Part shown: positions 1 to 64,000 of the stretch, in pieces | How the letters are laid out: each line of letters starts with the position of its first letter | How positions within the stretch are numbered: position 1 is the stretch's first letter | NCBI GenBank assembly: GCA_036172245.1 | Contig: JAYWIR010000030.1 | Span: 310,001-374,000, forward strand | Direction of reading: 5' to 3' | DNA length: 64,000 nucleotides | Origin: Raillietiella orientalis | Taxonomy: Eukaryota | The notes under the pieces: generated by a model | Told to the model about the DNA's origin: nothing | The model's database searches: none | Seen by the model: only the letters and a program-made list of their open reading frames with translations | Position numbers and translations under genes: made by a program

Positions 1-3000
1 AGTTGCTTGGAACTAGTTTTCAAAATTATGCTTCTGATACACATTAAGAGAACTTGCACGTATGCTTCTTTAAGAATTTGACCTTTATATTTGTGGAAAA
101 AATTTCGTCTTTACAAAATAACACAAATATCACGAACGCACATAATGTACATAATATACTACGCCGCATACCAACCTCTCCACATATGTATATACAGCTT
201 GAATACATGCATGCAATTCGAACGATTGTTTTTACATATCACTTCATAAATGTGCACAAAAGAGATTTATAATTACACACCCCTGAAGGGAAGTTAACAT
301 TTGATTTCGATTATTAAACGGACACAGAAGAATGGCTAGTGTTTTTATTATGCATATGCTTAATTAGCTACACAGTTACCAAAAGTTACTTAATCTGCCA
401 CAACGTCCTCTTTCCCTCATGAATTCGGGTTCCATACTAAACCGCTAAGCCTTCATAACGAAACATAATGACATTACTGACGTCTGATGCTAATTAGAAG
501 AAATGGAGAGTACCGGTGGTGCTGTTTTACTTGGTCCAAAATTCACATCGTACCGTAACCGCTTTCGAGACCGACGTTCAAATTTCGCAACGTACACTCC
601 GTGCATCGGTAACACTACCACGTTATGCTACCGAAGGTACAATAATTATAGTAGGGATAATCCAAACCGTGAAAAGGAGATCGTAGGGCTGTACAGATCA
701 CTTCAGAAACGGTGTCCAAAACTCTCCAGCAACTCATGAGAACCAAATCGATAACAAAATACACTCCGGAAGTTTTTTTTTTTTTTTTTTAACTACCAAA
801 AAATTTATCGATTTGCAGTGTTTTATGACATAGGGAAAAAAAAAAAATCATTAGAATACTGAACTGAATCCAATAAACTTTTCCTTGATTTCCAAATAAT
901 GAAACTGGACATGAGTTCCTGTTTTTCAAGTACACTGGTTTCTGAACACTACCACTAGCATGTGCACCAAGTAGTAAGTTTCCAAGGCATTTTTTAAATT
1001 CGAGTTTCTTATTCGTTTGTTTGTGGAGAGAGATCAAAAGGGAATCAAAACATAGCGACTGTTTCATATTTCTTAAGATCAATCTGGCCACCACAGAGCC
1101 TTTTGATTTAGAAATGTGTAAATGACACACAAACTGGTGCTTTCAGAAAAATTGACAAACAGTTTGAGAATTTTCTATAATGCCCTATTTTCTCTACAGA
1201 CTGTTGTCATAAAAGATAGTAGGGAATGTTGCATTATAAAAATGCTAACTTCTATAACATAGGTATATAAATTGAGGTGACTTCGTTTACATTACTTGAG
1301 AATGCCGTGTGTATTATGTGATGATAATTTTCCAACTTTAGAGCTTAGCAGTGACGAAAATTCAATACATATTATCTGACTATTAGACTGTACAGTGCTT
1401 TGTTTTGCATGGTTGAATAAAATCAGGCAGAATTGCATACTTATGGTGAAGTTATAGATAGGCAAAATTTTGACTCGAACACACATGTGCCTTTACAGAT
1501 AAATGAGCATTACTGAAAGCACAAAAACCCATAAAACAGGATCAAATTCATTTATCCTTATTTTCTATGGTAGACGTGTCTACTACTTAGCTTCCTCCTC
1601 CCTTCACCTTTTCTTACTGTGATGTTCCTTCCTAATGAGTCCCCGTTCTGAGTTGCTATTTGCAGCTTTTATTTTTGTCTTGGCTAGCAAATGACATTAT
1701 GCAGTTTATGCTTTTGACTGAATATCCATGTGAATGGTTTGTCTTCACGATCCTCGCTTTTCGGAATTCCTTTCGGAATTATAGCTTTGAAGATGTCTTA
1801 CTCGAATCATAAGATAGGCAGTTCTCTATATTAAATTCTAATATTCCAGTGACAAAGGATGTGGAAAGGTAAACGATGGAAAGATAAGTTTCTGAGTACC
1901 TTTCATGCAAATTCGGTCAAGACCAGCATCTGAAAATATCCAACTAAAAGAAAAGTTTTCGATTGAGAGTTTTGAGTAGCCCAAGTCCAACTGATAGTCC
2001 TGATAGTGGTAATCCTTACGGAGAGAAGGAACGATTCTTCACCTGAACACTTGGCTTCCCAACAAATCCTTCCCCCTGGTCTTTTGTTCCGAATGCTCAC
2101 CTCCTCACTCCTTTCTGCACATTCATGTTGACTTTTCACAGGGAGAAACACAACTTGTACAGCTGTTGTCTCGCATCTCACGACTCGTACTTTCCACGAA
2201 CTGCCGCACTTACCGTACGCAATGTGTCCGTACAACTGAATGCTTCCTTGGCATTTTTTTTTATATCCCGAAATTTATCATGAATCCCTTCCGAGAAACG
2301 GATTCCAGAAAAATCACATCAGTAGCTCCAAAGTACCAATGAAATTATGAAAACAATTATGAAAAACAATCCTTTAATTTTCTCCTTCTAAACGGAGGAC
2401 TCACAGAGGATTTAGGCAAAAGAATTGCTCAAATACGTAAACAAGCAACTGAAAGGAGGGGGGGGGAGAAATGATGATGATCACCATTATATGTTGTTTC
2501 CTAATGACTATTTGATGTAACAACAAAAATTTAATCACCTTACTGTGGAAGCCTATTGTACTCATTAAGGTGATAATTCTTAGCTTTCTTTTTGTGTCGA
2601 AAGTGTAGACCACTGTTATACGATTACTAATACTTTACATTTCGCTCGAAATTATTCGGTCACTTTTATGCTTGTGAGAGTTTTCTAAAAGCAAAGCCTT
2701 CCGACCGCATTCTCGAAGTTTCCTCCCCATTTAAGTTGACCAGGTGGAAGATATGTAACTTGGATAACCACATATGTTGGGTCTCAGCTGATCGAAAGGA
2801 AGCCGTATAAATATTGGAAACTATTCTTTAAAAAAAAAAAAAAAGAAAAGAGTAATCTCTGAAGGAAATCAAAAGAAAAAAAGAAAACTTGAAAAAACAT
2901 TAAATTTCAATTGAAAAAAAAAAAAAAAAACAAAAATACATTGCTGCATGCGACCGTTGCGAATCATTTCGAAAACGAAGGTCTTTCCAGCAGCCAAGCA

Positions 3001-3142
3001 CCTGTGTGCTGGAAGATTTCTCTTCATCGCTGCTGGGATTCACTATTCACCCTGCTATCATTTGATATTTCATTGGAAACCTATCGTGGGTTCCGGGGAC
3101 GGGAGTTTCTTCTCCGTCGGATAGGAGTTCGAACCGAGGTCC

Positions 3143-3865
3143 TTAGAATTTCTTGCGATTGGATGAGGTAATGTCTGTGACGGTCCATCTGTCTGTAGGC
3201 GCCTTTTGATAGTCGGGGTCCCAGTCGGAGAAGACGATGATGTGAGGTGCAGGAAAGTATCTGATGGATCCGTGATTCTTGGGATCAAATACGATGCCAT
3301 TTTTTAAACTTTCGATAAATCCGTACTGTACAAGTTCGCGGTTGTCGCGTGTGAGATCTTATAAGGATGATGCACTCACCGTTGTAGAGGTGAGTGGCCT
3401 TCATGCAACTTTGTAGGTAAATGGCTCCTCGTTCGAGGGATTAAAACCTGGCAAAGGTCGTCTTGCTTCAATTGCCTCGTTCATCCTTTATCCGATGAAT
3501 GTTTCGGTCACGTGAAGGTTTCTTGAGGGTGTCGAGGATGGTGAGCTGCCACATTCCCTGAGTCGTAGTCCGAGCATTCGGTTAAGATGATCTGTGTCTC
3601 GGTGTAAACGGAGACATTCTTGGATGAATGTGATACTTTTGCTGCAGAACTTTGCATGGTGGCTGAAGATGTATGGCGCATCCTTGACTGATTGTACGGG
3701 TTGGAGAATCTGGAACGCAAGGGAACATAGTGCGTGATAAAGTGAAAAAGTGGGAGCCCAGCGTGCGAGGATGTCCGTTTTCGTCACCAACTTTTGACCG
3801 AGTCGAGCCCTTCTAGAGTACTTGGTGGTGGCGAAGCACCGGTTGATGTAGGCAGCACACAGCAT
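3143..3865 (-). pseudogene. rep: Endogenous CRESS DNA virus Rep, decayed copy (EVE-A)
   Basis: Manual translation across frameshifts gives MLCAAYINRCFATTKYS (motif I region) ... ILQPVQSVKDAPYIFSHHAKFCSKSITFIQECLRL ... ILDTLKKPSRDRNIHRIKDERGN*SKTTFARF*SLERGAIYLQSC..HLYNGECIIL/DLTRDNRELVQYGFIESLKNGIVFDPKNHGSIRYFPAPHIIVFSDWDPDYQKAPTDRWTV. This is colinear with the Rep at 11.4-12.35 kb. Most of the endonuclease domain (motifs II and III) is deleted. Confidence 0.93.
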
Positions 3866-3892
3866 GGTGAGGGCACGTCTCGTATCTGAAAA

Positions 3893-3931
3893 GTGAGACT
3901 GCATATGCTGTCAGAGTGCTCTGTATATATA
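3893..3931 (-). promoter_or_regulatory. Rep core promoter of EVE-A (TATA box plus AGTCTCAC initiator-like motif)
   Basis: TATATATA at 3924-3931 and AGTCTCAC at 3900-3893; same spacing as in EVE-B. Confidence 0.6.
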
Positions 3932-4174
3932 GGCCGAGGAAGAAGGCCGTCTAGCAAATAGTGGCCCTTGACCTTGGTCTTGAAACTTGAGAAACTCTGA
4001 TAAGAGTAGGATTGTTTTCGCGTGGATCGTCACAAAGGGCTGAGTTATCTGTTTGCTGTCAATCAAAGCTGGTAATGGTAACTAATTGGAGCGCCGCGGG
4101 TTTCACAGTGCACATAAAGAGCGGGTCGTTGTGGGTAGTGTTAGTACGTCGTCAATCGGCGGAAGGGGAGGAGT

Positions 4175-5220
4175 GTGTTAGAGTTAGATTGTAGGAGGAA
4201 GAGAACTGCCAAGGATAAGGTGCGGAAGCGTCGTCCGTTGTTAAGGCGTGGTGTCTTCCGTCGTAGAACACGTATACCACGTGGACTCTTTAGACGTGGC
4301 TGGCGGCGTGGTAAGGGGAAAGAAATAGGAAAGCGCGTTTGGAGGAGAGCTTTCACTCGAAGAAGAGTTATTAGAGAGATTAGCACTGTCCAGTGCCATT
4401 TGTTTTCTTGTGCGGAAAATACGATGCGTCGTGGATGTTCGCAGAAGGAATGCAAACGTTTACGTTGTTGGATTTGCTGGAAAAGTGCAAATTTGAAGGA
4501 AATGTTGCAATTTTTCGAAGTGGTTCGTTTGATAGGGTAACGTTAGATAGGAGGGAGATGTTAGTTGTAAGGAGATGTGTCCTGGAACAGGTGAATTAAA
4601 ACGTGTTTCCTATATTATAGAGATCGTGTATTTCTTATGATAATCTAAAAATAAGGGAAGCTCAAATGATGACATGAGATTCAGAGGAACGAGAAAATAA
4701 TGATAGAAAAGATCGCAAGCTACAAAACCTGGAAGATGTGAAGTGATAGTCTGTAAGAAAGAGTAATCCATCTTTCACAAATCTTTGAGTAGTATGAGAA
4801 CTTTCCTGTTGATGAGGAATTCAGAAAATGGAAGAGTTTTCTAACATAGGAAGGTTTAAAACGCATCGATAATGATCTTTGATAACCATCAGTTACTGGG
4901 ATCGATCTTGTCGATCACCCATGTGTCAGTTGAGCAGCAACATCTATCAAGAAATTGTTTTTGAAAAGAACAAGGTGTGTTCGATGTCTAACCGAAAATC
5001 TACAGATTGGTCCCCAAGGAAAAATACCTGCCTAGAGCTTGTTCGTCTGGGATTCCAAGTTTGGCTGCTGAAACAACTCCAATTTTGTGAAAGAGATTCT
5101 CAAATCGCCGAACTGGAAAGCATCCAAGACATTCGAAAGCTCCGTTCCAGGCACCTCTATGCTCACCATCCAAGGAGAGAGAGCGTTGCTTTGAAATTCG
5201 ATGAGGTCCCACAGAAGTGA
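4175..5220 (+). pseudogene. cap: Putative CRESS virus capsid protein remnant, divergent from the Rep of EVE-A
   Basis: Very Arg-rich N-terminal arm (RRKRTAKDKVRKRRPLLRRGVFRRRTRIPRGLFRRGWRRG...RRAFTRRRV). After a frameshift comes TFTLLDLLE...FDRVTLDRREMLV, resembling the start of a circovirus-type jelly roll. Ambisense position relative to Rep. The segment past 4600 is uncertain. Confidence 0.6.
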
Positions 5221-5814
5221 AAGAGATGGAAGGGAAACTGCGAAACTCTGAGAGATAAGAAAGGGAAGTAGAGAGGAGAGTGAGTTTTTCTGTTGGCTCC
5301 AGGGAAAGAAGGAGAAATCCGAAATGACTTAGACGCAAAGTCGCTGTCCAGAAATGATTAACTCATCCGAGGTACTCTGTGACATCTCAAGAACAAAGTT
5401 GCGATTTCGACCAAGTGATTGAGAAGTGATTAGGGGATTTTTTTTTTTGCTACGTGAGGTCTTTCTTACTGCTTCTCGCGCAAGGACTGGCTGATTTGCT
5501 TTGGCAGCCGTGTTTAGAAAAAAAGGAAGAGAATCATGCATTGTGAGTATTTGATAAGCTCAAACGAGAATCAGGAGAGAAGAAAAAGAAGTAATGCCTC
5601 CGTGCTCGGTCCAGAAAAAGACTTGCTTGTGGTCAGGATCCGACTTGCTTACAAGGGTCGTTCCACCTTGCCATTCAACTACCTAACATGAATCCGACCA
5701 GGAGACTGATGGAAGCGCTGTAGGGGGTTTTGCTCCTGCACGTAGTCATGCAGTATCATCCCCTGGAAACTTAAACAATAGGTATGAAAAAAAAAAATGA
5801 CCGTAGCCACAGGA

Positions 5815-5902
5815 CCCGCGGTGGAGACCGTGTGGCTAAGGTCTCCGGGTGTGGTGCCATGCATTGCGGGTTCGAACACCCGTAAAGGACTAACGCTCTT
5901 TT
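5815..5902 (+). other. tRNA-like sequence (pseudo-tRNA or SINE head)
   Basis: D-arm/A-box-like GACCGTGTGGCTAAGGTC, B-box GGTTCGAAC and a downstream TTTT; no intact cloverleaf. Confidence 0.35.
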
Positions 5903-6238
5903 AGACACTCCGCAGACTCCAACGAATGGTGCGCTTTTTCTAATTTATGTAGTGGTTGTGGACAGAAATGCCAAACATTGCCGCTATGGAGGGCGGAAGT
6001 GATGAGAAGACTTCATCGCAAACCCCAATGCAGACGGAGGCTGTCGCTTCGAAGGATGGAAGTCCTGGGAATACAGGGATGTAGAGCCGTTTCCCAGGAA
6101 GAATAGGAGACCTGCGTGGCTCAAAATTACCAGCCTGCCTTGCTCTAGAAGGTAGGCCGATTAGACATAGCATCCTCTGAGCGTTCCTTCGCGGAGGGGT
6201 TGCGCAACGCGAAAGTCGAGAAGGGAGACCTCGATTTC

Positions 6239-6905
6239 CACCTGGATGCTCCGGGGCAGTAATAGTTTTGCAACAAAATTATTACAAAAAATTGTGACTG
6301 GACCACTGGTCTAGCCACGCCTAATTTAAAGGATACCTGCTGGGTCGCCGGTTCGCAGACCAGCATGGTCCACCACGGCGGCAGAGGGGAGGGAGCAAAC
6401 AGGAAGAAAAAAAAAATGAAAACAAAAAATAAAAATAAATACATTTTGGGGGGTTCGGGAAGGGATCACTGTTTCCTAGTGGCAGTCCGGTCCATCCTCT
6501 CTAGGATGTCGATAAGGTCTTACTGCATGTTGATTTCCAGGTGGGGCCATCGCGCTGCTATCCTAATGAATAGGACTGCAAAGTGTATAGCATCCCTGTC
6601 GCTGGATCCTCCCGTTATTTTGCTCCAAGCAGCGACGATCTCGTGTGGACAGCAAAGGACTTCCAGGGAGGCCATTGGCCTAAGGGTGTCGCGGACGAAG
6701 CGTCCCTGGAGTTGCCTTCGAGGGTTCCCAGGGCCGCGGCAAAGCATTCCTAGAGGGGCCAGAGGGCTACACAGTCCACTAATAGGTGGGGGCGATTCAA
6801 CTTTCTCAGGTTCCCGGCACCTGACACAGTTGGGATGTACACACTTCTGCGTCTAGTGATGACGGCGGGCGTTTGCACGGGAGACCCTAGCGCAGCACCA
6901 ACATC
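6239..6905 (-). mobile_element. L1/Tx1-like LINE, 3' fragment (zf-RVT C-terminus plus 3' UTR)
   Basis: HPNCVRCREPE zinc-finger region and RIAARWPHL C-terminus, followed by a GATCCCTTCCC / T-tract / structured 3' UTR shared with other copies. Confidence 0.85.
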
Positions 6906-6926
6906 GTCGATTCCAGAAAGGAGATC

Positions 6927-9490
6927 TTGAAGGACTCTGTGGTGAACAGGAGAGAAGTCGTTGAGCTGACCTGCAAAGAGGCACCTCTTGCTCAGCGACT
7001 TTCTCAGCAACTCGAAGACTGGGATGAGATGAAGCGCTCGGTTCGAACGTTCTGCACGATCTTCCCTTTAGACCGCCTCCCGCTGGGTTTGGTGAGGGAA
7101 TGTTCAATGAGCACTCGTATCTTCAAGCTCGGTGCTCGCAGGGAAGGTCAGACGTTCGTCGTCTGGCCGAGATGAAAGCCAGGGCTGAGCGACAGTCCTG
7201 GCAGTCCGGGACGACCAGGGCCAGTTTGCTCGTCCCTGGCAGAAACACGATGCAGCGCGCTCCAACTTTACTCCTCCCTGTACGCGAGAGCACCACCGGA
7301 ACGCGTCTTTGAGCAGCGACTGCTATCTGAAAGCGTTCCCACGATCAGGAAAGAGTCTTAAACGGAAGAGATCATCTCCGCCATTGGCAAGCTCAAGATG
7401 TGGAAAGTACCAGGGGAGGATAGCCTGCCGGTTGAATTTTACTAGTGTTTCGCGGCAGAGCTGACCCACTGGTGCATCAGATTTGGAAGACAAACGAGGT
7501 GCCACGAGTACACCTCCTTCCAAAGGGAGGAAACCTCCGCAACATAAGCAACTGATGTCCGAATACCGTGATCAGCACGGATGTCAAGCTTCTTGCGAAT
7601 CCATGGACTGAGCGCTTGGGGCGGTTGGCGGCAACGTTTACCAATGCGGAGAAGACCCACGCTGTTCCCGGACGAAGCGTAAAAACGAACTTTTCCTGGT
7701 GAGCTCCTGGATTTAGTTGCAACAAAGAGTTGCTCCAGTCGGCCAAAGGAATCCTGAATTCCGAGATAACCAGGGATTGGGAGGCTAGTCGAGTCGGAGG
7801 CGTCGGGAGCCTTTGCGGTCGCAGTCGATTTGCAAAAGGCATTCGATTTTCACCCAAGCGGTCGGGGCGTTTATTAAAGAATAAACTTTTCATAAGTACT
7901 GTGGGCAAAATGCGTTCGACTGTGTATACCAGGAGCTCCTTTTGGAACTTCTGGAATGCATAGGATTCCCAGATGTTCTCCTCGACTACTTGCGCTCCTG
8001 ATGGCTCAACACGATGATTGTTTTTTTCAGAGGCCGACACGTGTACGGCGTACCGGTGCGGCGCGGGATTCGGCAGGGAGACAGCCTGAGCCCGTTGCTC
8101 TTCAGCATATACTTCGTGTTAGTATTGAGAGCATACAGGACAACTCTTGCTGCTATTCCCAGATCGTGGACCGTCACGCTTGCCATGTTAGGCTGTGACG
8201 ACGATCTCCTGCTCCTGCTACCCATATCAGTCCCGGAAGCATCCCTTGAGGAATTCCTCAATTATGTGCATGGCCATCGAGAGTTGTCCCGATGTGAGTA
8301 ACAACTCCGGAGAATGGTTGCCTTGGTCCAGGATAACAAGTGAATTTACCACTGCCCCGCCAACTGTAGTACCTGAAAACAGGAGACGATCCAGGCGTGG
8401 AAAGAAACGGCAGGAGTCCGGAGCAATCGCGATGTCTCAGATTCTCCGATTACTCTCGCTGCTCATTACAGGAAATCATGGACTGCTCAAGGAAGATCAC
8501 CTGGGCACTGAACACCCCACTCGCAGCCACACTCAATATCATCCAACAAAGTGGGCATAGAGATGGCCTTGCGAGATGGGAAGTATATCCTGGAATCTTT
8601 CAGGAAAAAAGTAGCACCTGGGATGCTGGACGGCGCGTCAGCTGGCTGAAGCATTTATTTTCGCCACCCTCTTCAGAAGAATCCTTCGCTGGGTGGAACT
8701 TCTGAACATTCCCTTCGAAGTCTCAGAAATACCCCCCGTGCTTGTGAACAGCTCCACGCTTTCCCCGAAGTGGCGGGGCTCGGCATTCCTTGCTGCACTG
8801 GACGATCCCATGCACTTGTCCCCCACCACTGGACGAGATGGACTGTATCTCCAGACTGTGGCAAGTGTGGGGAACGAGAAACCTTCCTATCCCTGCTGTT
8901 GTATTGCGTTGTTGCCCTCCTGAGTGTCCGGAAACGCTTTGCTGAGGCCCTCCCCCTCCCAATGGACTGCGGCAGAAAGATGTTGCAACTCCTCTTTGCG
9001 CGCGACTCCATGCCGCCTGCAGCTTCCCTTGTAGCTCTTCGCTGCTTTTGTGGGATCCTAGTGGCGAGCGGCCGCGCCGAAAGAGGCAATCGAATAATGA
9101 GGTAATCTAAGTTGTGTGCTCCTTTAACAGAAAGGTGACAAGATAACCACATCTCTGCCAAGAGAAGGAGAAAGTTATCAACATCCTCCAGAGGATGCTG
9201 AAAGATACAAGAAGAAATCCGAGATCCCTTCCCTTCTCCTCCCTTCCAGAATATTTTCAAACAGCTCTTTTGTGTTTCTTTTGTTTTTGTTTACACCTTC
9301 TTCCACTCCCCATGTGCGCATCTCATTCGAGAGTTGTTCACGAGAAGCAGCTCTTCCAAGGCATTTCCCTTCGTAGTGAGCATGTAAAGAAGGCATTACG
9401 AAGAAAGACATTTTTATATTTCATATGACTGTTTTTTTTGAATTTTATTTTTTTCACAACAAACACCCTGGCGTGACCGGGAGAAAATAA
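6927..9490 (+). mobile_element. L1/Tx1-like LINE ORF2, decayed (RT through 3' UTR)
   Basis: KVPGEDSLPVEFY, AVDLQKAFD, VRRGIRQGDSLSPLLF, CDDDLLLLL (YADD site), PDCGKCGERE; 3' hairpin near 9466-9482. Confidence 0.9.
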
Positions 9491-10030
9491 AGGAGCACTG
9501 CTAGAGTAATACGTGAGTCGTGGGTTTCGAGTTCCCCCGCAAGATGATGCTGGTTGGCCTATATTCGGGTGTGCACTAGTGGAACCCGGAAACCGGATGC
9601 TCCCGTTGAATGGCCGGGGTTTTGAAACTGATTTTGTGGGGTCTATTCCTGAAATCAAGGAGTCGGCTCTCTTCTGGGTTGCCCCTCCAGTTGTCCAAAT
9701 GGAAACGTTTCCTCCCCCCCCTCGGCGAAGGAGCTTCCATCGAGTACCATGGAGCTGGTGGATCGATACCTCCCCAGAGTGTGAAGAGAGCTGCTTTCTT
9801 CGGGGATCGACCCTTTAGAGTAATTTGGAAAGTATCCCTCCGGGGTTCTTTTCAGTGCAATTACAAGGAGCGGCGCCCTCTGGAGATGAAATTCGAGAAA
9901 ACGGATCCTTTCCGAGTTCCCTTCGTAGGGGAAAAAAAAATGGTCCCCTCCGGAGAAAATAAGGAAGGAGGTTCCCTTCGAAGACAACCAGGGAGAAGGT
10001 TCCCTCTGGGTTTCTCTCTCAAGAATAAGA

Positions 10031-11395
10031 GTGGTCACTCCGGGACGTTTATTCCACAAAAAAAGAAACAAACCACAAACTTGGAGGGATATGTATCCCC
10101 TCAAGACACAAGAAATAGTCATGCAAAAAGTTAAACCGGGAAAACCATCGGCACGCAGGCCGGCTTCAAAAAAAGAAGAGAACAAAGGGAAAGGACACAA
10201 AATAGACAAAAAAAAACAAAGGAGGGTGGGGTCTTTGGTACTGAACGTTCCTCTTCTTCTAGAAGCGCCGCTTGACGATGGCGACTTTTCTGGGCAGATG
10301 AGACCCCCTTGCAGCTGCCTTCATAAGGTTGGCAGCTATCCTGGTGGCATCCTTTCGCTGCCAATTCCCTTCGAGCTTACGGCAGGCCATCACGATGGCG
10401 CGGATGCAACAGATTGTTGCGATCACAGCGCCCTTCTTCAGTCCGCCTTCGCTGAAGAAGCATTGCAGCAGGTCGATGGCAGTGTCCTGGAGACGATGAA
10501 GTGCCGAAGAAAGACTCCACCATAACACCTGGAGGTCAGTGCATTCCACAAGAAGGTGCGGAAGCGATTCCTTCGCCCCGCACCTGAGACAGTTCGGGGA
10601 GGCGACTCCCCTGGAAACCAGGTGTCTGAGCTGATTGCACTGGAAGCACCAGTGCAGGACTAGCAGAACATCCTGTTTCCAACGAAGCGGAAACACTGAG
10701 GTGTCCATGCAGAGAGAAGGGACCACGAGTTCTTCGGGGGATACACTAAGAAGTTCACTCCACCGAAGGAGTCCCTTTGCCCGGTGATGAGGAGTGGCAG
10801 CATCCACCAGCTCGCTCGTTTTGCAGCCACTCAGGAATTTTTCGACTCCTGCAATCCTTCAGGAGAACCTCCATCCTGCCGGTTGGCTACTGTTGTTGCT
10901 TTCCCTGAATGAAGACAGCTCTGCGGCCAGAGGTGAGACGGCTACCCGGGACCAAAGCGACTAGTCCTGCAGGATAACTCCTAGCAGTTTGCGTAGGAGA
11001 CCCTGTTGAGGTCGCAGTTGCTCTGGACGCACATCCAGAGCTTCCTGCCGGCAAGTATTCCAGTTATTGGGTCGGCAGGAAATCCAAGGATGGGCTAACA
11101 ACAACGAGGACAGATGCCTCAGAGGGTAGCCAAATCTAGTTCTTCGGCGTAGGTTGCGCGGCAGCAACGAAAGAAGACCTGCACTGCCGACACATCTCTG
11201 GAGGATGTGGCGAGCCGGAGCACACCAGTGAGAAGACCACAATTTCCCACTTAGGAAGAGAAGCTGGAACTGCACCGAGCAGCTCGCCCCATCTTTTTAA
11301 TTCTCTCGGCTGGACACTAGGGGTCGTAGCATCTGTCAGCTCTCCCATGGTCCAGCCGCTCATCATCTTCTCTCTGCCTGCGATACGGCATCCAA
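10031..11395 (-). mobile_element. L1/Tx1-like LINE C-terminal fragments plus 3' UTR
   Basis: DAATP..KGLLRWSELL..PEEL..LHWCFQCN..PNCLRCGAKESLPHLLVEC. A second fragment (GWTMGELTDATTP) abuts and truncates the viral Rep at about 11395. Confidence 0.88.
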
Positions 11396-11399
11396 TCTG

Positions 11400-12349
11400 T
11401 GAGACGATTAGCATCAGAACTGGATATATTTTTGACTGTCCATCTGTCGCTGGACATCTTGTCGTAGTTGGGCTCCCAGTTTGCAAAAACGATGATGTGT
11501 GGAGGCTGGAAGTATTTAATGCTACCTTGGTACTTCGAGTCGAAGATGATGCCGTTCTTGAGGGACTCGATAAACCCGTATTGGACTGATTCTTGGTTGT
11601 CGCGGGTGAAGTCGACCACGATGATTCTTTCACCGTTATAAATATGTGCTACGTCTGCATTTTTACATGAGTGCATGTAAATGGCATATTTTTTCAGATA
11701 AAGGAATTTGGCCATAGTTGTTTTTCCGGCTCCTCCTACTGGATCGTAGTACCAGTATATTTTACGGCTTTCAGGGTTGTGTCTGAAGATCTTTAAAATA
11801 TCCATCTGCCAACTTTTGAGTTGCATTTTTGCGAGTGGGTTAGGATGGGCTTGGCTTCGTGTTAATCTGAAGCATTCTTTAACAAAGTTAATATTTTTAC
11901 TATAAAATTTCGTGTGATTCTTAAGTATGAATTGTTCATCGGCGCCATCTTGAATGAGTGCAGCGGAGTATCTAGTGGAGAAATAGTGTTTGATCTTGTT
12001 GTCATTGGTTTTCGGTACTTACTAATTGTTCGTAGGTTTGAGGCTCGTTATGTCCGTAGGTCCAAGCGTTCTTATCCTGCTTGGTGCAGTACCTCACGTT
12101 GCTTCGTGGTGAGCCTCTCGCCTTTTCCAAGTGGCACTTCTGGAAGGGCTTGCGTCGTAGTCCGGGCATGGTGCGTGGTTCGCGTAGTTGGATGTATCCT
12201 TGGAGATGTGGCGTTCCTGTTTCGGCTGTTTCTTTTCCAATACAGGCGGAGCAGCAGTTTTGACGGCACCAGTTTTTAATTTCTTGGAAGTCTTCATCGC
12301 TGTAATTACAAAAGGTTATACACCAGTTGAAGAATAAGGAGTACGGCAT
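11400..12349 (-). pseudogene. rep: Endogenous CRESS DNA virus Rep (HUH endonuclease plus SF3 helicase), nearly intact (EVE-B)
   Basis: RCR motif I (WCITFCNY), II (TPHLQG), III (YCTK); Walker A (GGAGKT), Walker B (IVVDFTR), motif C (IIVFAN), Arg finger (DRW). Putative intron at 11972-12022, one 4-nt insertion at 11956-11959, and the extreme C-terminus replaced by LINE sequence. Confidence 0.97.
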
Positions 12350-12375
12350 GTTGGCACTTGGTAATTCTGTATATG

Positions 12376-12414
12376 GTGAGACTTGGCTTTCGGCTCTTGA
12401 CGGTGGTTTATATA
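12376..12414 (-). promoter_or_regulatory. Rep core promoter of EVE-B (TATATAAA plus AGTCTCAC)
   Basis: TATATAAA at 12414-12407, AGTCTCAC at 12383-12376, ATG at 12349. Confidence 0.65.
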
Positions 12415-12430
12415 CTGCCCAACTGTGCAG

Positions 12431-12449
12431 TGGTAAGTCGTATTACCCA
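12431..12449 (+). other. Candidate rolling-circle origin nonanucleotide TCGTATTAC
   Basis: 12438-12446 is one mismatch from TAGTATTAC and lies just upstream of the Rep promoter. Only a short TGG/CCA stem remains. Confidence 0.5.
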
Positions 12450-12699
12450 GATACTCGCTGATATCCGAAATCCGTGGGAAAGTGTAAGTAGGTATTATAC
12501 TTTTAGATGTTGATTTTGATATCTGCGCACGTGAATAGCTTTTTTTTTGTAACGCAGATGGCCGGTCGGCCATCAACTCAAGGTCTGGTGAAATCCGACC
12601 ACGTGAAAGGCTCGTGAAGTCGGACGCGCGAGTGCGCGCCAGCGAGAGTGAAAAAGGGTGGGGGGTTTGGTAAATCGTCAGTACGCTGTCGAGCGGGGA

Positions 12700-13315
12700 A
12701 GAGTAAATCCTGCGTGTGCCAGGTGTGGGGAGCGGGAGTCCCTCCCCCACTCCTAGTTGACTGCCCTGCCCTCCGGATTCTTTAAGATCGTCTTGGAACG
12801 GCCCTTGGGATACCGGCTAGTGGCAACCCCAGAGACGTTTACAGTCTTTTCTTCGTGCGGGACGCCCTGAGTCCAGCCACAGCCTTGGCAGCACTTTGCT
12901 GCCTCCGGGGCATCGTGGCGGCATGAAGTGATGCCCAGGACGAAGATGTTGATTCCAACGAGATGGAAGTCATCCCGTATGCAGTTCGCTTCATGCAGAG
13001 AGCTACCGGATGGCGCCAGCCGGGAAGAATGAAGGAGGACCTCGAGGGCATCCTGCAAAGGATGGGCCCTCCCCGTAGTGGAATGTGATCCCTTCCCGGC
13101 CTTCCAAACTCTTTTTTGTTTTCTTTTTCTCAATTTTATTTTTACTTTTGTTTTCTCCCCCATCCCCTTCCACTGCCGAGGAGAGTCACACCGGGCTGCG
13201 TCCCGGTGTCCCGGCAGGTCCGGTGTTGCGTGGCCGTTAGTGAAGCCTTGTACCATGTTTTTTTGTATTGACCAATGCGAAGTTTTAAATAAACGTCCCG
13301 GAGTATCCGGGTGTC
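12700..13315 (+). mobile_element. L1/Tx1-like LINE 3' end
   Basis: NPACARCGERESLPH, C-terminal helix region, structured 3' UTR, AATAAACGTCCCGGAGTATCCGGG terminus. Confidence 0.9.
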
Positions 13316-15570
13316 ATCTCCCGCGATGATGCAGGAGAACACCCACTTTGCCGGGAGGCAACTGCCATTGCTTTCCCACAGGGAAGAGAGCGCCGCGGCC
13401 AAAGGTGCGGCGGGATCGCGAGTCCGCGTTCCTTCACGATTCTTCTCAGGGACATTCTCTTCCCGAACCTCCGGACCGGCACGAGATCTTGCGTCTGGTG
13501 CTCGTCAGCCGTGCCCAGGTATTCACGGATGTCTCCCTCCACGAACGACATCTGAAAAGGCGGCAGGGAAAACCCAAGAAGACTCCTCTTGCATTACCTC
13601 CGGTTGCGAAAAAGCAGAGATGCGAGTCCCTCGCACCCTGACGCTCGCCTTACGGTGCGGTGAGCGGAGAGGCGACAGTGCAGGTTCCAGGCCCTCTCCA
13701 TCGGGGCGAGTCTTCGGAAGTGGAGCTGCAGTTTGATCCTCCGCAACGTCAGGAAGTCGAGTCAGGCGTCCATGAGTGGCGCAGCAATGTCCTTGAGGCG
13801 AACTGCAATGTCCCTCGTAGCCACATGGTGTCCCAAAGGGCCTTTCTTAACCGAAAGAATTAGGATTGCCGAACACCCTCACCCTTATTGCTACAAGCTG
13901 GGACAAACTGCTCCTCCTTGAGAGGTACGACAGTTGCCAACCAGCTGGGTGGGCTTCGTAGCAGCAGGACAGGGTGGGGAGTCCGCGGAAGTCAGGCTGG
14001 TTGGCTGACTCCAAGACACCCATTGTCCGTGCCAAACGATCAATTCGTTGGGCAGAGCACCTTGACATTCTGCCGTGGGCGATTGCCATCTCTCCACTCC
14101 ACCTGGACACTAAAGATTTCCGTGCAAGGGGCAGCGGCATCGTTGCACTGGGGTGAGGAGCGTCTCCCTGAACTGCCCCATCCACGGGGCGATGGGAATG
14201 CCCATGCAACACCCACTGCTGGAATGCGGCGATCTCCGGAGCGCGCATCAACGCTTCCAGGCGGTTCCACTTTGACCCATAAACACACGAAAAAGTGCTG
14301 TCTGCTGCAGTGCTGTCCTGCGTGGGACAGCCTTCTGCCTGCTTCCCTGATCTCTCAACCTTGCATTGGGTCAGGAATATCGTGGCGACTCGGAACACCA
14401 AGGGGGGGCGCCAACAGGAAAGAGCGATCGCAGGATTCGATTCCTATGAAGGATGTAGAAGAGTCCGGAATTCACCACCTCTATCGCAAGCAGGCCACTG
14501 AGGGCTCAACGGATGTGACCGGTAACCTCTATCCCTTCACTTAGTTACTGTCTCCTCCCCTACACCCTCCCTACCCTTATGAGGCCGGTTGTGTGGCGTG
14601 GGCTGCTGAAGACTTGGATTGCTTAAGGATCACAACGGACAGTGCTTCAAATATACGGGCGTCCCGTCGGGATGTTCCTCCCATGCGGTTGTCTCGGAAG
14701 GGCAGAGTCAGCACTCGGGCCTCCTTGGGTACCAGGTTCCTCTTACCGGAACGCGTCGAGGTGCGGAACATGTCAAGGACTTCCCTCTTTCCTTCATGCT
14801 GTTTGTCTGTGACCCCCAGAAATATCAAGAAGCGACCCAGGAGGCATCTTTGGGGCACGGGGGAATCGCATGTCTGCATGCAAGATTTGTGGGCTCCGCG
14901 TCGGATGGTGCCTTTCGACGCTGGAGCGGATGGAGCATCAGTTCTAATCCCGTGGACCGGTCCTGGAGGCCAGGTTCACTGGACTGGACGCACTGGTGCA
15001 CTCCTGCACGACTCATGGTCAAGAGAGTATCCAGTGCTGAGGGTTCACTTCCTCGTCCGCGGCAGCCGGATCTTGCCCCGACTCGGCTGTGGGCTCCGGC
15101 AGAAGGCTGCCTTGGTGTAGGAACACTCCTGGATCTCCTGCTTGTCCTCAAATCTCAGGGTATGGTAACAAGAAACATTTCAAACGTGGGCGAAGATGAA
15201 CGGCACGAGTCTGGAGCTCCCGCAGCGCCTGAGATACTGCGATCGCAGTCTTTGGTCGCTAGAGGGAATCGTTATCGAAAGCCTCTGGGAGAACACGCGG
15301 AACTGTCCTCTCAGTGGAAGGGGAAGGAAGATCGCCTTTGGATTCTCATGAAGGAAAAAGACATAGGGTTCTTGGGTGGTGCATCAACTTCCCGACGCTT
15401 CCACACCCGCTGCCCACCCCGAAGGACTTCTCTGCTGGACAGATATCGGAATTCCCCTGCAAAACCTCGAGATACCTAGGGTGTCCTGGGAGATCCCTTC
15501 CCCTGAGGTGGCAGGACATGTCGTTGCGGTCAGAGTAAGTAGGAGCTCCAAGAGGCATGTCAGTGAGGAT
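13316..15570. mobile_element. Mosaic of LINE ORF2 fragments in both orientations
   Basis: Minus-strand post-RT segments (about 13316-13870 and 14600-15570, including a YL.V-like thumb region) and a plus-strand C-terminus (about 13870-14580, LHWG..CN). Confidence 0.75.
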
Positions 15571-16212
15571 TGAGAGGTTGGGAGGAGAAATCTCGGTTAA
15601 GAGTCTTTTAATGAAAACAAGGAGAAGGTTCGGAGGTCAGTGAAGGAGGCTCAGCTCCAAAGGGTCGTGAGGGGACCGGAAGATTAGCGAGTTGATCCCT
15701 TTGACAGATTTGAGGTTTGCTTGCTGTGAATTCCTGCAAGTGTGGGACATAACACTGTGGGAATTGAGCAGACATCGAGAGCGTGGAGGAGCAGCTCGAG
15801 AAGAGCGAGACGGCGGAGATGGTTTCGAAACTGTTTAGCACGCTCCAGAATTTCAGTCGGAGGAGTTTGGAGGGCGTCCCGAATGGAGGGAATTGCTCGC
15901 TCAAAATCATACTCATGGAAAAGCGAATTCTCCTCTTTCGCAGGGGAACGCTCTCTCGTCTGCAACTTTGGAGCTTTTCGCCGAAAGTCTGATGGGCGCT
16001 TCGGATGCGCACAGCTCGTACGCCTGCGCGGTGCGCCTCCCCTCGGCGTGAGAGGCGGTCGCCAATCGGCGTGGCCTTTTTGTGGTAGAAAAGAAAAGCC
16101 ATCATCGCACAGGGACGGAATGGAGTGCAAAAGATCGAAGATGTGCTTTGGTTTGTTCGATTACTCTCGAGGACAGATCAAGAGGTCAACAGACCTGCTG
16201 GTGGAACTCATC

Positions 16213-17014
16213 GCCCCGGTCACGCCGGGTCGTTTACTGAAGGAACAAAAAATATAACAGACGAGCGCGGTAGGACACGTGGTCATGTCACGCTCTTCTG
16301 CATAAGGAACTGCCAATGTGCTGGTACGCAGCAGACCGGCGAGTTCCGCCTCCGCAGCAGAGAGGGAGGGAGGAAACAAAAATACAAAAAATAAAATAAA
16401 ACTCAACAGGAAAAGCCCTGCAGGGTACGGGAGGACTGAGAGGAGCGCTTGTAACGAAGGTCGACCGTGCCGCCGCAGGGGATTGGTTCGATGGAAGCTT
16501 GACGAGCGAGTCTTGCAAAGAAACCAAAAGACGGACTGGGAGTTGCCCAAAGTTGTTTCCCAGCTTCGTCCTTACAGACACGTATCGTGCGTCCGGCTCC
16601 ATTCAAAACTCCCTTTTCATGGAAGAAGATTCCAGAAAAGTAAGCTCCCGTTTACACTTTAATTTTCATTCCGAAATAGCACTTACCTCGTCTGGAGAGG
16701 AGCATTCCTGCATCTCTCAAGCAACCTAAGATCCTCGACAGAGATTCCAGCGGAGGTCGCGGTAGGAGTCCCGAACGCCACATGTCGCCAGCTCGCGCCG
16801 CTGTGGCGCCGACTTGTGCGCGCGTTGTCGCAGCAAGGCAAAGGGGACGAGACAGGAAGACAGAACAGGGGACCATCCCGTTCGCAACCCGATTCCTGCG
16901 GATCGCGTCTAAATCGACCCACGAGGGACGCCATAAGGGAGAGAGTTGCTGGCATCCAGCGAGGGATGAAGAGGACTCTGACAACGTTACGGACTGGGAT
17001 CCCTTCCCAACCCC
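16213..17014. mobile_element. LINE 3' insertion with internal inversion, flanked by CTCATC direct repeats
   Basis: Minus-strand 3' UTR ending at 16213 and plus-strand C-terminal segment at about 16700-17010; CTCATC at 16207-16212 and 17015-17020. Confidence 0.6.
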
Positions 17015-17249
17015 CTCATCCTTAAAAACGCCGAAGCGTTCTTTCCGTTTCTCTTTTTCATCCCCTTCTGGGCCAGATGAGGACCTCGTCGGTGCCTTCC
17101 CAGGATTGTTCGGTTCGGTGGGAGGAAACTCCCCACTGACTTCTGAATGCCTGTTTTCTTTTGTATAAATCAACGTGAGAATGCTCCAGAGATCGAAGCG
17201 ATGCCGATCAGAATCCCGAACGCAGACATCCCGAAAGATCACAACAAAT

Positions 17250-17560
17250 AATTATATATGCTTATATGTACATTAATACATATCCATATGATGCACAGAT
17301 TTACTTCAACGTACATGCGTATCAATATTTACTAGCATACATATTGATATTATTTTAACATATATTTTTTAACATCCATATGTATTAATACTTATGACTG
17401 CGATTAAGATATATGGAAAAGACAAAAAAATGTATATGCTTAATATATGTATTAACACATGTTTATTTATAATAAGTATATATTACATGGATATAGAGAT
17501 ATAATTACATATATCTATATCTATACTTATAGATAGATAGATATAGATAGATACATAACT
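17250..17560. repeat. AT-rich low-complexity tract ((TA)n / ATAG-rich)
   Basis: Visible TATA/ATAT/ATAG repeats, very low GC. Confidence 0.8.
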
Positions 17561-17884
17561 ATCTTTCGGTATTTTGATGGTTCGGAATTTTGAGCCAAAT
17601 ACGATTCAAGTGGTGCATAGGACGCTGGGGAAGACATCCACGTGAGGAAGGGGGTGCGAGAATCCTCCCAGTTCCCGAGGCATTTTTCACAGAGGAAGAG
17701 CCAGAGGCGGGCAAGGTACATGCATTCTCTCAAGGTGAGATTTGGAGGAGTGGAGACGAATTTGCATTCCGGAATCGGACAGCCTCCGGGGAAGCGGAAG
17801 GAAATTCGAATAAGTAGGTCTTCCTCAATCAATGAATGGGGGAATTTCACGTCGGACATTCTACAGTGACTCTCTCAAAAGGGG

Positions 17885-18103
17885 AAATGATCCCTTCCCG
17901 GCCCAACCAAGTGTTTCTTTTTTTTGTTTTCCTTTTTATTTTTATATTTGTTTTCTCCCCCATCCCCACCGCTGCCGAGGAGAGTCAAGCCGGTCCGCGC
18001 ACCGGCTTCCCAGCAGGCCCCACGATCTGTTGGCCGTAGCGGGGCCTAGTACCGCAAATGTACAGAGTTAAGGAATAAACGCCCCGGCGTAACCGCGTGG
18101 GAA
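17885..18103 (+). mobile_element. 5'-truncated LINE (3' UTR only) with 13-bp target-site duplication
   Basis: CTCTCAAAAGGGG at 17872-17884 and 18104-18116 flanks GATCCCTTCCC...AATAAACGCCCCGGCGTAACCGCGTG. Confidence 0.92.
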
Positions 18104-18999
18104 CTCTCAAAAGGGGTGATAAATTTGGGTTCCAGAACTGGAAAAGCTATTCTTCAAAACAATTTCATAGAAAATTCACATTTTTAGCCTTGGCAGCACT
18201 GAACAGAAGAGGAACGCAGAAGGGGGAATTTAGAGGAAGGGTTGAGAAGCGAAGGGAAATTACAACCTTAGTCTACAACCCACTTCCGTTAGGCTTCATC
18301 ATACACTCAGATGAAAGAAAACAAGAGGGAATGCACTCGAAGTTAATGCGGGAGGCAAAGATAAAGTGAAAACTCAGCAGGAAGTGGAGGTTTCTTTATG
18401 AACGGAAAGATGAATTTTGACCGAGGGAAAGGTTTCTGAACAGAAGCCGCCGAGATGCTTGGAGGCAAAAGGGGTGAGCAGGATATTGCGGAAAGTCCGT
18501 GCAGCACCGAAAGAAGCTGACTTGAGGTGAGTAAGGCGGAGTTAATGGGGAGAAAACGTCAAAGTCAGGCAGAATCGCCCAGGGAGGTTGCAAAATCGTT
18601 GAAGGAATAGGGACAGAACGGAATGTCCTCGTGATTTCTCAGTGCCGCCGCGGAAGGCCTGGGAAGATTCCTTTTAACTAGAGGAAAGCGAATGGCACAT
18701 TAAGATACGACGTAGGCAAAACGAAAAAATAACACCGTGGAACCGAAGGTTGAAGCTCAAACACCAACACTTCGGTGGATGTTGCAAAGAACGAAATTTA
18801 GACGCAGTAATGTACAACAAAGCCAACCACAAAATAACTACGAGATAAACGCATTTAATAAGAAGCCAATTTACATATATAATGATTTAATATATATATA
18901 TATATTGCTTGAAATTTCCTCAATAAAGTCCCGCATCAAGTAATTCTACACGCAGAGGCTTTAATATGCGATATACAAACACGAAATATGAATATTCAG

Positions 19000-21460
19000 T
19001 CAACAAAAAAGCCAATGTGTACAAACTGTCACCCTTGTTGCGTAACCATTGTGAACAAGCCACCGTACGTCACAGATTCCGTGACCACTTTTTTCAAGAG
19101 GGCAAAAAGGTGTAGGGGGGAGCCATTTTTTTGTTAGGGAAGCAACAAACACAACCCCACGCGCTCTGACAGGAGGAACGGGACAACCTGAGAGGCTTAC
19201 CTTGGCAACCCTTCCGGGTAAAAATTACACCGGCCACTACTACTGGCTCGACAAGACCAAGCTCAAAAGAGCTCAGGACTTATTTCAGCGAAGAATGCTC
19301 AACATGCCGTCTTCCCTAAGTCCTGAAGAAGAAAATGATTGGGAAGAGGCAGGTAGCGGTTAGCGCAACCTCAAGAGTCCACGTTTCCTCCGCGGCGACA
19401 AAGCACTTCAGCTCCAGCACGGACAACTCTTTCTCGCGGTCACAAGCAAATGATTCTTTCCCCCAACATAAACAAATCGCCGGTAACGCAAGTCACATCA
19501 ACCGAGAGAGGAGAAGATACGCGTCCGCCTCAGCGGGGACCCAAGCGCCTTCGTGGTGTCTCCAACGTCACCGTACCCTCGCAACCGAACGAGCGCCCCA
19601 GCATTTCGTGCGCAGACAGACAGGCACCAATAGCGCGTCGAGTTCTCGACCCGTTCAAGGCTAACATCCTAAACTGGAGCTGCAGCTCCATCTTCTTTGG
19701 AGAGAGGATACGGGTGGCGAGGTGTTTCGAGGCGACCTTGCAGTGTGCCCCGCAGTGCTTGCTCGGGAGGTCCTTGTGGAAAGACCCCCACTGTCTTGCG
19801 CTCCGCCTCGTGCGGAAGGAAGAAGCCCTCGAAGGAAGGAAGAGGAAGGCAACGAAGACCTGCCAAGAGGAACTCGCAATCTTGCAACGGAGGCAGCGCC
19901 ATCTCCGCCTCCGGGGTGCCTTTGGCAGCAAACGGAGACCTCCGGATCGCTAACTTTGGACTCTGAGGAGTCGGATTCCGTTGCTTCCAGAGGCCGTGCT
20001 CCATCCATCGGGAAAAAGCGCGAAGCCGCGGAGACAATCGAGCAAGAAGAGGACATAAGTGGCATCGCACTACACCTACAAGGAGGGTTGTAGCAGAGAG
20101 CGCCATCTGAGAGGCATAGGCAGGAGTCCACGGACGATCATCTGCCTGCACTTGCTGTGTTTCGACCGCCATTGACTGACAAGGGTCCTTCCTCGTCATG
20201 TTCCCATCCATAACCCGCAGCCGCGTCTCCTGTTGTCGCTTCTGCGCCTCCTGTTGGAACGCCAACGGGCTGCACGACGACAAGAGGCGCGTGGTGGTGG
20301 AAACCTTGCGCTCTTTCCACCTCGCTCTGCTTCAGGAGCGCACCAGAACTCCCAGCAGGAAGTCTTGATGATTCAAGAGAGGTGAAGGAATGGGGGGTAA
20401 GAGGAGCTGCAATGGCGGAAAGGGACGGCACACTTGCGCGGATTGACCTCCTTTGTAAAGCAGTCCTTGAAGTGTGCCGTGCACAGGGCGCGTTTCGACG
20501 AGAAGATCCAGTGGGGCAGCTTCTTCTGAAGTGGTCCAACTCGATCCGAATCGTCGTCGCAAACATCTCCGCGCCTGACTGCAGGCTACTCCACAGCTCC
20601 AGGATGCAGTTTTTCCGCGACCTCGGTAGCCGGTGGCTAAATTCCGCGAGCACCAGCGTGGCTCACTTGGTAGCGGACGACTTCAACGTCCCGCCAGCAG
20701 CGAAGGACTGCTCTCGCTGCTGCCGGGCACCTATTACAGGATGCGAGGATTTGCTTTTCCCTCAGGCAGCTCGCCTCTCTAGTGGAAGCTCACCCGTTGA
20801 TCTCCTGCCGCCCGACGAACTTCAATACTTGATGGCAGAAGGCTGTTGAGTCCTGGGCTGCGTTCCAGGAAATGCGCGCTGAAGATCTTTACTCCCTGTG
20901 GAATCTGTCGCCACGGCCGCTGAAAGTGATGATGCAGGACGCGGGAAATTTTTCGACTCTGGCTGCCACACCTCTCACCGCAGCTTTGTCTGCCCTCAGG
21001 GCAAGAGATGACGGCAGCCTACCGGCGAGGTGGGAGTTTTCCTGCAGCATCACGGGAAAAAACAGACTCCTCGGCTGCTGGAAGACGGGCGAGCTGACGG
21101 ATGCTGCCACTGCGCGTGCATTGGCAAAGGGACTCCTTCGGTGGAGAGAATTTTTGAGTCTTGTCCCCGAAGAACTTGTGGTCCCTCCCCATTGTTATGG
21201 CACTTCAGTGTTCCCCATCTCCTGCATACAGGCCGCACTGCTCTTCCTCCACTGGAGATTCCAGTGCAATGAGCGGCTGCACCGAGTTTACACGGGGACT
21301 GCATCCCCGAACTGTGCGAGGTGCAGGTCGACGGAGTCGATCCCGCCGCGCCTGCTTTTGGACTGCGGCGCCTTCCAAGAACTATGGCGGAGGCTGGCGT
21401 AAGCTCTCCCGCTCCAGCACACCATTCGCGACCCAGTGAGACGGTTCTTCGTTCGGAGAG
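19000..21460 (+). mobile_element. LINE remnants: ORF1 end, APE endonuclease domain, then a C-terminal fragment
   Basis: KPMCTNCH (knuckle), NILNWSCSSI, IVVANISAP..RMQFF..LVADDFNV (endonuclease motifs); 20870-21400 reads WKTGELTDAAT..LHWRFQCN..PNCARC. Confidence 0.75.
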
Positions 21461-21465
21461 GTTTT

Positions 21466-23660
21466 TCATCCGGGTGAGCCGGGGCTTTTATTATTAAAAT
21501 TTTTTACAATAAAAAAATTCTATAATAAAGTCTTCTTTTTGTTGTCACTGTGTTGTTTGTTTTTCAGCCGGAACACATGTTCCGACTGTCCTGGGGGCAC
21601 TTGTCCTTACCGACCCTCAGGCAGGTAAGGTCCTCTACACGGGCGCAGGGGCGGGAAAAACAAAAAATAAACAAAAAAAACAAAAACGCCTGGGGGGGAC
21701 AATGTTTTTGGGAGGGGAGGAGAGGGAGGGGATTACGGTACGCCGTGGGGAGGTCTCTGCATCCGGTTTCGGATGCGAACAAGTGCCGGCAAATGTTTTC
21801 GGAGTCGGCGCCAACGGGAAGCCTTCTTCAAGGAGATGGCAGCCCAGTGGATGGCATTCCGACTGCTGTGACCTCTCCTTGATGCGGTCCACTTATCCAG
21901 GATTCCGTGTATGCAACAGAGCACTGCTACACACCCGGAGGCTAGCATGGCGTCCCTCATCAGGAGGCGTCGAAAAATGTTCTTGGGATCGCCCACCGGA
22001 ATGTTTAGGATCGAGGAGAGTCGATCCCACATGAGGGGTAGGGCAATGCATATTACATATTAAGTGGGGGAAGGTCTCCCTTTCCCTGCACTCCGCGCAA
22101 TTGGCATCCACACTCCCCGATGTCCAGTGAGACAGGAGTGCTCTGCTTAAAAGTCCCCAATGGAGCAGAAGCAACGCCGTCTCCTGCCACTGCAGGGGGA
22201 GGGTGCCGTTGTCCCAAGACGCTGGGGGCCACTTCACCTCCTCCAGAGGCATGTCGAGCAGCTCTCCCCAGCACACAAATCCATAAGGCGGGACACTCGG
22301 GGTCGCAGCGTCCGTGCTCCCAATGCCTGTAACAGTTTTTTCCTGCCTCCGATGAGGCAGAACACTTCCCATAATACCTATTCCTGGCTGTCCCTAGCGT
22401 GCCGTAGGGAGGGCAGCACGGAATCAAGGGGGGTAAACGAAGTCCACAAAAGTTTTCGTGGGTTCGAAACGATCTCCTGTAGGGGCTGTCCAGCGTGCCT
22501 GTCTCTACGGAGGCAGGAGTAGTCCGAGTCGCTGGAGGCGTTGATCTTAGCCCACGCGGAAACTGACTCCTGTAGCCGGGTAGTCCAGTTCGCGGGGACG
22601 CAGGAGATCCACGTATTCGCACTCACCAGGGCAACCGCATCAAGCAGCTGAAAACCACAATGGTTCAGACTGCGGGCGTCGGCCTCAAGGATCGATGTGA
22701 ATCCATTTCAGCTGGTCTCTCCGCTGGCGAGCAGGAGTGAAGGAACGAACCATGGCGTCGTCCATAATATCGCCGCAAGGGCAAGATTGCGGATTCATAG
22801 CTGCCGCTCCATGCGCTCCAGCGTCAAGAGGCCTAGTTCCCCGTCCCTGTGTGGGGCGCACAAGTCTTTGAGTCGGACGCGGGACATCCGTGTACCCCAC
22901 AGGGCTTTTCTCAGGAGGTCCTTTGTCCTAGTCTCTATTTGAGTTGGAACAGGGCAAACAAAAAGTAGGATGCGAAAGCGTTCCACACCGCGGTCCGTTC
23001 CGGCAAGTAAACCTTGCCGTCACGGAACGGACCGATCTCCAGCTCCACCTTTTGGAGACGATCGGACCAGGCTTCTGCAGCGCAGAAGTCTCCAACGGAA
23101 CGCCAAGGTACTTTAATTACCCGCGCGTGGGGATCCCCGAGCGGATCCAGTCCGGCCGTCCAGCCCACGTTGTGTCAACTTGGAGGATTGATGACTTTGC
23201 CCCGTTAACCTCCAGTTCCGTCCCTTGGCTGAGCAGTTCGAAGAACTCCTCGAGTGCAGAAGCCGAAGTGGGTCCGGGGAGCAGCAGCAGAAGATATAGG
23301 CATAGGCGTCTGCATAGGCCGACACGGCATGCATGCCGGGACATGAGCTCGGCAGGGTTGCCAGAGTCTCTCTGTATGCTCTCAGCACCAATTCAAAATA
23401 GATGCTAAAGAGCAGGGGGTTGAGGCTGTCACCCTGCCTTATGCCGCGTCGAACCGGCACGCCGTACACGTGCCGGCCGCTGAAAAAAATGTTTATATAC
23501 GCGAAGCGCCAGCAGGAGCGCAGATAACCCAGGAACACGGTCCGAAAATCCATGCTTTCCAGGGGCTCCAGAAGGAGTGCCTTGTTGACGAAATCGAAAG
23601 CTTTACGCAAATCGACTGCGACTTGCTCCAGACGCGTGCGATCCTTCTCGGTCAATCTCC
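21466..23660 (-). mobile_element. L1/Tx1-like LINE ORF2 (RT to 3' end), decayed
   Basis: AVDLRKAFDFV, RRGIRQGDSLNPLLF, AYADAY, CAPHRDGELGL, ANCAECRERETFPH; terminal hairpin at about 21468-21492. Confidence 0.92.
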
Positions 23661-23699
23661 TGTATTGTTCCAATCTTAGTGTATGCACAGGCGACGAGT

Positions 23700-24872
23700 G
23701 TACAGGACTGCTGCTGGTTGGCCTCACTTGGAAGAAGAAACGAAGGAAGAGATCGTGGGCATCCAGCGCCGGCTTTGAAATGACGGAACGGCAGACACCG
23801 GTGACCCTTGTCCTTTGTCTCCCTTTATTTTTTTTATTTTTTGTCTCATTCCCCAGTCTTTTTCGCTCTGTAACTTTCCCGGTTTTCTTTGTTTTGACCC
23901 CAGTAGATAGAGAGGGAACTCAAAGATCCCTGCCCCAACCCTCCGCATTTCTTTTTGTTGTTGTTGTTGTTTCTCCTCCCCTCCTTCATTCCAGACTTTT
24001 AAATATCCCGACCTGCGTGTCGGTGGCCCCCTCCCGGTCAACTTTTTGCCTTCGGTTGGAAACGGCGTTCCCAACTGGTTTGTATGTATAAAATAAACGC
24101 CCGGCGTGACCAGGAGAAACACCTCATCGTCCGCCTGCTGTCGGGAGACAAGTAGGCACAGGTGCATCGCCCCCGAAGAACTAGTGATCCCTCCCTCACG
24201 TGTGAACACCTCAGTGTTCCCCCTTATCTGAAAACAGGATGTGATCTTGATCTTGCTGGTGCATTGTGGCTTCCATTGCAACCAGCGCACGAACCTTGTT
24301 TCCAGGGAGTTCCCGAACTGTGGACGGAGCAGCGGAAACGCTCCCGCACCTGCCCTTCGACTGCGGTGTCCTCCAAGGACTGTGGCGGAGGCTGGCATCA
24401 GCATCTCTTGCACCAGGGGGACACCGCAAGGATGTTGATGCGCCGCTTCTTCACGCCAGACGGCCTGTCGTCAGCCGCGGTTGTCGCAACGGTCTGTCGC
24501 ATCCGCGCCATCGACAAGGCCCACCGACAGCTGGAGTCGCAGGCGATTCGTCGAGAGGCCACCGCAATCGCCGACGACAACATGACGACGGCTGCGAGGT
24601 GAACTCACCTTCCAGAAGACGTGAGGAAGGAGATCTCCGGCATCCAACGCCGGTTCTAAAACGAAAGAACGACCGAAGCCAAGGAGGACCCTGTCCCCCT
24701 CATATGTTTATTCATATTTTTTTATATATATTTATTTATCCCTCCTCTTCCGGACTGTCGGTTTTACCGGCAGCGTGTCGGGGAGCCCTCCCTTCGATCT
24801 TCTGTACCCTTTGTCTGGGAACTTTTGTTCTCGGATGGTTTTTAAATAAACGCTCCTGCGCAACCGGGTGAA
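23700..24872 (+). mobile_element. Two tandem LINE 3' ends
   Basis: Termini AATAAACGCCCGGCGTGACCAGG (about 24092) and AATAAACGCTCCTGCGCAACCGGG (about 24845); zf-RVT segment between them. Confidence 0.85.
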
Positions 24873-25924
24873 AATCAGTCTGTTCCATCAAGAGAGCAAA
24901 ACTCTTTTAAGACTTCGGTCCTAAGAGACAATGGAAGAAGTTGTAAAATGTGCTTTCAAGTGCACTTTGAAGAACTTTATACCGAGAATTGTAACTGAAT
25001 GAAATGGAATGCGCTGCTCGGTTTGAGTGCGTTTAACGAAAAATGGGATTTTGGTTCCTCAAAAGTTTTGCCTGAAAAGAGTGGTTCCTAACGATTTGAG
25101 CACAATTTTCAAAGGGAGTATATATCACATAGAGCAACATAAAAATCATCAGATCAGCAGAAACAGGAGTGCTTCCTGTTCAGAAAGGAAGATAAACGGA
25201 AGGATGGAATCTTTGTATGTAAGTGGGTTCTCCTTCATGGAGTTTCAAGTCCAGAATAGTCAAGAACTGTCCATCAGGAAGGATATGTTCTCTAAACCAG
25301 CACTCCCCTGAATTTAGGCACAAGGAAATGCAACGAAACCGGAATCGTCATGGATCGTGATAATCCATCAGGGATGGAAAACGCGTAGAAAAGACACATT
25401 TGCAGTGCGCCTGACACGTTTAAACAAAGCCATTAGGATTGGAAAAACCATATGAGAATCTATAGGAAATGATACTCCCGCTCCAGTTTTCCATTTGATG
25501 GAGTGGAATCGACTGCCATATATGAATGCGATGTCAGTTTTCCGTTTTCTCGCCTACGCTGCAAATGCGTTGCACATCTCATTTACGGCGCCATCCATCA
25601 CACCACGCGTTCAGAAGAGTTCTTTGCAGTGCTTCACACCACCTGCGTGCACTGCGAACGACTGCCGAGGGCATGGCGCAAGGAAGGAAAACGTTCTTCC
25701 GTCGGAGGTGTCCATTCGAGCAGTCCAGTCGTACCGCTGGAGTCAACGTTAAGAATCGCGCCTCCAGCTGCTTTGAAGGTCTCTCGTGCTTTATGCAAAT
25801 GGCTGCGTGCTTTCTTTCGCGCAAGAAAAAAGCTAGGGCGCAAATGTGCACGTATTCGTGCACGGCTAGAAGTTTTCTGAATTTGTGTACACTAGTTAAA
25901 GTAGTACACTGTTAGGAAACTTGC

Positions 25925-26848
25925 CAACAGGTTGATGGGCCACATCAAGATCACCACAAAGAATGACAGGTTTGGAAGAATCCAATTTCTGAAGATACGT
26001 TAGGAAGCTGTCATTCCATTTCAGTCGATAATCTAGGTTTTTCAGGCCCCGTCCGGCATTGGGGACATCTACCTAGCATGAGTACATTTTCTAAAGCATC
26101 TAATTACATTACATGTATTGACTAGAAAGAATGGTGGAAATTCTGCAGTGATTACTCTTCCTTCTTTGTCAAACTCTGGAATACCTATTCCATAGCTGAT
26201 GGACAGTGGCTCTGATTTGCTCAGGATGGCCACGCCAGCGTATCCCTGAGTAGCTCCTGATGACCAGTGACAATGGTAGTCTTCGATTCCTGTAAGATCA
26301 GGAATCTGGCTTTGGGAACATTTCGTTTCTTGCAGGCAGATGACATCAGGGAGCAACTGCTTCAGTGAAACAATCCCGTTTTTCTATACGGGGCTCTGCG
26401 TAATCTGTAACACGGTGGTTCTTGTTACCTTTGCACATGCTCTCAATTCGTCCACATTCCAGGACAAGATGGTTTTTACATCTGCCTTGCCGTCGGATGC
26501 AATATCTGGATGCGGTGAAACCGGTTCGTTCGCCTTGGCGGATTTATTCTTTTTCTTCGGGGCGCCTTTGTTCGCAGCATTCTTTCAAAAGGGGGTCAAA
26601 ATTCAAATTACGAATTCACTCGCAGTCGCGTTTTACGAATTCAAATTCAAAACTCTCAACTTCCGGTGAACCGAGCAACCACATGCGCGCAGCTTCCGGC
26701 AGCGGGGATGGAGGCACTCTTTTGATCCCCGTCTTTTCCCCGCGAGTATCCGTGGATTGCTCGACGCGGTGAGGATGCTGGATGCCTGCAACCGGGAAAA
26801 AGATCTTTCCATACTTACGGACAACTTTGCCTTTTTGGCCGGCGGCAT
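25925..26848 (-). pseudogene. APEX1: AP endonuclease 1 (ExoIII family), intron-containing and 3'-truncated copy
   Basis: Spliced translation: MPPAKKAK... SWNVDELRACAK|KNGIVSLKQLLPDVICLQETKC...GYAGVAILSK..P...FDKEGRVITAEF..FFLVNT|YVPNAGRGL...KPVILCGDLDVAH. One intron is 26384-26428 (45 nt). No WRLDY/SDHCP exon was found downstream. Confidence 0.85.
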
Positions 26849-27499
26849 GTCCGTCGTTGGGATCAACCGATACGCAAATGCGCGCGAAGGCCCGCAACTT
26901 GCATTCCTCGAGTACTGCAAATTCGGGGAGCCATCGGACGCCTTAGCAAGGATTTAAGAGCTAGAAACAGATAAGGCGCTTAGAAAATCTGGATCTTCAT
27001 CGAATGAACAAATGATGAATTTGGGACATGTAGCACTTATTGAGTGAAGCTTGGCCGGAATCCTCAGTACTGGATTGCAAGTCTAAATGAATGTGTTTGA
27101 TTTCGCATGAACCTTTCACCACATCTTTCATTTTGATGGTGGATTTTTCACATCTTTCGTCAGGGAAAAATTTGTTCAGGGAACCACCGTTGTCTGATTC
27201 TTTTCTCTACTTTTGGCGAGTTCTTCCCACTCCTAGAACAGCTAAAAACATTGGTATTTCAGTGGACCAGTTAGGGTATTTTCTTTCCACCGCTTTTCCA
27301 GGCAGGGCTTCTGCACACCCCGCACACGAAATTTTCCATTCTTATTTCCAGCATATTTGTACAGATCCGCGCTGCTCCTTGCTCTCTATGATACCCTCGA
27401 CTGGGGACATGGCAACGTTCCTCTTCGTTCTTTTTGTGCTGGTCGTTGCGCGGATGAAACGAGAAAGCGCACAACTGCACAAGGTGCCGGGAAGAGGAG

Positions 27500-28620
27500 A
27501 CTGTGGACCGCAGTGCCCCCTGGCAGTAGTCGGCAATGCCTCTCGGATGCCCTGCTTCACCAAGAGGATAACCAGCTTTAACGTGTGGCGGCAGGAGACG
27601 CTATCGCCCTGGGCAAGCATGAGGAAGGGTCTCTTGTGGAACTCCTTTGCGTGCACCTCTCACCATACTGTCCGGTGGAGGATGTGCTTCAGGACCAGCA
27701 CAAGTAAACTCGCCCGGCCTTTGTCCCTTGCCGCAGTGCCGTCTGCCCTTAGGGAAAGCGATAACAGTTGTCTATCGGCGGGGTGGAACAGCTCCTGCAC
27801 GCTTGCTGGAGAAACAAGATCGTTGATCGTCTGGAGGACGAGCGAGCTGGCAGACGCTGCCACTCCTCGTAATTGTGCGAAGGGACTCCTTCGGTGGAGC
27901 GGACTCCTGAGTGTGCCCCCCGAAGAACTTGTGATCCCCTCCTCGTGCGTGGACACGTCTGTGTTCCCCCTTCGATGGAAGCAGGACGTGCTTCTGCTGC
28001 TGCATTGGGGTCTCTATTGCAATCAGTTTGCGAACCTAGTTTCCGGGGGAGTTGCGTCCGCGAACTGTGAAAGGTGCGAAGCAGTGGAATCGCTCTCGCA
28101 TCGGCTCTTCGACTGCGGTGACCTTCAAAAACTGTGGCGGAGGCTACCTGCAGCACTCCTGCACCAGGGGGACACCGCCATCGACGTGATGCGGCGGTTC
28201 TTCACGCGTGGCGGCCTCTCCCTAGGTGCGGTTATCGCAACGATCTGTTGCATCCGTGCCATCGTCATGACCAGGCACTTGTTTGAGTTGCGGGCAGCCC
28301 CAACAGAGGTCACCAGGACTGCAGCCTCTAATATATGCATGGCTTCCAGGTGGCCTCACATCAGTGAGAAAGTCAGAAAGGAGATCTCTGGTATGCAGCA
28401 CCATCCATTGGAAGAAATTCAAAAGAAGGAATGGCCGAAACCACAGACCCCTGTTCCCTATCCTCCCATTTCTTTTTGCATTTATTTTTTTGTCCTTTTC
28501 CTCCCGTTCCGAACCTTCAGTATGCGTGTCGGAGGCCTTCCCTTTGAACTTCTCGTCCCTTTGCCTGGGAACTTTGTTCCCAGATGCTTTGTTCAAAGGT
28601 CCCGGCACACCAGGTAAGAA
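27500..28620 (+). mobile_element. LINE ORF2 C-terminal region, open frame, plus 3' UTR
   Basis: WRTSELADAATP..GLLRWSGLL..PPEEL..LHWGLYCN..ANCERCEAVESLSHRLFDC within the 508-aa ORF. Confidence 0.9.
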
Positions 28621-30009
28621 ACGAGGACATCCTCAAGAGGTTGCTGCATCGCTTCTCAGGGTCTCAGAAACCTTGCTGGAGCGATCTAAACAAAATTAAG
28701 GAGGATCGTTTCCGAAAGGTTTCCTGTCTAGAGTATCCAGAACGTCACCGCAAAGAGGGATGGGTAGAAAAGCTTTTCACAGGTAACCTCACATCGAGCG
28801 TAGCGGAAGATGCTTCTTACATGTTCCGGCAGAGCGCGAGTCTGCCCTCGGGGAAAAGGAGGCACCGGCTTCTTTCAAATTTTCATCATGGACCCTCGGC
28901 AGTGGTCTGCGTCCTGTACTGACACAATTTTCCTCGTACTTTTCCTCGAGAGTCTTCGGGCTGTAGTAGAGTTCCCGTACACCGAGGAACATAACTAAAA
29001 ACGAACCATCTTCGTTCCCACCGCAAGAAAGGATGAAACCCTGACGTCCAGCTTCCTCCTCGTTTGCGGAAGATGCTGGATCTTCATCCCCTTCAGATTC
29101 AAGTTGAGAGGATTTTTTTCTATTCTTTGACTGTACCGACGTGTGCTTTTTCGGTAGGTTTAGCGAAGCTGAGATGGAGGCAAAGCTCTGGATGAGATTT
29201 GACCTTACGGGACAGAGATGCTGTTCCTCTCCTCCCTAGGTGAGCTCTTTAGGAAGAGGAGGTCCTTTCCGGCAGAACGCTGGACCAGAATTCACGATTG
29301 CTGCTTCCCCGTCATGACGGCTAACTGCCATATTGATATCCCATATTACCAGCTCATCCCGTGAAAGACCAGGTGTAGACCGACCTTGCCTTCAGCCTCC
29401 AGAAGCTGAGTTCCTTGATGGTGCTGCAGACTGGGACTCCGTCCAGCACAGAAACCAGCAGATTCCGACTGTTTCGAGAGAACGAAGGCACCTCGGGAGG
29501 AGAGCTGGAGTTCTGAACTATCTGAAACATTGAAGTTTTTTAGTTGACGGTACGACACGTTCCGCGGGACCCAATGAGGAAACAAGTAGGAGGAGTATGA
29601 AAGGGAGATGGAATCTATAAAATGGAATCTGGGTTTCAGATTTAACCTTACTCTTTAACTTTCTTATGAGAGCTTACCACCGAACCGAGCCACCTGCTCT
29701 AAAGGCAGTAAGATATCCGGAGTCGAAGGTCAGCCTATCCGTAGGATAGCTCCAGAAAGAAGCCATCGCTTTCACTGACGAGGGCAGGATTGAACTATCC
29801 AGGTGCGTTCTCTCTGAGTAGTTCATGCATCCTCCAAACGGTTTCCTCTATTTCCCGGTAATCCCATCTCACAATGCAAGTACAGTTTTCCCCGTTGAAA
29901 TTCCAGTCGAAATCCTCGTGACTGCGACAACAGAAGTTCTCTTCGGTTCCAGGTGCTTTCCCTTCGCTTCTCTCATTCGCGACAGCTCCTTCCTCCCAGT
30001 CCACTTGGT

Positions 30010-31230
30010 TTGACATCCGGTGACGTCGGGGAGTTTATCATAAAAATAATAAACACACATGTGTGCGGGAAACTGCTCTACATTGTACGAAAATGTTAGG
30101 AGTCTTCCGAGCAACCGGCACGCAGGCCGAGGGGGTTCGCCTTGACAGCGGAGGGGCAAAAAATATATATATATATACCAAAAATGGGGAGGGTTAGGGA
30201 AAGGATCACCAGGTGCTGGAGGGCGTCCTCTGCATCCTTTCCAGGATGCCGGTAAGTTCCTTCTGAGTATGTCCCAGGTGGGGCCATCTTGCTGCCGTCC
30301 TCAGGAAGCGCAGGGAGAAGCAGATGTCGTCCCTATCGCGCCGTCCTCTTTTAGGTCCGCAGGACGCCACAATTCCGCGTAGGCAACAGCAGAGAGCTGC
30401 TGAGGATGTGGCAGATGAAAGCACATCGCTCACGAAGAAGCACTTCTCCACGTCTGTGGGATTGTCCGTCTGTACACCAATGGCTGTTGCGTAACGCAAC
30501 CACAGGGGCCGGAGGACAGCACAGACTGAAATCGAGTGCGGGAGGGATTCCCGTTTCCCGCACTAGCAATAGTTGGGATCTACAGCCCCCCGGGTCCAGT
30601 GAGACTGGCGGGTGTTGCATGGAAGACTCCAGTGCAACAGCGGAAATGCTAACTCCTGCCACTTCAAGGGGAGCGCTCGATTGTTCTTCAATGCTGGGGA
30701 CCACTCGAGCTCTTCCTGTGGGATTCCCAGTAGCTAACCCCAGCGCAATAGTCCTTTCGGTCGCAGCGTCCGCGAGCCCACGTGAGGTCCGTGGTCTAGC
30801 CACCTAATTTCTCCGTCCGAAGACCTATTTCGCAACTGACCTCCCATTTCGCCGGCTGGTTACTGCCCAGCTGCTCCCTGAGGAAGGACAGTGCTGCGGC
30901 TAGGGAGATTCTCTGCACCCACGCACACGTGGTGGACTGCACGATGACGTCTGCAGCGAGTGGTTGCTGTAAAAGGAGTACAGCAGTCGCTGCCGCATCT
31001 CCGGGCTCGCTTCGTCTTGGCCCATATGCGAACGGTTTCTGCAACCAGGCACTACCATTCTTTGATCCAGCTGTTGGTCCTGGTCAGCTTGGCCACTCGC
31101 CAGAGCTCCAGTCCGCAGCTAGACACGTTGCGTCTGCGCTGCCGTGCCAGAAACGAAAACAATCCCACGTAGCTGGTGGCTCTCTTGACCAGTCAGCGTG
31201 AGGGCTCACATCAGTTCGTGCTGCAAAGCT
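30010..31230 (-). mobile_element. LINE C-terminal fragment plus 3' UTR
   Basis: WLQKPFAY, AKWEVSC, LADAAT, LRTAARWPHL; terminal hairpin at about 30014-30040. Confidence 0.85.
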
Positions 31231-31239
31231 TCGCCACTA

Positions 31240-31650
31240 TCCGGTCCACTTGCAGTCACCATCCCTGTTTTATAGGGAGCACCTTTATCGGAATTTTTGT
31301 ATCACGTGAGGTGTGGAGATTTATCTGCTGTAAAGGGGGTTCGTCACAACTTCCATTGCTTCCTCATCTGCTATCGACCAAGGACATTGTCCACACGATG
31401 TTCCCGATTCACGTCCAATTCCTAGGAGATGCTTTCAAAAGAGGTCCCAGAAGAGTCGGAAGTCGAAAGTCCACACCATCTCACTCCTGATGTGTACCGC
31501 CGAAGCAGGTACACATCAGGAGTATGCCTCCTGGACTCAAAGGATCTCAAGCACTCTTTAGTGCAGCATCGCTCCCAAGTGCCCCGCGCTGAATACTCCT
31601 GTTGACGAAAGCAATCCTCTGGAAAATGGAATCCAGGGAAAGACAAGACT
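31240..31650 (-). mobile_element. Possible RT remnant of a different non-LTR clade (R2/HERO-like)
   Basis: FVNRSIQRGALG, MVWTFD..FESIS and PIKQG in order; a related piece (RIRNWIMENEVIGAKQKGFL) lies at about 32250-32320. Confidence 0.35.
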
Positions 31651-32084
31651 ACCGTACAAGAGAAGACAAAGTTCCCTCATCGACTCCTTTTTTTCATTCT
31701 ATAGCACTCCTCCGATAGAGCATTACAGGACTTGTGAACCCCATCAGGAATGTGGCGCTGAGAAACTGGGGCCTGATGATTTCACGTCGATGAACCCTGA
31801 GACGTTCCTTAAGATTCTTTCTGACGCTTGGTTTCAGGACCAAAGTTTCTTGCTCACATCTATAAGGTTCCAGCACATGGAAAAGCTCGGCGGCATGACT
31901 GGAAGAATCATGTCAAGCACGAGAACTTCGGAGCAGGAGACTGTCTTACCGACCAAGGAGTTTTGGCTGACGACTGGATTATCATCCGGGTGCACAGAGG
32001 CGTTTCTTTCATATGAAAAATAAGCATTTACAATCCCTGTGGTTTGACAGTGGCCCAACCACGTTCTTTTGAGATCAAACCTGC

Positions 32085-33100
32085 CTAGTTACCGGTGCGC
32101 AGACCGGTGAGGGCCACCACGGCAGCAGAGGGGAAGGGGCAAGCAAAAAGAAAAGAAACAGAAATAAAAATAAAAACAATTCTTGAAGGGAGGGTGAGAG
32201 AAGGGATCACTGTTCACTGGCGGCGGTCCTATCTGTCCAAGCACCCTGCAAAAGGATAGGAAGCCCTTCTGTTTAGCACCAATCACTTCGTTCTCCATGA
32301 TCCAATTTCTAATTCTGGAGGCCAGGCACTGCATCCTTTCGAGGATGCTCGCAAGTTCTTCCTGGATGACGTTTTCAGGTGGGGCCATCTTGTTGCCATC
32401 CTCATGAAGTGGATGGCAAAGTGGGTGGCATCCCTGTCGCTGGGTCCTCCTCTGGCGTCGCTACAATCTCGCGGAGGTAGCAAGGAACTTCTACTGCTGC
32501 CGGCCCAAGGGCGTCGCGTAGGAGCAGAGGTCTTAAAGCATCTTTGGAGCTTTTGCCGCGGTTCCTAGGGTAGCGGCAAAGCGTTCCCAGAGGGGCCGAA
32601 GGGCAACAACACAATCCACAAGCAAGTGCGGGAAAAATTCGAGCTCCCCACACATGCCACAGTTCGGGTCCACACACCTCCGTGTCCAGTGATGCCGGCG
32701 GGGGGTCTTACACGGGAGACCCTGGTGCAGCAGCATCAATGCGGAGTCCTGTCACTTCAAGGGTCCCTACCCTTAAAGTGCTCAAGAGCACTGGGAACCA
32801 CTGCGGATCCTTCTCCTGAATATACAGTAGCTCGCCCCAGTGCAAAAGTCCTCGGAGTGGGGCACTCGAGGTCGCAGCGTCTGCAAGCTGGCTCGTTGTC
32901 CAGTCCTTTTCGCCTTCCAGAGATATTCACAGTAACCTCCTACCTAGCTGCAAGGCTGCTGTTCGTATGTTCCCTTAGGCATACGGCAGCGCTTTGGCAA
33001 GCGAGGTTCTTTCTGCCCACGCATTTTCCCCTGGACCTTTGGCTGAGGACTGCAGGTCGTATATACGGAAACAGTCTAAGGACAGGAGAGCAGAGGGGTG
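32085..33100 (-). mobile_element. LINE C-terminal fragment plus 3' UTR
   Basis: HHWTRRCVDPNCGMCGELEFFPHLLVDC, RMATRWPHL, structured 3' UTR. Confidence 0.88.
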
Positions 33101-33499
33101 CTAAGAGAAACTGCTATCTTTATCAAACACAGGAAAGCTGAGGGTGGCCTTCATCTACATGCGACGTAGTCGCGACCCTTACTAAGAACACATTCTGAGT
33201 CATCGGCAAGAATGACAATTGCGAGTGAGCCATCTAGAGGGTGACCGGATGGTGGGAATAACGGAGTGTATCATTTATTCCATGTGTCCAATCTGAGGGA
33301 TTACGGTCAGAGCGAGCAGCTGACGGGGATTTCAACTCACGCCTTCTGGATCAGTGCTGGAAGCAGGAGCACGGCGATTATCAAATCAGAGCATTCGGAC
33401 AACTCAAAAAAAAAGTCGCCGCCATTCTCACTGCAGGAGGAGAAAACAGGCATAACTCGTAACAGGGAAACTTTAGTAAGTGTTGGGCAATCCTTAAAC

Positions 33500-35960
33500 A
33501 AAGTTGGTTCCCAGAACTGCGTATCGGGTGCGTCTCACGTCCTTCGGACACTTGTCCTCTCATTGGACATTTGGGAGCGTGAATGCCCACTGTACAGAGT
33601 ACAGCAAAAGGGAAACCTTTCCGCACCCAATCATAGACTGTGTCGACCTCCGTGCCCTTTGGGATCGACTCTCGTTGATCCTCAAAATCCCGGTAGGCGA
33701 CTCTAGAAACATTTTCCGGCGTCTCTTCATTCGCGACACCCTATCCCCTGCCGCGTTTCTAGCAGCTCTCTGCTGTGTGTGTGGAATCGTGGCAAAGTGG
33801 AATGCCAAAAGGAGAGGCCACAATAGCAGGAATGCCATCCACTTGGAGGGAATCTTCTTGAACACCGCTTCCCGATGGTCCTAACTTCAAGCCACAAAAA
33901 CAGAGCTTGTCAGCATCCGTAACGGCACGCAGAGGACGTCTCCTGGGGAAGAATGAGCCCTCCTCTCCCCAAGAAACTTCCCCTCTTTTTTTCTCTCTCA
34001 TTTTTTGTTTATTTGTTTTTTGTTTGGTTTTCCCTTCTCTTTCGCGGCTGGAGCGGACCTCACCGGTCTGCGTGCCGGTTTTTGGCAAGTCCTCCGCGCG
34101 CGATATCGAAAAAATTACGACTTTATTAGAAAATTTTTTTTATAAACTTTTAATAATAAATGCCCCGGCAAATCCAAGTTACAAACGTCCCTCGGTACCA
34201 CGAGACCTCATTCTCGAGGTCTCCAACAGACGACATTTTCTTCCCCGTAGTGCGCACAACTGGTGATCTCCCGCCTTCGCCAACTTCGTCCACGAGATGA
34301 GCGCGCCATTTTGCCATTGCCAAAACAAAGAAGAGGTGGTCCCTCACCCCCTGGGCAGAACCATGAATCTGCTGTGGGTTTCGTTCATTCCCCTTGCCTC
34401 AGTGCTGCTCTCCTTATGGGAAGCAAAGGACAGCAAACTTTCTGCAAGATGGGAGGTGACGTACACAATAAACGACAGAAAGAAACATTTAAGTGCATGG
34501 ACAACTCGGGAGCTTACAGACGCTACCATCCCGAGTGTCCCACCCAAAGACTGCTAAGCTAGGAAGAGCTGCTAAGAATTCCTCTGGAGAAGGTGAAATG
34601 GCCCCCAGCATGCTTGAACGATGGCGCCCTCCCACTCAAGTGGCAGGAATCGACGATCCTTTTGTTGCATTGGGGCGTCCCGTGCAACGCCCGTCGACAT
34701 CATTGGACCCGAAGGGAGTGTAAGCCCGAACTGCAAGAGGCGCAAAGAGTCCCTTCCGCACTTGCTCATGGATTGTGCTGCCCTCCTTCCCCTTTGACAG
34801 CGCTTTTTCTCATCCCTGCGGATCCCCGAGGGCAACCCCAGAGTCGTTTTGAGGCTCCTCTTCCTGCGAGACGCCCTCATGCGGCCGTATCCATAACAGC
34901 ACTTTGCTGCCTACGCAAGATGATGGCTGCATTGAGCAACATAATAGGAGGTCAAAATGATAGGCACTATTTTGCCATCTTCTCCATGAGGATAGAGTCA
35001 AGAGGGTCCCATCCAGGAATCATGAAACAGGAACTTGCCGGCATCTTTATAAGGATGCAGAAGACGCCCTCCAGCAGAAAATGAATTCCTTCACGAACCC
35101 TTCCAATTTTTTTGTGTATATTTTTTTGTTCTATTTTAATTTTTGCTTTTTTCCTTTCACCTCTGCTGCCGAGGCGAACCTCTCTGTCCAGCGTACCGGT
35201 TTTCAGCAGGTTCTTCTTAGTATACTTATAACGTGGCAGCACGCTTGTTCCTGCCACGTTATAAGACTGCAGTGGCAGGACCAAGCGTCCTACCACTGAC
35301 TTGAATGTTTAATACTTTTTACATAAATGAACGCCACGGCGCAACCGGGTGTCAAGGAAAGCAAGAGGAAGTGTTTGGCTGCCTTCTGATGGAGCAGAAG
35401 ATGGTCAGGCGAATCGCATCATTATGCACGCGAACACAAACAAGGTGAGCTCCTTGACAGCCGGTGCATTTCGATTCCGGCTTGACATCAGCGCGTGGCA
35501 CCAGCCTGACTTCCAGCAGTTCCGTATCCAAGACAGAACAAACTTTTAAGCGCGTGGACAACTAGGCAGCTAGCAGACGCTGTGACCCCGAGTATCCCGT
35601 CGAGAGGACTTGTACGCTTGTGTGAGCAGCCCACGATACCTCCGGAGGAGGTGAAGTGGCCCCCAGCGTGTTAGTGCACTGGCATTTTATCTCTGGAGTG
35701 GCAGTTTGCAGCGTTGCTGTTGTTGCATTGGGGAACCCCATGCAAAGCGCACCTATCTCATTGGACAAGGGGGAGCGTCGATGTCCATTGTACAGAGTGC
35801 GGCAAGAAGGAGACCTTTCGGCACTTATGGTTAGACTGTTCTGCCCTTCGGCCCCTTTGAAATGGTCTCTCGACGATCCTAGGAAAACCGGAGGGCAAAC
35901 CAAGGGACATTTTCCGACTCCTCCTCCGGCGTACCGATCTGCCGCCAGACGCGTCCTTAG
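33500..35960 (+). mobile_element. Series of LINE 3' fragments
   Basis: Repeated zf-RVT C-termini (33500-33880, 34350-35080, 35560-35960) with 3' UTRs ending near 34170 and 35352. Confidence 0.85.
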
Positions 35961-38187
35961 CTGTACTCTGCTGCTCCTGCTATTTGCCTTCGCGTTTCCC
36001 GCGGTCCAAGGCTTGCCTCCGTTGCTGCTAGCAGTTGCTGCAGTTCGAGAGGAGGACGAGAAAATATCAAACAAAAATCAGACCTGGACTTGAACACTGC
36101 GTCCTCGGCATGCCGTGAGCACCCCATTTGAGTGTGACGCAGGATCGAGAACGCATGCACGAAACAGAAAACCAAACGCACCCCACCCGTCGCACCATTC
36201 GTCTTCACCAGCCAGTAACCAAAGTGCGGTGAAGCTATCGAAGGAAGAGTTCCTTCTTCATTGCCCCTCCCCCTTCCTGCATGGAAAGAGGTGCGCGTAA
36301 GGAGGCTGTCGGACTGGAAATGCAGAAAACCACGCCAAATTCCGGTAGAACCTTGCCCAACCACGCCCGGAGGTTTTCTCCGAACCTGCGGCGCTGATCT
36401 CACTTGCGGTGTCTTTTGCGTCGCAGCTCTTTAACGAGGTTCCAGCGAGGCACGCCCTCCTGCTGCTGAGGCGTTCGTCGAACGACTTTTTGTTCGCCAG
36501 GTTTTCCCGCTACTTGAGGGCATTCCCGATCGCGTCCGACCGGGAGCACCCGCAGTGTGCTGGCCATTCCTCTTCACATCTGCGACAACCCACCGACAAT
36601 CCTGTTCTTTCCTTCACCTTCGTGCGATGCTCGTCGAGCCATCGGAGACGAAACCCCAAGAGGCATAGCCGCCGCGGTCGTGTCGACCAGAACGAATCGT
36701 ATGGACAAGTTTCCGGCTCTTCGTCTCCGTCGCAGAAGCTGGCGAACTCGTGCTCCAGCATCCACAACGCGCCTCTGTTTCGCGGCGGTGCCACTACGAG
36801 GGCGAGAAACCCATGAACCTCAGTCTCCGTTGCCGTTGGGTCACTCGCCTTGAGCGAAAGAAGCGCAAGCGAGAATTGCGATGCCTCGATCACGAAATAC
36901 ATATTCGACAAAGCGGCGAAAAAACGATAACCTCGAGAGGCGCCTCAGATCGCGCGGGGGGGGGGAGAAAAACCCGTGGAGATGCGAAGAGGACAGGTCG
37001 GCGGTTCGGCTTGGTTTCAGCACTGTATGATGAGTTTTCACCTGCCCCGTAGCGCACAGGTGATCCCCACCCCACCCTCTAAGTCACCGGATCGTTTCTC
37101 GTCCTCCAAAGCAGAGGCAGAACACGCGCGCAGCTGCAGGGCGAGAATTTTTGAAAAATGTCTTCCTTCTGCGTTCTGAGGGAGTGGTAGGAGAGAGGGA
37201 ATGCACTCCAGGAACCAAGTGCTCAAATCTTGAGCTGAAGATGTGGCTGAATTGGCAGAAATGCCGAAGAACACGTTTGTGCAAGCGCAGTGGCTGATTG
37301 GGCAGCAAAGCTGCTGCCAAGGGTAGGTGGAAAAAAACACCCAAAAAGGCACATCCCCGGAAGCTGTTCTCTTTTACTTTTGGTGGTTCTTGGTAACTCG
37401 GAGGAAAGAAAGCAAACGGGAAAGAGAAAGCGGCATCGAAAGGGAGTTGTGAGGTCACGTTTGCCATAGTCGGATGACCGCGGGCGACGCGACAACATCC
37501 AATCGCTATTTCTCCCCCCTCCCCTCCACATGATCTCTCTAAGAAGATTGTCGCTTGTTGAAGACAAAAGACAAGATCACGTGTCTTTGTCCCTGATTCC
37601 TGTCTCGTCTGGTTCCGTCGCTTTCTGCAGCATCCTCTTTCAGCGCAACTCGCGATGCTGCCGATGAGGTGCCGGAGTATCCACTCTGGGGCGCTTCCAG
37701 GCTTTCTGGAAACCTTTCCCCTTTCTCCTTATTCTATACGATGCTGATGAAAAGCGAGAGATCGGCGTCTCCGGAGAATGATCTCGCGGCCTTCCTACCT
37801 TGGGACGATGTTCCTTGCGTGCGGTCCACAAACCTGTCCGTCGTTCGAATGGCTGACGTTCCTTCTAGTGCTCCCGATGTCTGCATGAGGTGGTCTGGAG
37901 GAATAAGGCGGCCCGCAGCAGAGTGCGCTCGTGGTTTCTTTAGAGTCACAGCTCTTTTAGGAGCTTCTAGTGAGGCAAGCCCTCCTGCCGCCGAGGCGTC
38001 CCTCGGAGAACTTCTTGGTCCAACGGACGATGGAAGCCAGAAGCGTCCATCATCAGAAACGCTTTTGCCCCCGGAAAGCAGCTGGAGCTCCAAAGAGGAA
38101 AGAACTTGGCATGCCTCGGCAAGGAAAAGCTTTCCCCTGCGGACGACTGAGTTCACAGACGTCCTTGCGCGCTTTCTGGAGGAAGAT

Positions 38188-38295
38188 GTGGGAGAAGGAG
38201 AAGAGTGGGAGAAGTGAGAGAAGAGGGAGAAGGAAGTGGGAGAAGGAGAAGAGTGGGAGAAGTGAGAGAAGAGGGAGAAGGAAGTGGGAGAAGGA
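38188..38295 (+). repeat. 48-bp purine-rich tandem repeat, 2.25 copies
   Basis: GTGGGAGAAGGAGAAGAGTGGGAGAAGTGAGAGAAGAGGGAGAAGGAA at 38188 and 38236, plus a partial copy at 38284. Confidence 0.95.
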
Positions 38296-39721
38296 ATGCT
38301 TTCCCGATAGTGACTCGGAAAACAATGCATCTGCTGCTTCCTCAAGCTTGGGACACGGAGTGACGCAAATTCGACCCCAATCCACTAAACGCATCTGCCT
38401 CGGGATAGCCGGGATGACGCTCCCGCACTCGGAGCTACAATGGGAAGGGAAATGCAGAAAGCGTGCCGACAGGAAAATCGATCAGCCTCACCTCCCTTTC
38501 CGCGCAGCCATGCTATCCTGGAAGCGGGATACCAACCGACCCGTGGTCGGAATGGATCGTCGCAATGAGTGGTGGCTTAGGCAGGAGCGCTGTCGTGAGA
38601 GAAAGAGGGTCGTTTCTCCTGCGGCCTCAAGGTTCTTGCCTCTGGGAAGCTGCCGCGAGTCAGCTTGTGGTACCCTCTGCCCTAAAACCAACAGGGATCA
38701 AGAGAAAAGTTTGTTAGCAGAGGTTGAGGCGGAAAGAAAGAAACCGTGGTGGGGAACCTCAGTGAACTCCCTTTCGACCGTTCAGTTGGTGAGGGACCGC
38801 TTGAGCTTACGTGGCCGATCTGCGGAAGAGAGTCTGCGCTCTCGGAAGACGAGGCTTCCATGTTTGTTTCTTGCCTCCATCCGCTTCTGGAGACATGGAG
38901 GGCCAGAGAACGCGCGTGGAAGGGTCAAAAATAAACTGTACAGTCTGGGATCGCGTCGAAACAAGGGATCCTTGGCTCCCCCTTCCTCCCGCCGTCTCCT
39001 TCTTCGGTGTCTGCACACGGCGCCGAATCGGCCTCCGTCTCCCTCTGGGAACGTGGGAAGGAACGGGAGTGGCTTTCCCACAGGAGAGGAGGAGTATTTA
39101 GGAGTGCTTTTCCCGTGTAGACTGAGGAGGTGCTCCCGTGAGGAGAGAAGAGCGCGCGCTGAGAGGGGGACCTGGAGGAGGAGGGATGCGGAAGAAAGCG
39201 CTCTGCTCTTCGTACCTCTCCCGTCTTGCGGATCACCTGAGGTTCCTTCTGGGAGAAGGAGCGAGAAGGGAGAGCAAGCGGAATATTGCTCCTCCTTGCC
39301 TCTCCTTCTTTCTCTTCAAGTGCGCAGCTTTGAGGGTACGTCGTTCCGGAGGCGTGTGTCAAGTGCGCGCATCCTGATCCTTCTAGCGACAGGCTCTCGG
39401 GTGTGACAGAGCACGCGCAACGGTTCCAGCAGGAAGCGATATAAGAGGCCCCGCAACCATCGCCCCCGCGACAACCCTGAGCTTGGGAAGCATCTCCACA
39501 GCCGCCTCCAGGAGCTTCCGACTGACCTCCCCTGCCCGATCACCACCGAGAGAAAAAACAAAACAAAAAACAGCCAGTGGGGAAAGACGATGACCAGCTT
39601 TGCGAAGGTCTTTGTACTTCTGCAGGTGAGATGGTCGAGGAGAGGCTCCTCCGTTGGGACGGACTTGGGGAGTAGGGAGTAGGGAGTGCGGCTCACACCC
39701 TGGATTCGTTTCCCCCTTTAG

Positions 39722-40976
39722 ATCCTGATGCGCCTCTCTGTGGGTGTCTCAAGCGCCTTTGATCCTCCTGAAATTTGCGGTAACACGGATTTCTGTCGAC
39801 TCACCTGGAAAAGGGATTATTACGAAGTGTGGAAGGATGACAGCAAGGAAGTCTGCTGCTTTCCCGTAAAGTTCCCTGCACCTCGCGCCAGCTCGCCGTG
39901 TGGCCTGGACCCCAAAGGCACGGCGGTCTCCCTGTTCGAGTTCCCAGGGAGCCGAATACAGAATCTCGAAGATCACATAGAGCTGAACGACACGCTCGGG
40001 TACTATAGGTAGGTGCCCTTTCCCCCCTATCATCCCTCGGAAAGATGCATCGACCCGGATGACGGATAACCTGGAGAAGTGTGTGAGTGCGATGGATAAC
40101 GCTTCGCCGTTCCCCTCGCGGGGAAAAACCAGGACGGGACGCAGCTCGTCCTCCGGGTATGGAAGGAAGGTGATAGAAAACATGAGGAAAGGGAAGAGAA
40201 GGAGGAAGACGTCGATATGTCTTCTTTTTCCCTGCTTTCCTCGCGGGATCCAGAGAGCTTCCCTGGAAAGATCCGGGAGAACGCAACGTCCCCGAGACGT
40301 AAATGCCACTTCACCGGTCTGTCTCTTTAGGTCGCTGTCCCAAACTGGAGGCAGACGTCAACACGAGTCCTCCTACATGCTCTTCCCGCTGCCTTATGGC
40401 TCATTCGTCTGGAAGAGTTCGATCAGCAACGTGTACACCAAGTACACGCCCACGTGTTTGACCTCACAGAAGTACAACACCGACCTGCATACGAAAGAGC
40501 AACCCCTACCAATGCACGCTGCCTTGGAGCAGAAGAGTACGCGAATCTTCTTCGTCCGAGTCCAGGTGAGAGGGAGCGCGACTTTCTTCCCATACAGAAA
40601 TGACCTGGGACGACGATCCTTCCGGAAGAACCTCGAGGCTGTGTGTCCGAAGCGTAGAGGGGGAGAGTTATGAGCCTCATAGCTGACGGTCCTAACCGTA
40701 ACCACAACTGCAGTCTTATTTCAGCCCCAGAAAAACGAAGTTCCTGTGGTGAAATTCAGGAAACCGGAAGGGACAGGAAAATACGACCTCTACGCCGTCA
40801 CGGCCCTGGACAACAAGCCCGAATCCGTGAAGCACTACAACCAGTCTGGGATGCAGGCGCGCACGGAAGTGAGGGGGAAAATCGCCGGCAAAGCCATGTT
40901 CATCATTCTCTTCGCCCAAGACACAATCGACCCGAAGAACTTCGATTTCTCGGGAAACAGCGAGAGTCGGGACTAG
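39722..40976 (+). CDS. Spliced gene or pseudogene (3' exons), divergent PEBP/RKIP-like, possibly two domains
   Basis: In-frame splice across intron 40009-40330 (GTAGGT..TTTAG) gives FEFPGSRIQN..LGYYRSLSQTGGRRQHESSYMLF. The last exon, from a TTTCAG acceptor (40725), reads KNEVPVVKF..YDLYAVTALD..MFIILFAQ. Motif order echoes PEBP, but the DPDAP and GxHRY motifs are absent. Confidence 0.4.
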
Positions 40977-42979
40977 TTTCCGCTGAGGTACGGGCGCGCA
41001 CAGCATCCACGATCCGGAGCGATCCTCGCGCAGCGCCGATACGCTGAAAAAAGTACTGCCTGCCCTCGTAGCCGGGGAGCGAGGGGTATAAGTGGGGTAT
41101 TCGAACTTCCAGGCCCAAGAAGATGCCGCATCCTTTGCGCTTGTCATTCCTCTCCCACTGCCGTCGCGGCGAAGCTGCGCGTGCGGTAACCCGCAAGCAA
41201 GGCAGCAGCCTCTGTAATGCCAGAGGCTCTGCGATAATGGGTGGGGGGTTTGCATGAAGCGCCCTTGGGGTCTCGTTTGATCACTTTCCCTTCGAACGCG
41301 GAGACGACACTACTGCTCTCGCTATCACCCTCGTCGGGACTCGCCGCCCAGTCACGGCGCGTTCCGTTCGAGAAGTTTCGCAGTCCCCGGCGTCCTCCTC
41401 CCCCCCTCCCTCCAGCCGGGACTGTCCCGTAGTCTGCCCATCTCTGGGAAAAAAACGCGAATGGTACGCGCGAGAAAGTCAAGGGAAAAGTGGACCCAGG
41501 CGCGTTGCCCGACTCCCGGAAGACCCGCGTGAGGTGTTCCTCCTGCAGCAACGAGAAGCACGCAGACAGGCAAAATCCCTGACGGCGTCCTTTGCAGTGC
41601 CAACCGCATACGTGGTCGTCCATCTTAATGATGGACCCGTTGCCCCTTGTGGCTCCCAGCTAGCCAAAGACTCCCGCGTGGACGCTGCGATTCGACCTAC
41701 AAGACGTCAATAAATGTGCAGGAAATAAAGACATGATGATGTGATACTCGAGAGGGAGTGCATGAAGGGAGGATCCCGGGTCGCTAGCCGGAGGGAACCG
41801 CGCGCTTTCAAAAAGCGCGTACTTCTCCGCGCATGACGTTCAGGCGGAAAAGGAGAGGAGGAAGGTCCTTGGAGGACTACCCTTTACCGATGAAGATGGA
41901 GCCTCCGGCGACTCTGGGGTCTTTCTCACTTCTCCTTCCGACCTTCCCCGTTGACTCTGTCGCGGTCCTCGAACCGCCTCTGCTCTGGAAGGCTGCGTCT
42001 CTGTCCGGTGACCTCTCGCAGTTCCGTGTGGGCGACGATGCCAGTTCCAGCGGTCGAACTGGAATAAGGGAACAATGAGGGATAGGTGCGGTAGTAGTGG
42101 TTTCCAGGACGACATGGGCATCCAGTCAAAGGCGAGGTCGCTCCAAACATGGACGCAATCTGACAGGCGAGGCATGCTGCGCCACAGTGGAGGATGAGAA
42201 GGCGATGAAGTTGGTCCCCTGACTGTCTGCTGCCAGTCTTTGAGCCGTTTTCGAGGATCGGGAAAGCTAAGGATAGCCTCCTCCTTCTCTTCCCCTCCCC
42301 TCCTCCCTCCGCAGCCCGATCCTCGTTTCTCTGTGAGCGATTGAGGTGGCATCAGTTGTCACTAAGCTTTCCGCTTCACCGCTTCCTTACTTTGGCGTGG
42401 GCGATGGTGGTCCCGGAGGAACTCGCGGTTGCAGTGGCTCAGTCAGCACCATCGTCCTCCTTGCATGCCTGCAAGCGGCCGTGCAGCGGCGCGAGGAAGG
42501 GGGCAGGCAGGGAGACGCGCGTGGAGGAGACTGCTCTCAGCCACCTCGTAGGTAGGCGCCGTGATTCACTGGGAGCACTTTGGCTATGAAACTCGTGTTG
42601 GAGTTTCAGAGGAGGTCGTCCCTTAGACAGTCCCTCGCAACTCTCCCGCTTGCAGGGCGTTCACGTGACAGCGAGACTGTGGATGCAGAATGCACCATGA
42701 CCTTGGTGCCACTCGAAACTTCGCCTGCCTCTTGATCCTGCGGCCCCCCTTCCTGCAGGTCCTCCAGCCGGCAGAACCTGTGATATCAGGTTTTCCGTGG
42801 CATCAGCGAATCTGGGAATCAACTGGAGGCAGTCAGGAACGCGCACCGCATGAACTGCGTAGACGTGCGTGTCTTTGTATTCGCTTTTCATTTCAGCCTT
42901 CGATTTCCAGGAACCGGAACACCACGATGCCGTGCGTCCTCGCTCCTATGGCAGCACTTGCGAGGATATCTGGCACGTT

Positions 42980-43490
42980 ATCAGACTGCAGCCGTGTCTC
43001 CTCTGTTGCCTATGTGAAGCCGTCGAGAATTTCCGTGGTGGGGAAGGAGGAAGAGATGTTGTGGATCGGAGAGAGAGCATGCTCTATCCCCTCCCTCTCC
43101 CGCATCGGAGGCAAAAGAAGGCTTCTGCCACTCACAGCGGACCAGTCGACCGTGGTCCACCTAACACCAATTACGCTGTGGATGGAACGAGAAATCTTTC
43201 CTCCGTCAGTTGTCCGAGTGCGCGACGGTACACGCGTCATGGTCACATCTACACTCACCACAGCAGTTTGAGGTACTCCTCAGCGACTCGTCTTCAGAGC
43301 GTGTAGCTTTGAACGACGAGTAGCAGCTTCCCTATAGACTGCAAGAGGACGCACGCTGTCAGAGTGCAAGCGTGTCTCTGCGGCCTCTGCGACGCTGCCG
43401 GGAATTTCCGCTTTGGGGAAAAAGGAAGAAACGTTCTGAATCGGCGAGCAAACATCCGCTATCTCCTCCTTCTCCCACTTCGGGAAGGAT
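42980..43490 (-). repeat. Diverged ~130-bp coding-like duplication
   Basis: EKEEIADVCSPIQNVSSFFPKAEI..AAETRLHSD (43360-43490) versus EREGIEHALSPIHNISSSFPTTEI..TEETRLQSD (42980-43110). Confidence 0.7.
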
Positions 43491-44779
43491 TGGAGCTAAA
43501 AACGGAGCCAACGTTTCCGCAACCGCAGTTACCAAGCTCCTACGCGTATCTACTGCCTACCTACTGCCTTCGGAAACAGAGATTCGCGCTGCTCCTGACT
43601 GACTGCCTCCTAGCCTCCTGCGGCTAGAAGTACGGTCTTCGTATGGGAGCGACCCGGGGTCTGCGTTCGCATCGGAGCACTCATGCGGACGTAGCGTTAG
43701 TTACCAGCTCCCTGATCAAATCCGACGCCCGAGTGGCCGACTTCCAGTCCCCATCCGTTCACGAAACTTCTTCCTAAGGGCAAAGGTCCTAGAGTCGACA
43801 CTCTGCACTCTATGGTTGAAAAAGAAAAGGAAACTGAGGACGAAGACAGAGCGCTTCTGTCCCTGTGATCTCAACGCGAGTCGCTCCCAGAGGAGCTCTG
43901 AGGAACCGTGAGGTCAGCTGAGGTCTCATACATCGTCAAAAAGGTGGAAACTTGAACCAGTCTTCGCCATTCTCGAATGCACTCAGCATCTCGTTCAGAA
44001 AGCGGATGGATGTTGCGGAAGGTGATTCGATTCTTCTCCCCACAGGGTCGTCTCTCCTCTCTGTGGATCCTCTGGTTTCTTTGGAAACCTGCTTCTGACC
44101 AAGTGTGAAACTCCGAGGTCTCACCATCTCACAACGAGGACTCTGACTATTGCAGAAGGTCGCAACTGCTTACGGCTCTGTCTTCGCGGCGTACCCATGT
44201 GTACCCAGTACTCCGTCCTCCATGGGAAGTAGGAAGCATCAGAGTCCAGAATTGCCACTTGAAAGCGCTTCCAGAGGATCTTCTTATCCTGCAAACTCCC
44301 CTCAGATTAACCAACAGATAGGAGAAGTCCTGTAGGGATGAACGCAGTGGACTCAGATTACCGCACACCCCTTGTTACAGTGTTGTGTCTGCCCTAAGAA
44401 TAAACAAGGACAGTTGCCGACCAACATGATAGAGTCCTGTACCACTGGAGGAGTCACTACACTTCTGGACAGCTGGAACGCGCGAGCGGGTGGATGCCAC
44501 CACTCCTGGTGAAGGGAAGACGACGGTGGGGCCAACTGCTCGGTGTACCTCTTTTGAAGAACTAGTAGTCTCTTCTTCAGTGTACAAACATTTCGGTGTC
44601 TTCATTATGTTGGAAACAATATTTTTTGCTGTTTCTGCACTGGATCTCCCAGTGAAACCAGTGCAGGCACCTGGTTTGGGAAGGCGTTGTATCCCCAAAA
44701 CGGTTAAAGTGCGGGGCAACTCAGTTGCTAGACTGCAGTGCCCTCCAGATACTGTGGAGGAGGCTCTCTTCAGCACTCT

Positions 44780-45060
44780 TGCACTCTTAATGACAGCGCC
44801 ATGAACTATCTGAAAATATTTTTCACCGTTCATGCATATTATTAGCAGCAGGATGTGGACGGTTTCCTGTAAGAACTCCTGGTGTAGCGATTGCTGCTCA
44901 GCCCACTAAGAATCGAATGACGGAAGCTCTCTCTTTTCCGATCATTTTGAATGGGATAGAAGTCCACATTGCAGATCAAGGAATGTCTGAAAGATTTGTC
45001 ACCATCCACGCGCTGTAGAGGGATCCACATTCTGACAAAGGATACGAAAACGCCCGCAGA
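44780..45060 (-). mobile_element. Possible Penelope-like RT remnant
   Basis: FVSFV/ECGSLYS (compare LVSFDVxSLYT), followed by NGEKYFQIVHGAV (compare FNGKYYxQxxGxAMGS). Confidence 0.3.
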
Positions 45061-47880
45061 GGCGCAAGTAACGGTGACGAACCGTAGGGTTCCTCCCCAC
45101 AAAATCCAGGTGGGTGGAGCACTTGCTCGTTCGCCGTAGCCTTTGCGTGTCCGCGGGACTACAGCGAACACGCGTCGGATGCGGCGAAGAGGAGCATCAT
45201 CTCTGGCAGTTTCGTCAACCGACTGCCGCAGATATGTGCGATATGTCTGCCGGCCTCGAAGAGTCCGCCGCTCGCGAAGAATCGCCACAGCACGTCACAG
45301 GAGGTGTTTCCCTGGTAAGAGAGTACTGCAGCCGAACTCCTGTGTTCGTGGAGAGTACCGTAGTTGAAAAGCAGGTGAGAGAACGACACCCATACCGAGC
45401 AGAGTTCGGGAATGCAACTCCCAGAAACGAGGTTTGGACGCGGATTGCACTGGAGCTCCCAGTGCAGAAGCAGCAGCACAGCCTGCCTCCATCTTAAATT
45501 AAACACGGATATGGGATCAAACATAAGAGAGGGATCACGAATTTGTCGCTATTGCAAAGGGCCTGGACAGCTAAGGTAGTGTTCCTGGAGATGGAAAGAA
45601 AAAAAGGCAGACCACCAAGAAGCGGAAGTCGCGTGCTGCAAATAAGCACGCAGCATCTGAGGCTAGGAAGTCTCTCGCGATCTCTCCCGCAGCAACGCAG
45701 CCTTGAACGAACGCGCCCAAGGCCGCGAAAACCCGCGGAACCGCTCCAACAGGTGAACTGTTTTCCTTTTCCCACCTTCGCCACTGCTGCTCGCAAGAGA
45801 CAGAGCAAGGAGGGTATCTGAACACCTGTCATCGGGTGGTGAGGGGGTGTAGCCCTCGATGGGAACCCCTTTCCATGGAGCCCTAGCAACAAAAGGCGGC
45901 AGCGAAGCGAACCACCAGCCCAGAGGTTCGCTGCCGATCATGATCTCCTTCATCAGGATCACACTAAGATGACCGCGTCTCCAACAGCCAAACCAGGAAC
46001 TTGTCTACATCCTGGAAGAGACGATAAGGAAATCTCAGGAGAAACTGCCCCCGCGCTTCCTTTTTATTCAGAAGTTATACATATATTTTGTTAGTTTGGT
46101 TCTGTTTTTATTCTGTCCGTTTACCCTTACTCTTAAAACTCTCCAAAGCAGATCTGTCCTGGTGAGCTGCTGTTGAATGGAAATGTCTCCCCGACTTGCT
46201 TAGACACAGTGAGATTGGAAACAGCTTAAAGGAAAGAAGAATTTTGAATGCTTATTTATTGCAAGTGTTCCGGTAATCCAGTCGAAAACTGCTTCTGCTG
46301 CTGTTGATGTGATTCTTGTGAGTGTAGTCGTGGATTGCGGTGTCTACGTGGCCAAAATGCCAGTAGACACCGCTAGGGTGAACCAGGAAGAATGAACGGC
46401 AGCCTTTCTCACTGGAAAAATGCAGGAGGATCCCACAGAATCGCCTTCACCGACCGGGACTGTGGTGGCGTGGAGCGAAGTCAAGGGAGGAAGAAACGAG
46501 AGGGATGCCATCCAGTTCTTATTTTGCTTTTTGTGGATAGCAGTCAGATGGCCCCACCTGGGCAGTATACGGACGACCTAGCTGGCATCCTGGAAAGGAT
46601 GCAGACTTCTTCCGGTAGTGATCCCTTCCCGGTCCTCCAGAGTGTTCTTATTTATTTTTATTTTTGTTTTTCCCCATCCCCCTCTGCTGTCGGGGTGAGC
46701 CCAGCCGGTCTGCGTACCGATGACCCGGCATGTCGATTACAGAATCGGTTGCGGGGGCTACATGTCCCACCACGAAAGTTGTAGGTTTATTGGTTTTAAT
46801 AAACGTCCCGGAGTGACCGAGTGACAACCTCGACCTAGCGATCAGAAAGCCAGGTGGCTGAGATAGAGGCACGGTCAGCCCAGCCTGAGACCAAAGCCTA
46901 CATGGCCCACGGTTACAAGCCGACCCCTGCACTCTAAGGTTTTTCACTCGATTTTTCCGGGTCATTTATTATTAAATATGATTAAATATGATAAAAATAC
47001 GATAATAGAAAAATACAATCAGGTGATAGAAAATGTCACTGAACACTGTACCATGTGCACTGAACCTGCCAATTCCCTTGCGCAGACCAGCAAGGTCCAC
47101 TTCGAAACAAAAATAAAACAAACAGAAAAAGGAGGGAAAGTGTTCTCGGGAAAGGAAGAGAGGGGTAGGGAAATCAAGAAAGGATCAATGCTCGCTGCGA
47201 GGTGTCCTCTGCATGCTGTCCACGATGCTGACAAGTCCTCTACGTAAGTCGTCCAGGTAATGCCATCTAGTGGGGGTACTAAGAAAAATTCTCGTACAGC
47301 GGGTTGGCGTCCCTTCCATTGCGGCCTCTTCTTCCTTCGTTTCAAGTCGCCACCACCCCGCGACAACAGTAGAGGACTGCAAGAGACGTGGCCGGCGGCA
47401 TTGAGGTACCACGCATGAATAGGCGCCTAAAAATGTCTCTGGGACCGCCTACGGGGACTTCAAGGGTCGTTACTAGGCGATCCCAAAGGACCAAGGGACA
47501 TTCCAGTCTAACAGCAGGTGCGTAAGGGTTTCTCTTTGTCCACTGTCTCACTTAGCGTCCACGCCCCTCGAGTCCAGTGGTTGAGACGCATTTTACGTAG
47601 GATTCCCAAATGAAACACCAGCAACGCCAACTCCTGCCATTGAGGAGGAGGGTGCCACTGTTCCAGCAAGCTGGGACCACCCTCAACTGACTGGACTTTC
47701 CAATTCTAATATCAGGTATTCGTTTGCACACCAATTCAAGAAACTGGACGCAGCCTCAGCTGGCACCTGGGAGCGTGCAAGATTTTCTGTGGGGATCAGG
47801 TCGTGGTGCTGACTTGCACGGAAGCAAGTCTTGCTCCTCGCACGCTGAAATACCGTCTTGCGATAGGGATCTTTTCTCAC
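45060..47880. mobile_element. LINE C-terminal and 3' fragments, including a tail-to-tail pair
   Basis: Minus strand 45060-46010 (LHWELQCN), plus-strand 3' end to about 46825, minus-strand 3' end from about 46940. Confidence 0.85.
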
Positions 47881-47929
47881 CCGGGTGTACCAGGGCGTGC
47901 GATAGGGGATCGTCGCTCCTTCGTAGATA

Positions 47930-50900
47930 CCGATGACCGGTCCGTGGCTGCTAACCTGACAGACTCAACTGCATGCATGACCAAGAATGAGGTCACGAAG
48001 CAGTTGAGCGAGTTTGGAACGGTATGTGCACTACGATCAAAGTCCACCCAACTCCTTCTTCGGTTACGAGGGATTGTCAATGGCCTTCACAGCTGCAGGT
48101 ATCATCACCCTCCGTGAGGACATAGGTCTGCCTAACATGACACAGGTCGGAAACGGAACCCAACCCATGCCGGCAAACCCAAATTTCGCAACAACACCAA
48201 AATAAGCGGTCACCCAAAGGAAAGTGCCCGGAAACAGTGAGTCTGGTGTGCGCAGGGGACACACGCGCAGAGGTTGTCTCCCAAAGTTCTCATGAGGAAC
48301 CCTGCCGCATCGGAAGAGCAGAAGCAGAGTAAAGTTGGACCAACGCGAAAAGGAAAAATGATGGGAAAAACACAAACCCTGCCGTAGCAGCCAGCTATTT
48401 TGGAGCCATACGCAGGAGCCAAGGTCGCGTCGCCATTGGTTTTGTGGGAAAAATGAAAAAAATCAAGGAAAAATGAGGGAAGAAATAGAGGAATCGGAAA
48501 TGAGCGATTGCAGAGCTCAAACGCAACGCATATCTGGCTCCCGATAGAGCGGTGGCAGCAGAGGACTTTGATCCCTCCTTTCACGCGGTTCACAATCTCA
48601 GGAAGCTCGGGGTGAAAAAATCTCCCCAACCGTCGCCTATGGAAATCTGCAGAGATGATAAGTTCCATTAGGTGTTGGGAGAACTGGCAGCAGCGTTCAA
48701 ATCGGCCATCAAATCTTCGAGGAAGGCTCCGAGGCGAGCAACCGGAGATGCTCAGCGGGACCTTTCTGTCTCCTACTCGGGACTCCTAGAGGTAATCGAG
48801 GATGCGACCTCCTGCAGATCCTTGTTGAGCAAACTCAGCCACCGCGGATCAAGTGCAAGTACCCGTCACCGAGAGAAAGGTCCTCAACAGGTCCTCATGC
48901 CCACTCCTCCCCGTCGCACGGCCCGCTCGACTGAGGGGAGGATACCCCACTGCCGGTTTCCAAGCAGTAATGTGGGCGCTTACCGCAAGAGGAGCACTGA
49001 CTGTTTGAATGTCAGCGACTGCACACTCCACGGCAGAAGAGCGAGACGTAGAGTCCTGCTTCCCTCTGATCTCGCGCTTCCCCCAAGAAATTCATGAGAT
49101 CTTGGCGTGGGGTGACTCCTAGCTTTATCATGCAGTCACACCGAAGCGTTCACAAATGAACAGACTTGCTGGGAACGGAGTTTTCAACGGAAAGCAAAAG
49201 ACCTTCAAGGATCCACCAACGTGCTGGTCAGTCACCGTAAAAATCTACGCGGAATGGAATGGACGGAAGGGATTGATGAACAAAAAAAAAGGAGGAACGG
49301 AGAACAGGGACAGGGATCGTTGGCTTTATGCCCCGTTCCTTTACAAGCGCGGAGGAAGTCCGGAATAGAAAGCAAGGGACGGTAGAACAATGAATGAAAG
49401 AAGTAGAGGTGGGGACAGGGGTCATCGCTTTCGGACTTTTTTTCTTTCAAGAACCTGCGCTGAATGCTGAGATCCCCTCCTTGACTTCCTCTTCTATGAA
49501 ATATATAAACCTTCCGTGTCAAATAAAAAAGTATTCTTTGGTCGCTGTTACAACGAGATTAGATGGAAGAGCATTTTTTAATACTGATTCGCCAGCACGG
49601 AAGCGGTCCTCTGTGAGCCGGCAGTGATGCTGGCGGGTGGACTAAAACTCGTCGTCTTTGGAATTCCGCGAGGGCAGGAAGCTTGTGCTCTTTTTTCGGT
49701 TGCGGTGGAGGGCATCGACGGGGCGATAAGGTTTACTTTTTAGGAAGAGAGGGATGTCTTCCAGGGTGCCGTCGTACACCTCCTGCTGCTGGATGGATCT
49801 TTTCTTGTCTGCTGCGAGGTTGCTGCTGCCCTTGTGCTTCAGCTACTTGATGGCCGCCTGCTGCTGCTGCCTGTTTCGGCGGAGTCTTCTGTCTGCTCGC
49901 CTGCCTTCTGGAATTCGATGTCCTGCTCAGTTTGCTTGTGCGTCTTGGTCATACTTTTTTCTAAGTACGGACTTACATTCCCTTCTAAGTAAAGCCACCT
50001 AGCAATCGTCATCATGTAGGCAGCTGCGGATGATCTCCCTTCTCTGTCTTTCCTTCTCCAAGTCGTGGTGGGCTGTCATGGCAGCGCGGACGCTGACCAT
50101 TGAGGTGTGGAAGGTCGTCCTTTCAACGGAGGACCAATTGCTGCTGGTACGCTTGAGTAGGATCGAGGCCTATATTACGGATCGGAAGCTGACTGATGTC
50201 TTGTCCAAGATCGCAAGCATCCACGTGCGATGAAGATCGGAGAACTCTGCAAAATGGTTCGAAGATTTCCACGGGGGACTTTTCGCGGCGTGTCAAGATG
50301 GCGCATCAAAAAACACTGCCTCACAAAATAAAGGTGGATGATGTAATGGTCAGCCTGTGTTTAAGAAGCAGCCTTTTTCCTGCAGCCATTGCAGCAAGGA
50401 GAGACACCACATTAAAAAGTGTCCCTCTGTTCACTGCCACTACTGTCACGAGACTGGGCACACAAAGGATATGTGTCCAATGTTCCCGGCAAAAACAGGT
50501 CGCGAAACATAGCGAGACTCGTATGAACCCAAAGCTTACAAAACGAAACGGAAGAAAGTCAGGAGGGTCCGCGAAGTCGCCATCATTCGAAAAGTCGAAC
50601 GAGACTATGATGAGGGCTTGAAAACCCTACTGGAAGGCATGTAGTCGCGCAGCGTAGACTGCCAAGCTTTCTGCGATGGTCGTCAGAGTTACGAAACTTT
50701 GCGGGATCACTTCCAAGGCAACCAAGCAACGAACTCACCGTGACGATGGCGATGCTGCACTTCATTGCGACCATCGAAGCAAAGCCTCCAAAGACCTCCA
50801 TAGCAACGCCAGAAGCGGACGGAAGAGGAGAGCTTGGAGACGCCAAAGAGATGGATTAAGGTGAACGAAGAAAGAAAACCAAGAAAATGTCGTTTCCCAT

Positions 50901-51480
50901 CCCCCTCCTTGAAGGAACATAAGGTAATTGGGACAAGGAAACGTCCGCATTTATATTGCACTCAAAAAGAAGCGTTGAAAAATGCTTTTGCCCTCGCTTC
51001 GTCCTTGCAATGTGCGATCTGGTTACAGGCGCCGCGACTGTGTCTGCAACGAAAGGCAAAGCGTCTCTCCGCCTCGCCACAGTCGGACTCCGTTTCTGAA
51101 TCCGACTGTACGGAAGCGCAACACGAAACCCACGCTCCAGGCGAAGGCGCGCAGGCGCCAGTCTGCAGCCAGTCTTATTGTCCCGAATTCCTCGGATCAG
51201 GAGCATATGATCCGTTCATTTGGGGAAGCGACAACGAGCAGCACGGCAAAGCTGCAAGCTTCCTAATCTTCCGAGCTGCTGAGTAGCCATTCGCCAGAAG
51301 GGCCAAGGATCACGCCGCCACTATTTTCCCAGCATTGAGGGGGGGAATCGCGTTCTTCTAGTCGTCTATCTCTGACCAACTGAAATGTGCACGGGCTGAA
51401 GAACGGCGAGCAGAGGTGAGTTGTAGCCAACGCCATTTCGACTTGATACTTCAGGATACACATCTCCGAGCAGCAAGCTG
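47930..51480 (+). mobile_element. LINE ORF1 remnants (gag-like zinc knuckles) and start of ORF2
   Basis: CSHCSKERHHIKKC and CHYCHETGHTKDMC tandem CCHC knuckles at about 50381-50480; KQLSEFGTV ORF1-like segment at about 48000. The interval also contains unassigned sequence. Confidence 0.65.
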
Positions 51481-51489
51481 CTGAGATTT

Positions 51490-53570
51490 CTCACCGGATC
51501 ACGCCGGGCGTTTATTTTATCAAAAATAAACCAATTAGGAACCAAGTTCCCAGCCGACCACAAAACAAGAAAAAGAGGGGGGGTGGCACCGGCACGCAGG
51601 CCTCGATAACGGAGGGCAATGGATCAGGGGACAGTAAAAAGAAAATTAAATGCGGTGGGTTGGGACAGGGATCTTTAGTTTCCTCCGGAGGCACCGGGAT
51701 AAAAACAAAAACACCAGGAAAGCATCGGAGTGAACGAGGATGAGGAATGAAAAACACACACAATTAAGGGGTGGGAGGGGGCAAGGTTCACCGGTCCGTT
51801 GTTCTCAACTGCCCATCAACTGGCGATGGATGCCGGCGGTTTCCTCCTTTGCTTTTTCTTTTAGGTGAGGCCACCTTGCAGACTTCCCCATGTAGGCGCC
51901 TGCCAGACGGTGGACCTCCCTTCGCTGCACTGTCGTCTCCATAGAGTGGCGGTCCTTAAAAATGGCGCGAACGCAACAGACTGTTGCGACCTACAGAGCC
52001 ACCTGAAAGCCCATGGAGCATGAAAAAACGCCGCCGTAGGTCCTTCGCAGTGTCTCCCTGGAGCAAGACGGCTAAAGCCAGCCTCCGCTACGGTTTGCAG
52101 AGGACACCGCAATCGAGTAAAAGATGCGGGAACGACTCGATCTTCCGACACCTCGAGCAGTTTGGGGAGACATCTCCCCCGCAAAAATGTGTCGGCGCCG
52201 ATTGTAATTGTCAATTGCACGGGCAGAGGCTGGCCAGCGTCAGCCTGTACGTTCTCAGCACCAACTCAAAGTAGATGCTAAAGAGCAGAGGGCTTAAGCT
52301 GTCACCCATCCTGACACCTCTGTGTATGGCGACGCCGTACGTATGACTGCCACTGAAATGAGAGTTCAGTAACGCATTGCGCCGGCAGGAGCTCAAGTAC
52401 ACAAGGAGTTGGGCTGGGAGTCCGAGAAGCTCCTAGTTGACGCAGCCGAATGCTTTGTGCAAATCAACTGCGGCCGCCAAGGCTCCCAGCCTTTTCCCCG
52501 TCTGTCCGCACTGGCGCTTGCAGTCGGTAGGAGCTCTCGCTGCTGCAGGACTGACACAACGTATTCCTGATGCTGAAACCAGCTGCGCGCGAAAAGGGCA
52601 TCCATGGATCTCCCGGGGACAGCGAAGGACTACTCCGGACACACCAAAGTCTCCGCGACCCTCCCTACGCGCGCGACCTACAGCTTGGAGAACAAGTTCA
52701 TGTCCATGTTCACTAAGGTGATCGGACGCCAGTTGTTAAGCAGACGCAGATCTCCGCCGTTCCAAAGCGGACGCACGTTCGCTGAGCGGAAGGAGGTAGG
52801 AACACCTCACGCCTCGCTCATCAGCGACAAGAAGCCCAGCACCAGGGAGGCGAGCTCCGCCGCGAACCACTAAAAGAACTCGGCAGGTAGCCCGTCCTCG
52901 CCTGCTTCTACCACGATATTAGAAAATTCGACTTAATTATGAAAATTTTTATGAAATTTTAATAATAGATGCCTCGGTAAACGTCGACTGGGACCGAGCG
53001 TTCCTGACTCCGGTCGTCAAGCAGGCAGCCGTTCCAGACTGCCGGTCCTGGCGCTCGGTCCTGGCCTTGTATTCCGCGAGTCGCCAGACGTCCGCGCATC
53101 TGGAGAAAGTTCGGGCCCGCAGGAACGCTCCGCTGTTGCCCACAGCTCCTCCAAAGCCGCGCGGAAGCAGGTGCGAGGGGAACCGACCGCAGAACACGCG
53201 CACTGGGACAGATTATCCCAGTCCACGAGTTCCAGGATAGCGAAGCCGCGGAGGAATTGGTGAAGATGCTCCGCCGCCTCCGAATGGCCGAGCCAGCTCG
53301 AAGGCATCCTCCAGCCGTTCAGAGGACCCTTGCTCGCCGGGACTCCAACCTGGGGTGGACGGAAATCGCGGACAGCACTCTCTCCCTTCTCTCTGCACAA
53401 GAATACAGGTACTCATCGAGTAAGACGTGATAGTACGATCTCTCCATCTCACTTCACTGGCCAGCAAGTTGAGAGCGTGCACTGACGCGCACATCTCGTC
53501 AACCAGGATTTTCCCCTTGGGTAGCTCTACTCGTTCGAAAGCAGGTGGACGTTGAAGTCCACCTCTGCGA
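51490..53570 (-). mobile_element. LINE fragments (endonuclease end, RT, 3' UTR)
   Basis: DFNV, WRMPSSWL, GEDGLPAEFF, NWRPITLVNMD, VDLHKAF, RGVRMGDSLSPLLF; terminal hairpin at about 51493-51515. Confidence 0.88.
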
Positions 53571-54181
53571 ATATGTCCATTTTTGTAAGCACGAGAGAAC
53601 GAATGTTAGAACATTGAGCATCGTGATCAGATGTCTGACGATAAACATCTAGTTGAGAGGCTTTTTACCTATTCCGGAAACGAGAACACCAAAGAAAGTG
53701 ATAACCTACTGGTGAGAAGTTTCCTCACGGTAAAACAGGTTTCCGAACACGCAACCAAAGCATGTTTTCCTTAGAAAATCCTAAGATGAGCCTTAGTGTG
53801 TACACCGCTGCAAACAAACTTACCTATTCGAATTCAAAGTAATAAACAAAACCAGCCAAGACTTGAAATACTTTCACACATCTAAAAAAACGGCTGATAT
53901 TGCGCACGAGTTCATAAGTCACGCACCTAAAGAAGGAAGCAAACACTTTCTTGTCAGTTCGTTCGAAATCAATATATCACACAACGCATACCAATCCTAC
54001 TACAAGACACCCTTTCACATGTTGTTTTTTTCAGAAAGCATATTCTGAATGATCTTGAATACTAACACAGATGCCAAACGGGATGCTTTCAGAAAACGCA
54101 AGAATCAGTTTTTGTAGCTTCTTCAGCTTTACGAAAAATCTTTGCGAACCAACAGATTTAATAACCTACGTGTAGGATAGT

Positions 54182-54264
54182 CATCGGATGAGTAGATTGA
54201 GCGCGTAGGTCCGGATCAGTACCACAGGATCTACGCGCTCAGGAGACATCTATTCCACTCGATG
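54182..54264. other. Long imperfect inverted repeat (hairpin)
   Basis: TGAGCGCGTAGGTCC (54198-54212) pairs with GGATCTACGCGCTCA (54227-54241); outer pairing extends to CATCG/CGATG. Confidence 0.75.
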
Positions 54265-55410
54265 GAGCAGCTCTGGAACGACTGCTTCTCGCTGAAATGA
54301 CCTGGCTATTCCCTGGTTTTTTTTAACTCAACATGTCCTGCTATTTTTGAATTGCAACTTAAAAATGAGCCGTTTAGGGGAGAAAAGGCACTTTTAAAGC
54401 CAGGAGCTCTTTAGAACAAGTCAGCATCAATTTCAACAAAACTCAGGGAAGACACAAAAATCAAGGGAAAGAAATGAAAACTGGAGGAACAATTGAGAAA
54501 AGGCACCAACCGTCCGTCTCCCGACTCAGGGAAAAATCGGTTCCTGGTTTCAAACCTTCCGATTATCGTGTATTACATGCACATGATCGAGCATTGATCC
54601 GCCATGATTAGGGAGAATCTTGTCATTCTGTATTCACATGCTGTCTTTCGAAACCCTTCTAACCCATCTAGTCTTTGTGAAAAAGAATACTTCACGAAAT
54701 TTTTCGTAAGCATCCAAGTTTTTTTGTAAATGGAAAAATCCATTTCTGCTCAGTCAACCCAGAGTTCATAAACGCATTGCATAAGGCTGCTAGGAATCTG
54801 CTAATAACGGTATCTTGTAATCACAAAATAGTGGTTTGAATAATCATTCAATACTTTCTTTAATCGAATAGTAAGTTCTTTCGTCCAATGCAACGTTTCA
54901 AAAATGGCTTCATTGAGCCATAAGACTTCAGAACATGTGAGCATACAAATCCGTGGTAAATGCTTCAAAAACAGTTGCATCATTACCATTAAATTGATCA
55001 TCTCAGAAAATGCAAATGTCCAAACAAAAGATGAACCTGGGTAGTGAATCTCATACACTTACGAAATGAATACACGTGCTATATGACATTTGAAAACACT
55101 ACTCCCCACGTTCTGAAATGCAACCGATAAGGCAAAAACAAATTTATGATGAATACAAATGGAGTGCAAATCCACTTGTAATGCATATGAAATGTATGCA
55201 TGAAAAATTGAAAATTTCGTTATCAATAGTACTGTAACAAAACTTTCATTCAGAATGACTATAATACGAAATACCAAAGTAAGAGAAAAAAGAGAAACAA
55301 AAACGAAAAAAACACGTCCCCCTCAAAGGGAACACTTTGGAGCATCGCCTTTTCAGGGAAGTCTTTCGAGTTTGCCAAATGCTGCCGCCGCGGCGAAGCA
55401 GAAACTCGAT

Positions 55411-58400
55411 TTTCACCCGGGTTTCGCCGGAGCGTTTATTATAAAAACAAACTTTAACAAAGACGTGCAGTGGCTGGACCATTGCGCCAGCCACGCACGA
55501 AGAAACACAGAGCCCGCCGGGTCACCGGTTCGCAGAACGGTACGGTCCACCACGGCAGCAGGGAGAAGGGGGAAAACAAAAAACTAAACAAAAAGAAAAG
55601 AAAAAATGGGAGGGTACGGGAAGGGATCACAGTTGCTTCTGGGGCCGTTGCATCCTTCGCAGGATGCTGGCAAGCTCTTTCTGCATTCCTGGATCCAGGT
55701 GGGGCCATCGCGACGCCCTCCTCAAGAATTCGGCGGCGTGCTGGATGGCACCCTTATCGCTAGGTCCTCCCGTAGCCTTACTCCAAGCGGCGACGATCCC
55801 GCGGAGGCAGCAGAAGGCTGCTATCGAGGCCGCTGGCCGAAGGGCGTCAGCAACGAAGAGAGCTTTTAAAGCGTCCCTGGGGTTGCCGCAGGGGATTCCG
55901 ATGGCCGCGGTAAAGCGGAACCAAAGGGGCCGAAGGGCAACACAATCCACAAGGAGGTGGGGGAGGGACTCCCGTTCCCCATACCTAACACAATTGGGAT
56001 CGACCGCTTCCCAGGTCCAGTGGTGTCGGCGGGCGTTGCAGGAAAGTCCCCAGTGCTGCAACAGTAGAGCCGATTCCTGCCATTTTAAGGGAGCGTGGAA
56101 GTGTTCATGAGCACCGGTGGCCACTTCAGAAGTTCAATGGGAGCATCGAGCAGCGCGCCCCAGCGCAGAAGTCCATTGGGAGGCGTACTCGGGGTCGCAG
56201 CGTCTGTTAACTGGCCCGTCTTCCACTCTCCTTTCTTCTTCTCCTTTCCGGAGATGGTTACTTTAACCTCCCACTTCGCCGCAACATCGCTGTCCTGATC
56301 TTCCATTAGAGAGGGCAGCTCAGCAGCGAGGGGGGTTCTTCCTGACCACGCTCGCTTCTTCGGATCCTCCAAGATCTCTCGGAGCGTGCAACTTCTGTAA
56401 CACCCAAACAGGAAGCGTCGTTCCTGTTGGGCGCGTTGCATGCCGCACTATGCCTATTTGCGAACGGTTTCCTGCAACCAGGCACTACCGTTCGCGGGGC
56501 GACAGGTGATCCATCCGTGGTTTTTTCGAACCAAGGCAGCCACCCTCTGCAGCTGAAGCCCACATCGGTTGATGCGGGAGCGATGGAGTGAAAGAAAGGA
56601 CGTGAGTCCCGTCTTCCCGGTGGCTTTCTTGACGAGGAGACGTGCAGGGACGCACCAGCAGGTGCACCACAACTCTGGCACAACGGCCAACATCCGGAAC
56701 TGGAGCTGAAGCTCCAGCCGCTCCAACGTGAGTAGGCCGAGACCGCCGTCCCGACGCGGAGCGCACAAGTCCTTCAGGCGGACTTGGGCCCTCCCGTTGC
56801 CCCAAAGGGCGATACGGAGGAGGTCCTTCGTCCACTTTTTAATCCTCTCTGTGGAGGGAGGGGAGGGGGGGGAAACAAAAAGCAGGGAACGGAGGAGAGG
56901 AGTCGCGAACGTGTTCCAAACCGCGGCTCGTTCCTGCAGGAAAAACCTGCCGTCTTGGAACGGGCCGATCGACGTCTCTACTTTTTGGAGGCAGCCGGAC
57001 CACGCTTCCGCAGGGGAATAGTCCCCCAACGGCACACCAAGGTACTTGAAGTACCCCACCGTGGGGATCTCCAAACGGACCCGGTCCTGCTGCCCTCCCC
57101 ACGCCCCACCAACTGGCATCACGGATGACCTCGCCCTGTTCACCGTCAGTCCGGTTCCCCGATTCAGCAGGTCGAAGAAACCCTCGACCGCTGAAGCCGG
57201 GGTGGACATAGGGAGCAGCAGCAGAAGGTCGTCCGCGTATGCTGAAGCCGCAGGCGTACCAGCGCAGTCGTGCGGCAGGTGCGACACAGTTTCCCTGTAC
57301 GCCCTCAGTACAAACTCGAAGTATGTACTGAAGAGCAAGGGACTCAGGCTGTCTCCCTGCCGTATCCCACGCCGCACCGGCATGCCGTGCACGGTCTGTC
57401 CGCTGAAAGAAACGTTGATGAGCGCGTCGCGCCAGCTGGAGCGCAGATAGGCCAATAATGAGGCCGGGAAGCCCAAGCGTTCCAGAAGCTCTAACAGGAG
57501 ATTCTGGTCGACGCAGTCGAATGCTTTCCGCAAGTCGACTGCGACCGCAAGGGCTCCCTCCCCCACCCGATCATCCGACCCATGGCTGACGGACTCACCG
57601 GAATTCCGGCTGAGCATCAAGCCCCTTTCTTGTTGGAGCTCTAGTCAGGTGAAAGCGTGGAACAGGTTCGCCTCCATGCTTCGCCCGGGAACAGCATATG
57701 TCTATTCCGGGCTGATGAAGGCGTTGGCAACCCGTCCCAGCCGCTCTGTCCACAGCTTGGCTAGCAACTTGGCGTCCGCATTCACTATTGTGATGGGACG
57801 CCAGTTGTTCATGCTCCTCAGATCTCCTCCCTTTGAGAGGAGCCGCACCTTTGCCGAGCGAAACGAGGCGGGAACGTCACTTGTTTCACGGATCAGCAAG
57901 GTGAGTTGATGTACCAGGGGAGTAAGCTTAGCCGCGAAAGTTTGATAAAACTCCGCGGGCAGGCCGTCCTCCCCTGGAGCCTTGCGCCTCTTGAGCTTTC
58001 CCATGGCCGAGATGATCTCGCCCATCGTGAAAGACTCGTCGAGGGACTTTCTCTCCTCCTCCCCGATCGCTGGAGCGCCTTCCGGGAGCAAGAGTCGTGA
58101 GACATCCCGCTCGGGAGGCGTTCTTGCGTACAGGGAGGAATAAAAACGCCGCAGCAAGCTGCGGATCTGAGCTGGTGCCGAGTGCTCCTGGCCCTGATCG
58201 TCCAGCAAGCTGGCGGATCCGGACTGCCAGGCTTGCCTCTTGGCTCCCGCTTTGTATTCCTCCAGCCTGCGGATGTCGGGGGTCCTGGCGTAACGTCGGG
58301 CCTGTAGATGCGACCTTTCTTTACGGACCCCGTCCCCAAATCCCGCAGGTAGGCGGTGCAGGGGGAACTGGTCGCAGAACTCCTGGACCGACCGCTTGAA

Positions 58401-58590
58401 GCGGTTCCTGTCCTGAAGTGTCCGCAGCCTGAAGCTACGTATGAACGCACGGAGATGTTCCGCCGCGTCCGGAAGCTTCAGCCAGTCTCCTGGCAAACGC
58501 CACGCTGACGAGGGGAAGGGCCTGTCGCGCGGATGAATCTGGAGCACGATAGGGCGATGGTCGGACAGCTCGGAAGGTACGAAGCAGAAA
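55411..58590 (-). mobile_element. Best-preserved L1/Tx1-like LINE copy (5'-truncated ORF2 with several frameshifts/stops)
   Basis: SDHRPI (end of endonuclease), KAPGEDGLPAEFY, WRPITIVNADAKLLAK, VDLRKAFDCV, GIRQGDSLSPLLF, YADD, KYLGVPL, GGLGL, zf-RVT, full 3' UTR. Confidence 0.96.
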
Positions 58591-61500
58591 CTCGAAAACT
58601 CTCTCTGCAAACCTCTTATGGTGCATCAAGAAGATATAGCTGCAAACCACATCCAAATGAGATCAAAAATGGGCGGAAGATCACCATCAAAAGAATCGCA
58701 AATCCTTTCCAAATCCAGAGCAGCTTCGCAGTTTATGAGTGATTTTCCGATTTCGGTACTTCCATAAATGGAATGCACTTTTATTTCGATTCAGCTGCCA
58801 AATCTGCCATTCGACCCACCGATAATCACGCATTTATTTGTCACAGAGTTGCGGTACATCCTTCATCTTCACCTCCCTATCTAACCTGCCACTATGAAAC
58901 CGCGGATTAATTTCGTCAAATGAAGCTGCATTACTTAAACACACATAGCTCTTGGTTACCAGTCGCTTACCCGAACATTTTTAAAAGTATTCCATATTTT
59001 CCACCAACCACTTGCTCTGCTGAAGCAATGCTTACCCACTGCAAGACCAGATATGTGTCCGCTGGCGTCGTTTCTCGCATGCTGTTTGTGCTTTCAAGAC
59101 TCCCATGGAACCGTGCGTGAATTCACCTTCGTTTCCTCCTCTCTTACCGCGCACCATCATTTGCTTGTAATCTGTCATCGCTCAACTAATACTTATTATT
59201 CATTCATCTGCACTGCACAGCATCATTTGCACTTGAACAAATGCTATTAGAAACCCATGGGTGGAAAAAAGGGATTTTCTTATGGCGCACCCTTCCATCT
59301 CCCTGCCTCATTCCAGCGACAACTCCGTTACCAAGCAACAACACAACGCCACCACACTTCGGTTGTGGGTGGAAGCACCTGCACAGCCACTGAGGTATTG
59401 ATGCTTGCCAAAGTCTGCATTTGGAATTCACGTATTTTCCCTCCAATTTGCCCGGTGCTTTTTCCTCTCCTCCCCGTGCTTGTTGGAAGGTGTTCCTTGA
59501 ACGTACGCTCCTTCTAAAATCCTCGAAAGCAGTACAAGTAGGCGATAGGTGTCAATTTTTTTGCAATATAGAAAATATTGCAATAAATAAATAACTTTTG
59601 CGGTTTCAGTAAGTATCGGGTTCGAATTTAAAGTGTCAATATTCATATGCATTCGTCGACTGCATCAGAAAAGGTTATCTGGACTTAGTATTACTATCAT
59701 ATGCAGACTGTAGTTTTCCCATTGTACTTGACTTACTATCCCAAACAGAACATAAGAATACAATAGGACGAACACATGCATGTTCATACACAGCACTTGT
59801 CAACTGTAGAGGCTACTAGTGGAGATTCTTCACATCAGGACTTCTTTCTTCAGGACATCTTCATTCTTCACATCACAGTAAATTAACAAGTAGTTTACTT
59901 CAAGATGCACGCTGCGACGGGTGTTGCATATCTCAGGTATCAAATAATGTACCCAATGATGGTAATCCTATTGATGGGTTTTACGAAAATATTAGAGTAT
60001 TTGTGTGTGTTTTTTTTTTTAAACACTAAAGCCAATCGCTTATTTAAGAAGTATATTTTCAAGTGAAGTTCTTACTTGAAATTTCGAGATAAAAGAATAT
60101 TGATAAATCAGTACACTGCACAACACGTAGAAACTAGTAGTAGCACATAGAGAAGGATAGAGTAAGGACATTCGTGTCATTCCACCGACATAGAAATAAG
60201 CCTGGTATAACATTAATTACAATGCAAATCACAGGGTAGAGTCATAACTGCAACAGAAAGACTACAAAAAAGTAGAGAAAATCGGAAAGTACATAAATTT
60301 GATTAAATTTTATTATGATGAATCAAGGAAACTCAGTAAGTTGTCAAAACTGATGTGATGACTTCTATACAGACATGGCAAGAATTTGAACTTTTAATGA
60401 TTTTAACAAATGTTATTATAATCCCATGGGTGGAAAAAAAAGGGAACTGCCTTCTGTGTTCGACTTTCTAAAACTCGATATTTTAGTAAGCCAGCAGTAA
60501 AAGGTCTTGATACTTTATTGTAATCAGAAAAGAAAAAAATGGAGATCAGTTGCTTGTAAATGTGGATAAGACTGATTTCTTCCTGAACCCACTAAATGAA
60601 AAGTAAAAGTCCGGAGAAAAACGGAACTGCTTAACTTTGAGTGTTATCAATTGGTTAACAAGTTTTCTCACCTGCTAGTTTTCACACCTGTCACTACTGC
60701 TAGTGAAAAAGATCCGGAGTCAGCAATGCAAGGTTTATTTAATAGGAAAGTCTTCGAACAAGATAAAGTTACACAAAGGGAGAAAGTGACAAAAAAAGGT
60801 TTAACCGTGCTTTCATTTTTATAAAGTAGAATAGTGAAATATTGTTAAGCCATCACAAGGAAACGCATCGGTGGAAACTCCAAAAGATTCGTTACAGAGA
60901 GAAACAAAGATGCCTTGAAATCTTTTATGAGTCAGGAATATTTGAGTATCCATGATTTTGCATCCAGCCGTCGGTAATCACAAGTGTGCGTCTTCCACGA
61001 AGAGCAGAACTGAGGCGCAATCTCTAAAAATGCAACAGGTATGCCGCATTCTATTGCTTTGCAAGAGTGGAAGTAATTATGATGCCGTGAGACGCAAAGA
61101 TTTGACAACTGGCGACACCGTTGCAGAGAACATTGTCCCTCGATCTCACGACACGGCCGTGGGCAAGCAAGGATCTCGTGAAATACCGTGCGCGTCCACT
61201 AATCAGTCATCCTATTCCGAGATGGAGACGGAGACTTCTTCGGCTGCTGGTGAAACTTTCATAGACTTGCGAGGGTGCGAGGGCATCAGCCGAAGACCCC
61301 CAAATGGGAAAAAGCACAGCAAAGATATTAAGTGAGGTATCAAAAAAAATCAGTTCATCAAAGAATTTTGATGCAGGGCTTTAGAAAGCCAGAGCTTTGA
61401 GCTAGTTTCATTTTGTCATTGTATTTTTTCTAAGCGGACGACAGAACATTTAATACACAAGAAGACATTCCCTTAAATCATGAGTTGTTGTTGTATGATT

Positions 61501-62848
61501 ATCATATTCCATTTTCTCAAGTAGGAATGTTATCTTCTTTGTGTATTGTCTGTCTAAGACCGTACAGAAATTACAATAATGATATTAGTTTCTTAGAGTT
61601 TCTTATTTTCTATGACTTATTTTCTATTTGAGCATTTATTCTAGACCTCATTTATTGCTGTTTCCATTGTTAAAATGTCTAACTACATAAAAAAAGATTA
61701 AGAAGATCTAACGCCATAAGCATGCTTTTGATCCTTAACTAAATTTTGCAATTCTATTTCGGACAAGCAGAAGTAAGAAATATAACTTGCAAAATTTTAG
61801 TTATTAAGCAAAGGGTGTCACAAAGCAAGCCTGGTATTTCATGTAGTAAAGTCGAAAGGAGGAATGGCATGGCATACATGTTAACGATACCAACTGTGAA
61901 ATTTTGTGTAAAAGATATACCGTTTTCCCCATAAAGCTTAAGTAAGAGTATTGCTGCACTATATTGAAATCTCGAACTAGTTTGTGGTTATTGCATCATC
62001 TGTTCGTTCCTATTTTCTTTTTCGTTTAGTTTTCAATCTGCGTGAGGACCTTGGAAATAGGAATACGAGTGCATTCCTTGTTTCTAAATGGGTGTTTCCA
62101 TCCATGATAGTTCTACGTTTAAACAGCTACACTTTCGAGCCAAGTGCCTGGAACACGGAAAAATAACGTAATAAGCAGTCATCAGACCCGGGGTGACTGT
62201 ACGCTAAAAACCAGGGGGCAAAAAGTACGGGGAGTGATTGTAAGTTTAGCTGTTCGAACGATTTGTCTTCATGATGCACACCAAGAAGAAAGAAGGTGGA
62301 CATAAAGTTTCCGATTTCGATGCGTTGAACCCATGTTTTCAGTTATGGAAGTGTGTCGAGAGTTCACTTATTGATGCTATTTATGTTACCAGCTCCTCAG
62401 CAGTTAGTATTGTATACGGCATCTATTAATGGCTTCATGCACGAGTGCTGCTTTTGTAATTCCGCATATTCATGTTACTTGGTTTAAATTCTGATATTAC
62501 GGGGTGATTTTTTTCCAGCGTTTTGCTTGTTTCGTGTATGCCATTAACGTTTGTGAATCCGATTCATTATAACCTCATTCATGATGCAAAGTAATATGAA
62601 ATGAACAGGCATTCAATACACTTGCACGTGCGTGTGGCATTGTAAATGATTCATTCTATTCAGTTGATTGTAATTTGTTTTAAATCTTTCAAAGGTGAAC
62701 ATTCTCATGAAATGAAAATTATGGTATTTATAGTTACAATAAGTTTTGAAATAAAAAATTCAGAGATAGGTACTTAAGTACAGATGGATCACGTTTTTGA
62801 TTAATACAGAATTATAAGTAAGGCTTCATCTTTTATAAAATTGTAAAG

Positions 62849-64000
62849 ATGATGACATTACTACCAAAAACTCATCACGAATTCGCAGATCCAGCATATT
62901 GGGAAGAATTTTTTAAAAAACAACGGACCACATTTGAATGGTAAGGAAGAGAATCAGTAATCAAACTTCAACCACAACTTTAGTCGATGATATGTGATTT
63001 TTGTTTTCTTAAAGGAGGATTTTTATGATTGATTAGATGTTCCTAGCGATGCTTATTTATATAGTTTGTGAGATCAGAAAGCAGTTTCAGGATGAAAATG
63101 AAATTGTGTTTGTTTTTTGCAATTGTGAATCTTCTTTTTTAGGTATGGTAGTTATGAAAAATTTGCAAACCTTTTTGACAGATATATCAAAAAAAACGAT
63201 CCCATTCTTATTGTTGGTTGTGGAAATTCAAATCTCAGTCCAGAATTATATGATAACAGCTACAGGTATAGTTGTATTCCATCTAATGAAATGATTTAGG
63301 ATCTAAATAGGAACCAAGTAAATATAGACACTAGCAAAGTAGTTTTGAAACAGATGAAGAATAAGCATTCTAGAAAGCGACCACTTATGCAGTTCAAGCA
63401 AATGTCTTTAATGAACCTTGAATTTCCAGATGAAAGTTTTTCATGTGTTTTAGACAAGGGCACATTAGATGCCCTTTTTATTGAAAACTCTGAATGCAAC
63501 ATTGTGACTATTGAGAAGGCATTTTGCGTAAGAAAATAATGCATATTCCTTCTGTCTCTAAACTAGGTGCAGAATATTTCACGGGTTTTAACATTTGGTG
63601 GTCGATATATTTGTATATCCTTGCTGCAAAGGCATATTTTGATTAAACTGGTGAATTGGTTTCACTCAAATGGATTTATGATCCAGATTCACAGATGCAT
63701 AGAAGCTGAAGAATACAAGGAACTGAAACTACCAATTTTTATGGTAGTTGCAATGAAGCTGAAGCCAATTTCTGGATGTGTGCCTGTAAGTAGTATTGAA
63801 TTTACACTGTTTGCATCGTTTTCTAAGAAATCATTTGTACTCAGTAGTTCACTTTTAGCCACTTATTCTCAGTTTACAAGGGCAAATGGACAAAGTAGAT
63901 TCAGAGGAAATGTTGATAAATGGTGTGCTCTCTTTGCAACAATATGTCTGGATTACTAATCGGATTCAATCTGGTTCCTTCCATGGTGACAACATTTCTG
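62849..64000 (+). CDS. METTL13: eEF1A lysine and N-terminal methyltransferase (5' part; runs off the window)
   Basis: Exons 62849-62940, 63143-63265, 63311-63527, 63573-63785 and 63859->64000 splice to MMTLLPKTHHEFADPAYWEEFF..FEWYG..ILIVGCGNS..VNIDTS..VLDKGTLDALF..RVLTFGGRYICISLLQRHIL..QQYVW, matching the METTL13 N-terminal domain. Confidence 0.95.

Follow-up and report, generated by a model that had tools for sequence, protein, structure and literature searches.

How much of a CRESS-DNA virus genome survives at this locus? The preliminary description proposed a near-complete genome, with a Rep hidden on the minus strand at 3143–3865 and, divergently oriented on the plus strand, an Arg-rich Cap up to 5220. 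We searched for these genes, and for an origin between them, in a 64-kb window (the whole stretch of DNA that was analysed, to which all coordinates refer). The locus is best read as an ordinary, heavily decayed endogenous CRESS element, made up of a Rep helicase pseudogene and a probable remnant of the Cap arm. The features considered are the following:

3149..3738, minus strand: Rep remnant (linker and SF3 helicase), a pseudogene, recognised by frameshift-aware alignment, tblastn and HMM pieces
3146..3358, minus strand: C-terminal end of Rep’s SF3 helicase half, 71 codons open without interruption up to the stop at 3143–3145
3739..4144, no strand: 406 nt in which the HUH endonuclease and, in the 5’ intergenic region, the origin would be looked for, with nothing recognisable
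4145..4540, plus strand: Arg-rich ORF of 131 codons, richest at 4187–4366, a candidate remnant of the Cap N-terminal arm by composition and position
4541..4900, plus strand: AT-rich stretch (GC 0.34–0.39) with stops in all plus frames, within the G>C skew domain, delimited by frames and composition
4876..5220, plus strand: ORF of 114 codons, counted in Cap by the preliminary description, with only sub-threshold Pfam noise
3050..4900, no strand: compositional domain of ~1.8 kb with G>C on the plus strand, the likely extent of foreign DNA by GC skew
11320..12442, minus strand: Rep2, a much better kept Rep with an HUH (HUQ-type) endonuclease and an SF3 helicase, recognised by Pfam, PDB and HMM matches

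A Rep helicase pseudogene on the minus strand

The better-kept Rep2 served as the reference for the Rep remnant. It matches the Pfam families Viral_Rep (E 6e-13) and RNA_helicase (E 2.6e-4), has HMM scores of 83 and 206 bits, and is matched by Rep nuclease domains in the PDB at E 1e-12. Two of these entries, 2hw0 and 7lar (labelled ‘Replicase’ and ‘Rep’), we take to be from porcine circovirus 2; the helicase half has no PDB sequence match at E ≤ 1e-3. Repeats flank Rep2 at 10371–10935 and 12715–13227, the latter starting after just ~365 nt of upstream sequence, and the Rep2 flank has no translated similarity to 3739–6300. Rep2 itself has one frame change, near 12002–12018. We considered an intron here and rejected it, as the 51-nt GTAAGT...TAG stretch (12022–11972) fails to restore the frame; we regard it as a genuine frameshift or a mistake in the assembly.

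With the 233-aa ORF at 11320–12018 (minus strand) as query, tblastn found Rep-like sequence on the minus strand at 3697–3146 (E 4.2e-34, 121 bits), and the alignment contains the 16-residue match to the Rep at 11.4–12.3 kb that the preliminary description had quoted. A frameshift-aware alignment recovered the remnant over 3738–3149, equivalent to Rep2 residues 9–205 (score 436), with three frame changes (near 3710, 3580 and 3360) and two in-frame stops (at 3470–3468, within the Walker A site, and at 3443–3441). The hidden Rep is thus present over a shorter stretch than had been proposed, the match ending at 3738 and not at 3865.

HMM matches to the remnant fall into two pieces in different frames, of 73.6 and 31.3 bits. 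The stronger lies in the block at 3146–3358 (profile positions 224–295), which is 45–47% identical to the nearest metagenomic Reps. All nine metagenomic CRESS Reps matched 3146–3364 (E 3e-16 to 8e-6), while 3551–3360, in another frame, was matched by two of the nine. At the nucleotide level, likeness to Rep2 is limited to 209 nt (3178–3386, 69% identity). Because the 71-aa block is 67% identical to Rep2, against 45–50% for the best metagenomic or IMG/VR relatives, we place the remnant and Rep2 in one virus lineage. An SF3 helicase domain homologous to those of CRESS Reps is present over 3149–3738 as a pseudogene, and that the locus holds an endogenous CRESS-type Rep remnant is certain; as judged from these alignments, the recognisable part is the SF3 helicase half only.

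The remnant is contiguous with host or repeat DNA and carries frameshifts and stops, as endogenous viral elements do, and LINE RT fragments and repeats flank the element on both sides within the 64-kb window. An APEX1-like exon at 26 kb has zebrafish APEX1 as its best match, and on this indirect ground an animal host is plausible. The locus resembles the endogenous circoviral (CVe) and other CRESS elements of animal genomes in having a Rep pseudogene with frameshifts and stops among host repeats. According to one published account, some invertebrates carry several copies that stem from repeated invasions by similar viruses (PMC3198968); here, likewise, two diverged Reps lie 8 kb apart.

Related virus genomes and their layout

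The relatives used for comparison were IMG/VR contigs L001–L085, metagenome contigs L086–L091 and proteins P0001–P0009. Single-protein queries found no relatives among viral contigs, and alignment queries were needed. The helicase half of the relatives’ Reps is 31–50% identical, with none above 50%, and the nearest relatives lie on contigs of 2–5 kb, mostly of a virus-like 2–3.3 kb. Of the contigs on which a second ORF lies apart from a complete Rep, 51 of 67 are ambisense, and in 44 of the 67, the commonest layout, the two genes diverge from 5’ ends separated by less than 600 nt. Among the first 60 residues encoded by the second ORF, 29 of 89 contigs have at least 10 Arg and two have at least 20. 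The locus is like these uncultured CRESS-DNA virus genomes in its divergent ambisense arrangement and in the Arg-rich start of its second ORF, which many of them share, but the copy here is integrated and broken, and none of their second ORFs matches it (see below).

A likeness to Circoviridae (Circovirus and Cyclovirus) can also be drawn, from the Y1 HUQ endonuclease and SF3 helicase of Rep2, the ambisense two-gene plan and the basic Cap arm. The locus differs from that family in having neither a TAGTATTAC-type loop nor a Pfam capsid match, and the likeness is one of layout and domains, not a family assignment.

The gap between the two candidate genes

The 406-nt gap would fit ~118 codons of a Rep N-terminal domain and a short intergenic region. 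An HUH endonuclease domain was not matched in 3739–4200 by tblastn, HMMs or Pfam, with scores at noise level. Profile alignment with frameshifts gave 12.3 bits for the gap versus 11.8 ± 1.7 for shuffles (34 of 100 were as good), the score observed in a spaced three-motif test was reached by 75 of 300 shuffles, and in a comparison with 70 Rep N-termini 23 of 40 shuffles equalled the observed score. Peptides resembling motif II (near 3944) and motif III (near 3850) looked plausibly spaced by eye, and were rejected when shuffle tests put them at noise level. As a positive control, the same methods gave 83–95 bits for the Rep2 endonuclease and found all three of its motifs. The helicase half of the remnant retains 105 of Rep2’s 206 profile bits, so that under equal decay ~40 bits would be expected from the endonuclease domain. 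Among intact relatives with a comparable helicase score, an N-domain match to Rep2 is detectable by BLAST in 59 of 67 and absent in the other 8.

The stem-loop of CRESS origins carries a conserved nonanucleotide, TAGTATTAC. No copy with up to one mismatch lies within 3000–5300 (the window holds 6, versus 3.75 expected), and no inverted repeat with a loop was found in the gap region. The DNA fold of 4050–4200 contains no hairpin like that of an origin and is no better than chance (z +0.86), being equalled by 157 of 200 shuffles. If the gap once held a full endonuclease domain, only ~50–120 nt would be left as 5’ intergenic sequence, a shortness shared by 10 of 44 relatives.

An Arg-rich frame in the position of a capsid gene

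On the strand opposite Rep, 406 nt from the last Rep-like residue, an open frame starts at 4145. As the preliminary description had noticed, this divergent frame opens with an Arg-rich stretch: the 60 codons from 4187 include 23 Arg (30 Arg plus Lys), more than in any other of the window’s 578 stop-free ORFs (minimum length 60 aa). None of 2000 dinucleotide shuffles reached 23 Arg (11.3 ± 1.6, maximum 18), and the richness is specific to this frame. The count lies inside the range of the relatives’ second ORFs (maximum 24), as in a basic N-terminal arm. The Arg codons used are CGT (9), AGA (6), AGG (4), CGG (2), CGC (1) and CGA (1). The ORF has no Met before codon 94 and no start codon in its own frame ahead of the Arg-rich stretch, and the ATG upstream at 4075 is in another frame; neither a homologue nor a Pfam family was found for it. 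From its composition and position, the ORF is most likely what remains of the capsid gene’s basic N-terminal arm.

The window contains only one other Arg-rich stretch comparable to 4187–4366, at 45140–45367. We considered it as a second Cap and rejected it, as it overlaps a GC-rich LINE-like repeat, off-frame.

Beyond the candidate arm, nothing resembling a capsid was detected. Pfam searches of all plus frames of 4100–6300 gave no family, capsid families included, and a frame-2 read-through of 4384–5217 had no homologue among 1.84 billion proteins. The 213 second ORFs from 91 related virus contigs gave no tblastn match to 4145–5300 (an earlier set of 136 ORFs likewise), and in frameshift-aware alignment their maximum of 63 was at shuffle level, being reached by 1 of 12 shuffles. 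AlphaFold single-sequence models had pLDDT values of 53 for the Arg-rich ORF and 36 for the second model, too low for fold comparison. tblastx of 3739–6300 and 2000–3145 against the rest of the window gave nothing at E ≤ 0.2, and Rfam and tandem-repeat searches gave no matches. A capsid-like profile or fold, the lack of which would by the preliminary description’s own terms count against it, was not obtained for the plus-strand peptide by Pfam, homologue searches or these low-confidence models. The missing match is nonetheless weak evidence, because CRESS capsids diverge fast and the candidate here is broken.

The plus strand has no open frame over 4600–4875, where stops occur in all three, and 4541–4900 could be the decayed body of Cap. 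The best Pfam signal of the ORF at 4876–5220 is DUF4667, below threshold at 17.4 bits versus a cut-off of 27; nothing ties this ORF to the viral element, and it may lie outside, since the G>C skew domain stops near 4900. These stops, the end of the skew domain and the missing capsid likeness throughout 4145–5220 speak against a Cap reaching 5220, as had been proposed.

A compositional domain spanning both candidates

Among 622 such intervals (mean GC skew 0.018, sd 0.067), the 1800 nt from 3101 have the highest value, 0.285. Read on the minus strand, the skew is nearly the same in the gap (−0.234) and in the Rep remnant (−0.230). That of Rep2 has the same sign (−0.129) and lies at the bottom of the range for 70 related rep genes. 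The uniform skew over ~3100–4900 points to a single insertion of up to about one genome length (1.8 kb). The rep strand of the copy at this locus is unusually C-rich compared with the metagenomic relatives.

Origin of the element and competing explanations

We lean, by a little, towards a dead endogenous CRESS element, inserted with rep and, in ambisense orientation beyond the 5’ intergenic region, cap or at least its start, and decayed since. In this reading the source was a CRESS-DNA virus (Cressdnaviricota, with a circovirus-like layout), the target was a repeat-rich part of a eukaryotic, probably animal, chromosome, and the decay was neutral. Of rep, the 3’ two-thirds (linker and SF3 helicase) survive as a pseudogene at 3149–3738 on the minus strand. 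The Arg-rich frame, which points away from rep and lies ~50–120 nt past the expected rep start, would be the Cap arm, and the inserted piece would be ambisense, as is usual among these viruses. Up to ~1.8 kb may have entered in a single stretch, the circle having been opened between the genes’ 3’ ends. No part of the element is functional today, because a stop lies in the Walker A site, neither the endonuclease nor the origin hairpin can be recognised, and the body of cap is unreadable.

The proposal of a near-complete genome did not hold up, with the endonuclease half of Rep undetectable and no capsid profile, homologue or fold. In its full form, a collinear unit-length genome with a complete rep, its endonuclease decayed past recognition, and a complete cap reaching 5220, we regard it as doubtful. 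The ~1.8-kb skew domain does fit a small CRESS genome, the gap has room for the N-terminal codons and a short intergenic region, and 8 of 67 intact relatives likewise give no BLAST-detectable N-domain match to Rep2; but neither endonuclease nor capsid was detected, and the skew domain is over near 4900 and not 5220, with no open plus frame in 4600–4875. It is similarly only a tentative idea that 3100–4900 is an approximately unit-length fossil of an unclassified HUQ-type (Arfiviricetes-like) virus, with rep, the 5’ intergenic region and cap in their original order, and that the same lineage entered its animal host’s genome at least twice.

An opposite simplification is that only the helicase half of a 5’-truncated rep was integrated and everything to the right of ~3740 is unrelated, either a host or transposon remnant or chance. 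This, too, we think rather unlikely, although the endonuclease domain was undetectable in every test while being detectable in 59 of 67 comparable intact Reps, and Pfam, the relatives’ 213 ORFs and the protein database offer no evidence of a capsid. Rep-only elements are also the rule among endogenous circoviral elements, with 302 Rep versus 3 capsid sequences in Liu et al., 2011 (PMC3198968), and Dennis et al., 2018 (PMC6069186) report no new cap-derived elements. In contrast to these mostly Rep-only elements, the locus may retain a candidate cap start beside rep: the most Arg-rich frame of 64 kb lies within ~450 nt of the Rep remnant in a cap-like place and orientation, the window’s extreme G>C skew runs unbroken from Rep to 4900, and no repeat, Pfam family or homologue claims 3739–4900. 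Elements with both rep and cap are already known and not new here; according to Dennis et al., 2019 (PMC6372831), cyprinid fish have complete circovirus genomes in tandem, and both genes are present in four cases among vertebrates.

The triplet periodicity of 4187–4366 might instead come from a Ser/Thr/Pro-rich frame on the minus strand, or from some other viral ORF. The reverse complements of CGT, AGA and AGG are ACG, TCT and CCT, and the minus strand, which is that of Rep, is open here too (ORFs 4141–4542 and 4241–4459). These frames, however, belong to no family (only MATH_2 at 17 bits versus a cut-off of 32), long leaders rich in Ser, Thr and Pro are no feature of the 69 aligned related Reps, and many second ORFs of the relatives begin with an Arg-rich arm, which makes this explanation improbable. 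Least probable of all, and scarcely credible to us, is a Rep-encoding transposon (Helitron or Replitron) in place of a virus fossil. It would suit two diverged Rep copies within 9 kb of a repeat-rich region. Yet Helitrons have a Y2 Rep fused to an SF1B helicase and Replitrons a Y1 Rep without a helicase, as outlined in PMC10288648, and the helicase here is of the CRESS SF3 type, fused in Rep2 to a Y1 HUQ endonuclease. Moreover, the nearest relatives lie on contigs that are mostly virus-sized, and neither terminal repeats nor nucleotide-level copies were found within the window.

Implications

The practical value of the locus is modest, because the part attributed to cap has eroded too far for a capsid sequence or a classification to be derived from it, and Rep2 is the better object for follow-up. 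Were the locus a unit-length fossil, Cap, Rep and host would be joined for a lineage with no nearer known relatives than anonymous metagenomic contigs, at most 50% identical, and the uniform C depletion on the cap-sense strand would record the packaged strand. If the Arg-rich ORF is truly cap, integration here took in more than rep, and cap-derived fossils are rare outside vertebrates. For CRESS viruses, which are mostly known through metagenomes, endogenous elements tie the group to hosts and set minimum ages; together, this locus and Rep2 represent repeated germ-line invasion by one lineage.

Rep remnant and its better-kept relative

The window contains an endogenous CRESS element with a pseudogene of the Rep helicase half, read here against a second, better-preserved Rep (Rep2).

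3149-3738, minus strand: Rep remnant, SF3 helicase half
11320-12442, minus strand: Rep2, a well-kept CRESS-type Rep

Rep2 consists of two long ORFs of 146 and 233 codons, separated by one frame change near 12002-12018. ORF 12002-12442 matched Pfam Viral_Rep (E 6e-13) and ORF 11317-12018 matched RNA_helicase (E 2.6e-4). Solved Rep nuclease domains in the PDB matched the endonuclease part (best E 1e-12), while a PDB sequence search with the helicase half returned nothing at E <= 1e-3. All three endonuclease motifs are present, motif II in its HUQ form. A 51-nt GTAAGT...TAG stretch (12022-11972) looks splice-like but was rejected as an intron explaining the frame change, since it leaves the frame unrestored. 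Repeats lie on either side of Rep2 (10371-10935 and 12715-13227). A circovirus-type nonanucleotide with one mismatch occurs at 12438-12446 on the plus strand, opposite to Rep2 and about 90 nt upstream of its start; such matches are at chance level (6 in the window versus 3.75 expected), and this one has no clear flanking stem.

Within the window, the 233-aa helicase-half ORF of Rep2 matched 3697-3146 on the minus strand by tblastn (E 4.2e-34, 121 bits), and a protein-to-DNA alignment tolerant of frame changes paired 3738-3149 with residues 9-205 of that ORF (score 436). A 16-residue Rep match quoted in the preliminary description falls within the tblastn alignment; the Rep that it placed at 3143-3865 is real, but its match stops at 3738. 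Read frame by frame, the remnant shifts at about 3710, 3580 and 3360. Premature in-frame stops occur at 3470-3468, within the Walker A site, and at 3441-3443; the final 71 codons of the remnant (3358-3146) are unbroken and 67% identical to Rep2. Independent support came from nine metagenomic Reps (P0001-P0009) that Rep2 retrieved with E values from 6e-33 to 7e-16; their contigs measure 2-5 kb. All nine matched 3146-3364, and two of them also matched 3551-3360 in a different frame. A Rep profile of 69 sequences scored 73.6 and 31.3 bits on these same two pieces. Nucleotide-level likeness to Rep2 is confined to 3178-3386 and reaches only 69% over 209 nt, so the two are old relatives rather than recent duplicates.

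Composition and extent of the insert

GC content climbs near 2975-3050 from 0.23-0.38 to about 0.49, and from there to about 4900 the plus strand has more G than C. Across 622 windows of 1800 nt, GC skew peaks in the one that begins at 3101 (0.285; mean 0.018, sd 0.067). Minus-strand skew is -0.230 in the Rep remnant and -0.234 in the 406 nt beyond it (3739-4144); Rep2 has the same sign (-0.129), and both Reps fall towards the bottom of the range for 70 related rep genes (mean +0.066, minimum -0.234). This shared and extreme skew argues, as an inference from composition rather than proof, that 3100-4900 is a single foreign piece, roughly one CRESS genome in length. The end of the skew domain near 4900 also suggests, on composition, that ORF 4876-5220, previously counted as part of a capsid gene, lies outside it.

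Search for the endonuclease domain

The HUH endonuclease domain occupies about 118 codons in Rep2 and would be expected at about 3739-4095 in the remnant. There, none of the nine metagenomic Reps matched by tblastn, compared with seven of nine for the same domain of Rep2; two Rep HMMs were silent, and Pfam searches of single ORFs and of frames read through stops found nothing. Frameshift-aware profile alignment of the region gave 12.3 bits against 11.8 +/- 1.7 for shuffles (34 of 100 equal; Rep2 control, 95 bits). Motifs I-III at correct spacing in any frames scored 16.6 against 14.6 +/- 2.9 (75/300 shuffles equal; Rep2, 52.9), and alignment of 70 Rep N-termini was equalled by 23 of 40 shuffles. 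By these shuffle-controlled tests, motif-like peptides picked by eye are chance.

The helicase half of the remnant retains 105 of the 206 profile bits of Rep2, and equal decay would therefore leave about 40 of the 83 bits of the endonuclease domain. The calibration set was 67 intact relatives with helicase halves scoring 90-150 bits against Rep2. Their N-terminal domain matched that of Rep2 in 52 at E <= 1e-3 and in 59 at E <= 10, with no match in eight, which makes its absence here unusual, not decisive. Either the domain never integrated, or it was lost, or it was of a divergent type that is now unreadable.

An arginine-rich frame as a probable capsid remnant

4145-4540, plus strand: Arg-rich ORF, 23 Arg (30 Arg + Lys) in 60 codons from 4187

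This ORF ranks first for Arg among the 578 stop-free ORFs in the window that span 60 codons or more; the values that follow are 21 and 16. The runner-up, 45140-45367 on the plus strand (21 Arg in 60 codons), overlaps a GC-rich LINE-like repeat in another frame and probably arises as an artefact of reading GC-rich DNA out of frame. When the 180 nt were shuffled with dinucleotide composition preserved, no more than 18 Arg appeared in any of six frames (mean 11.3; sd 1.6), and none of 2000 shuffles reached 23, so the richness is not due to base composition. Together with the mixed Arg codons (CGT 9, AGA 6, AGG 4, CGG 2, CGC 1, CGA 1), this indicates that 4187-4366 once encoded a basic peptide or, which is unlikely, an S/T/P-rich one on the opposite strand.

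The location of the ORF fits a cap gene. Of the related virus contigs, 67 carry a full Rep together with a separate second ORF; 51 of these have an ambisense arrangement, and in 44 the divergent 5' ends are separated by less than 600 nt (median 218 nt). In 10 of these 44 the ends are no more than 120 nt apart, as they would be here had a complete N-terminal domain once lain in the gap. The first 60 residues of the second ORF contain at least 10 Arg in 29 of 89 related contigs and at least 20 in two. Counting against cap, the first 93 codons of the frame lack Met, and the closest upstream ATG (4075) is out of frame.

Searches for the capsid itself were negative. No Pfam family was found in the plus frames of 4100-6300 read through stops, and second ORFs of relatives gave no tblastn match to the region (0/136 from 80 contigs, then 0/213 from 91) and aligned at shuffle level when frameshifts were allowed (observed maximum 63, reached by 1 of 12 shuffles). 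A word-indexed protein search at near or longer lengths found no homologue of the 131-aa ORF, and exhaustive phmmer with the frame-2 read-through of 4384-5217 found none among 1,835,955,588 proteins at E <= 1e-3. AlphaFold models made without an alignment were too poor for a fold search, both for the 131-aa ORF (pLDDT 53, pTM 0.29, helical) and for the read-through (pLDDT 35.8). No plus-strand frame is open across 4600-4875, no origin-like hairpin or nonanucleotide is left between rep and the Arg-rich ORF, and the Rep2 upstream flank, which is short and ended by the repeat at 12715, has no translated likeness to 3739-6300. On balance we favor, by a modest margin over doubt, the reading of the Arg-rich frame as probably the stump of cap. 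With endonuclease domain and capsid undetected by every search, the near-complete genome proposed in the preliminary description has no support.

Genomic surroundings

From about 3 to 59 kb the window forms an island laden with repeats and richer in GC than the AT-rich DNA on either side. GC is 0.34-0.38 in the flanks (1-3000 and 59000-64000) and 0.45-0.60 in the 56-kb island, which is crowded with repeat fragments and holds both Rep fossils. The island may be a graveyard of repeats or a small-RNA cluster. CpG is undepleted around the locus (observed/expected about 1). Several repeat families and LINE reverse-transcriptase (RT) fragments lie inside the window, the latter all on the same strand as both Reps.

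7477-8188, minus strand: LINE-type RT fragment, sharing nucleotide repeats with the following two
23113-23919, minus strand: LINE-type RT fragment (RVT_1, E 7e-10)
56454-57644, minus strand: LINE-type RT fragment (RVT_1, E 8e-14)
26072-26584, minus strand: APEX1/exonuclease III-like coding pieces, two ORFs with a stop between

The stop between the APEX1-like ORFs is possibly a short intron. Exon 26072-26383 (minus strand) scored higher with zebrafish APEX1 (94.6 bits) than with human APE1 (79), plant (64) or bacterial ExoIII (at most 58) proteins, and zebrafish APEX1 was the top PDB match of the pieces (E 3e-26); they are a host gene or pseudogene within the island. This ranking makes an animal host plausible.

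Comparison with known elements

According to PMC10288648, the helicase of Helitrons is of the SF1B type, Replitrons lack one, and HUQ is associated with Arfiviricetes. The present lineage has instead a CRESS SF3 helicase, with a HUQ motif II in Rep2, and a transposon of either kind fails as an explanation. Rep-like matches at 34% identity also occur on metagenome contigs of 9.8 kb (L090, 677-859) and 2.9 kb (L091, 1359-1559); the former exceeds CRESS genome size and might carry a further copy integrated in some organism.

Endogenous CRESS and circovirus elements are already well described. In 35 eukaryotes, Liu et al. (PMC3198968) counted 302 Rep-like against 3 capsid-like sequences, and Dennis et al. 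(PMC6069186) describe new invertebrate elements as all rep-derived; both agree with the earlier remark that such elements are mostly Rep-only; Liu et al. also inferred repeated invasions for some invertebrates. As Dennis et al. describe both genes in four vertebrate cases, among them complete genomes arrayed in tandem in cyprinid fish (PMC6372831), fossils with rep and cap are not a new kind. The present locus is a real but ordinary example, and Rep2 would make a better target than the 3-5 kb locus for work on age, phylogeny and expression.

Follow-up and report, generated by a model that had tools for sequence, protein, structure and literature searches.

CRESS-DNA-like endogenous viral elements (CEVs), found in invertebrate, protist, plant and vertebrate genomes, are chromosomal fragments of Cressdnaviricota genomes that carry only or mostly Rep in a disrupted frame, with several related but distinct copies per host. 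According to the account in PMC6186406, invertebrate CEVs are scattered over the Rep tree, with at most 19 CEVs in one host. Among the CRESS-DNA genomes of 2-3 kb known from metagenomes (IMG/VR loci L001-L080), which encode a two-domain Rep along with further ORFs, 67 of 80 display an origin hairpin with a looped nonamer, mostly TAGTATTAC. As reported by Kazlauskas et al. (2018, PMC5923481), 71% of unclassified CRESS-DNA Reps appear chimeric. In the Rep described here, the nuclease and helicase halves point to different known groups.

We analyzed a window of 64,000 nt from Raillietiella orientalis (GCA_036172245.1, contig JAYWIR010000030.1, positions 310,001 to 374,000, forward strand), in which two Rep copies, at 3143-3697 and 11404-12349, share a strand and are separated by 8 kb. 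The latter is a real endogenous viral element; such elements are widely reported, and it suggests no new mechanism. In our assessment, the segment 11400-12550 is probably a truncated germline insertion from a member of the Cressdnaviricota, the copy is inert and little decayed, and the two copies go back to two separate integrations.

Like the reported CEVs, the locus is a Rep fragment with a disrupted frame, accompanied by a related, distinct copy. Unlike them, its protein identity is no higher than 49% among the matches listed from two libraries (~15 billion sequences represented), and its sister copy, diverged under selection, is just 8 kb away. It shares the two-domain Rep architecture of the IMG/VR genomes, whereas the hairpin and a capsid gene were not found in the window copy. 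The coordinates of all features are collected in Table 1.

Table 1. Positions of viral, LINE and other features in the window, with the basis for each assignment
Feature	Position	Strand	Basis
Second, more decayed Rep copy (EVE-A), helicase half alone recognisable	3143..3697	-	tblastn
Pair of LINE fragments immediately downstream of Rep	10172..11399	-	tblastn and tblastx against the window's other LINE copies
Read-through tail, 28 codons and stop, LINE-derived, not viral	11317..11403	-	tblastx to LINE copy from 11399
Rep linker and SF3 helicase domain	11404..12003	-	Pfam, library matches, AlphaFold model
D-R-W	11440-11448	-	
Motif C, VFAN	11479-11490	-	
Walker B, IIVVDF	11608-11625	-	
Walker A, GGAGKT	11719-11736	-	
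Sole frame break of Rep	12002..12023	-	ORF list and sequence
Rep N-terminal part, HUH nuclease domain and start codon	12020..12349	-	Pfam, solved structures, alignment with 20 relatives
Motif III, YCTK	12080-12091	-	
Motif II, PHLQG	12197-12211	-	
Motif I, CITFCN	12305-12322	-	variant of usual FTLNN
Start codon ATG	12347-12349	-	
AT-rich segment upstream of Rep, probable viral intergenic remnant	12350..12550		composition step at ~12550
GC-rich stretch (GC 0.61) between viral segment and next LINE	12551..12682		no other copy in window
3' part of LINE, opposite orientation, other side of insert	12683..13230	+	blastn, tblastx

A Rep with nuclease and helicase domains

The original prediction placed an endogenous CRESS Rep with intact catalytic motifs at this locus. 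ORFs, Pfam and tblastn confirmed a Rep-like coding region there, on the minus strand, and identified 11404-12349 as the Rep of a CRESS-DNA virus with an HUH nuclease and an SF3 helicase. The N-terminal piece (12005-12343, minus strand) matched the Pfam family Viral_Rep (PF02407, E 2.8e-13), and the nuclease piece matched solved Rep nuclease domains of PCV2 and others (E 1.2e-12 to 8e-8). The C-terminal piece (11320-12018, minus strand) matched PF00910 with an E-value of 2.6e-4, slightly above the cut-off, and 7744 library proteins matched the helicase piece at E <= 0.001. The AlphaFold model of the helicase piece reached a pLDDT of 80 and a pTM of 0.73, and its best fold matches were the SF3 helicases E1, Rep40 and NS1. 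When the helicase piece was searched against solved structures, the only matches were tetanus toxin Hc chains, which are chance hits (E 0.12-0.14).

HUH motifs I, II (HxQ) and III (YxxK) are all present. Motif I differs from the common FTLNN at no more than three positions, and the alignment shows that relatives vary here too. All 18 of 18 invariant columns, including G95, G98, K99, N180 and R192, are retained in the alignment with 21 relatives. Together with the Pfam matches and the motif coordinates, this alignment supports an endogenous Rep with its catalytic motifs in place. The R of D-R-W is presumably the arginine finger.

Comparison with known Rep groups

The nuclease half resembles that of Circoviridae. 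The Rep of PCV2 (PDB 7lar, 2hw0) has the PF02407 nuclease in common with the Rep here (E 6.7e-9 to 8.2e-8), as well as the PHLQG and YCxK motifs. The helicase half differs: in Table 2 of PMC8950603 and Table 3 of PMC8307498, circovirus helicases are listed with Walker B DDF and motif C (I/V)TSN, whereas we observed IIVVDF and VFAN, and the Circoviridae helicase motifs are absent from this Rep. A search of solved structures with the helicase piece returned no solved Rep at E <= 1, though full-length PCV2 Rep (7lar) was in the library and was picked up with the nuclease piece.

The helicase had been predicted to be closer to nanovirus, alphasatellite and smacovirus-related Reps than to circovirus Reps, and its unlikeness to the latter held. 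Nanovirus Reps probably share the style of an xxGGxGKT Walker A and a single-Asp Walker B. The proposed likeness to the three groups came down to one alphasatellite row in Table 3 of PMC13709847 (PLGGEGKT, LVIDI), which has this Walker A and a single-Asp Walker B as here; the motif C given in the same row, TSTK, differs from VFAN.

The Reps of the IMG/VR genomes have GGxGKT, a single-Asp Walker B and VFAN in common with this Rep, at 28-45% identity over the helicase piece. All relatives found belong to Cressdnaviricota and lie on contigs of 1-6 kb, and the only named ones among the matches listed are "Cressdnaviricota sp.". Searches by peptide pattern found no close relatives of the single protein in viral contigs, and none of the protein or of the two-copy alignment in metagenome contigs. 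A further peptide-pattern search of viral contigs gave one locus, at 42% identity.

A sister copy that diverged under selection

The copy at 3143-3697 contains two in-frame stops and at least two frameshifts, and ends in its own stop at 3143-3145. No nuclease (HUH) domain was found in it by tblastn or Pfam at E <= 10, and a possible similarity upstream of 3697 was unconfirmed by BLASTP. The two copies are sisters, with an SH-like support of 99 in a tree of 275 rows and an SH-aLRT of 99 in a tree of 60 rows, both values coming from quick methods and from trees built without named reference Reps, nanovirus and alphasatellite Reps included. In the 60-row tree the stem branch leading to the pair is long (0.74).

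Identity between the copies is 51% at the protein level and 58% at the DNA level. Across 178 codons, 67, 48 and 108 differences fall on codon positions 1, 2 and 3, respectively (chi-square p 3.7e-10). The pN/pS between them is 0.39 (bootstrap 0.31-0.50), with a pN of 0.31 and a pS of 0.80, the latter saturated, and the copies disagree at 14 of 23 fourfold sites. The excess at third positions and the pN/pS therefore indicate that the copies diverged under selection, and the preset neutrality test argues against a neutral duplication after integration. In a self-comparison of the window, we detected no flanking DNA common to both copies. Most simply, they would represent two viruses that integrated separately, which is what the divergence from EVE-A had been taken to suggest and what the non-neutral differences favor. 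With four disruptions in 178 codons against one in 310 (binomial, p ~0.06), the copy at 3143-3697 may be the older of the two.

Alternatively, a single ancient integration may have yielded a host-kept gene that was duplicated locally, with both copies under purifying selection and the one at 11404-12349 lost later. The copies are each other's closest relatives on a long stem and are near neighbors on one strand, their selection-like divergence fits a host as well as viruses, the frame is open over 310 codons, and PMC6186406 mentions Entamoeba as a host whose Rep copies are transcribed. Two independent integrations on the same strand 8 kb apart would, moreover, hardly be expected by chance unless the region acts as a trap for insertions. 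However, the flanks showed nothing in common, the copy at 3143-3697 has no detectable nuclease domain, and the copy at 11404-12349 retains upstream sequence that looks viral, along with a GC content that is low, as in viruses. We therefore regard this history as unlikely and favor separate integrations.

A nearly open reading frame with one break and a LINE-derived end

No in-frame stop occurs in the 310 viral codons of the Rep at 11404-12349, which under a neutral divergence of 0.058 has a probability of 0.05. The copy, which had been called young, is so in a relative sense only, with a neutral divergence of at most ~0.058 per site if it has been unselected. So many open codons beside decayed LINEs could also mean selection on a host copy, not youth.

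The frame is broken once. The upstream frame stops at 12002-12004 and the downstream frame, offset by +1, opens at 12018, giving an overlap of 12002-12018. A 4-nt insertion had been proposed; the single break is compatible with 4 nt, but other indels fit equally. Read from the sequence, the break lies within a short repeat-like stretch and has GTAAGT at it.

As predicted, the Rep tail is replaced by LINE sequence: Rep-like residues end at ~11404 and LINE homology starts from 11399 in tblastx. Lacking its own stop codon, the Rep frame continues through 28 codons until it meets a stop at 11317-11319, and residues 212-233 of the AlphaFold model, which lie in this tail, have a pLDDT below 50. Because the other copy ends seven codons past the aligned point, the missing Rep end amounts to a few codons only.

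Given the frame break, the lack of its own stop and the LINE fragments on both sides, the chromosomal copy is most likely an inert pseudogene, which would have decayed little since selection ended. It seems quite improbable that it is instead a working, possibly co-opted gene in which the break either stems from misassembly or is somehow bypassed. The frame would be preserved by a 28-nt GT...AG interval spanning the break, and the lack of in-frame stops, the retention of all motifs, the repeat-like setting of the break and its GTAAGT are consistent with such a gene, but the Rep, its original stop gone, continues into LINE sequence, and at 28 nt the intron would be shorter than most eukaryotes allow.

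Boundaries of the viral segment and its LINE surroundings

The GC content is 0.429 in the insert and 0.553 and 0.571 in the flanks, with steps at ~11400 and ~12550. The right limit of 12700 in the original prediction was ~150 bp too generous. The viral intergenic region upstream of Rep had also been described as retained, and this stood in part. The sequence is AT-rich up to ~12550 and contains, on the plus strand at 12438-12446, TCGTATTAC, which has one mismatch to TAGTATTAC and precedes the ATG by 88 nt; in 35 of 59 loci of relatives, the nonamer precedes the Rep ATG by 15-345 nt. By chance, ~0.012 such one-mismatch nonamers are expected per 200 bp, and 3.75 across the whole window. A canonical origin hairpin is lacking: none with the nonamer in its loop was found in 12340-12700, and folding of 12351-12560 and of 12405-12475 gave z-scores of about -1 each. 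The viral segment extends ~100 nt beyond the putative nonamer, which places the junction away from the nick site. In the GC-rich stretch that follows, we noticed a palindrome (inverted repeat) at 12557-12574. No Rfam family was found in the window.

We searched the window for a capsid gene by tblastn with 269 ORFs taken from 80 contigs of related viruses and found no capsid-like match. Among 289 hits, just two, both weak (E 0.002-0.003), fell outside both Rep regions. A very distant capsid could escape this search, as capsids diverge fast.

In the assembly, the viral segment is joined to LINE-bearing sequence on both sides, where LINE sequence abuts 11399 and resumes at 12683. The downstream pieces are 11271-11399 and 10172-11275, the latter comprising the end of the RT domain and the C-terminal domain. 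On the other side, 12715-13227 matches the LINE copy at 55504-55992 by blastn, and tblastx similarity begins at 12683. The minus-strand pieces 13307-13405 and 11271-11399 map to neighboring LINE coordinates by tblastx. One LINE family has many copies across the window; the piece 10172-10930 has two stops in 253 codons, and its identity to other LINE copies is 65-72%. The best relative of the LINE is a metagenome protein (69% identity), followed by plant L1-like proteins (24-40%). The taxa recorded for LINE relatives in an atlas were few and ambiguous, namely Chordata or Bacillariophyta. The original prediction had suggested an invertebrate host; no host gene was found among the 238 window ORFs of at least 95 aa, whose only domains are those of LINEs (RVT_1 in three ORFs, Exo_endo_phos in one).

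These surroundings bear on two further explanations. An antisense-to-rep read-through viral transcript may have been captured when the LINE machinery switched templates while inserting the plus-strand fragment (12683-13290). The viral segment adjoins this 5'-truncated LINE in the orientation expected of template switching, and older minus-strand LINE sequence with neighboring coordinates lies on both sides. However, neither a target-site duplication, the overlapping LINE parts of the two sides being ~60% alike, nor a flanking direct repeat was found, the LINE fragment lacks a poly-A tail, and the 130 bp between virus and LINE would be unexplained, which leaves this route very improbable. An assembly artefact, in which a viral contaminant or chimeric read was joined to host repeats, is equally hard to credit, since the almost intact viral segment and its sharp composition steps at both ends would suit it but the partial genome with no capsid gene, no origin hairpin and a frame break does not, and the decayed sister copy in the same window shows that the lineage entered this genome.

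Proposed origin of the insertion

For the germline insertion that we favor, we propose that ~1.15 kb was inserted from a small circular Rep-encoding ssDNA virus of an unclassified Cressdnaviricota lineage. The insert would carry ~200 bp upstream of rep and almost the entire rep, while the capsid gene, the rep end and a working origin hairpin would be absent. In the virus, the HUH domain, through the motif III tyrosine, is expected to nick the origin and the SF3 helicase to unwind DNA, supporting rolling-circle replication. Integration may have proceeded by illegitimate recombination of the double-stranded replicative form rather than through Rep nicking at the nonamer. The source virus was probably related to, but different from, that of the possibly older copy 8 kb away.

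Implications for CRESS-DNA viruses and their host

By analogy with the arthropod clusters that contain viral fragments and give rise to small RNAs, the LINE-rich region might be a trap that repeatedly captured viruses of one Rep lineage, with the near-intact copy perhaps expressed. We consider this a speculative and rather unlikely extension of the separate integrations. If true, the copies would record, and perhaps defend against, a virus lineage that persistently infects the host.

Endogenous Reps are among the few direct host links for CRESS-DNA viruses known only from metagenomes, and the copy at 11404-12349 could assign a host to an otherwise unplaced Rep lineage. The pair of copies also offers a rare internal test, which favors repeated integration over duplication.

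Structure of the main Rep copy

The better preserved of the two Rep copies (the main copy, copy B) lies at 11404-12349, and its Rep protein is jointly encoded by two minus-strand open frames, as found from the ORF list and the sequence. Pfam matches to both domains, the checked motif coordinates (see table) and 18 invariant columns across 22 aligned sequences (the main copy and 21 database relatives) bear out the original prediction of a Rep with catalytic motifs at this place. Motif I is unlike the usual FTLNN, and the aligned relatives are variable there as well. We modeled the helicase piece (pLDDT 80, pTM 0.73, final 22 residues unstructured), and the closest solved folds were the SF3 helicases papillomavirus E1, AAV2 Rep40 and B19 NS1, with TM of 0.37-0.42.

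Features of the two Rep copies and the LINE surroundings
Feature	Position	Strand	Evidence
Rep start codon	12347-12349	-	
Motif I, CITFCN	12305-12322	-	
Motif II, PHLQG	12197-12211	-	
Motif III, YCTK	12080-12091	-	
Nuclease piece	12005-12343	-	Pfam Viral_Rep PF02407, E 2.8e-13
Helicase piece	11320-12018	-	PF00910, E 2.6e-4, 21.8 bits vs cut-off 21.5
Walker A, GGAGKT	11719-11736	-	
Walker B, IIVVDF	11608-11625	-	
Motif C, VFAN	11479-11490	-	
D-R-W, residues DRW	11440-11448	-	
Copy A, helicase half of related Rep	3143-3697	-	
LINE fragment left of insert	11271-11399	-	tblastx vs longer LINE copy, 55000-59300 of window
Second LINE fragment, further left	11275 down to 10178 (tblastx), 10172 (tblastn)	-	
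LINE 3' fragment right of insert	~12683 to ~13230	+	
LINE family, example places	10172-10930, 20794-21474, 27091-28614, 55579-58625		

None of the 310 viral codons is an in-frame stop. The single frame break lies between the stop of the upstream frame (12002-12004) and the downstream frame (from 12018), with an offset of +1; the 4-nt insertion proposed earlier is compatible with this offset, but other indels are equally so. The copy lacks its own stop: Rep-like residues finish at ~11404, LINE homology begins from 11399, and 28 codons are read through to a stop at 11317-11319, in line with the tail having been replaced by a LINE.

Relatives and family placement

Of 159 candidates from a word-indexed search, 9 proteins passed E <= 0.001; the closest share 46% identity and come from 2-5-kb contigs. 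An exhaustive search of 1.84 billion representatives found 7744 proteins at E <= 0.001, including 84 at E <= 1e-30; identity was 32-49% among the best 150. The top match, P0010 (354 aa), consists of two Rep helicase domains in tandem. Its 3.9-kb contig carries a bacterial (Methylococcales) MAG label, and it probably represents a CRESS element, either mis-binned or joined into a concatemer during assembly. The named virus matches of the profile search were 'Cressdnaviricota sp.' only, and the feature search led to Cressdnaviricota clusters, the highest score being 0.98. In IMG/VR, 322 of 427 candidate stretches encode relatives, and 80 were retained at 28-45% identity. Another relative, P0220 (291 aa, 41% identity), sits on a 333-kb contig and could be a further endogenous copy, from a different large genome.

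Compared with solved Rep nuclease domains, the nuclease piece matched 7kii (1.2e-12), PCV2 (6.7e-9 to 8.2e-8) and a nanovirus domain (4e-5), while the helicase piece matched no solved Rep at E <= 1 in a library that includes full-length PCV2 Rep. Unlike IIVVDF and VFAN here, circoviruses have VIDDF or IVDDF as Walker B and ITSN as motif C (Table 2 of PMC8950603; Table 3 of PMC8307498), and DDF-type Walker B occurs in Cirlivirales, Recrevirales and Rivendellvirales (Table 3 of PMC13709847). The helicase is thus unlike circovirus Reps, as predicted. For the suggested nanovirus, alphasatellite or smacovirus likeness, GGAGKT and IIVVDF do resemble the sole alphasatellite of the latter table (PLGGEGKT, LVIDI), but one row in this style is a resemblance, not a placement. 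PMC5923481 reports apparent chimerism between the two domains in 71% of unclassified CRESS Reps; a circovirus-like nuclease fused to a helicase of another kind would match this pattern.

Upstream region

The AT-rich composition extends through 200 bp above the ATG, and a nonamer, TCGTATTAC (12438-12446, +), lies 88 nt from it, with one mismatch to TAGTATTAC. The whole window holds 6 matches at <=1 mismatch against 3.75 expected, which scales arithmetically to ~0.012 per 200 bp. An exact TAGTATTAC at 59686-59694, with no Rep near, is compatible with chance by these counts. Of 80 related viral contigs, 67 carry the nonamer (mostly TAGTATTAC, on either strand) in the loop of a hairpin, and it is 15-345 nt upstream of the ATG in 35 of 59 with a full Rep ORF. 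No such hairpin was found upstream of the main copy, where folding is unremarkable (z ~ -1). The segment, claimed earlier to be a retained intergenic region, is therefore plausible as a remnant of one by its composition and nonamer, but lacks the origin hairpin, and a functional origin is absent. Using 269 ORFs of the 80 related contigs, tblastn gave 289 matches, just 2 of them, both weak, outside the Rep regions, and no capsid remnant in the window.

The second copy and divergence of the pair

Copy A is spread over three frames, with 2 in-frame stops (one within Walker A), at least 2 frameshifts, a 2-codon gap and its own terminal stop; no nuclease domain was detectable upstream by tblastn or Pfam. 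About 200-350 bp below its stop codon, 2800-2950 is very AT-rich and of low complexity (GC 0.21-0.30, long T/A runs).

The copies were sisters in a helicase-domain tree of 275 rows (SH-like support 99) and in a quick tree of 60 rows (SH-aLRT 99; stem 0.74; copy A on a terminal branch of 0.67, copy B on one of 0.21). They share no flanking DNA within the window, and align as DNA only at 11433-11640 vs 3178-3386 (68.9% identity). Over 178 aligned codons, identity is 51% in protein and 58% in DNA, with pS 0.80 (saturated), pN 0.31 and pN/pS 0.39 (bootstrap 0.31-0.50). Differences at codon positions 1, 2 and 3 number 67, 48 and 108 (chi-square 43.4, p 3.7e-10); 14 of 23 fourfold sites differ, and there are 104 transitions and 119 transversions. 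Neutral decay cannot explain this divergence, because copy B has at most ~0.058 neutral changes per site and the 2 stops of copy A suggest roughly 0.07, against an observed DNA difference of 0.42. Neutral-only divergence, which the original prediction had named as its own refutation test, was thus not seen, as pN/pS and the codon-position differences indicate.

Surroundings and origin of the copies

GC is 0.429 at 11400-12550, against 0.553 in the left and 0.571 in the right flank, with composition steps at ~11400 and ~12550. At the latter boundary, on the GC-rich side, lies a perfect 8+8 palindrome (12557-12574; GATGGCCG / CGGCCATC, 2 nt spacing), preceded by a run of nine T (12541-12549). 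The GC-rich 12551-12682 has no second copy elsewhere in the window. The LINE family is dispersed over the window in both orientations, and 8500-58700 is mostly its graveyard, with ~15 places that match its C-terminal domain on one strand or the other. The nearest protein to this family in the databases comes from a metagenome (69% identity), followed by plant L1-like proteins (24-40%); these relatives say little about the host. Among 238 window ORFs of at least 95 aa, RVT_1 was found in 3 and Exo_endo_phos in 1, and no non-LINE kind of gene besides Rep.

Given the non-neutral divergence of sister copies, they are most simply explained by two integrations, each by a different virus within a single lineage of relatives, as originally proposed. 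It is odd that the copies are only 8 kb apart on one strand; alternatives are a trap-like region behind two events at this distance, a single complex event that gave both copies, or a duplicated host gene long under selection. LINE-mediated capture was also considered from the arrangement of LINE pieces around the insert, but neither a target-site duplication nor a poly-A tail was found.

CRESS-like endogenous elements have already been reported in many eukaryotes (PMC6186406; see also PMC6069186 and PMC7493932), and those of invertebrates are, in PMC6186406, scattered over the Rep tree with several per host. The main copy therefore adds to a known class of element.

Follow-up and report, generated by a model that had tools for sequence, protein, structure and literature searches.

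A short phase-0 intron in the Rep gene of a CRESS-DNA virus lineage preserved as endogenous copies in Raillietiella orientalis

The genome of Raillietiella orientalis carries many fossil copies of a viral replication gene (Rep), and by comparison among these copies a 51-nt segment that splits one of them is a real phase-0 GT-AG intron. We analysed a stretch of 64,000 nucleotides (the window) holding two such copies, EVE-A and EVE-B, together with their siblings elsewhere in the genome. Our preferred reading, to which we give a probability of about 85%, is that the segment is a spliceosomal intron of the viral Rep gene, that it was gained before integration and was required for full-length Rep, and that EVE-B itself is dead.

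EVE-B lies on the minus strand as a viral insert comprising the intergenic region and Rep, with no capsid gene, at 11380..12700 (ends approximate, from blastn coverage by sibling loci and from window repeats), and is flanked on both sides by decayed LINE-like repeats (a zf-RVT match at 10262-10858 falls under the Pfam cut-off). Its exon 1 (12023..12349, 109 codons) encodes the HUH endonuclease domain (PF02407, E 3e-13) and is four codons shorter than in most copies, with 69 nt from motif III to the donor versus 81 nt in siblings. The intron occupies 11972..12022, with GTAAGT starting at 12022 and AG ending at 11972, and contains a TGA (12002..12004) that closes a 115-aa unspliced frame; the position of this stop varies among copies. 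An earlier note on this DNA had called these ends, the phase and the stop within the segment, and all were confirmed. Exon 2 (11317..11971, with sibling similarity fading at about 11380) encodes the oligomerisation domain and SF3 helicase (PF00910, E 2.6e-4). Upstream of the Rep ATG we found, by eye, a candidate TATA-like element (12407..12414, minus strand), and an origin nonamer-like TCGTATTAC lies at 12438..12446 on the plus strand, opposite to Rep, its hairpin partly lost in EVE-B.

The two halves of EVE-B are read in separate minus-strand frames, one at 12349-12002 (115 aa) matching Viral_Rep and one at 12018-11317 matching the SF3 helicase. These frames, one base apart, overlap over a few codons, so removing 51 nt leaves the halves unjoined. 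The distance from the acceptor to the exon-2 anchor is 58 nt in EVE-B and 54 nt in most siblings; four additional bases, a private lesion at approximately 11959..11965 directly after the acceptor, shift the frame, and the spliced frame therefore stops after 11 codons at a premature TGA (11936..11938). The exons had been said to align without gaps beyond the acceptors, a claim that fails here and whose own bracketed alignment conceded the four bases. From this comparison we conclude that EVE-B is a dead copy, frameshifted just 3' of its acceptor, from which the 12022/11972 splice would yield no full Rep.

EVE-A is also on the minus strand and retains a decayed exon 2 (3146..3709; oligomerisation domain and helicase, with several frame breaks) that falls inside the family clade described below. 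It is preceded by an acceptor CAG ending at 3710 and by the 3' part of an intron (3710..3770), and the frame after 3710 shares 38-47% identity with sibling exon 2 across about 50-55 residues. The acceptor proposed for both window copies is thus present in EVE-A, but its donor could not be placed and no endonuclease exon was detectable at the locus. Among the 68 junctions compared below, the best DNA match to the EVE-A junction is the 99-nt intron of locus L086, the 3' part being seemingly common to both. Given that EVE-A has neither an endonuclease match nor a placeable donor, and that the spliced frame of EVE-B is broken, the window's two copies alone are inconclusive on the intron. An Arg-rich frame antisense to EVE-A Rep (4145..4540, plus strand) is by its composition a possible capsid N-terminus; it gave no Pfam match and no match to the family capsid. 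A CACTAT shared by the two copies had been pointed out earlier, and a reading of it as conserved His-Tyr codons of a coding linker was dropped after sibling comparison. In the list of family introns, CACTAT does not recur as a motif. Positions 6000-59000 of the window are largely GC-richer decayed LINE-like repeats with reverse-transcriptase-like frames (for example 56454-58625), and both EVEs lie in or beside this tract.

Searching the 210-Mb genome (491 contigs) for relatives gave at least 150 scored helicase matches (606 candidates) and 116 endonuclease matches. Among the best 29 helicase matches besides EVE-B, 20 start within two residues of one point directly after the acceptor. We took 100 loci, namely the best 30 of each search and 40 picked from the tables, mostly with both halves close, and 68 distinct copies covering motif III to the exon-2 His anchor formed the junction set. 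Rep in this family combines PF02407 (Viral_Rep, HUH endonuclease) with PF00910 (SF3 helicase). Siblings also carry an antisense Arg-rich capsid-like frame (307 aa; weak match to Circo_capsid, PF02443, E 1.9e-4, under the cut-off; Atlas 0.96), which had no relative in viral contigs; conserved open Arg-rich frames of about 300 aa antisense to Rep are seen at L011:2225-3103, L017:2169-3089, L004:2199-3149 and in other siblings. The nonamer is antisense to Rep in 36 of 66 copies, with a complete hairpin in one sibling. Virus units occur in tandem or permuted, 1.8-2.4 kb apart (L002, L008, L011/L017, L023, L024), as from concatemer integration. Read in this way, the copies are fragments of small ambisense CRESS genomes, and their tandem and permuted arrangement suggests that these genomes were circular.

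All family rows fall together in both domain trees. The helicase tree has 294 rows, after removal of those under 95 aa and reduction of the circovirus-type ones to 38; its 41 family rows, EVE-A and EVE-B included, form one clade with support 0.996, and the 23 family rows of the endonuclease tree do so with support 0.995. Both clades lie far from the porcine circovirus (PCV) rows, placing the family outside Circoviridae, and Pfam gives Viral_Rep only, not a Gemini_AL1-type Rep. The best identity to outside sequences is about 50%. The host genome has 14 cuticle-protein matches above the Pfam cut-off, and its cox1 reads under the invertebrate mitochondrial code. The family is a single, unclassified clade of CRESS viruses, and its host is an arthropod. 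At L061:246-1586, cox1 has AGA at Ser positions and also at several positions that are usually Gly, possibly reflecting Gly-to-Ser changes or a code oddity; the 54 cox1 matches, spread over many contigs and mostly fragments, appear to be numerous nuclear copies of mitochondrial DNA.

The search for exogenous relatives gave best matches of 31-46% identity (30-45% among the best 150 representatives) and three distant viral contigs. Metagenome contigs yielded no family member by profile or by motif (the one motif hit was not a relative), and a search for short split Rep forms found none. Because no exogenous member was found, we infer the presence of the intron in living viruses from the endogenous copies. 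The ESM Atlas clusters nearest to exon 2 are helicase-only CRESS proteins of about 210 aa, some of which may be second exons of split Reps.

Across the junction set, the two ends of the intron are found at fixed places. In 54 of 68 copies an AG stands at one distance from the exon-2 protein anchor (8 at the next best offset), and a GT stands exactly 81 nt after the motif III Tyr in 32 of 68 (best neighbouring offset, 10). When the donor was placed via an upstream codon pair, blind to GT, 50 of 59 placeable copies had GT there (best other offset, 7); this anchor took the place of global flank alignment, which had put the donor wrongly in divergent copies, EVE-B among them. Both GT and AG are kept in 46 of 68 copies, and in the remaining 22 the GT or the AG is missing or the donor cannot be placed, most of these copies appearing otherwise decayed on an overall view rather than a copy-by-copy count.

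In the 46 two-ended copies the intron measures 31-99 nt (median 46.5) and falls into all three frame classes (21, 16 and 9 copies), whereas on either side the flanking exon part has a length divisible by three in 40 of the 46. After merging near-identical copies into 36 clusters, lengths that are not multiples of three were found for the intron in 22 clusters versus 5 and 6 for the flanking parts (Fisher p 7e-5 and 2e-4, values that overstate independence because the copies are related). The donor reads GTAAG in 24 of 46 copies and has A at +3 in 42 (33/36 clusters, compared with 16/45 exon-2 Val codons). The acceptors are CAG (24 copies), TAG (18) and AAG (4), the TAG being an in-frame stop for exon 2 in all 18 of its copies (16/36 clusters). 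Pyrimidines make up 79% of the bases ahead of the AG, intron GC is 32% versus 42% in the exons, and branch-point-like YTRAY occurs in 26 of 46 copies, scattered and at no fixed position. Longer segments of about 99-210 nt occupy the intron site in the divergent copies L068, L086, L074 and L105.

Intron-less homologues lack the segment. Aligned with its best 60 continuous homologues, one read-through copy with a 42-nt intron has a 15-residue insertion at the intron site, occupied in at most 9 of the 60 while the flanks are occupied in 56-60; the gap and the 14 intron-coded residues lie about four residues out of register. From motif III to Walker A this copy has 121 residues; for 132 of 150 homologues the median is 110. 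The earlier note had proposed asking whether homologous Reps lack the block and whether GT and AG bound it, and both proved to be so. Its claim that splicing gives full Rep is borne out by the 46 two-ended copies and by the gap in the 60 homologues, with EVE-B itself, being frameshifted, the exception.

Exon 2 could be compared between 16 of the 46 copies; over the 46 of their 120 pairs in which dS is finite, dN/dS has a median of 0.10 and a maximum of 1.05, which shows purifying selection; the intron would therefore have belonged to replicating viruses. The intron is found in copies that differ widely, family helicases sharing 39-100% identity with one copy. Because of this spread and of the selection on exon 2, the intron probably predates integration.

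The intron also resembles host introns in size, as had been suggested earlier from host introns of 45 nt. Two introns of this length were confirmed in the window (63266..63310 and 63528..63572, plus strand). Both are contained in a host methyltransferase-like gene at 63143-63790 on the plus strand, which we take to be METTL13-like. Of 22 host introns inferred between chosen neighbouring myosin exons, nine measure 46-64 nt (range 31-453). A motif-distance test for host intron size gave no peak on 200 kb of random genome and, at 50-54 nt, a weak signal on the myosin loci (15 versus 4). The viral median of about 47 nt fits a host short-intron class that is itself thinly drawn, from two read and 22 inferred introns.

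The earlier note placed the intron between the endonuclease and helicase domains. It does lie upstream of the whole helicase, but its position is four residues inside the oligomerisation domain. By phmmer, Asp109 of a read-through copy corresponds to Asp118 of PCV2 Rep, gapless from motif III, and the oligomerisation domain of PCV2 Rep is given as residues 119-157 (PMC8406172). The family donor is phase 0 and follows the fourth residue past this conserved Asp; in the PCV2 contig, GTGAGT directly follows Ala122, 81 nt past the motif III Tyr, and the two donors therefore share one codon and phase. The PDB Rep' chain is identical to Rep up to Ala122 and then diverges; we derived the PCV2 coordinate from this chain and the viral contig because no open paper that we found states it. 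Among the matches listed, 31 of 134 sampled continuous Reps from viral contigs have GT (a Val codon) at the donor site, and two of the 134 have GTRAG, these being the PCV2 contig and its close relative, presumably PCV1.

What an unspliced transcript would encode differs from copy to copy. Fifteen copies have an open exon 1, and their unspliced frames run to 115-412 aa with no shared tail: seven stop within the intron, four stop after a frameshift and four read through in frame. In L010, L047, L023 and L046 a 42-nt intron is in frame and stop-free, and its retention would give Rep with a 14-residue insertion. The 115-aa endonuclease-only product once proposed for the lineage is thus not a family trait, and by these 15 copies the family has no RepA-like conserved short protein. 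The accompanying analogy with mastrevirus and genomovirus RepA is a loose one, for a Viral_Rep (PF02407) protein outside that clade with no fixed short product.

Retention might nonetheless be regulated, the retained form being a functional Rep that binds the origin, lacks a working oligomerisation domain and acts as a repressor or replication partner; this idea adds to the intron reading. Every retention outcome predicted from the frames removes or interrupts the oligomerisation domain (limits from PMC8406172), and the donor coincides with that of PCV2 Rep'. Rep isoforms without an oligomerisation domain are described for TYLCV, EACMV and PNYDV; those of TYLCV repress the Rep promoter, and it has been proposed that such isoforms arose convergently among CRESS viruses (bioRxiv 10.64898/2026.02.19.706752). 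There, as would hold in the family, a splice choice at the endonuclease/oligomerisation boundary gives a full or a non-oligomerising Rep, although their short form is a minor spliced product and the family's would be the retained one. By analogy with PCV2 Rep' and the begomovirus isoforms, an endonuclease-only or oligomerisation-defective isoform is plausible. Taken together, loss of the domain in all retention outcomes and repression by the TYLCV isoforms make a regulatory role possible, though we think it unlikely: no stop or tail is conserved, the donor and acceptor are near consensus, as in constitutive introns, and with a Val codon at the site in 31 of the 134 sampled Reps among the matches listed, the PCV2 match can arise without shared function. 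More speculative, and in our view doubtful, is a general form of the idea, in which the start of the oligomerisation domain would be a convergent splicing switch of CRESS Reps, using the same codon as PCV with the opposite logic, and regulated retention would supply an oligomerisation-defective Rep that shuts down or assists replication.

That the donor was inherited from an ancestor common with circoviruses would account for the same codon and phase, and the best PDB matches of the family endonuclease are indeed circovirus Reps. We consider this very improbable, as the PCV rows come 90th and 107th of 174 when the endonuclease tree is ordered by distance from the family, the family helicase is of another type, and GTRAG at the site is confined to the two PCV-type Reps among the matches listed. 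The simplest reading, and the one that the trees favour, is that the two lineages converged on a frequent Val codon. No same-site intron was found in other CRESS viruses, in 143 and 69 distinct sampled Reps among the matches listed. Five viral contigs (L259, L333, L400, L452, L453) carry candidate GT-AG introns, identified by eye, at three other Rep sites (within the oligomerisation domain, just past motif III and just past Walker A), and intron gain in Rep thus seems to recur.

Could the segment be no intron at all, but a variable coding linker in which stops and frame differences reflect decay after integration? Every copy is to some extent a pseudogene, four of them read through in frame, and EVE-B needs a further lesion under the intron reading. 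Decay of a linker would, however, have had to concentrate frame-breaking lengths in the segment rather than its flanks and to put an in-frame TAG at the same fixed point of 16 of 36 clusters, in a segment that is missing from homologues; we judge this highly unlikely. Equally improbable is that EVE-B is alive through another acceptor used with the same donor. Introns of 28 or 103 nt would match its frames arithmetically, and both AG sites are present, the nearer one common to three close relatives. Yet 28 nt is shorter than all 46 family introns and than the host introns observed, an intron of 103 nt would remove conserved oligomerisation residues, and EVE-B keeps the family acceptor intact while also missing four exon-1 codons and the capsid. 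A programmed frameshift or stop read-through joining the halves, as the overlapping EVE-B frames one base apart might suggest, is less likely still, since siblings occur in all three frame classes, so that no single recoding event fits, and no conserved slippery motif is visible among the listed family introns.

We therefore return to a short U2-type spliceosomal intron, which would have been present in the Rep gene of a small ambisense CRESS-DNA virus lineage of this arthropod before many of its variants integrated. Its excision at phase 0 by the host spliceosome would fuse the endonuclease exon with the one for the oligomerisation domain and helicase, and by comparison this removal would be the only route to normal Rep. 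The intron was probably gained once, on the lineage stem, at the Val (GT) codon that opens the first oligomerisation helix, in apparent convergence with PCV2. Transcripts retaining it would in every case encode a Rep whose oligomerisation domain is missing or interrupted, and for now we treat these as by-products.

Among known systems, porcine circovirus Rep/Rep' (PDB 7LAR, 8H56; PMC8406172, PMC10457769) is similar in its phase-0 GT donor 27 codons past the motif III Tyr and four residues into the oligomerisation domain, its ambisense genome and its Viral_Rep-type endonuclease. The PCV donor is exonic, however, so that the unspliced RNA encodes full Rep and the spliced RNA the short form, whereas in the family removal of a 31-99-nt intron would give full Rep; nor is the family Rep circoviral in either domain tree. 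In the geminiviruses with an intron-containing Rep and in genomoviruses, the intron sits downstream of the oligomerisation domain, and RepA is conserved as a protein. The family intron, by contrast, precedes that domain, in a PF02407 Rep with no Gemini_AL1 match and no conserved short product. What the family would share with these viruses is that full Rep needs splicing and that retention gives a helicase-less product; intron-containing Reps are reported in mastre-, becurto-, capula- and grabloviruses and in Genomoviridae, with circovirid introns treated as a separate gain (bioRxiv 10.1101/687855).

Rep introns have also been predicted in cycloviruses, where some are about 170 nt, and in 36 of 461 cruciviruses, GT-AG introns that likewise split an Arfiviricetes-type Rep (PMC8622408, PMC9241739, PMC7468197). 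Those introns were called from single genomes as described there, whereas the family intron could be compared over many divergent copies. Cycloviruses carry the nonamer on the capsid strand, as the family does. High-copy endogenous CRESS elements are known from arthropods, with about 60 copies in work on the salmon louse and Varroa (PMC3198968, PMC4573495), and the word 'intron' is absent from the main texts of both papers. The present genome resembles theirs in its many independent Rep insertions and differs in its number of helicase matches, at least 150, which are often accompanied by a capsid gene and an origin. A literature search that reached few subscription papers and no bioRxiv supplements found no report of this lineage's Rep intron.

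Rep splicing is a known habit of several CRESS groups and is seen here, through fossil copies, in a new lineage. In practical terms, such Reps risk annotation as two frames or as frameshifted genes. Beyond gemini- and genomoviruses, Rep introns have so far been called from single genomes in the sources cited above, and divergent fossil copies permit a comparative test. A donor on the PCV2 Rep' codon bears on the proposal that CRESS splicing evolved repeatedly at the endonuclease/oligomerisation boundary, and the family intron would be a further independent intron gain in Rep. The copies link an unclassified clade of CRESS viruses to an arthropod, and its intron appears to match the short introns of that host in size.
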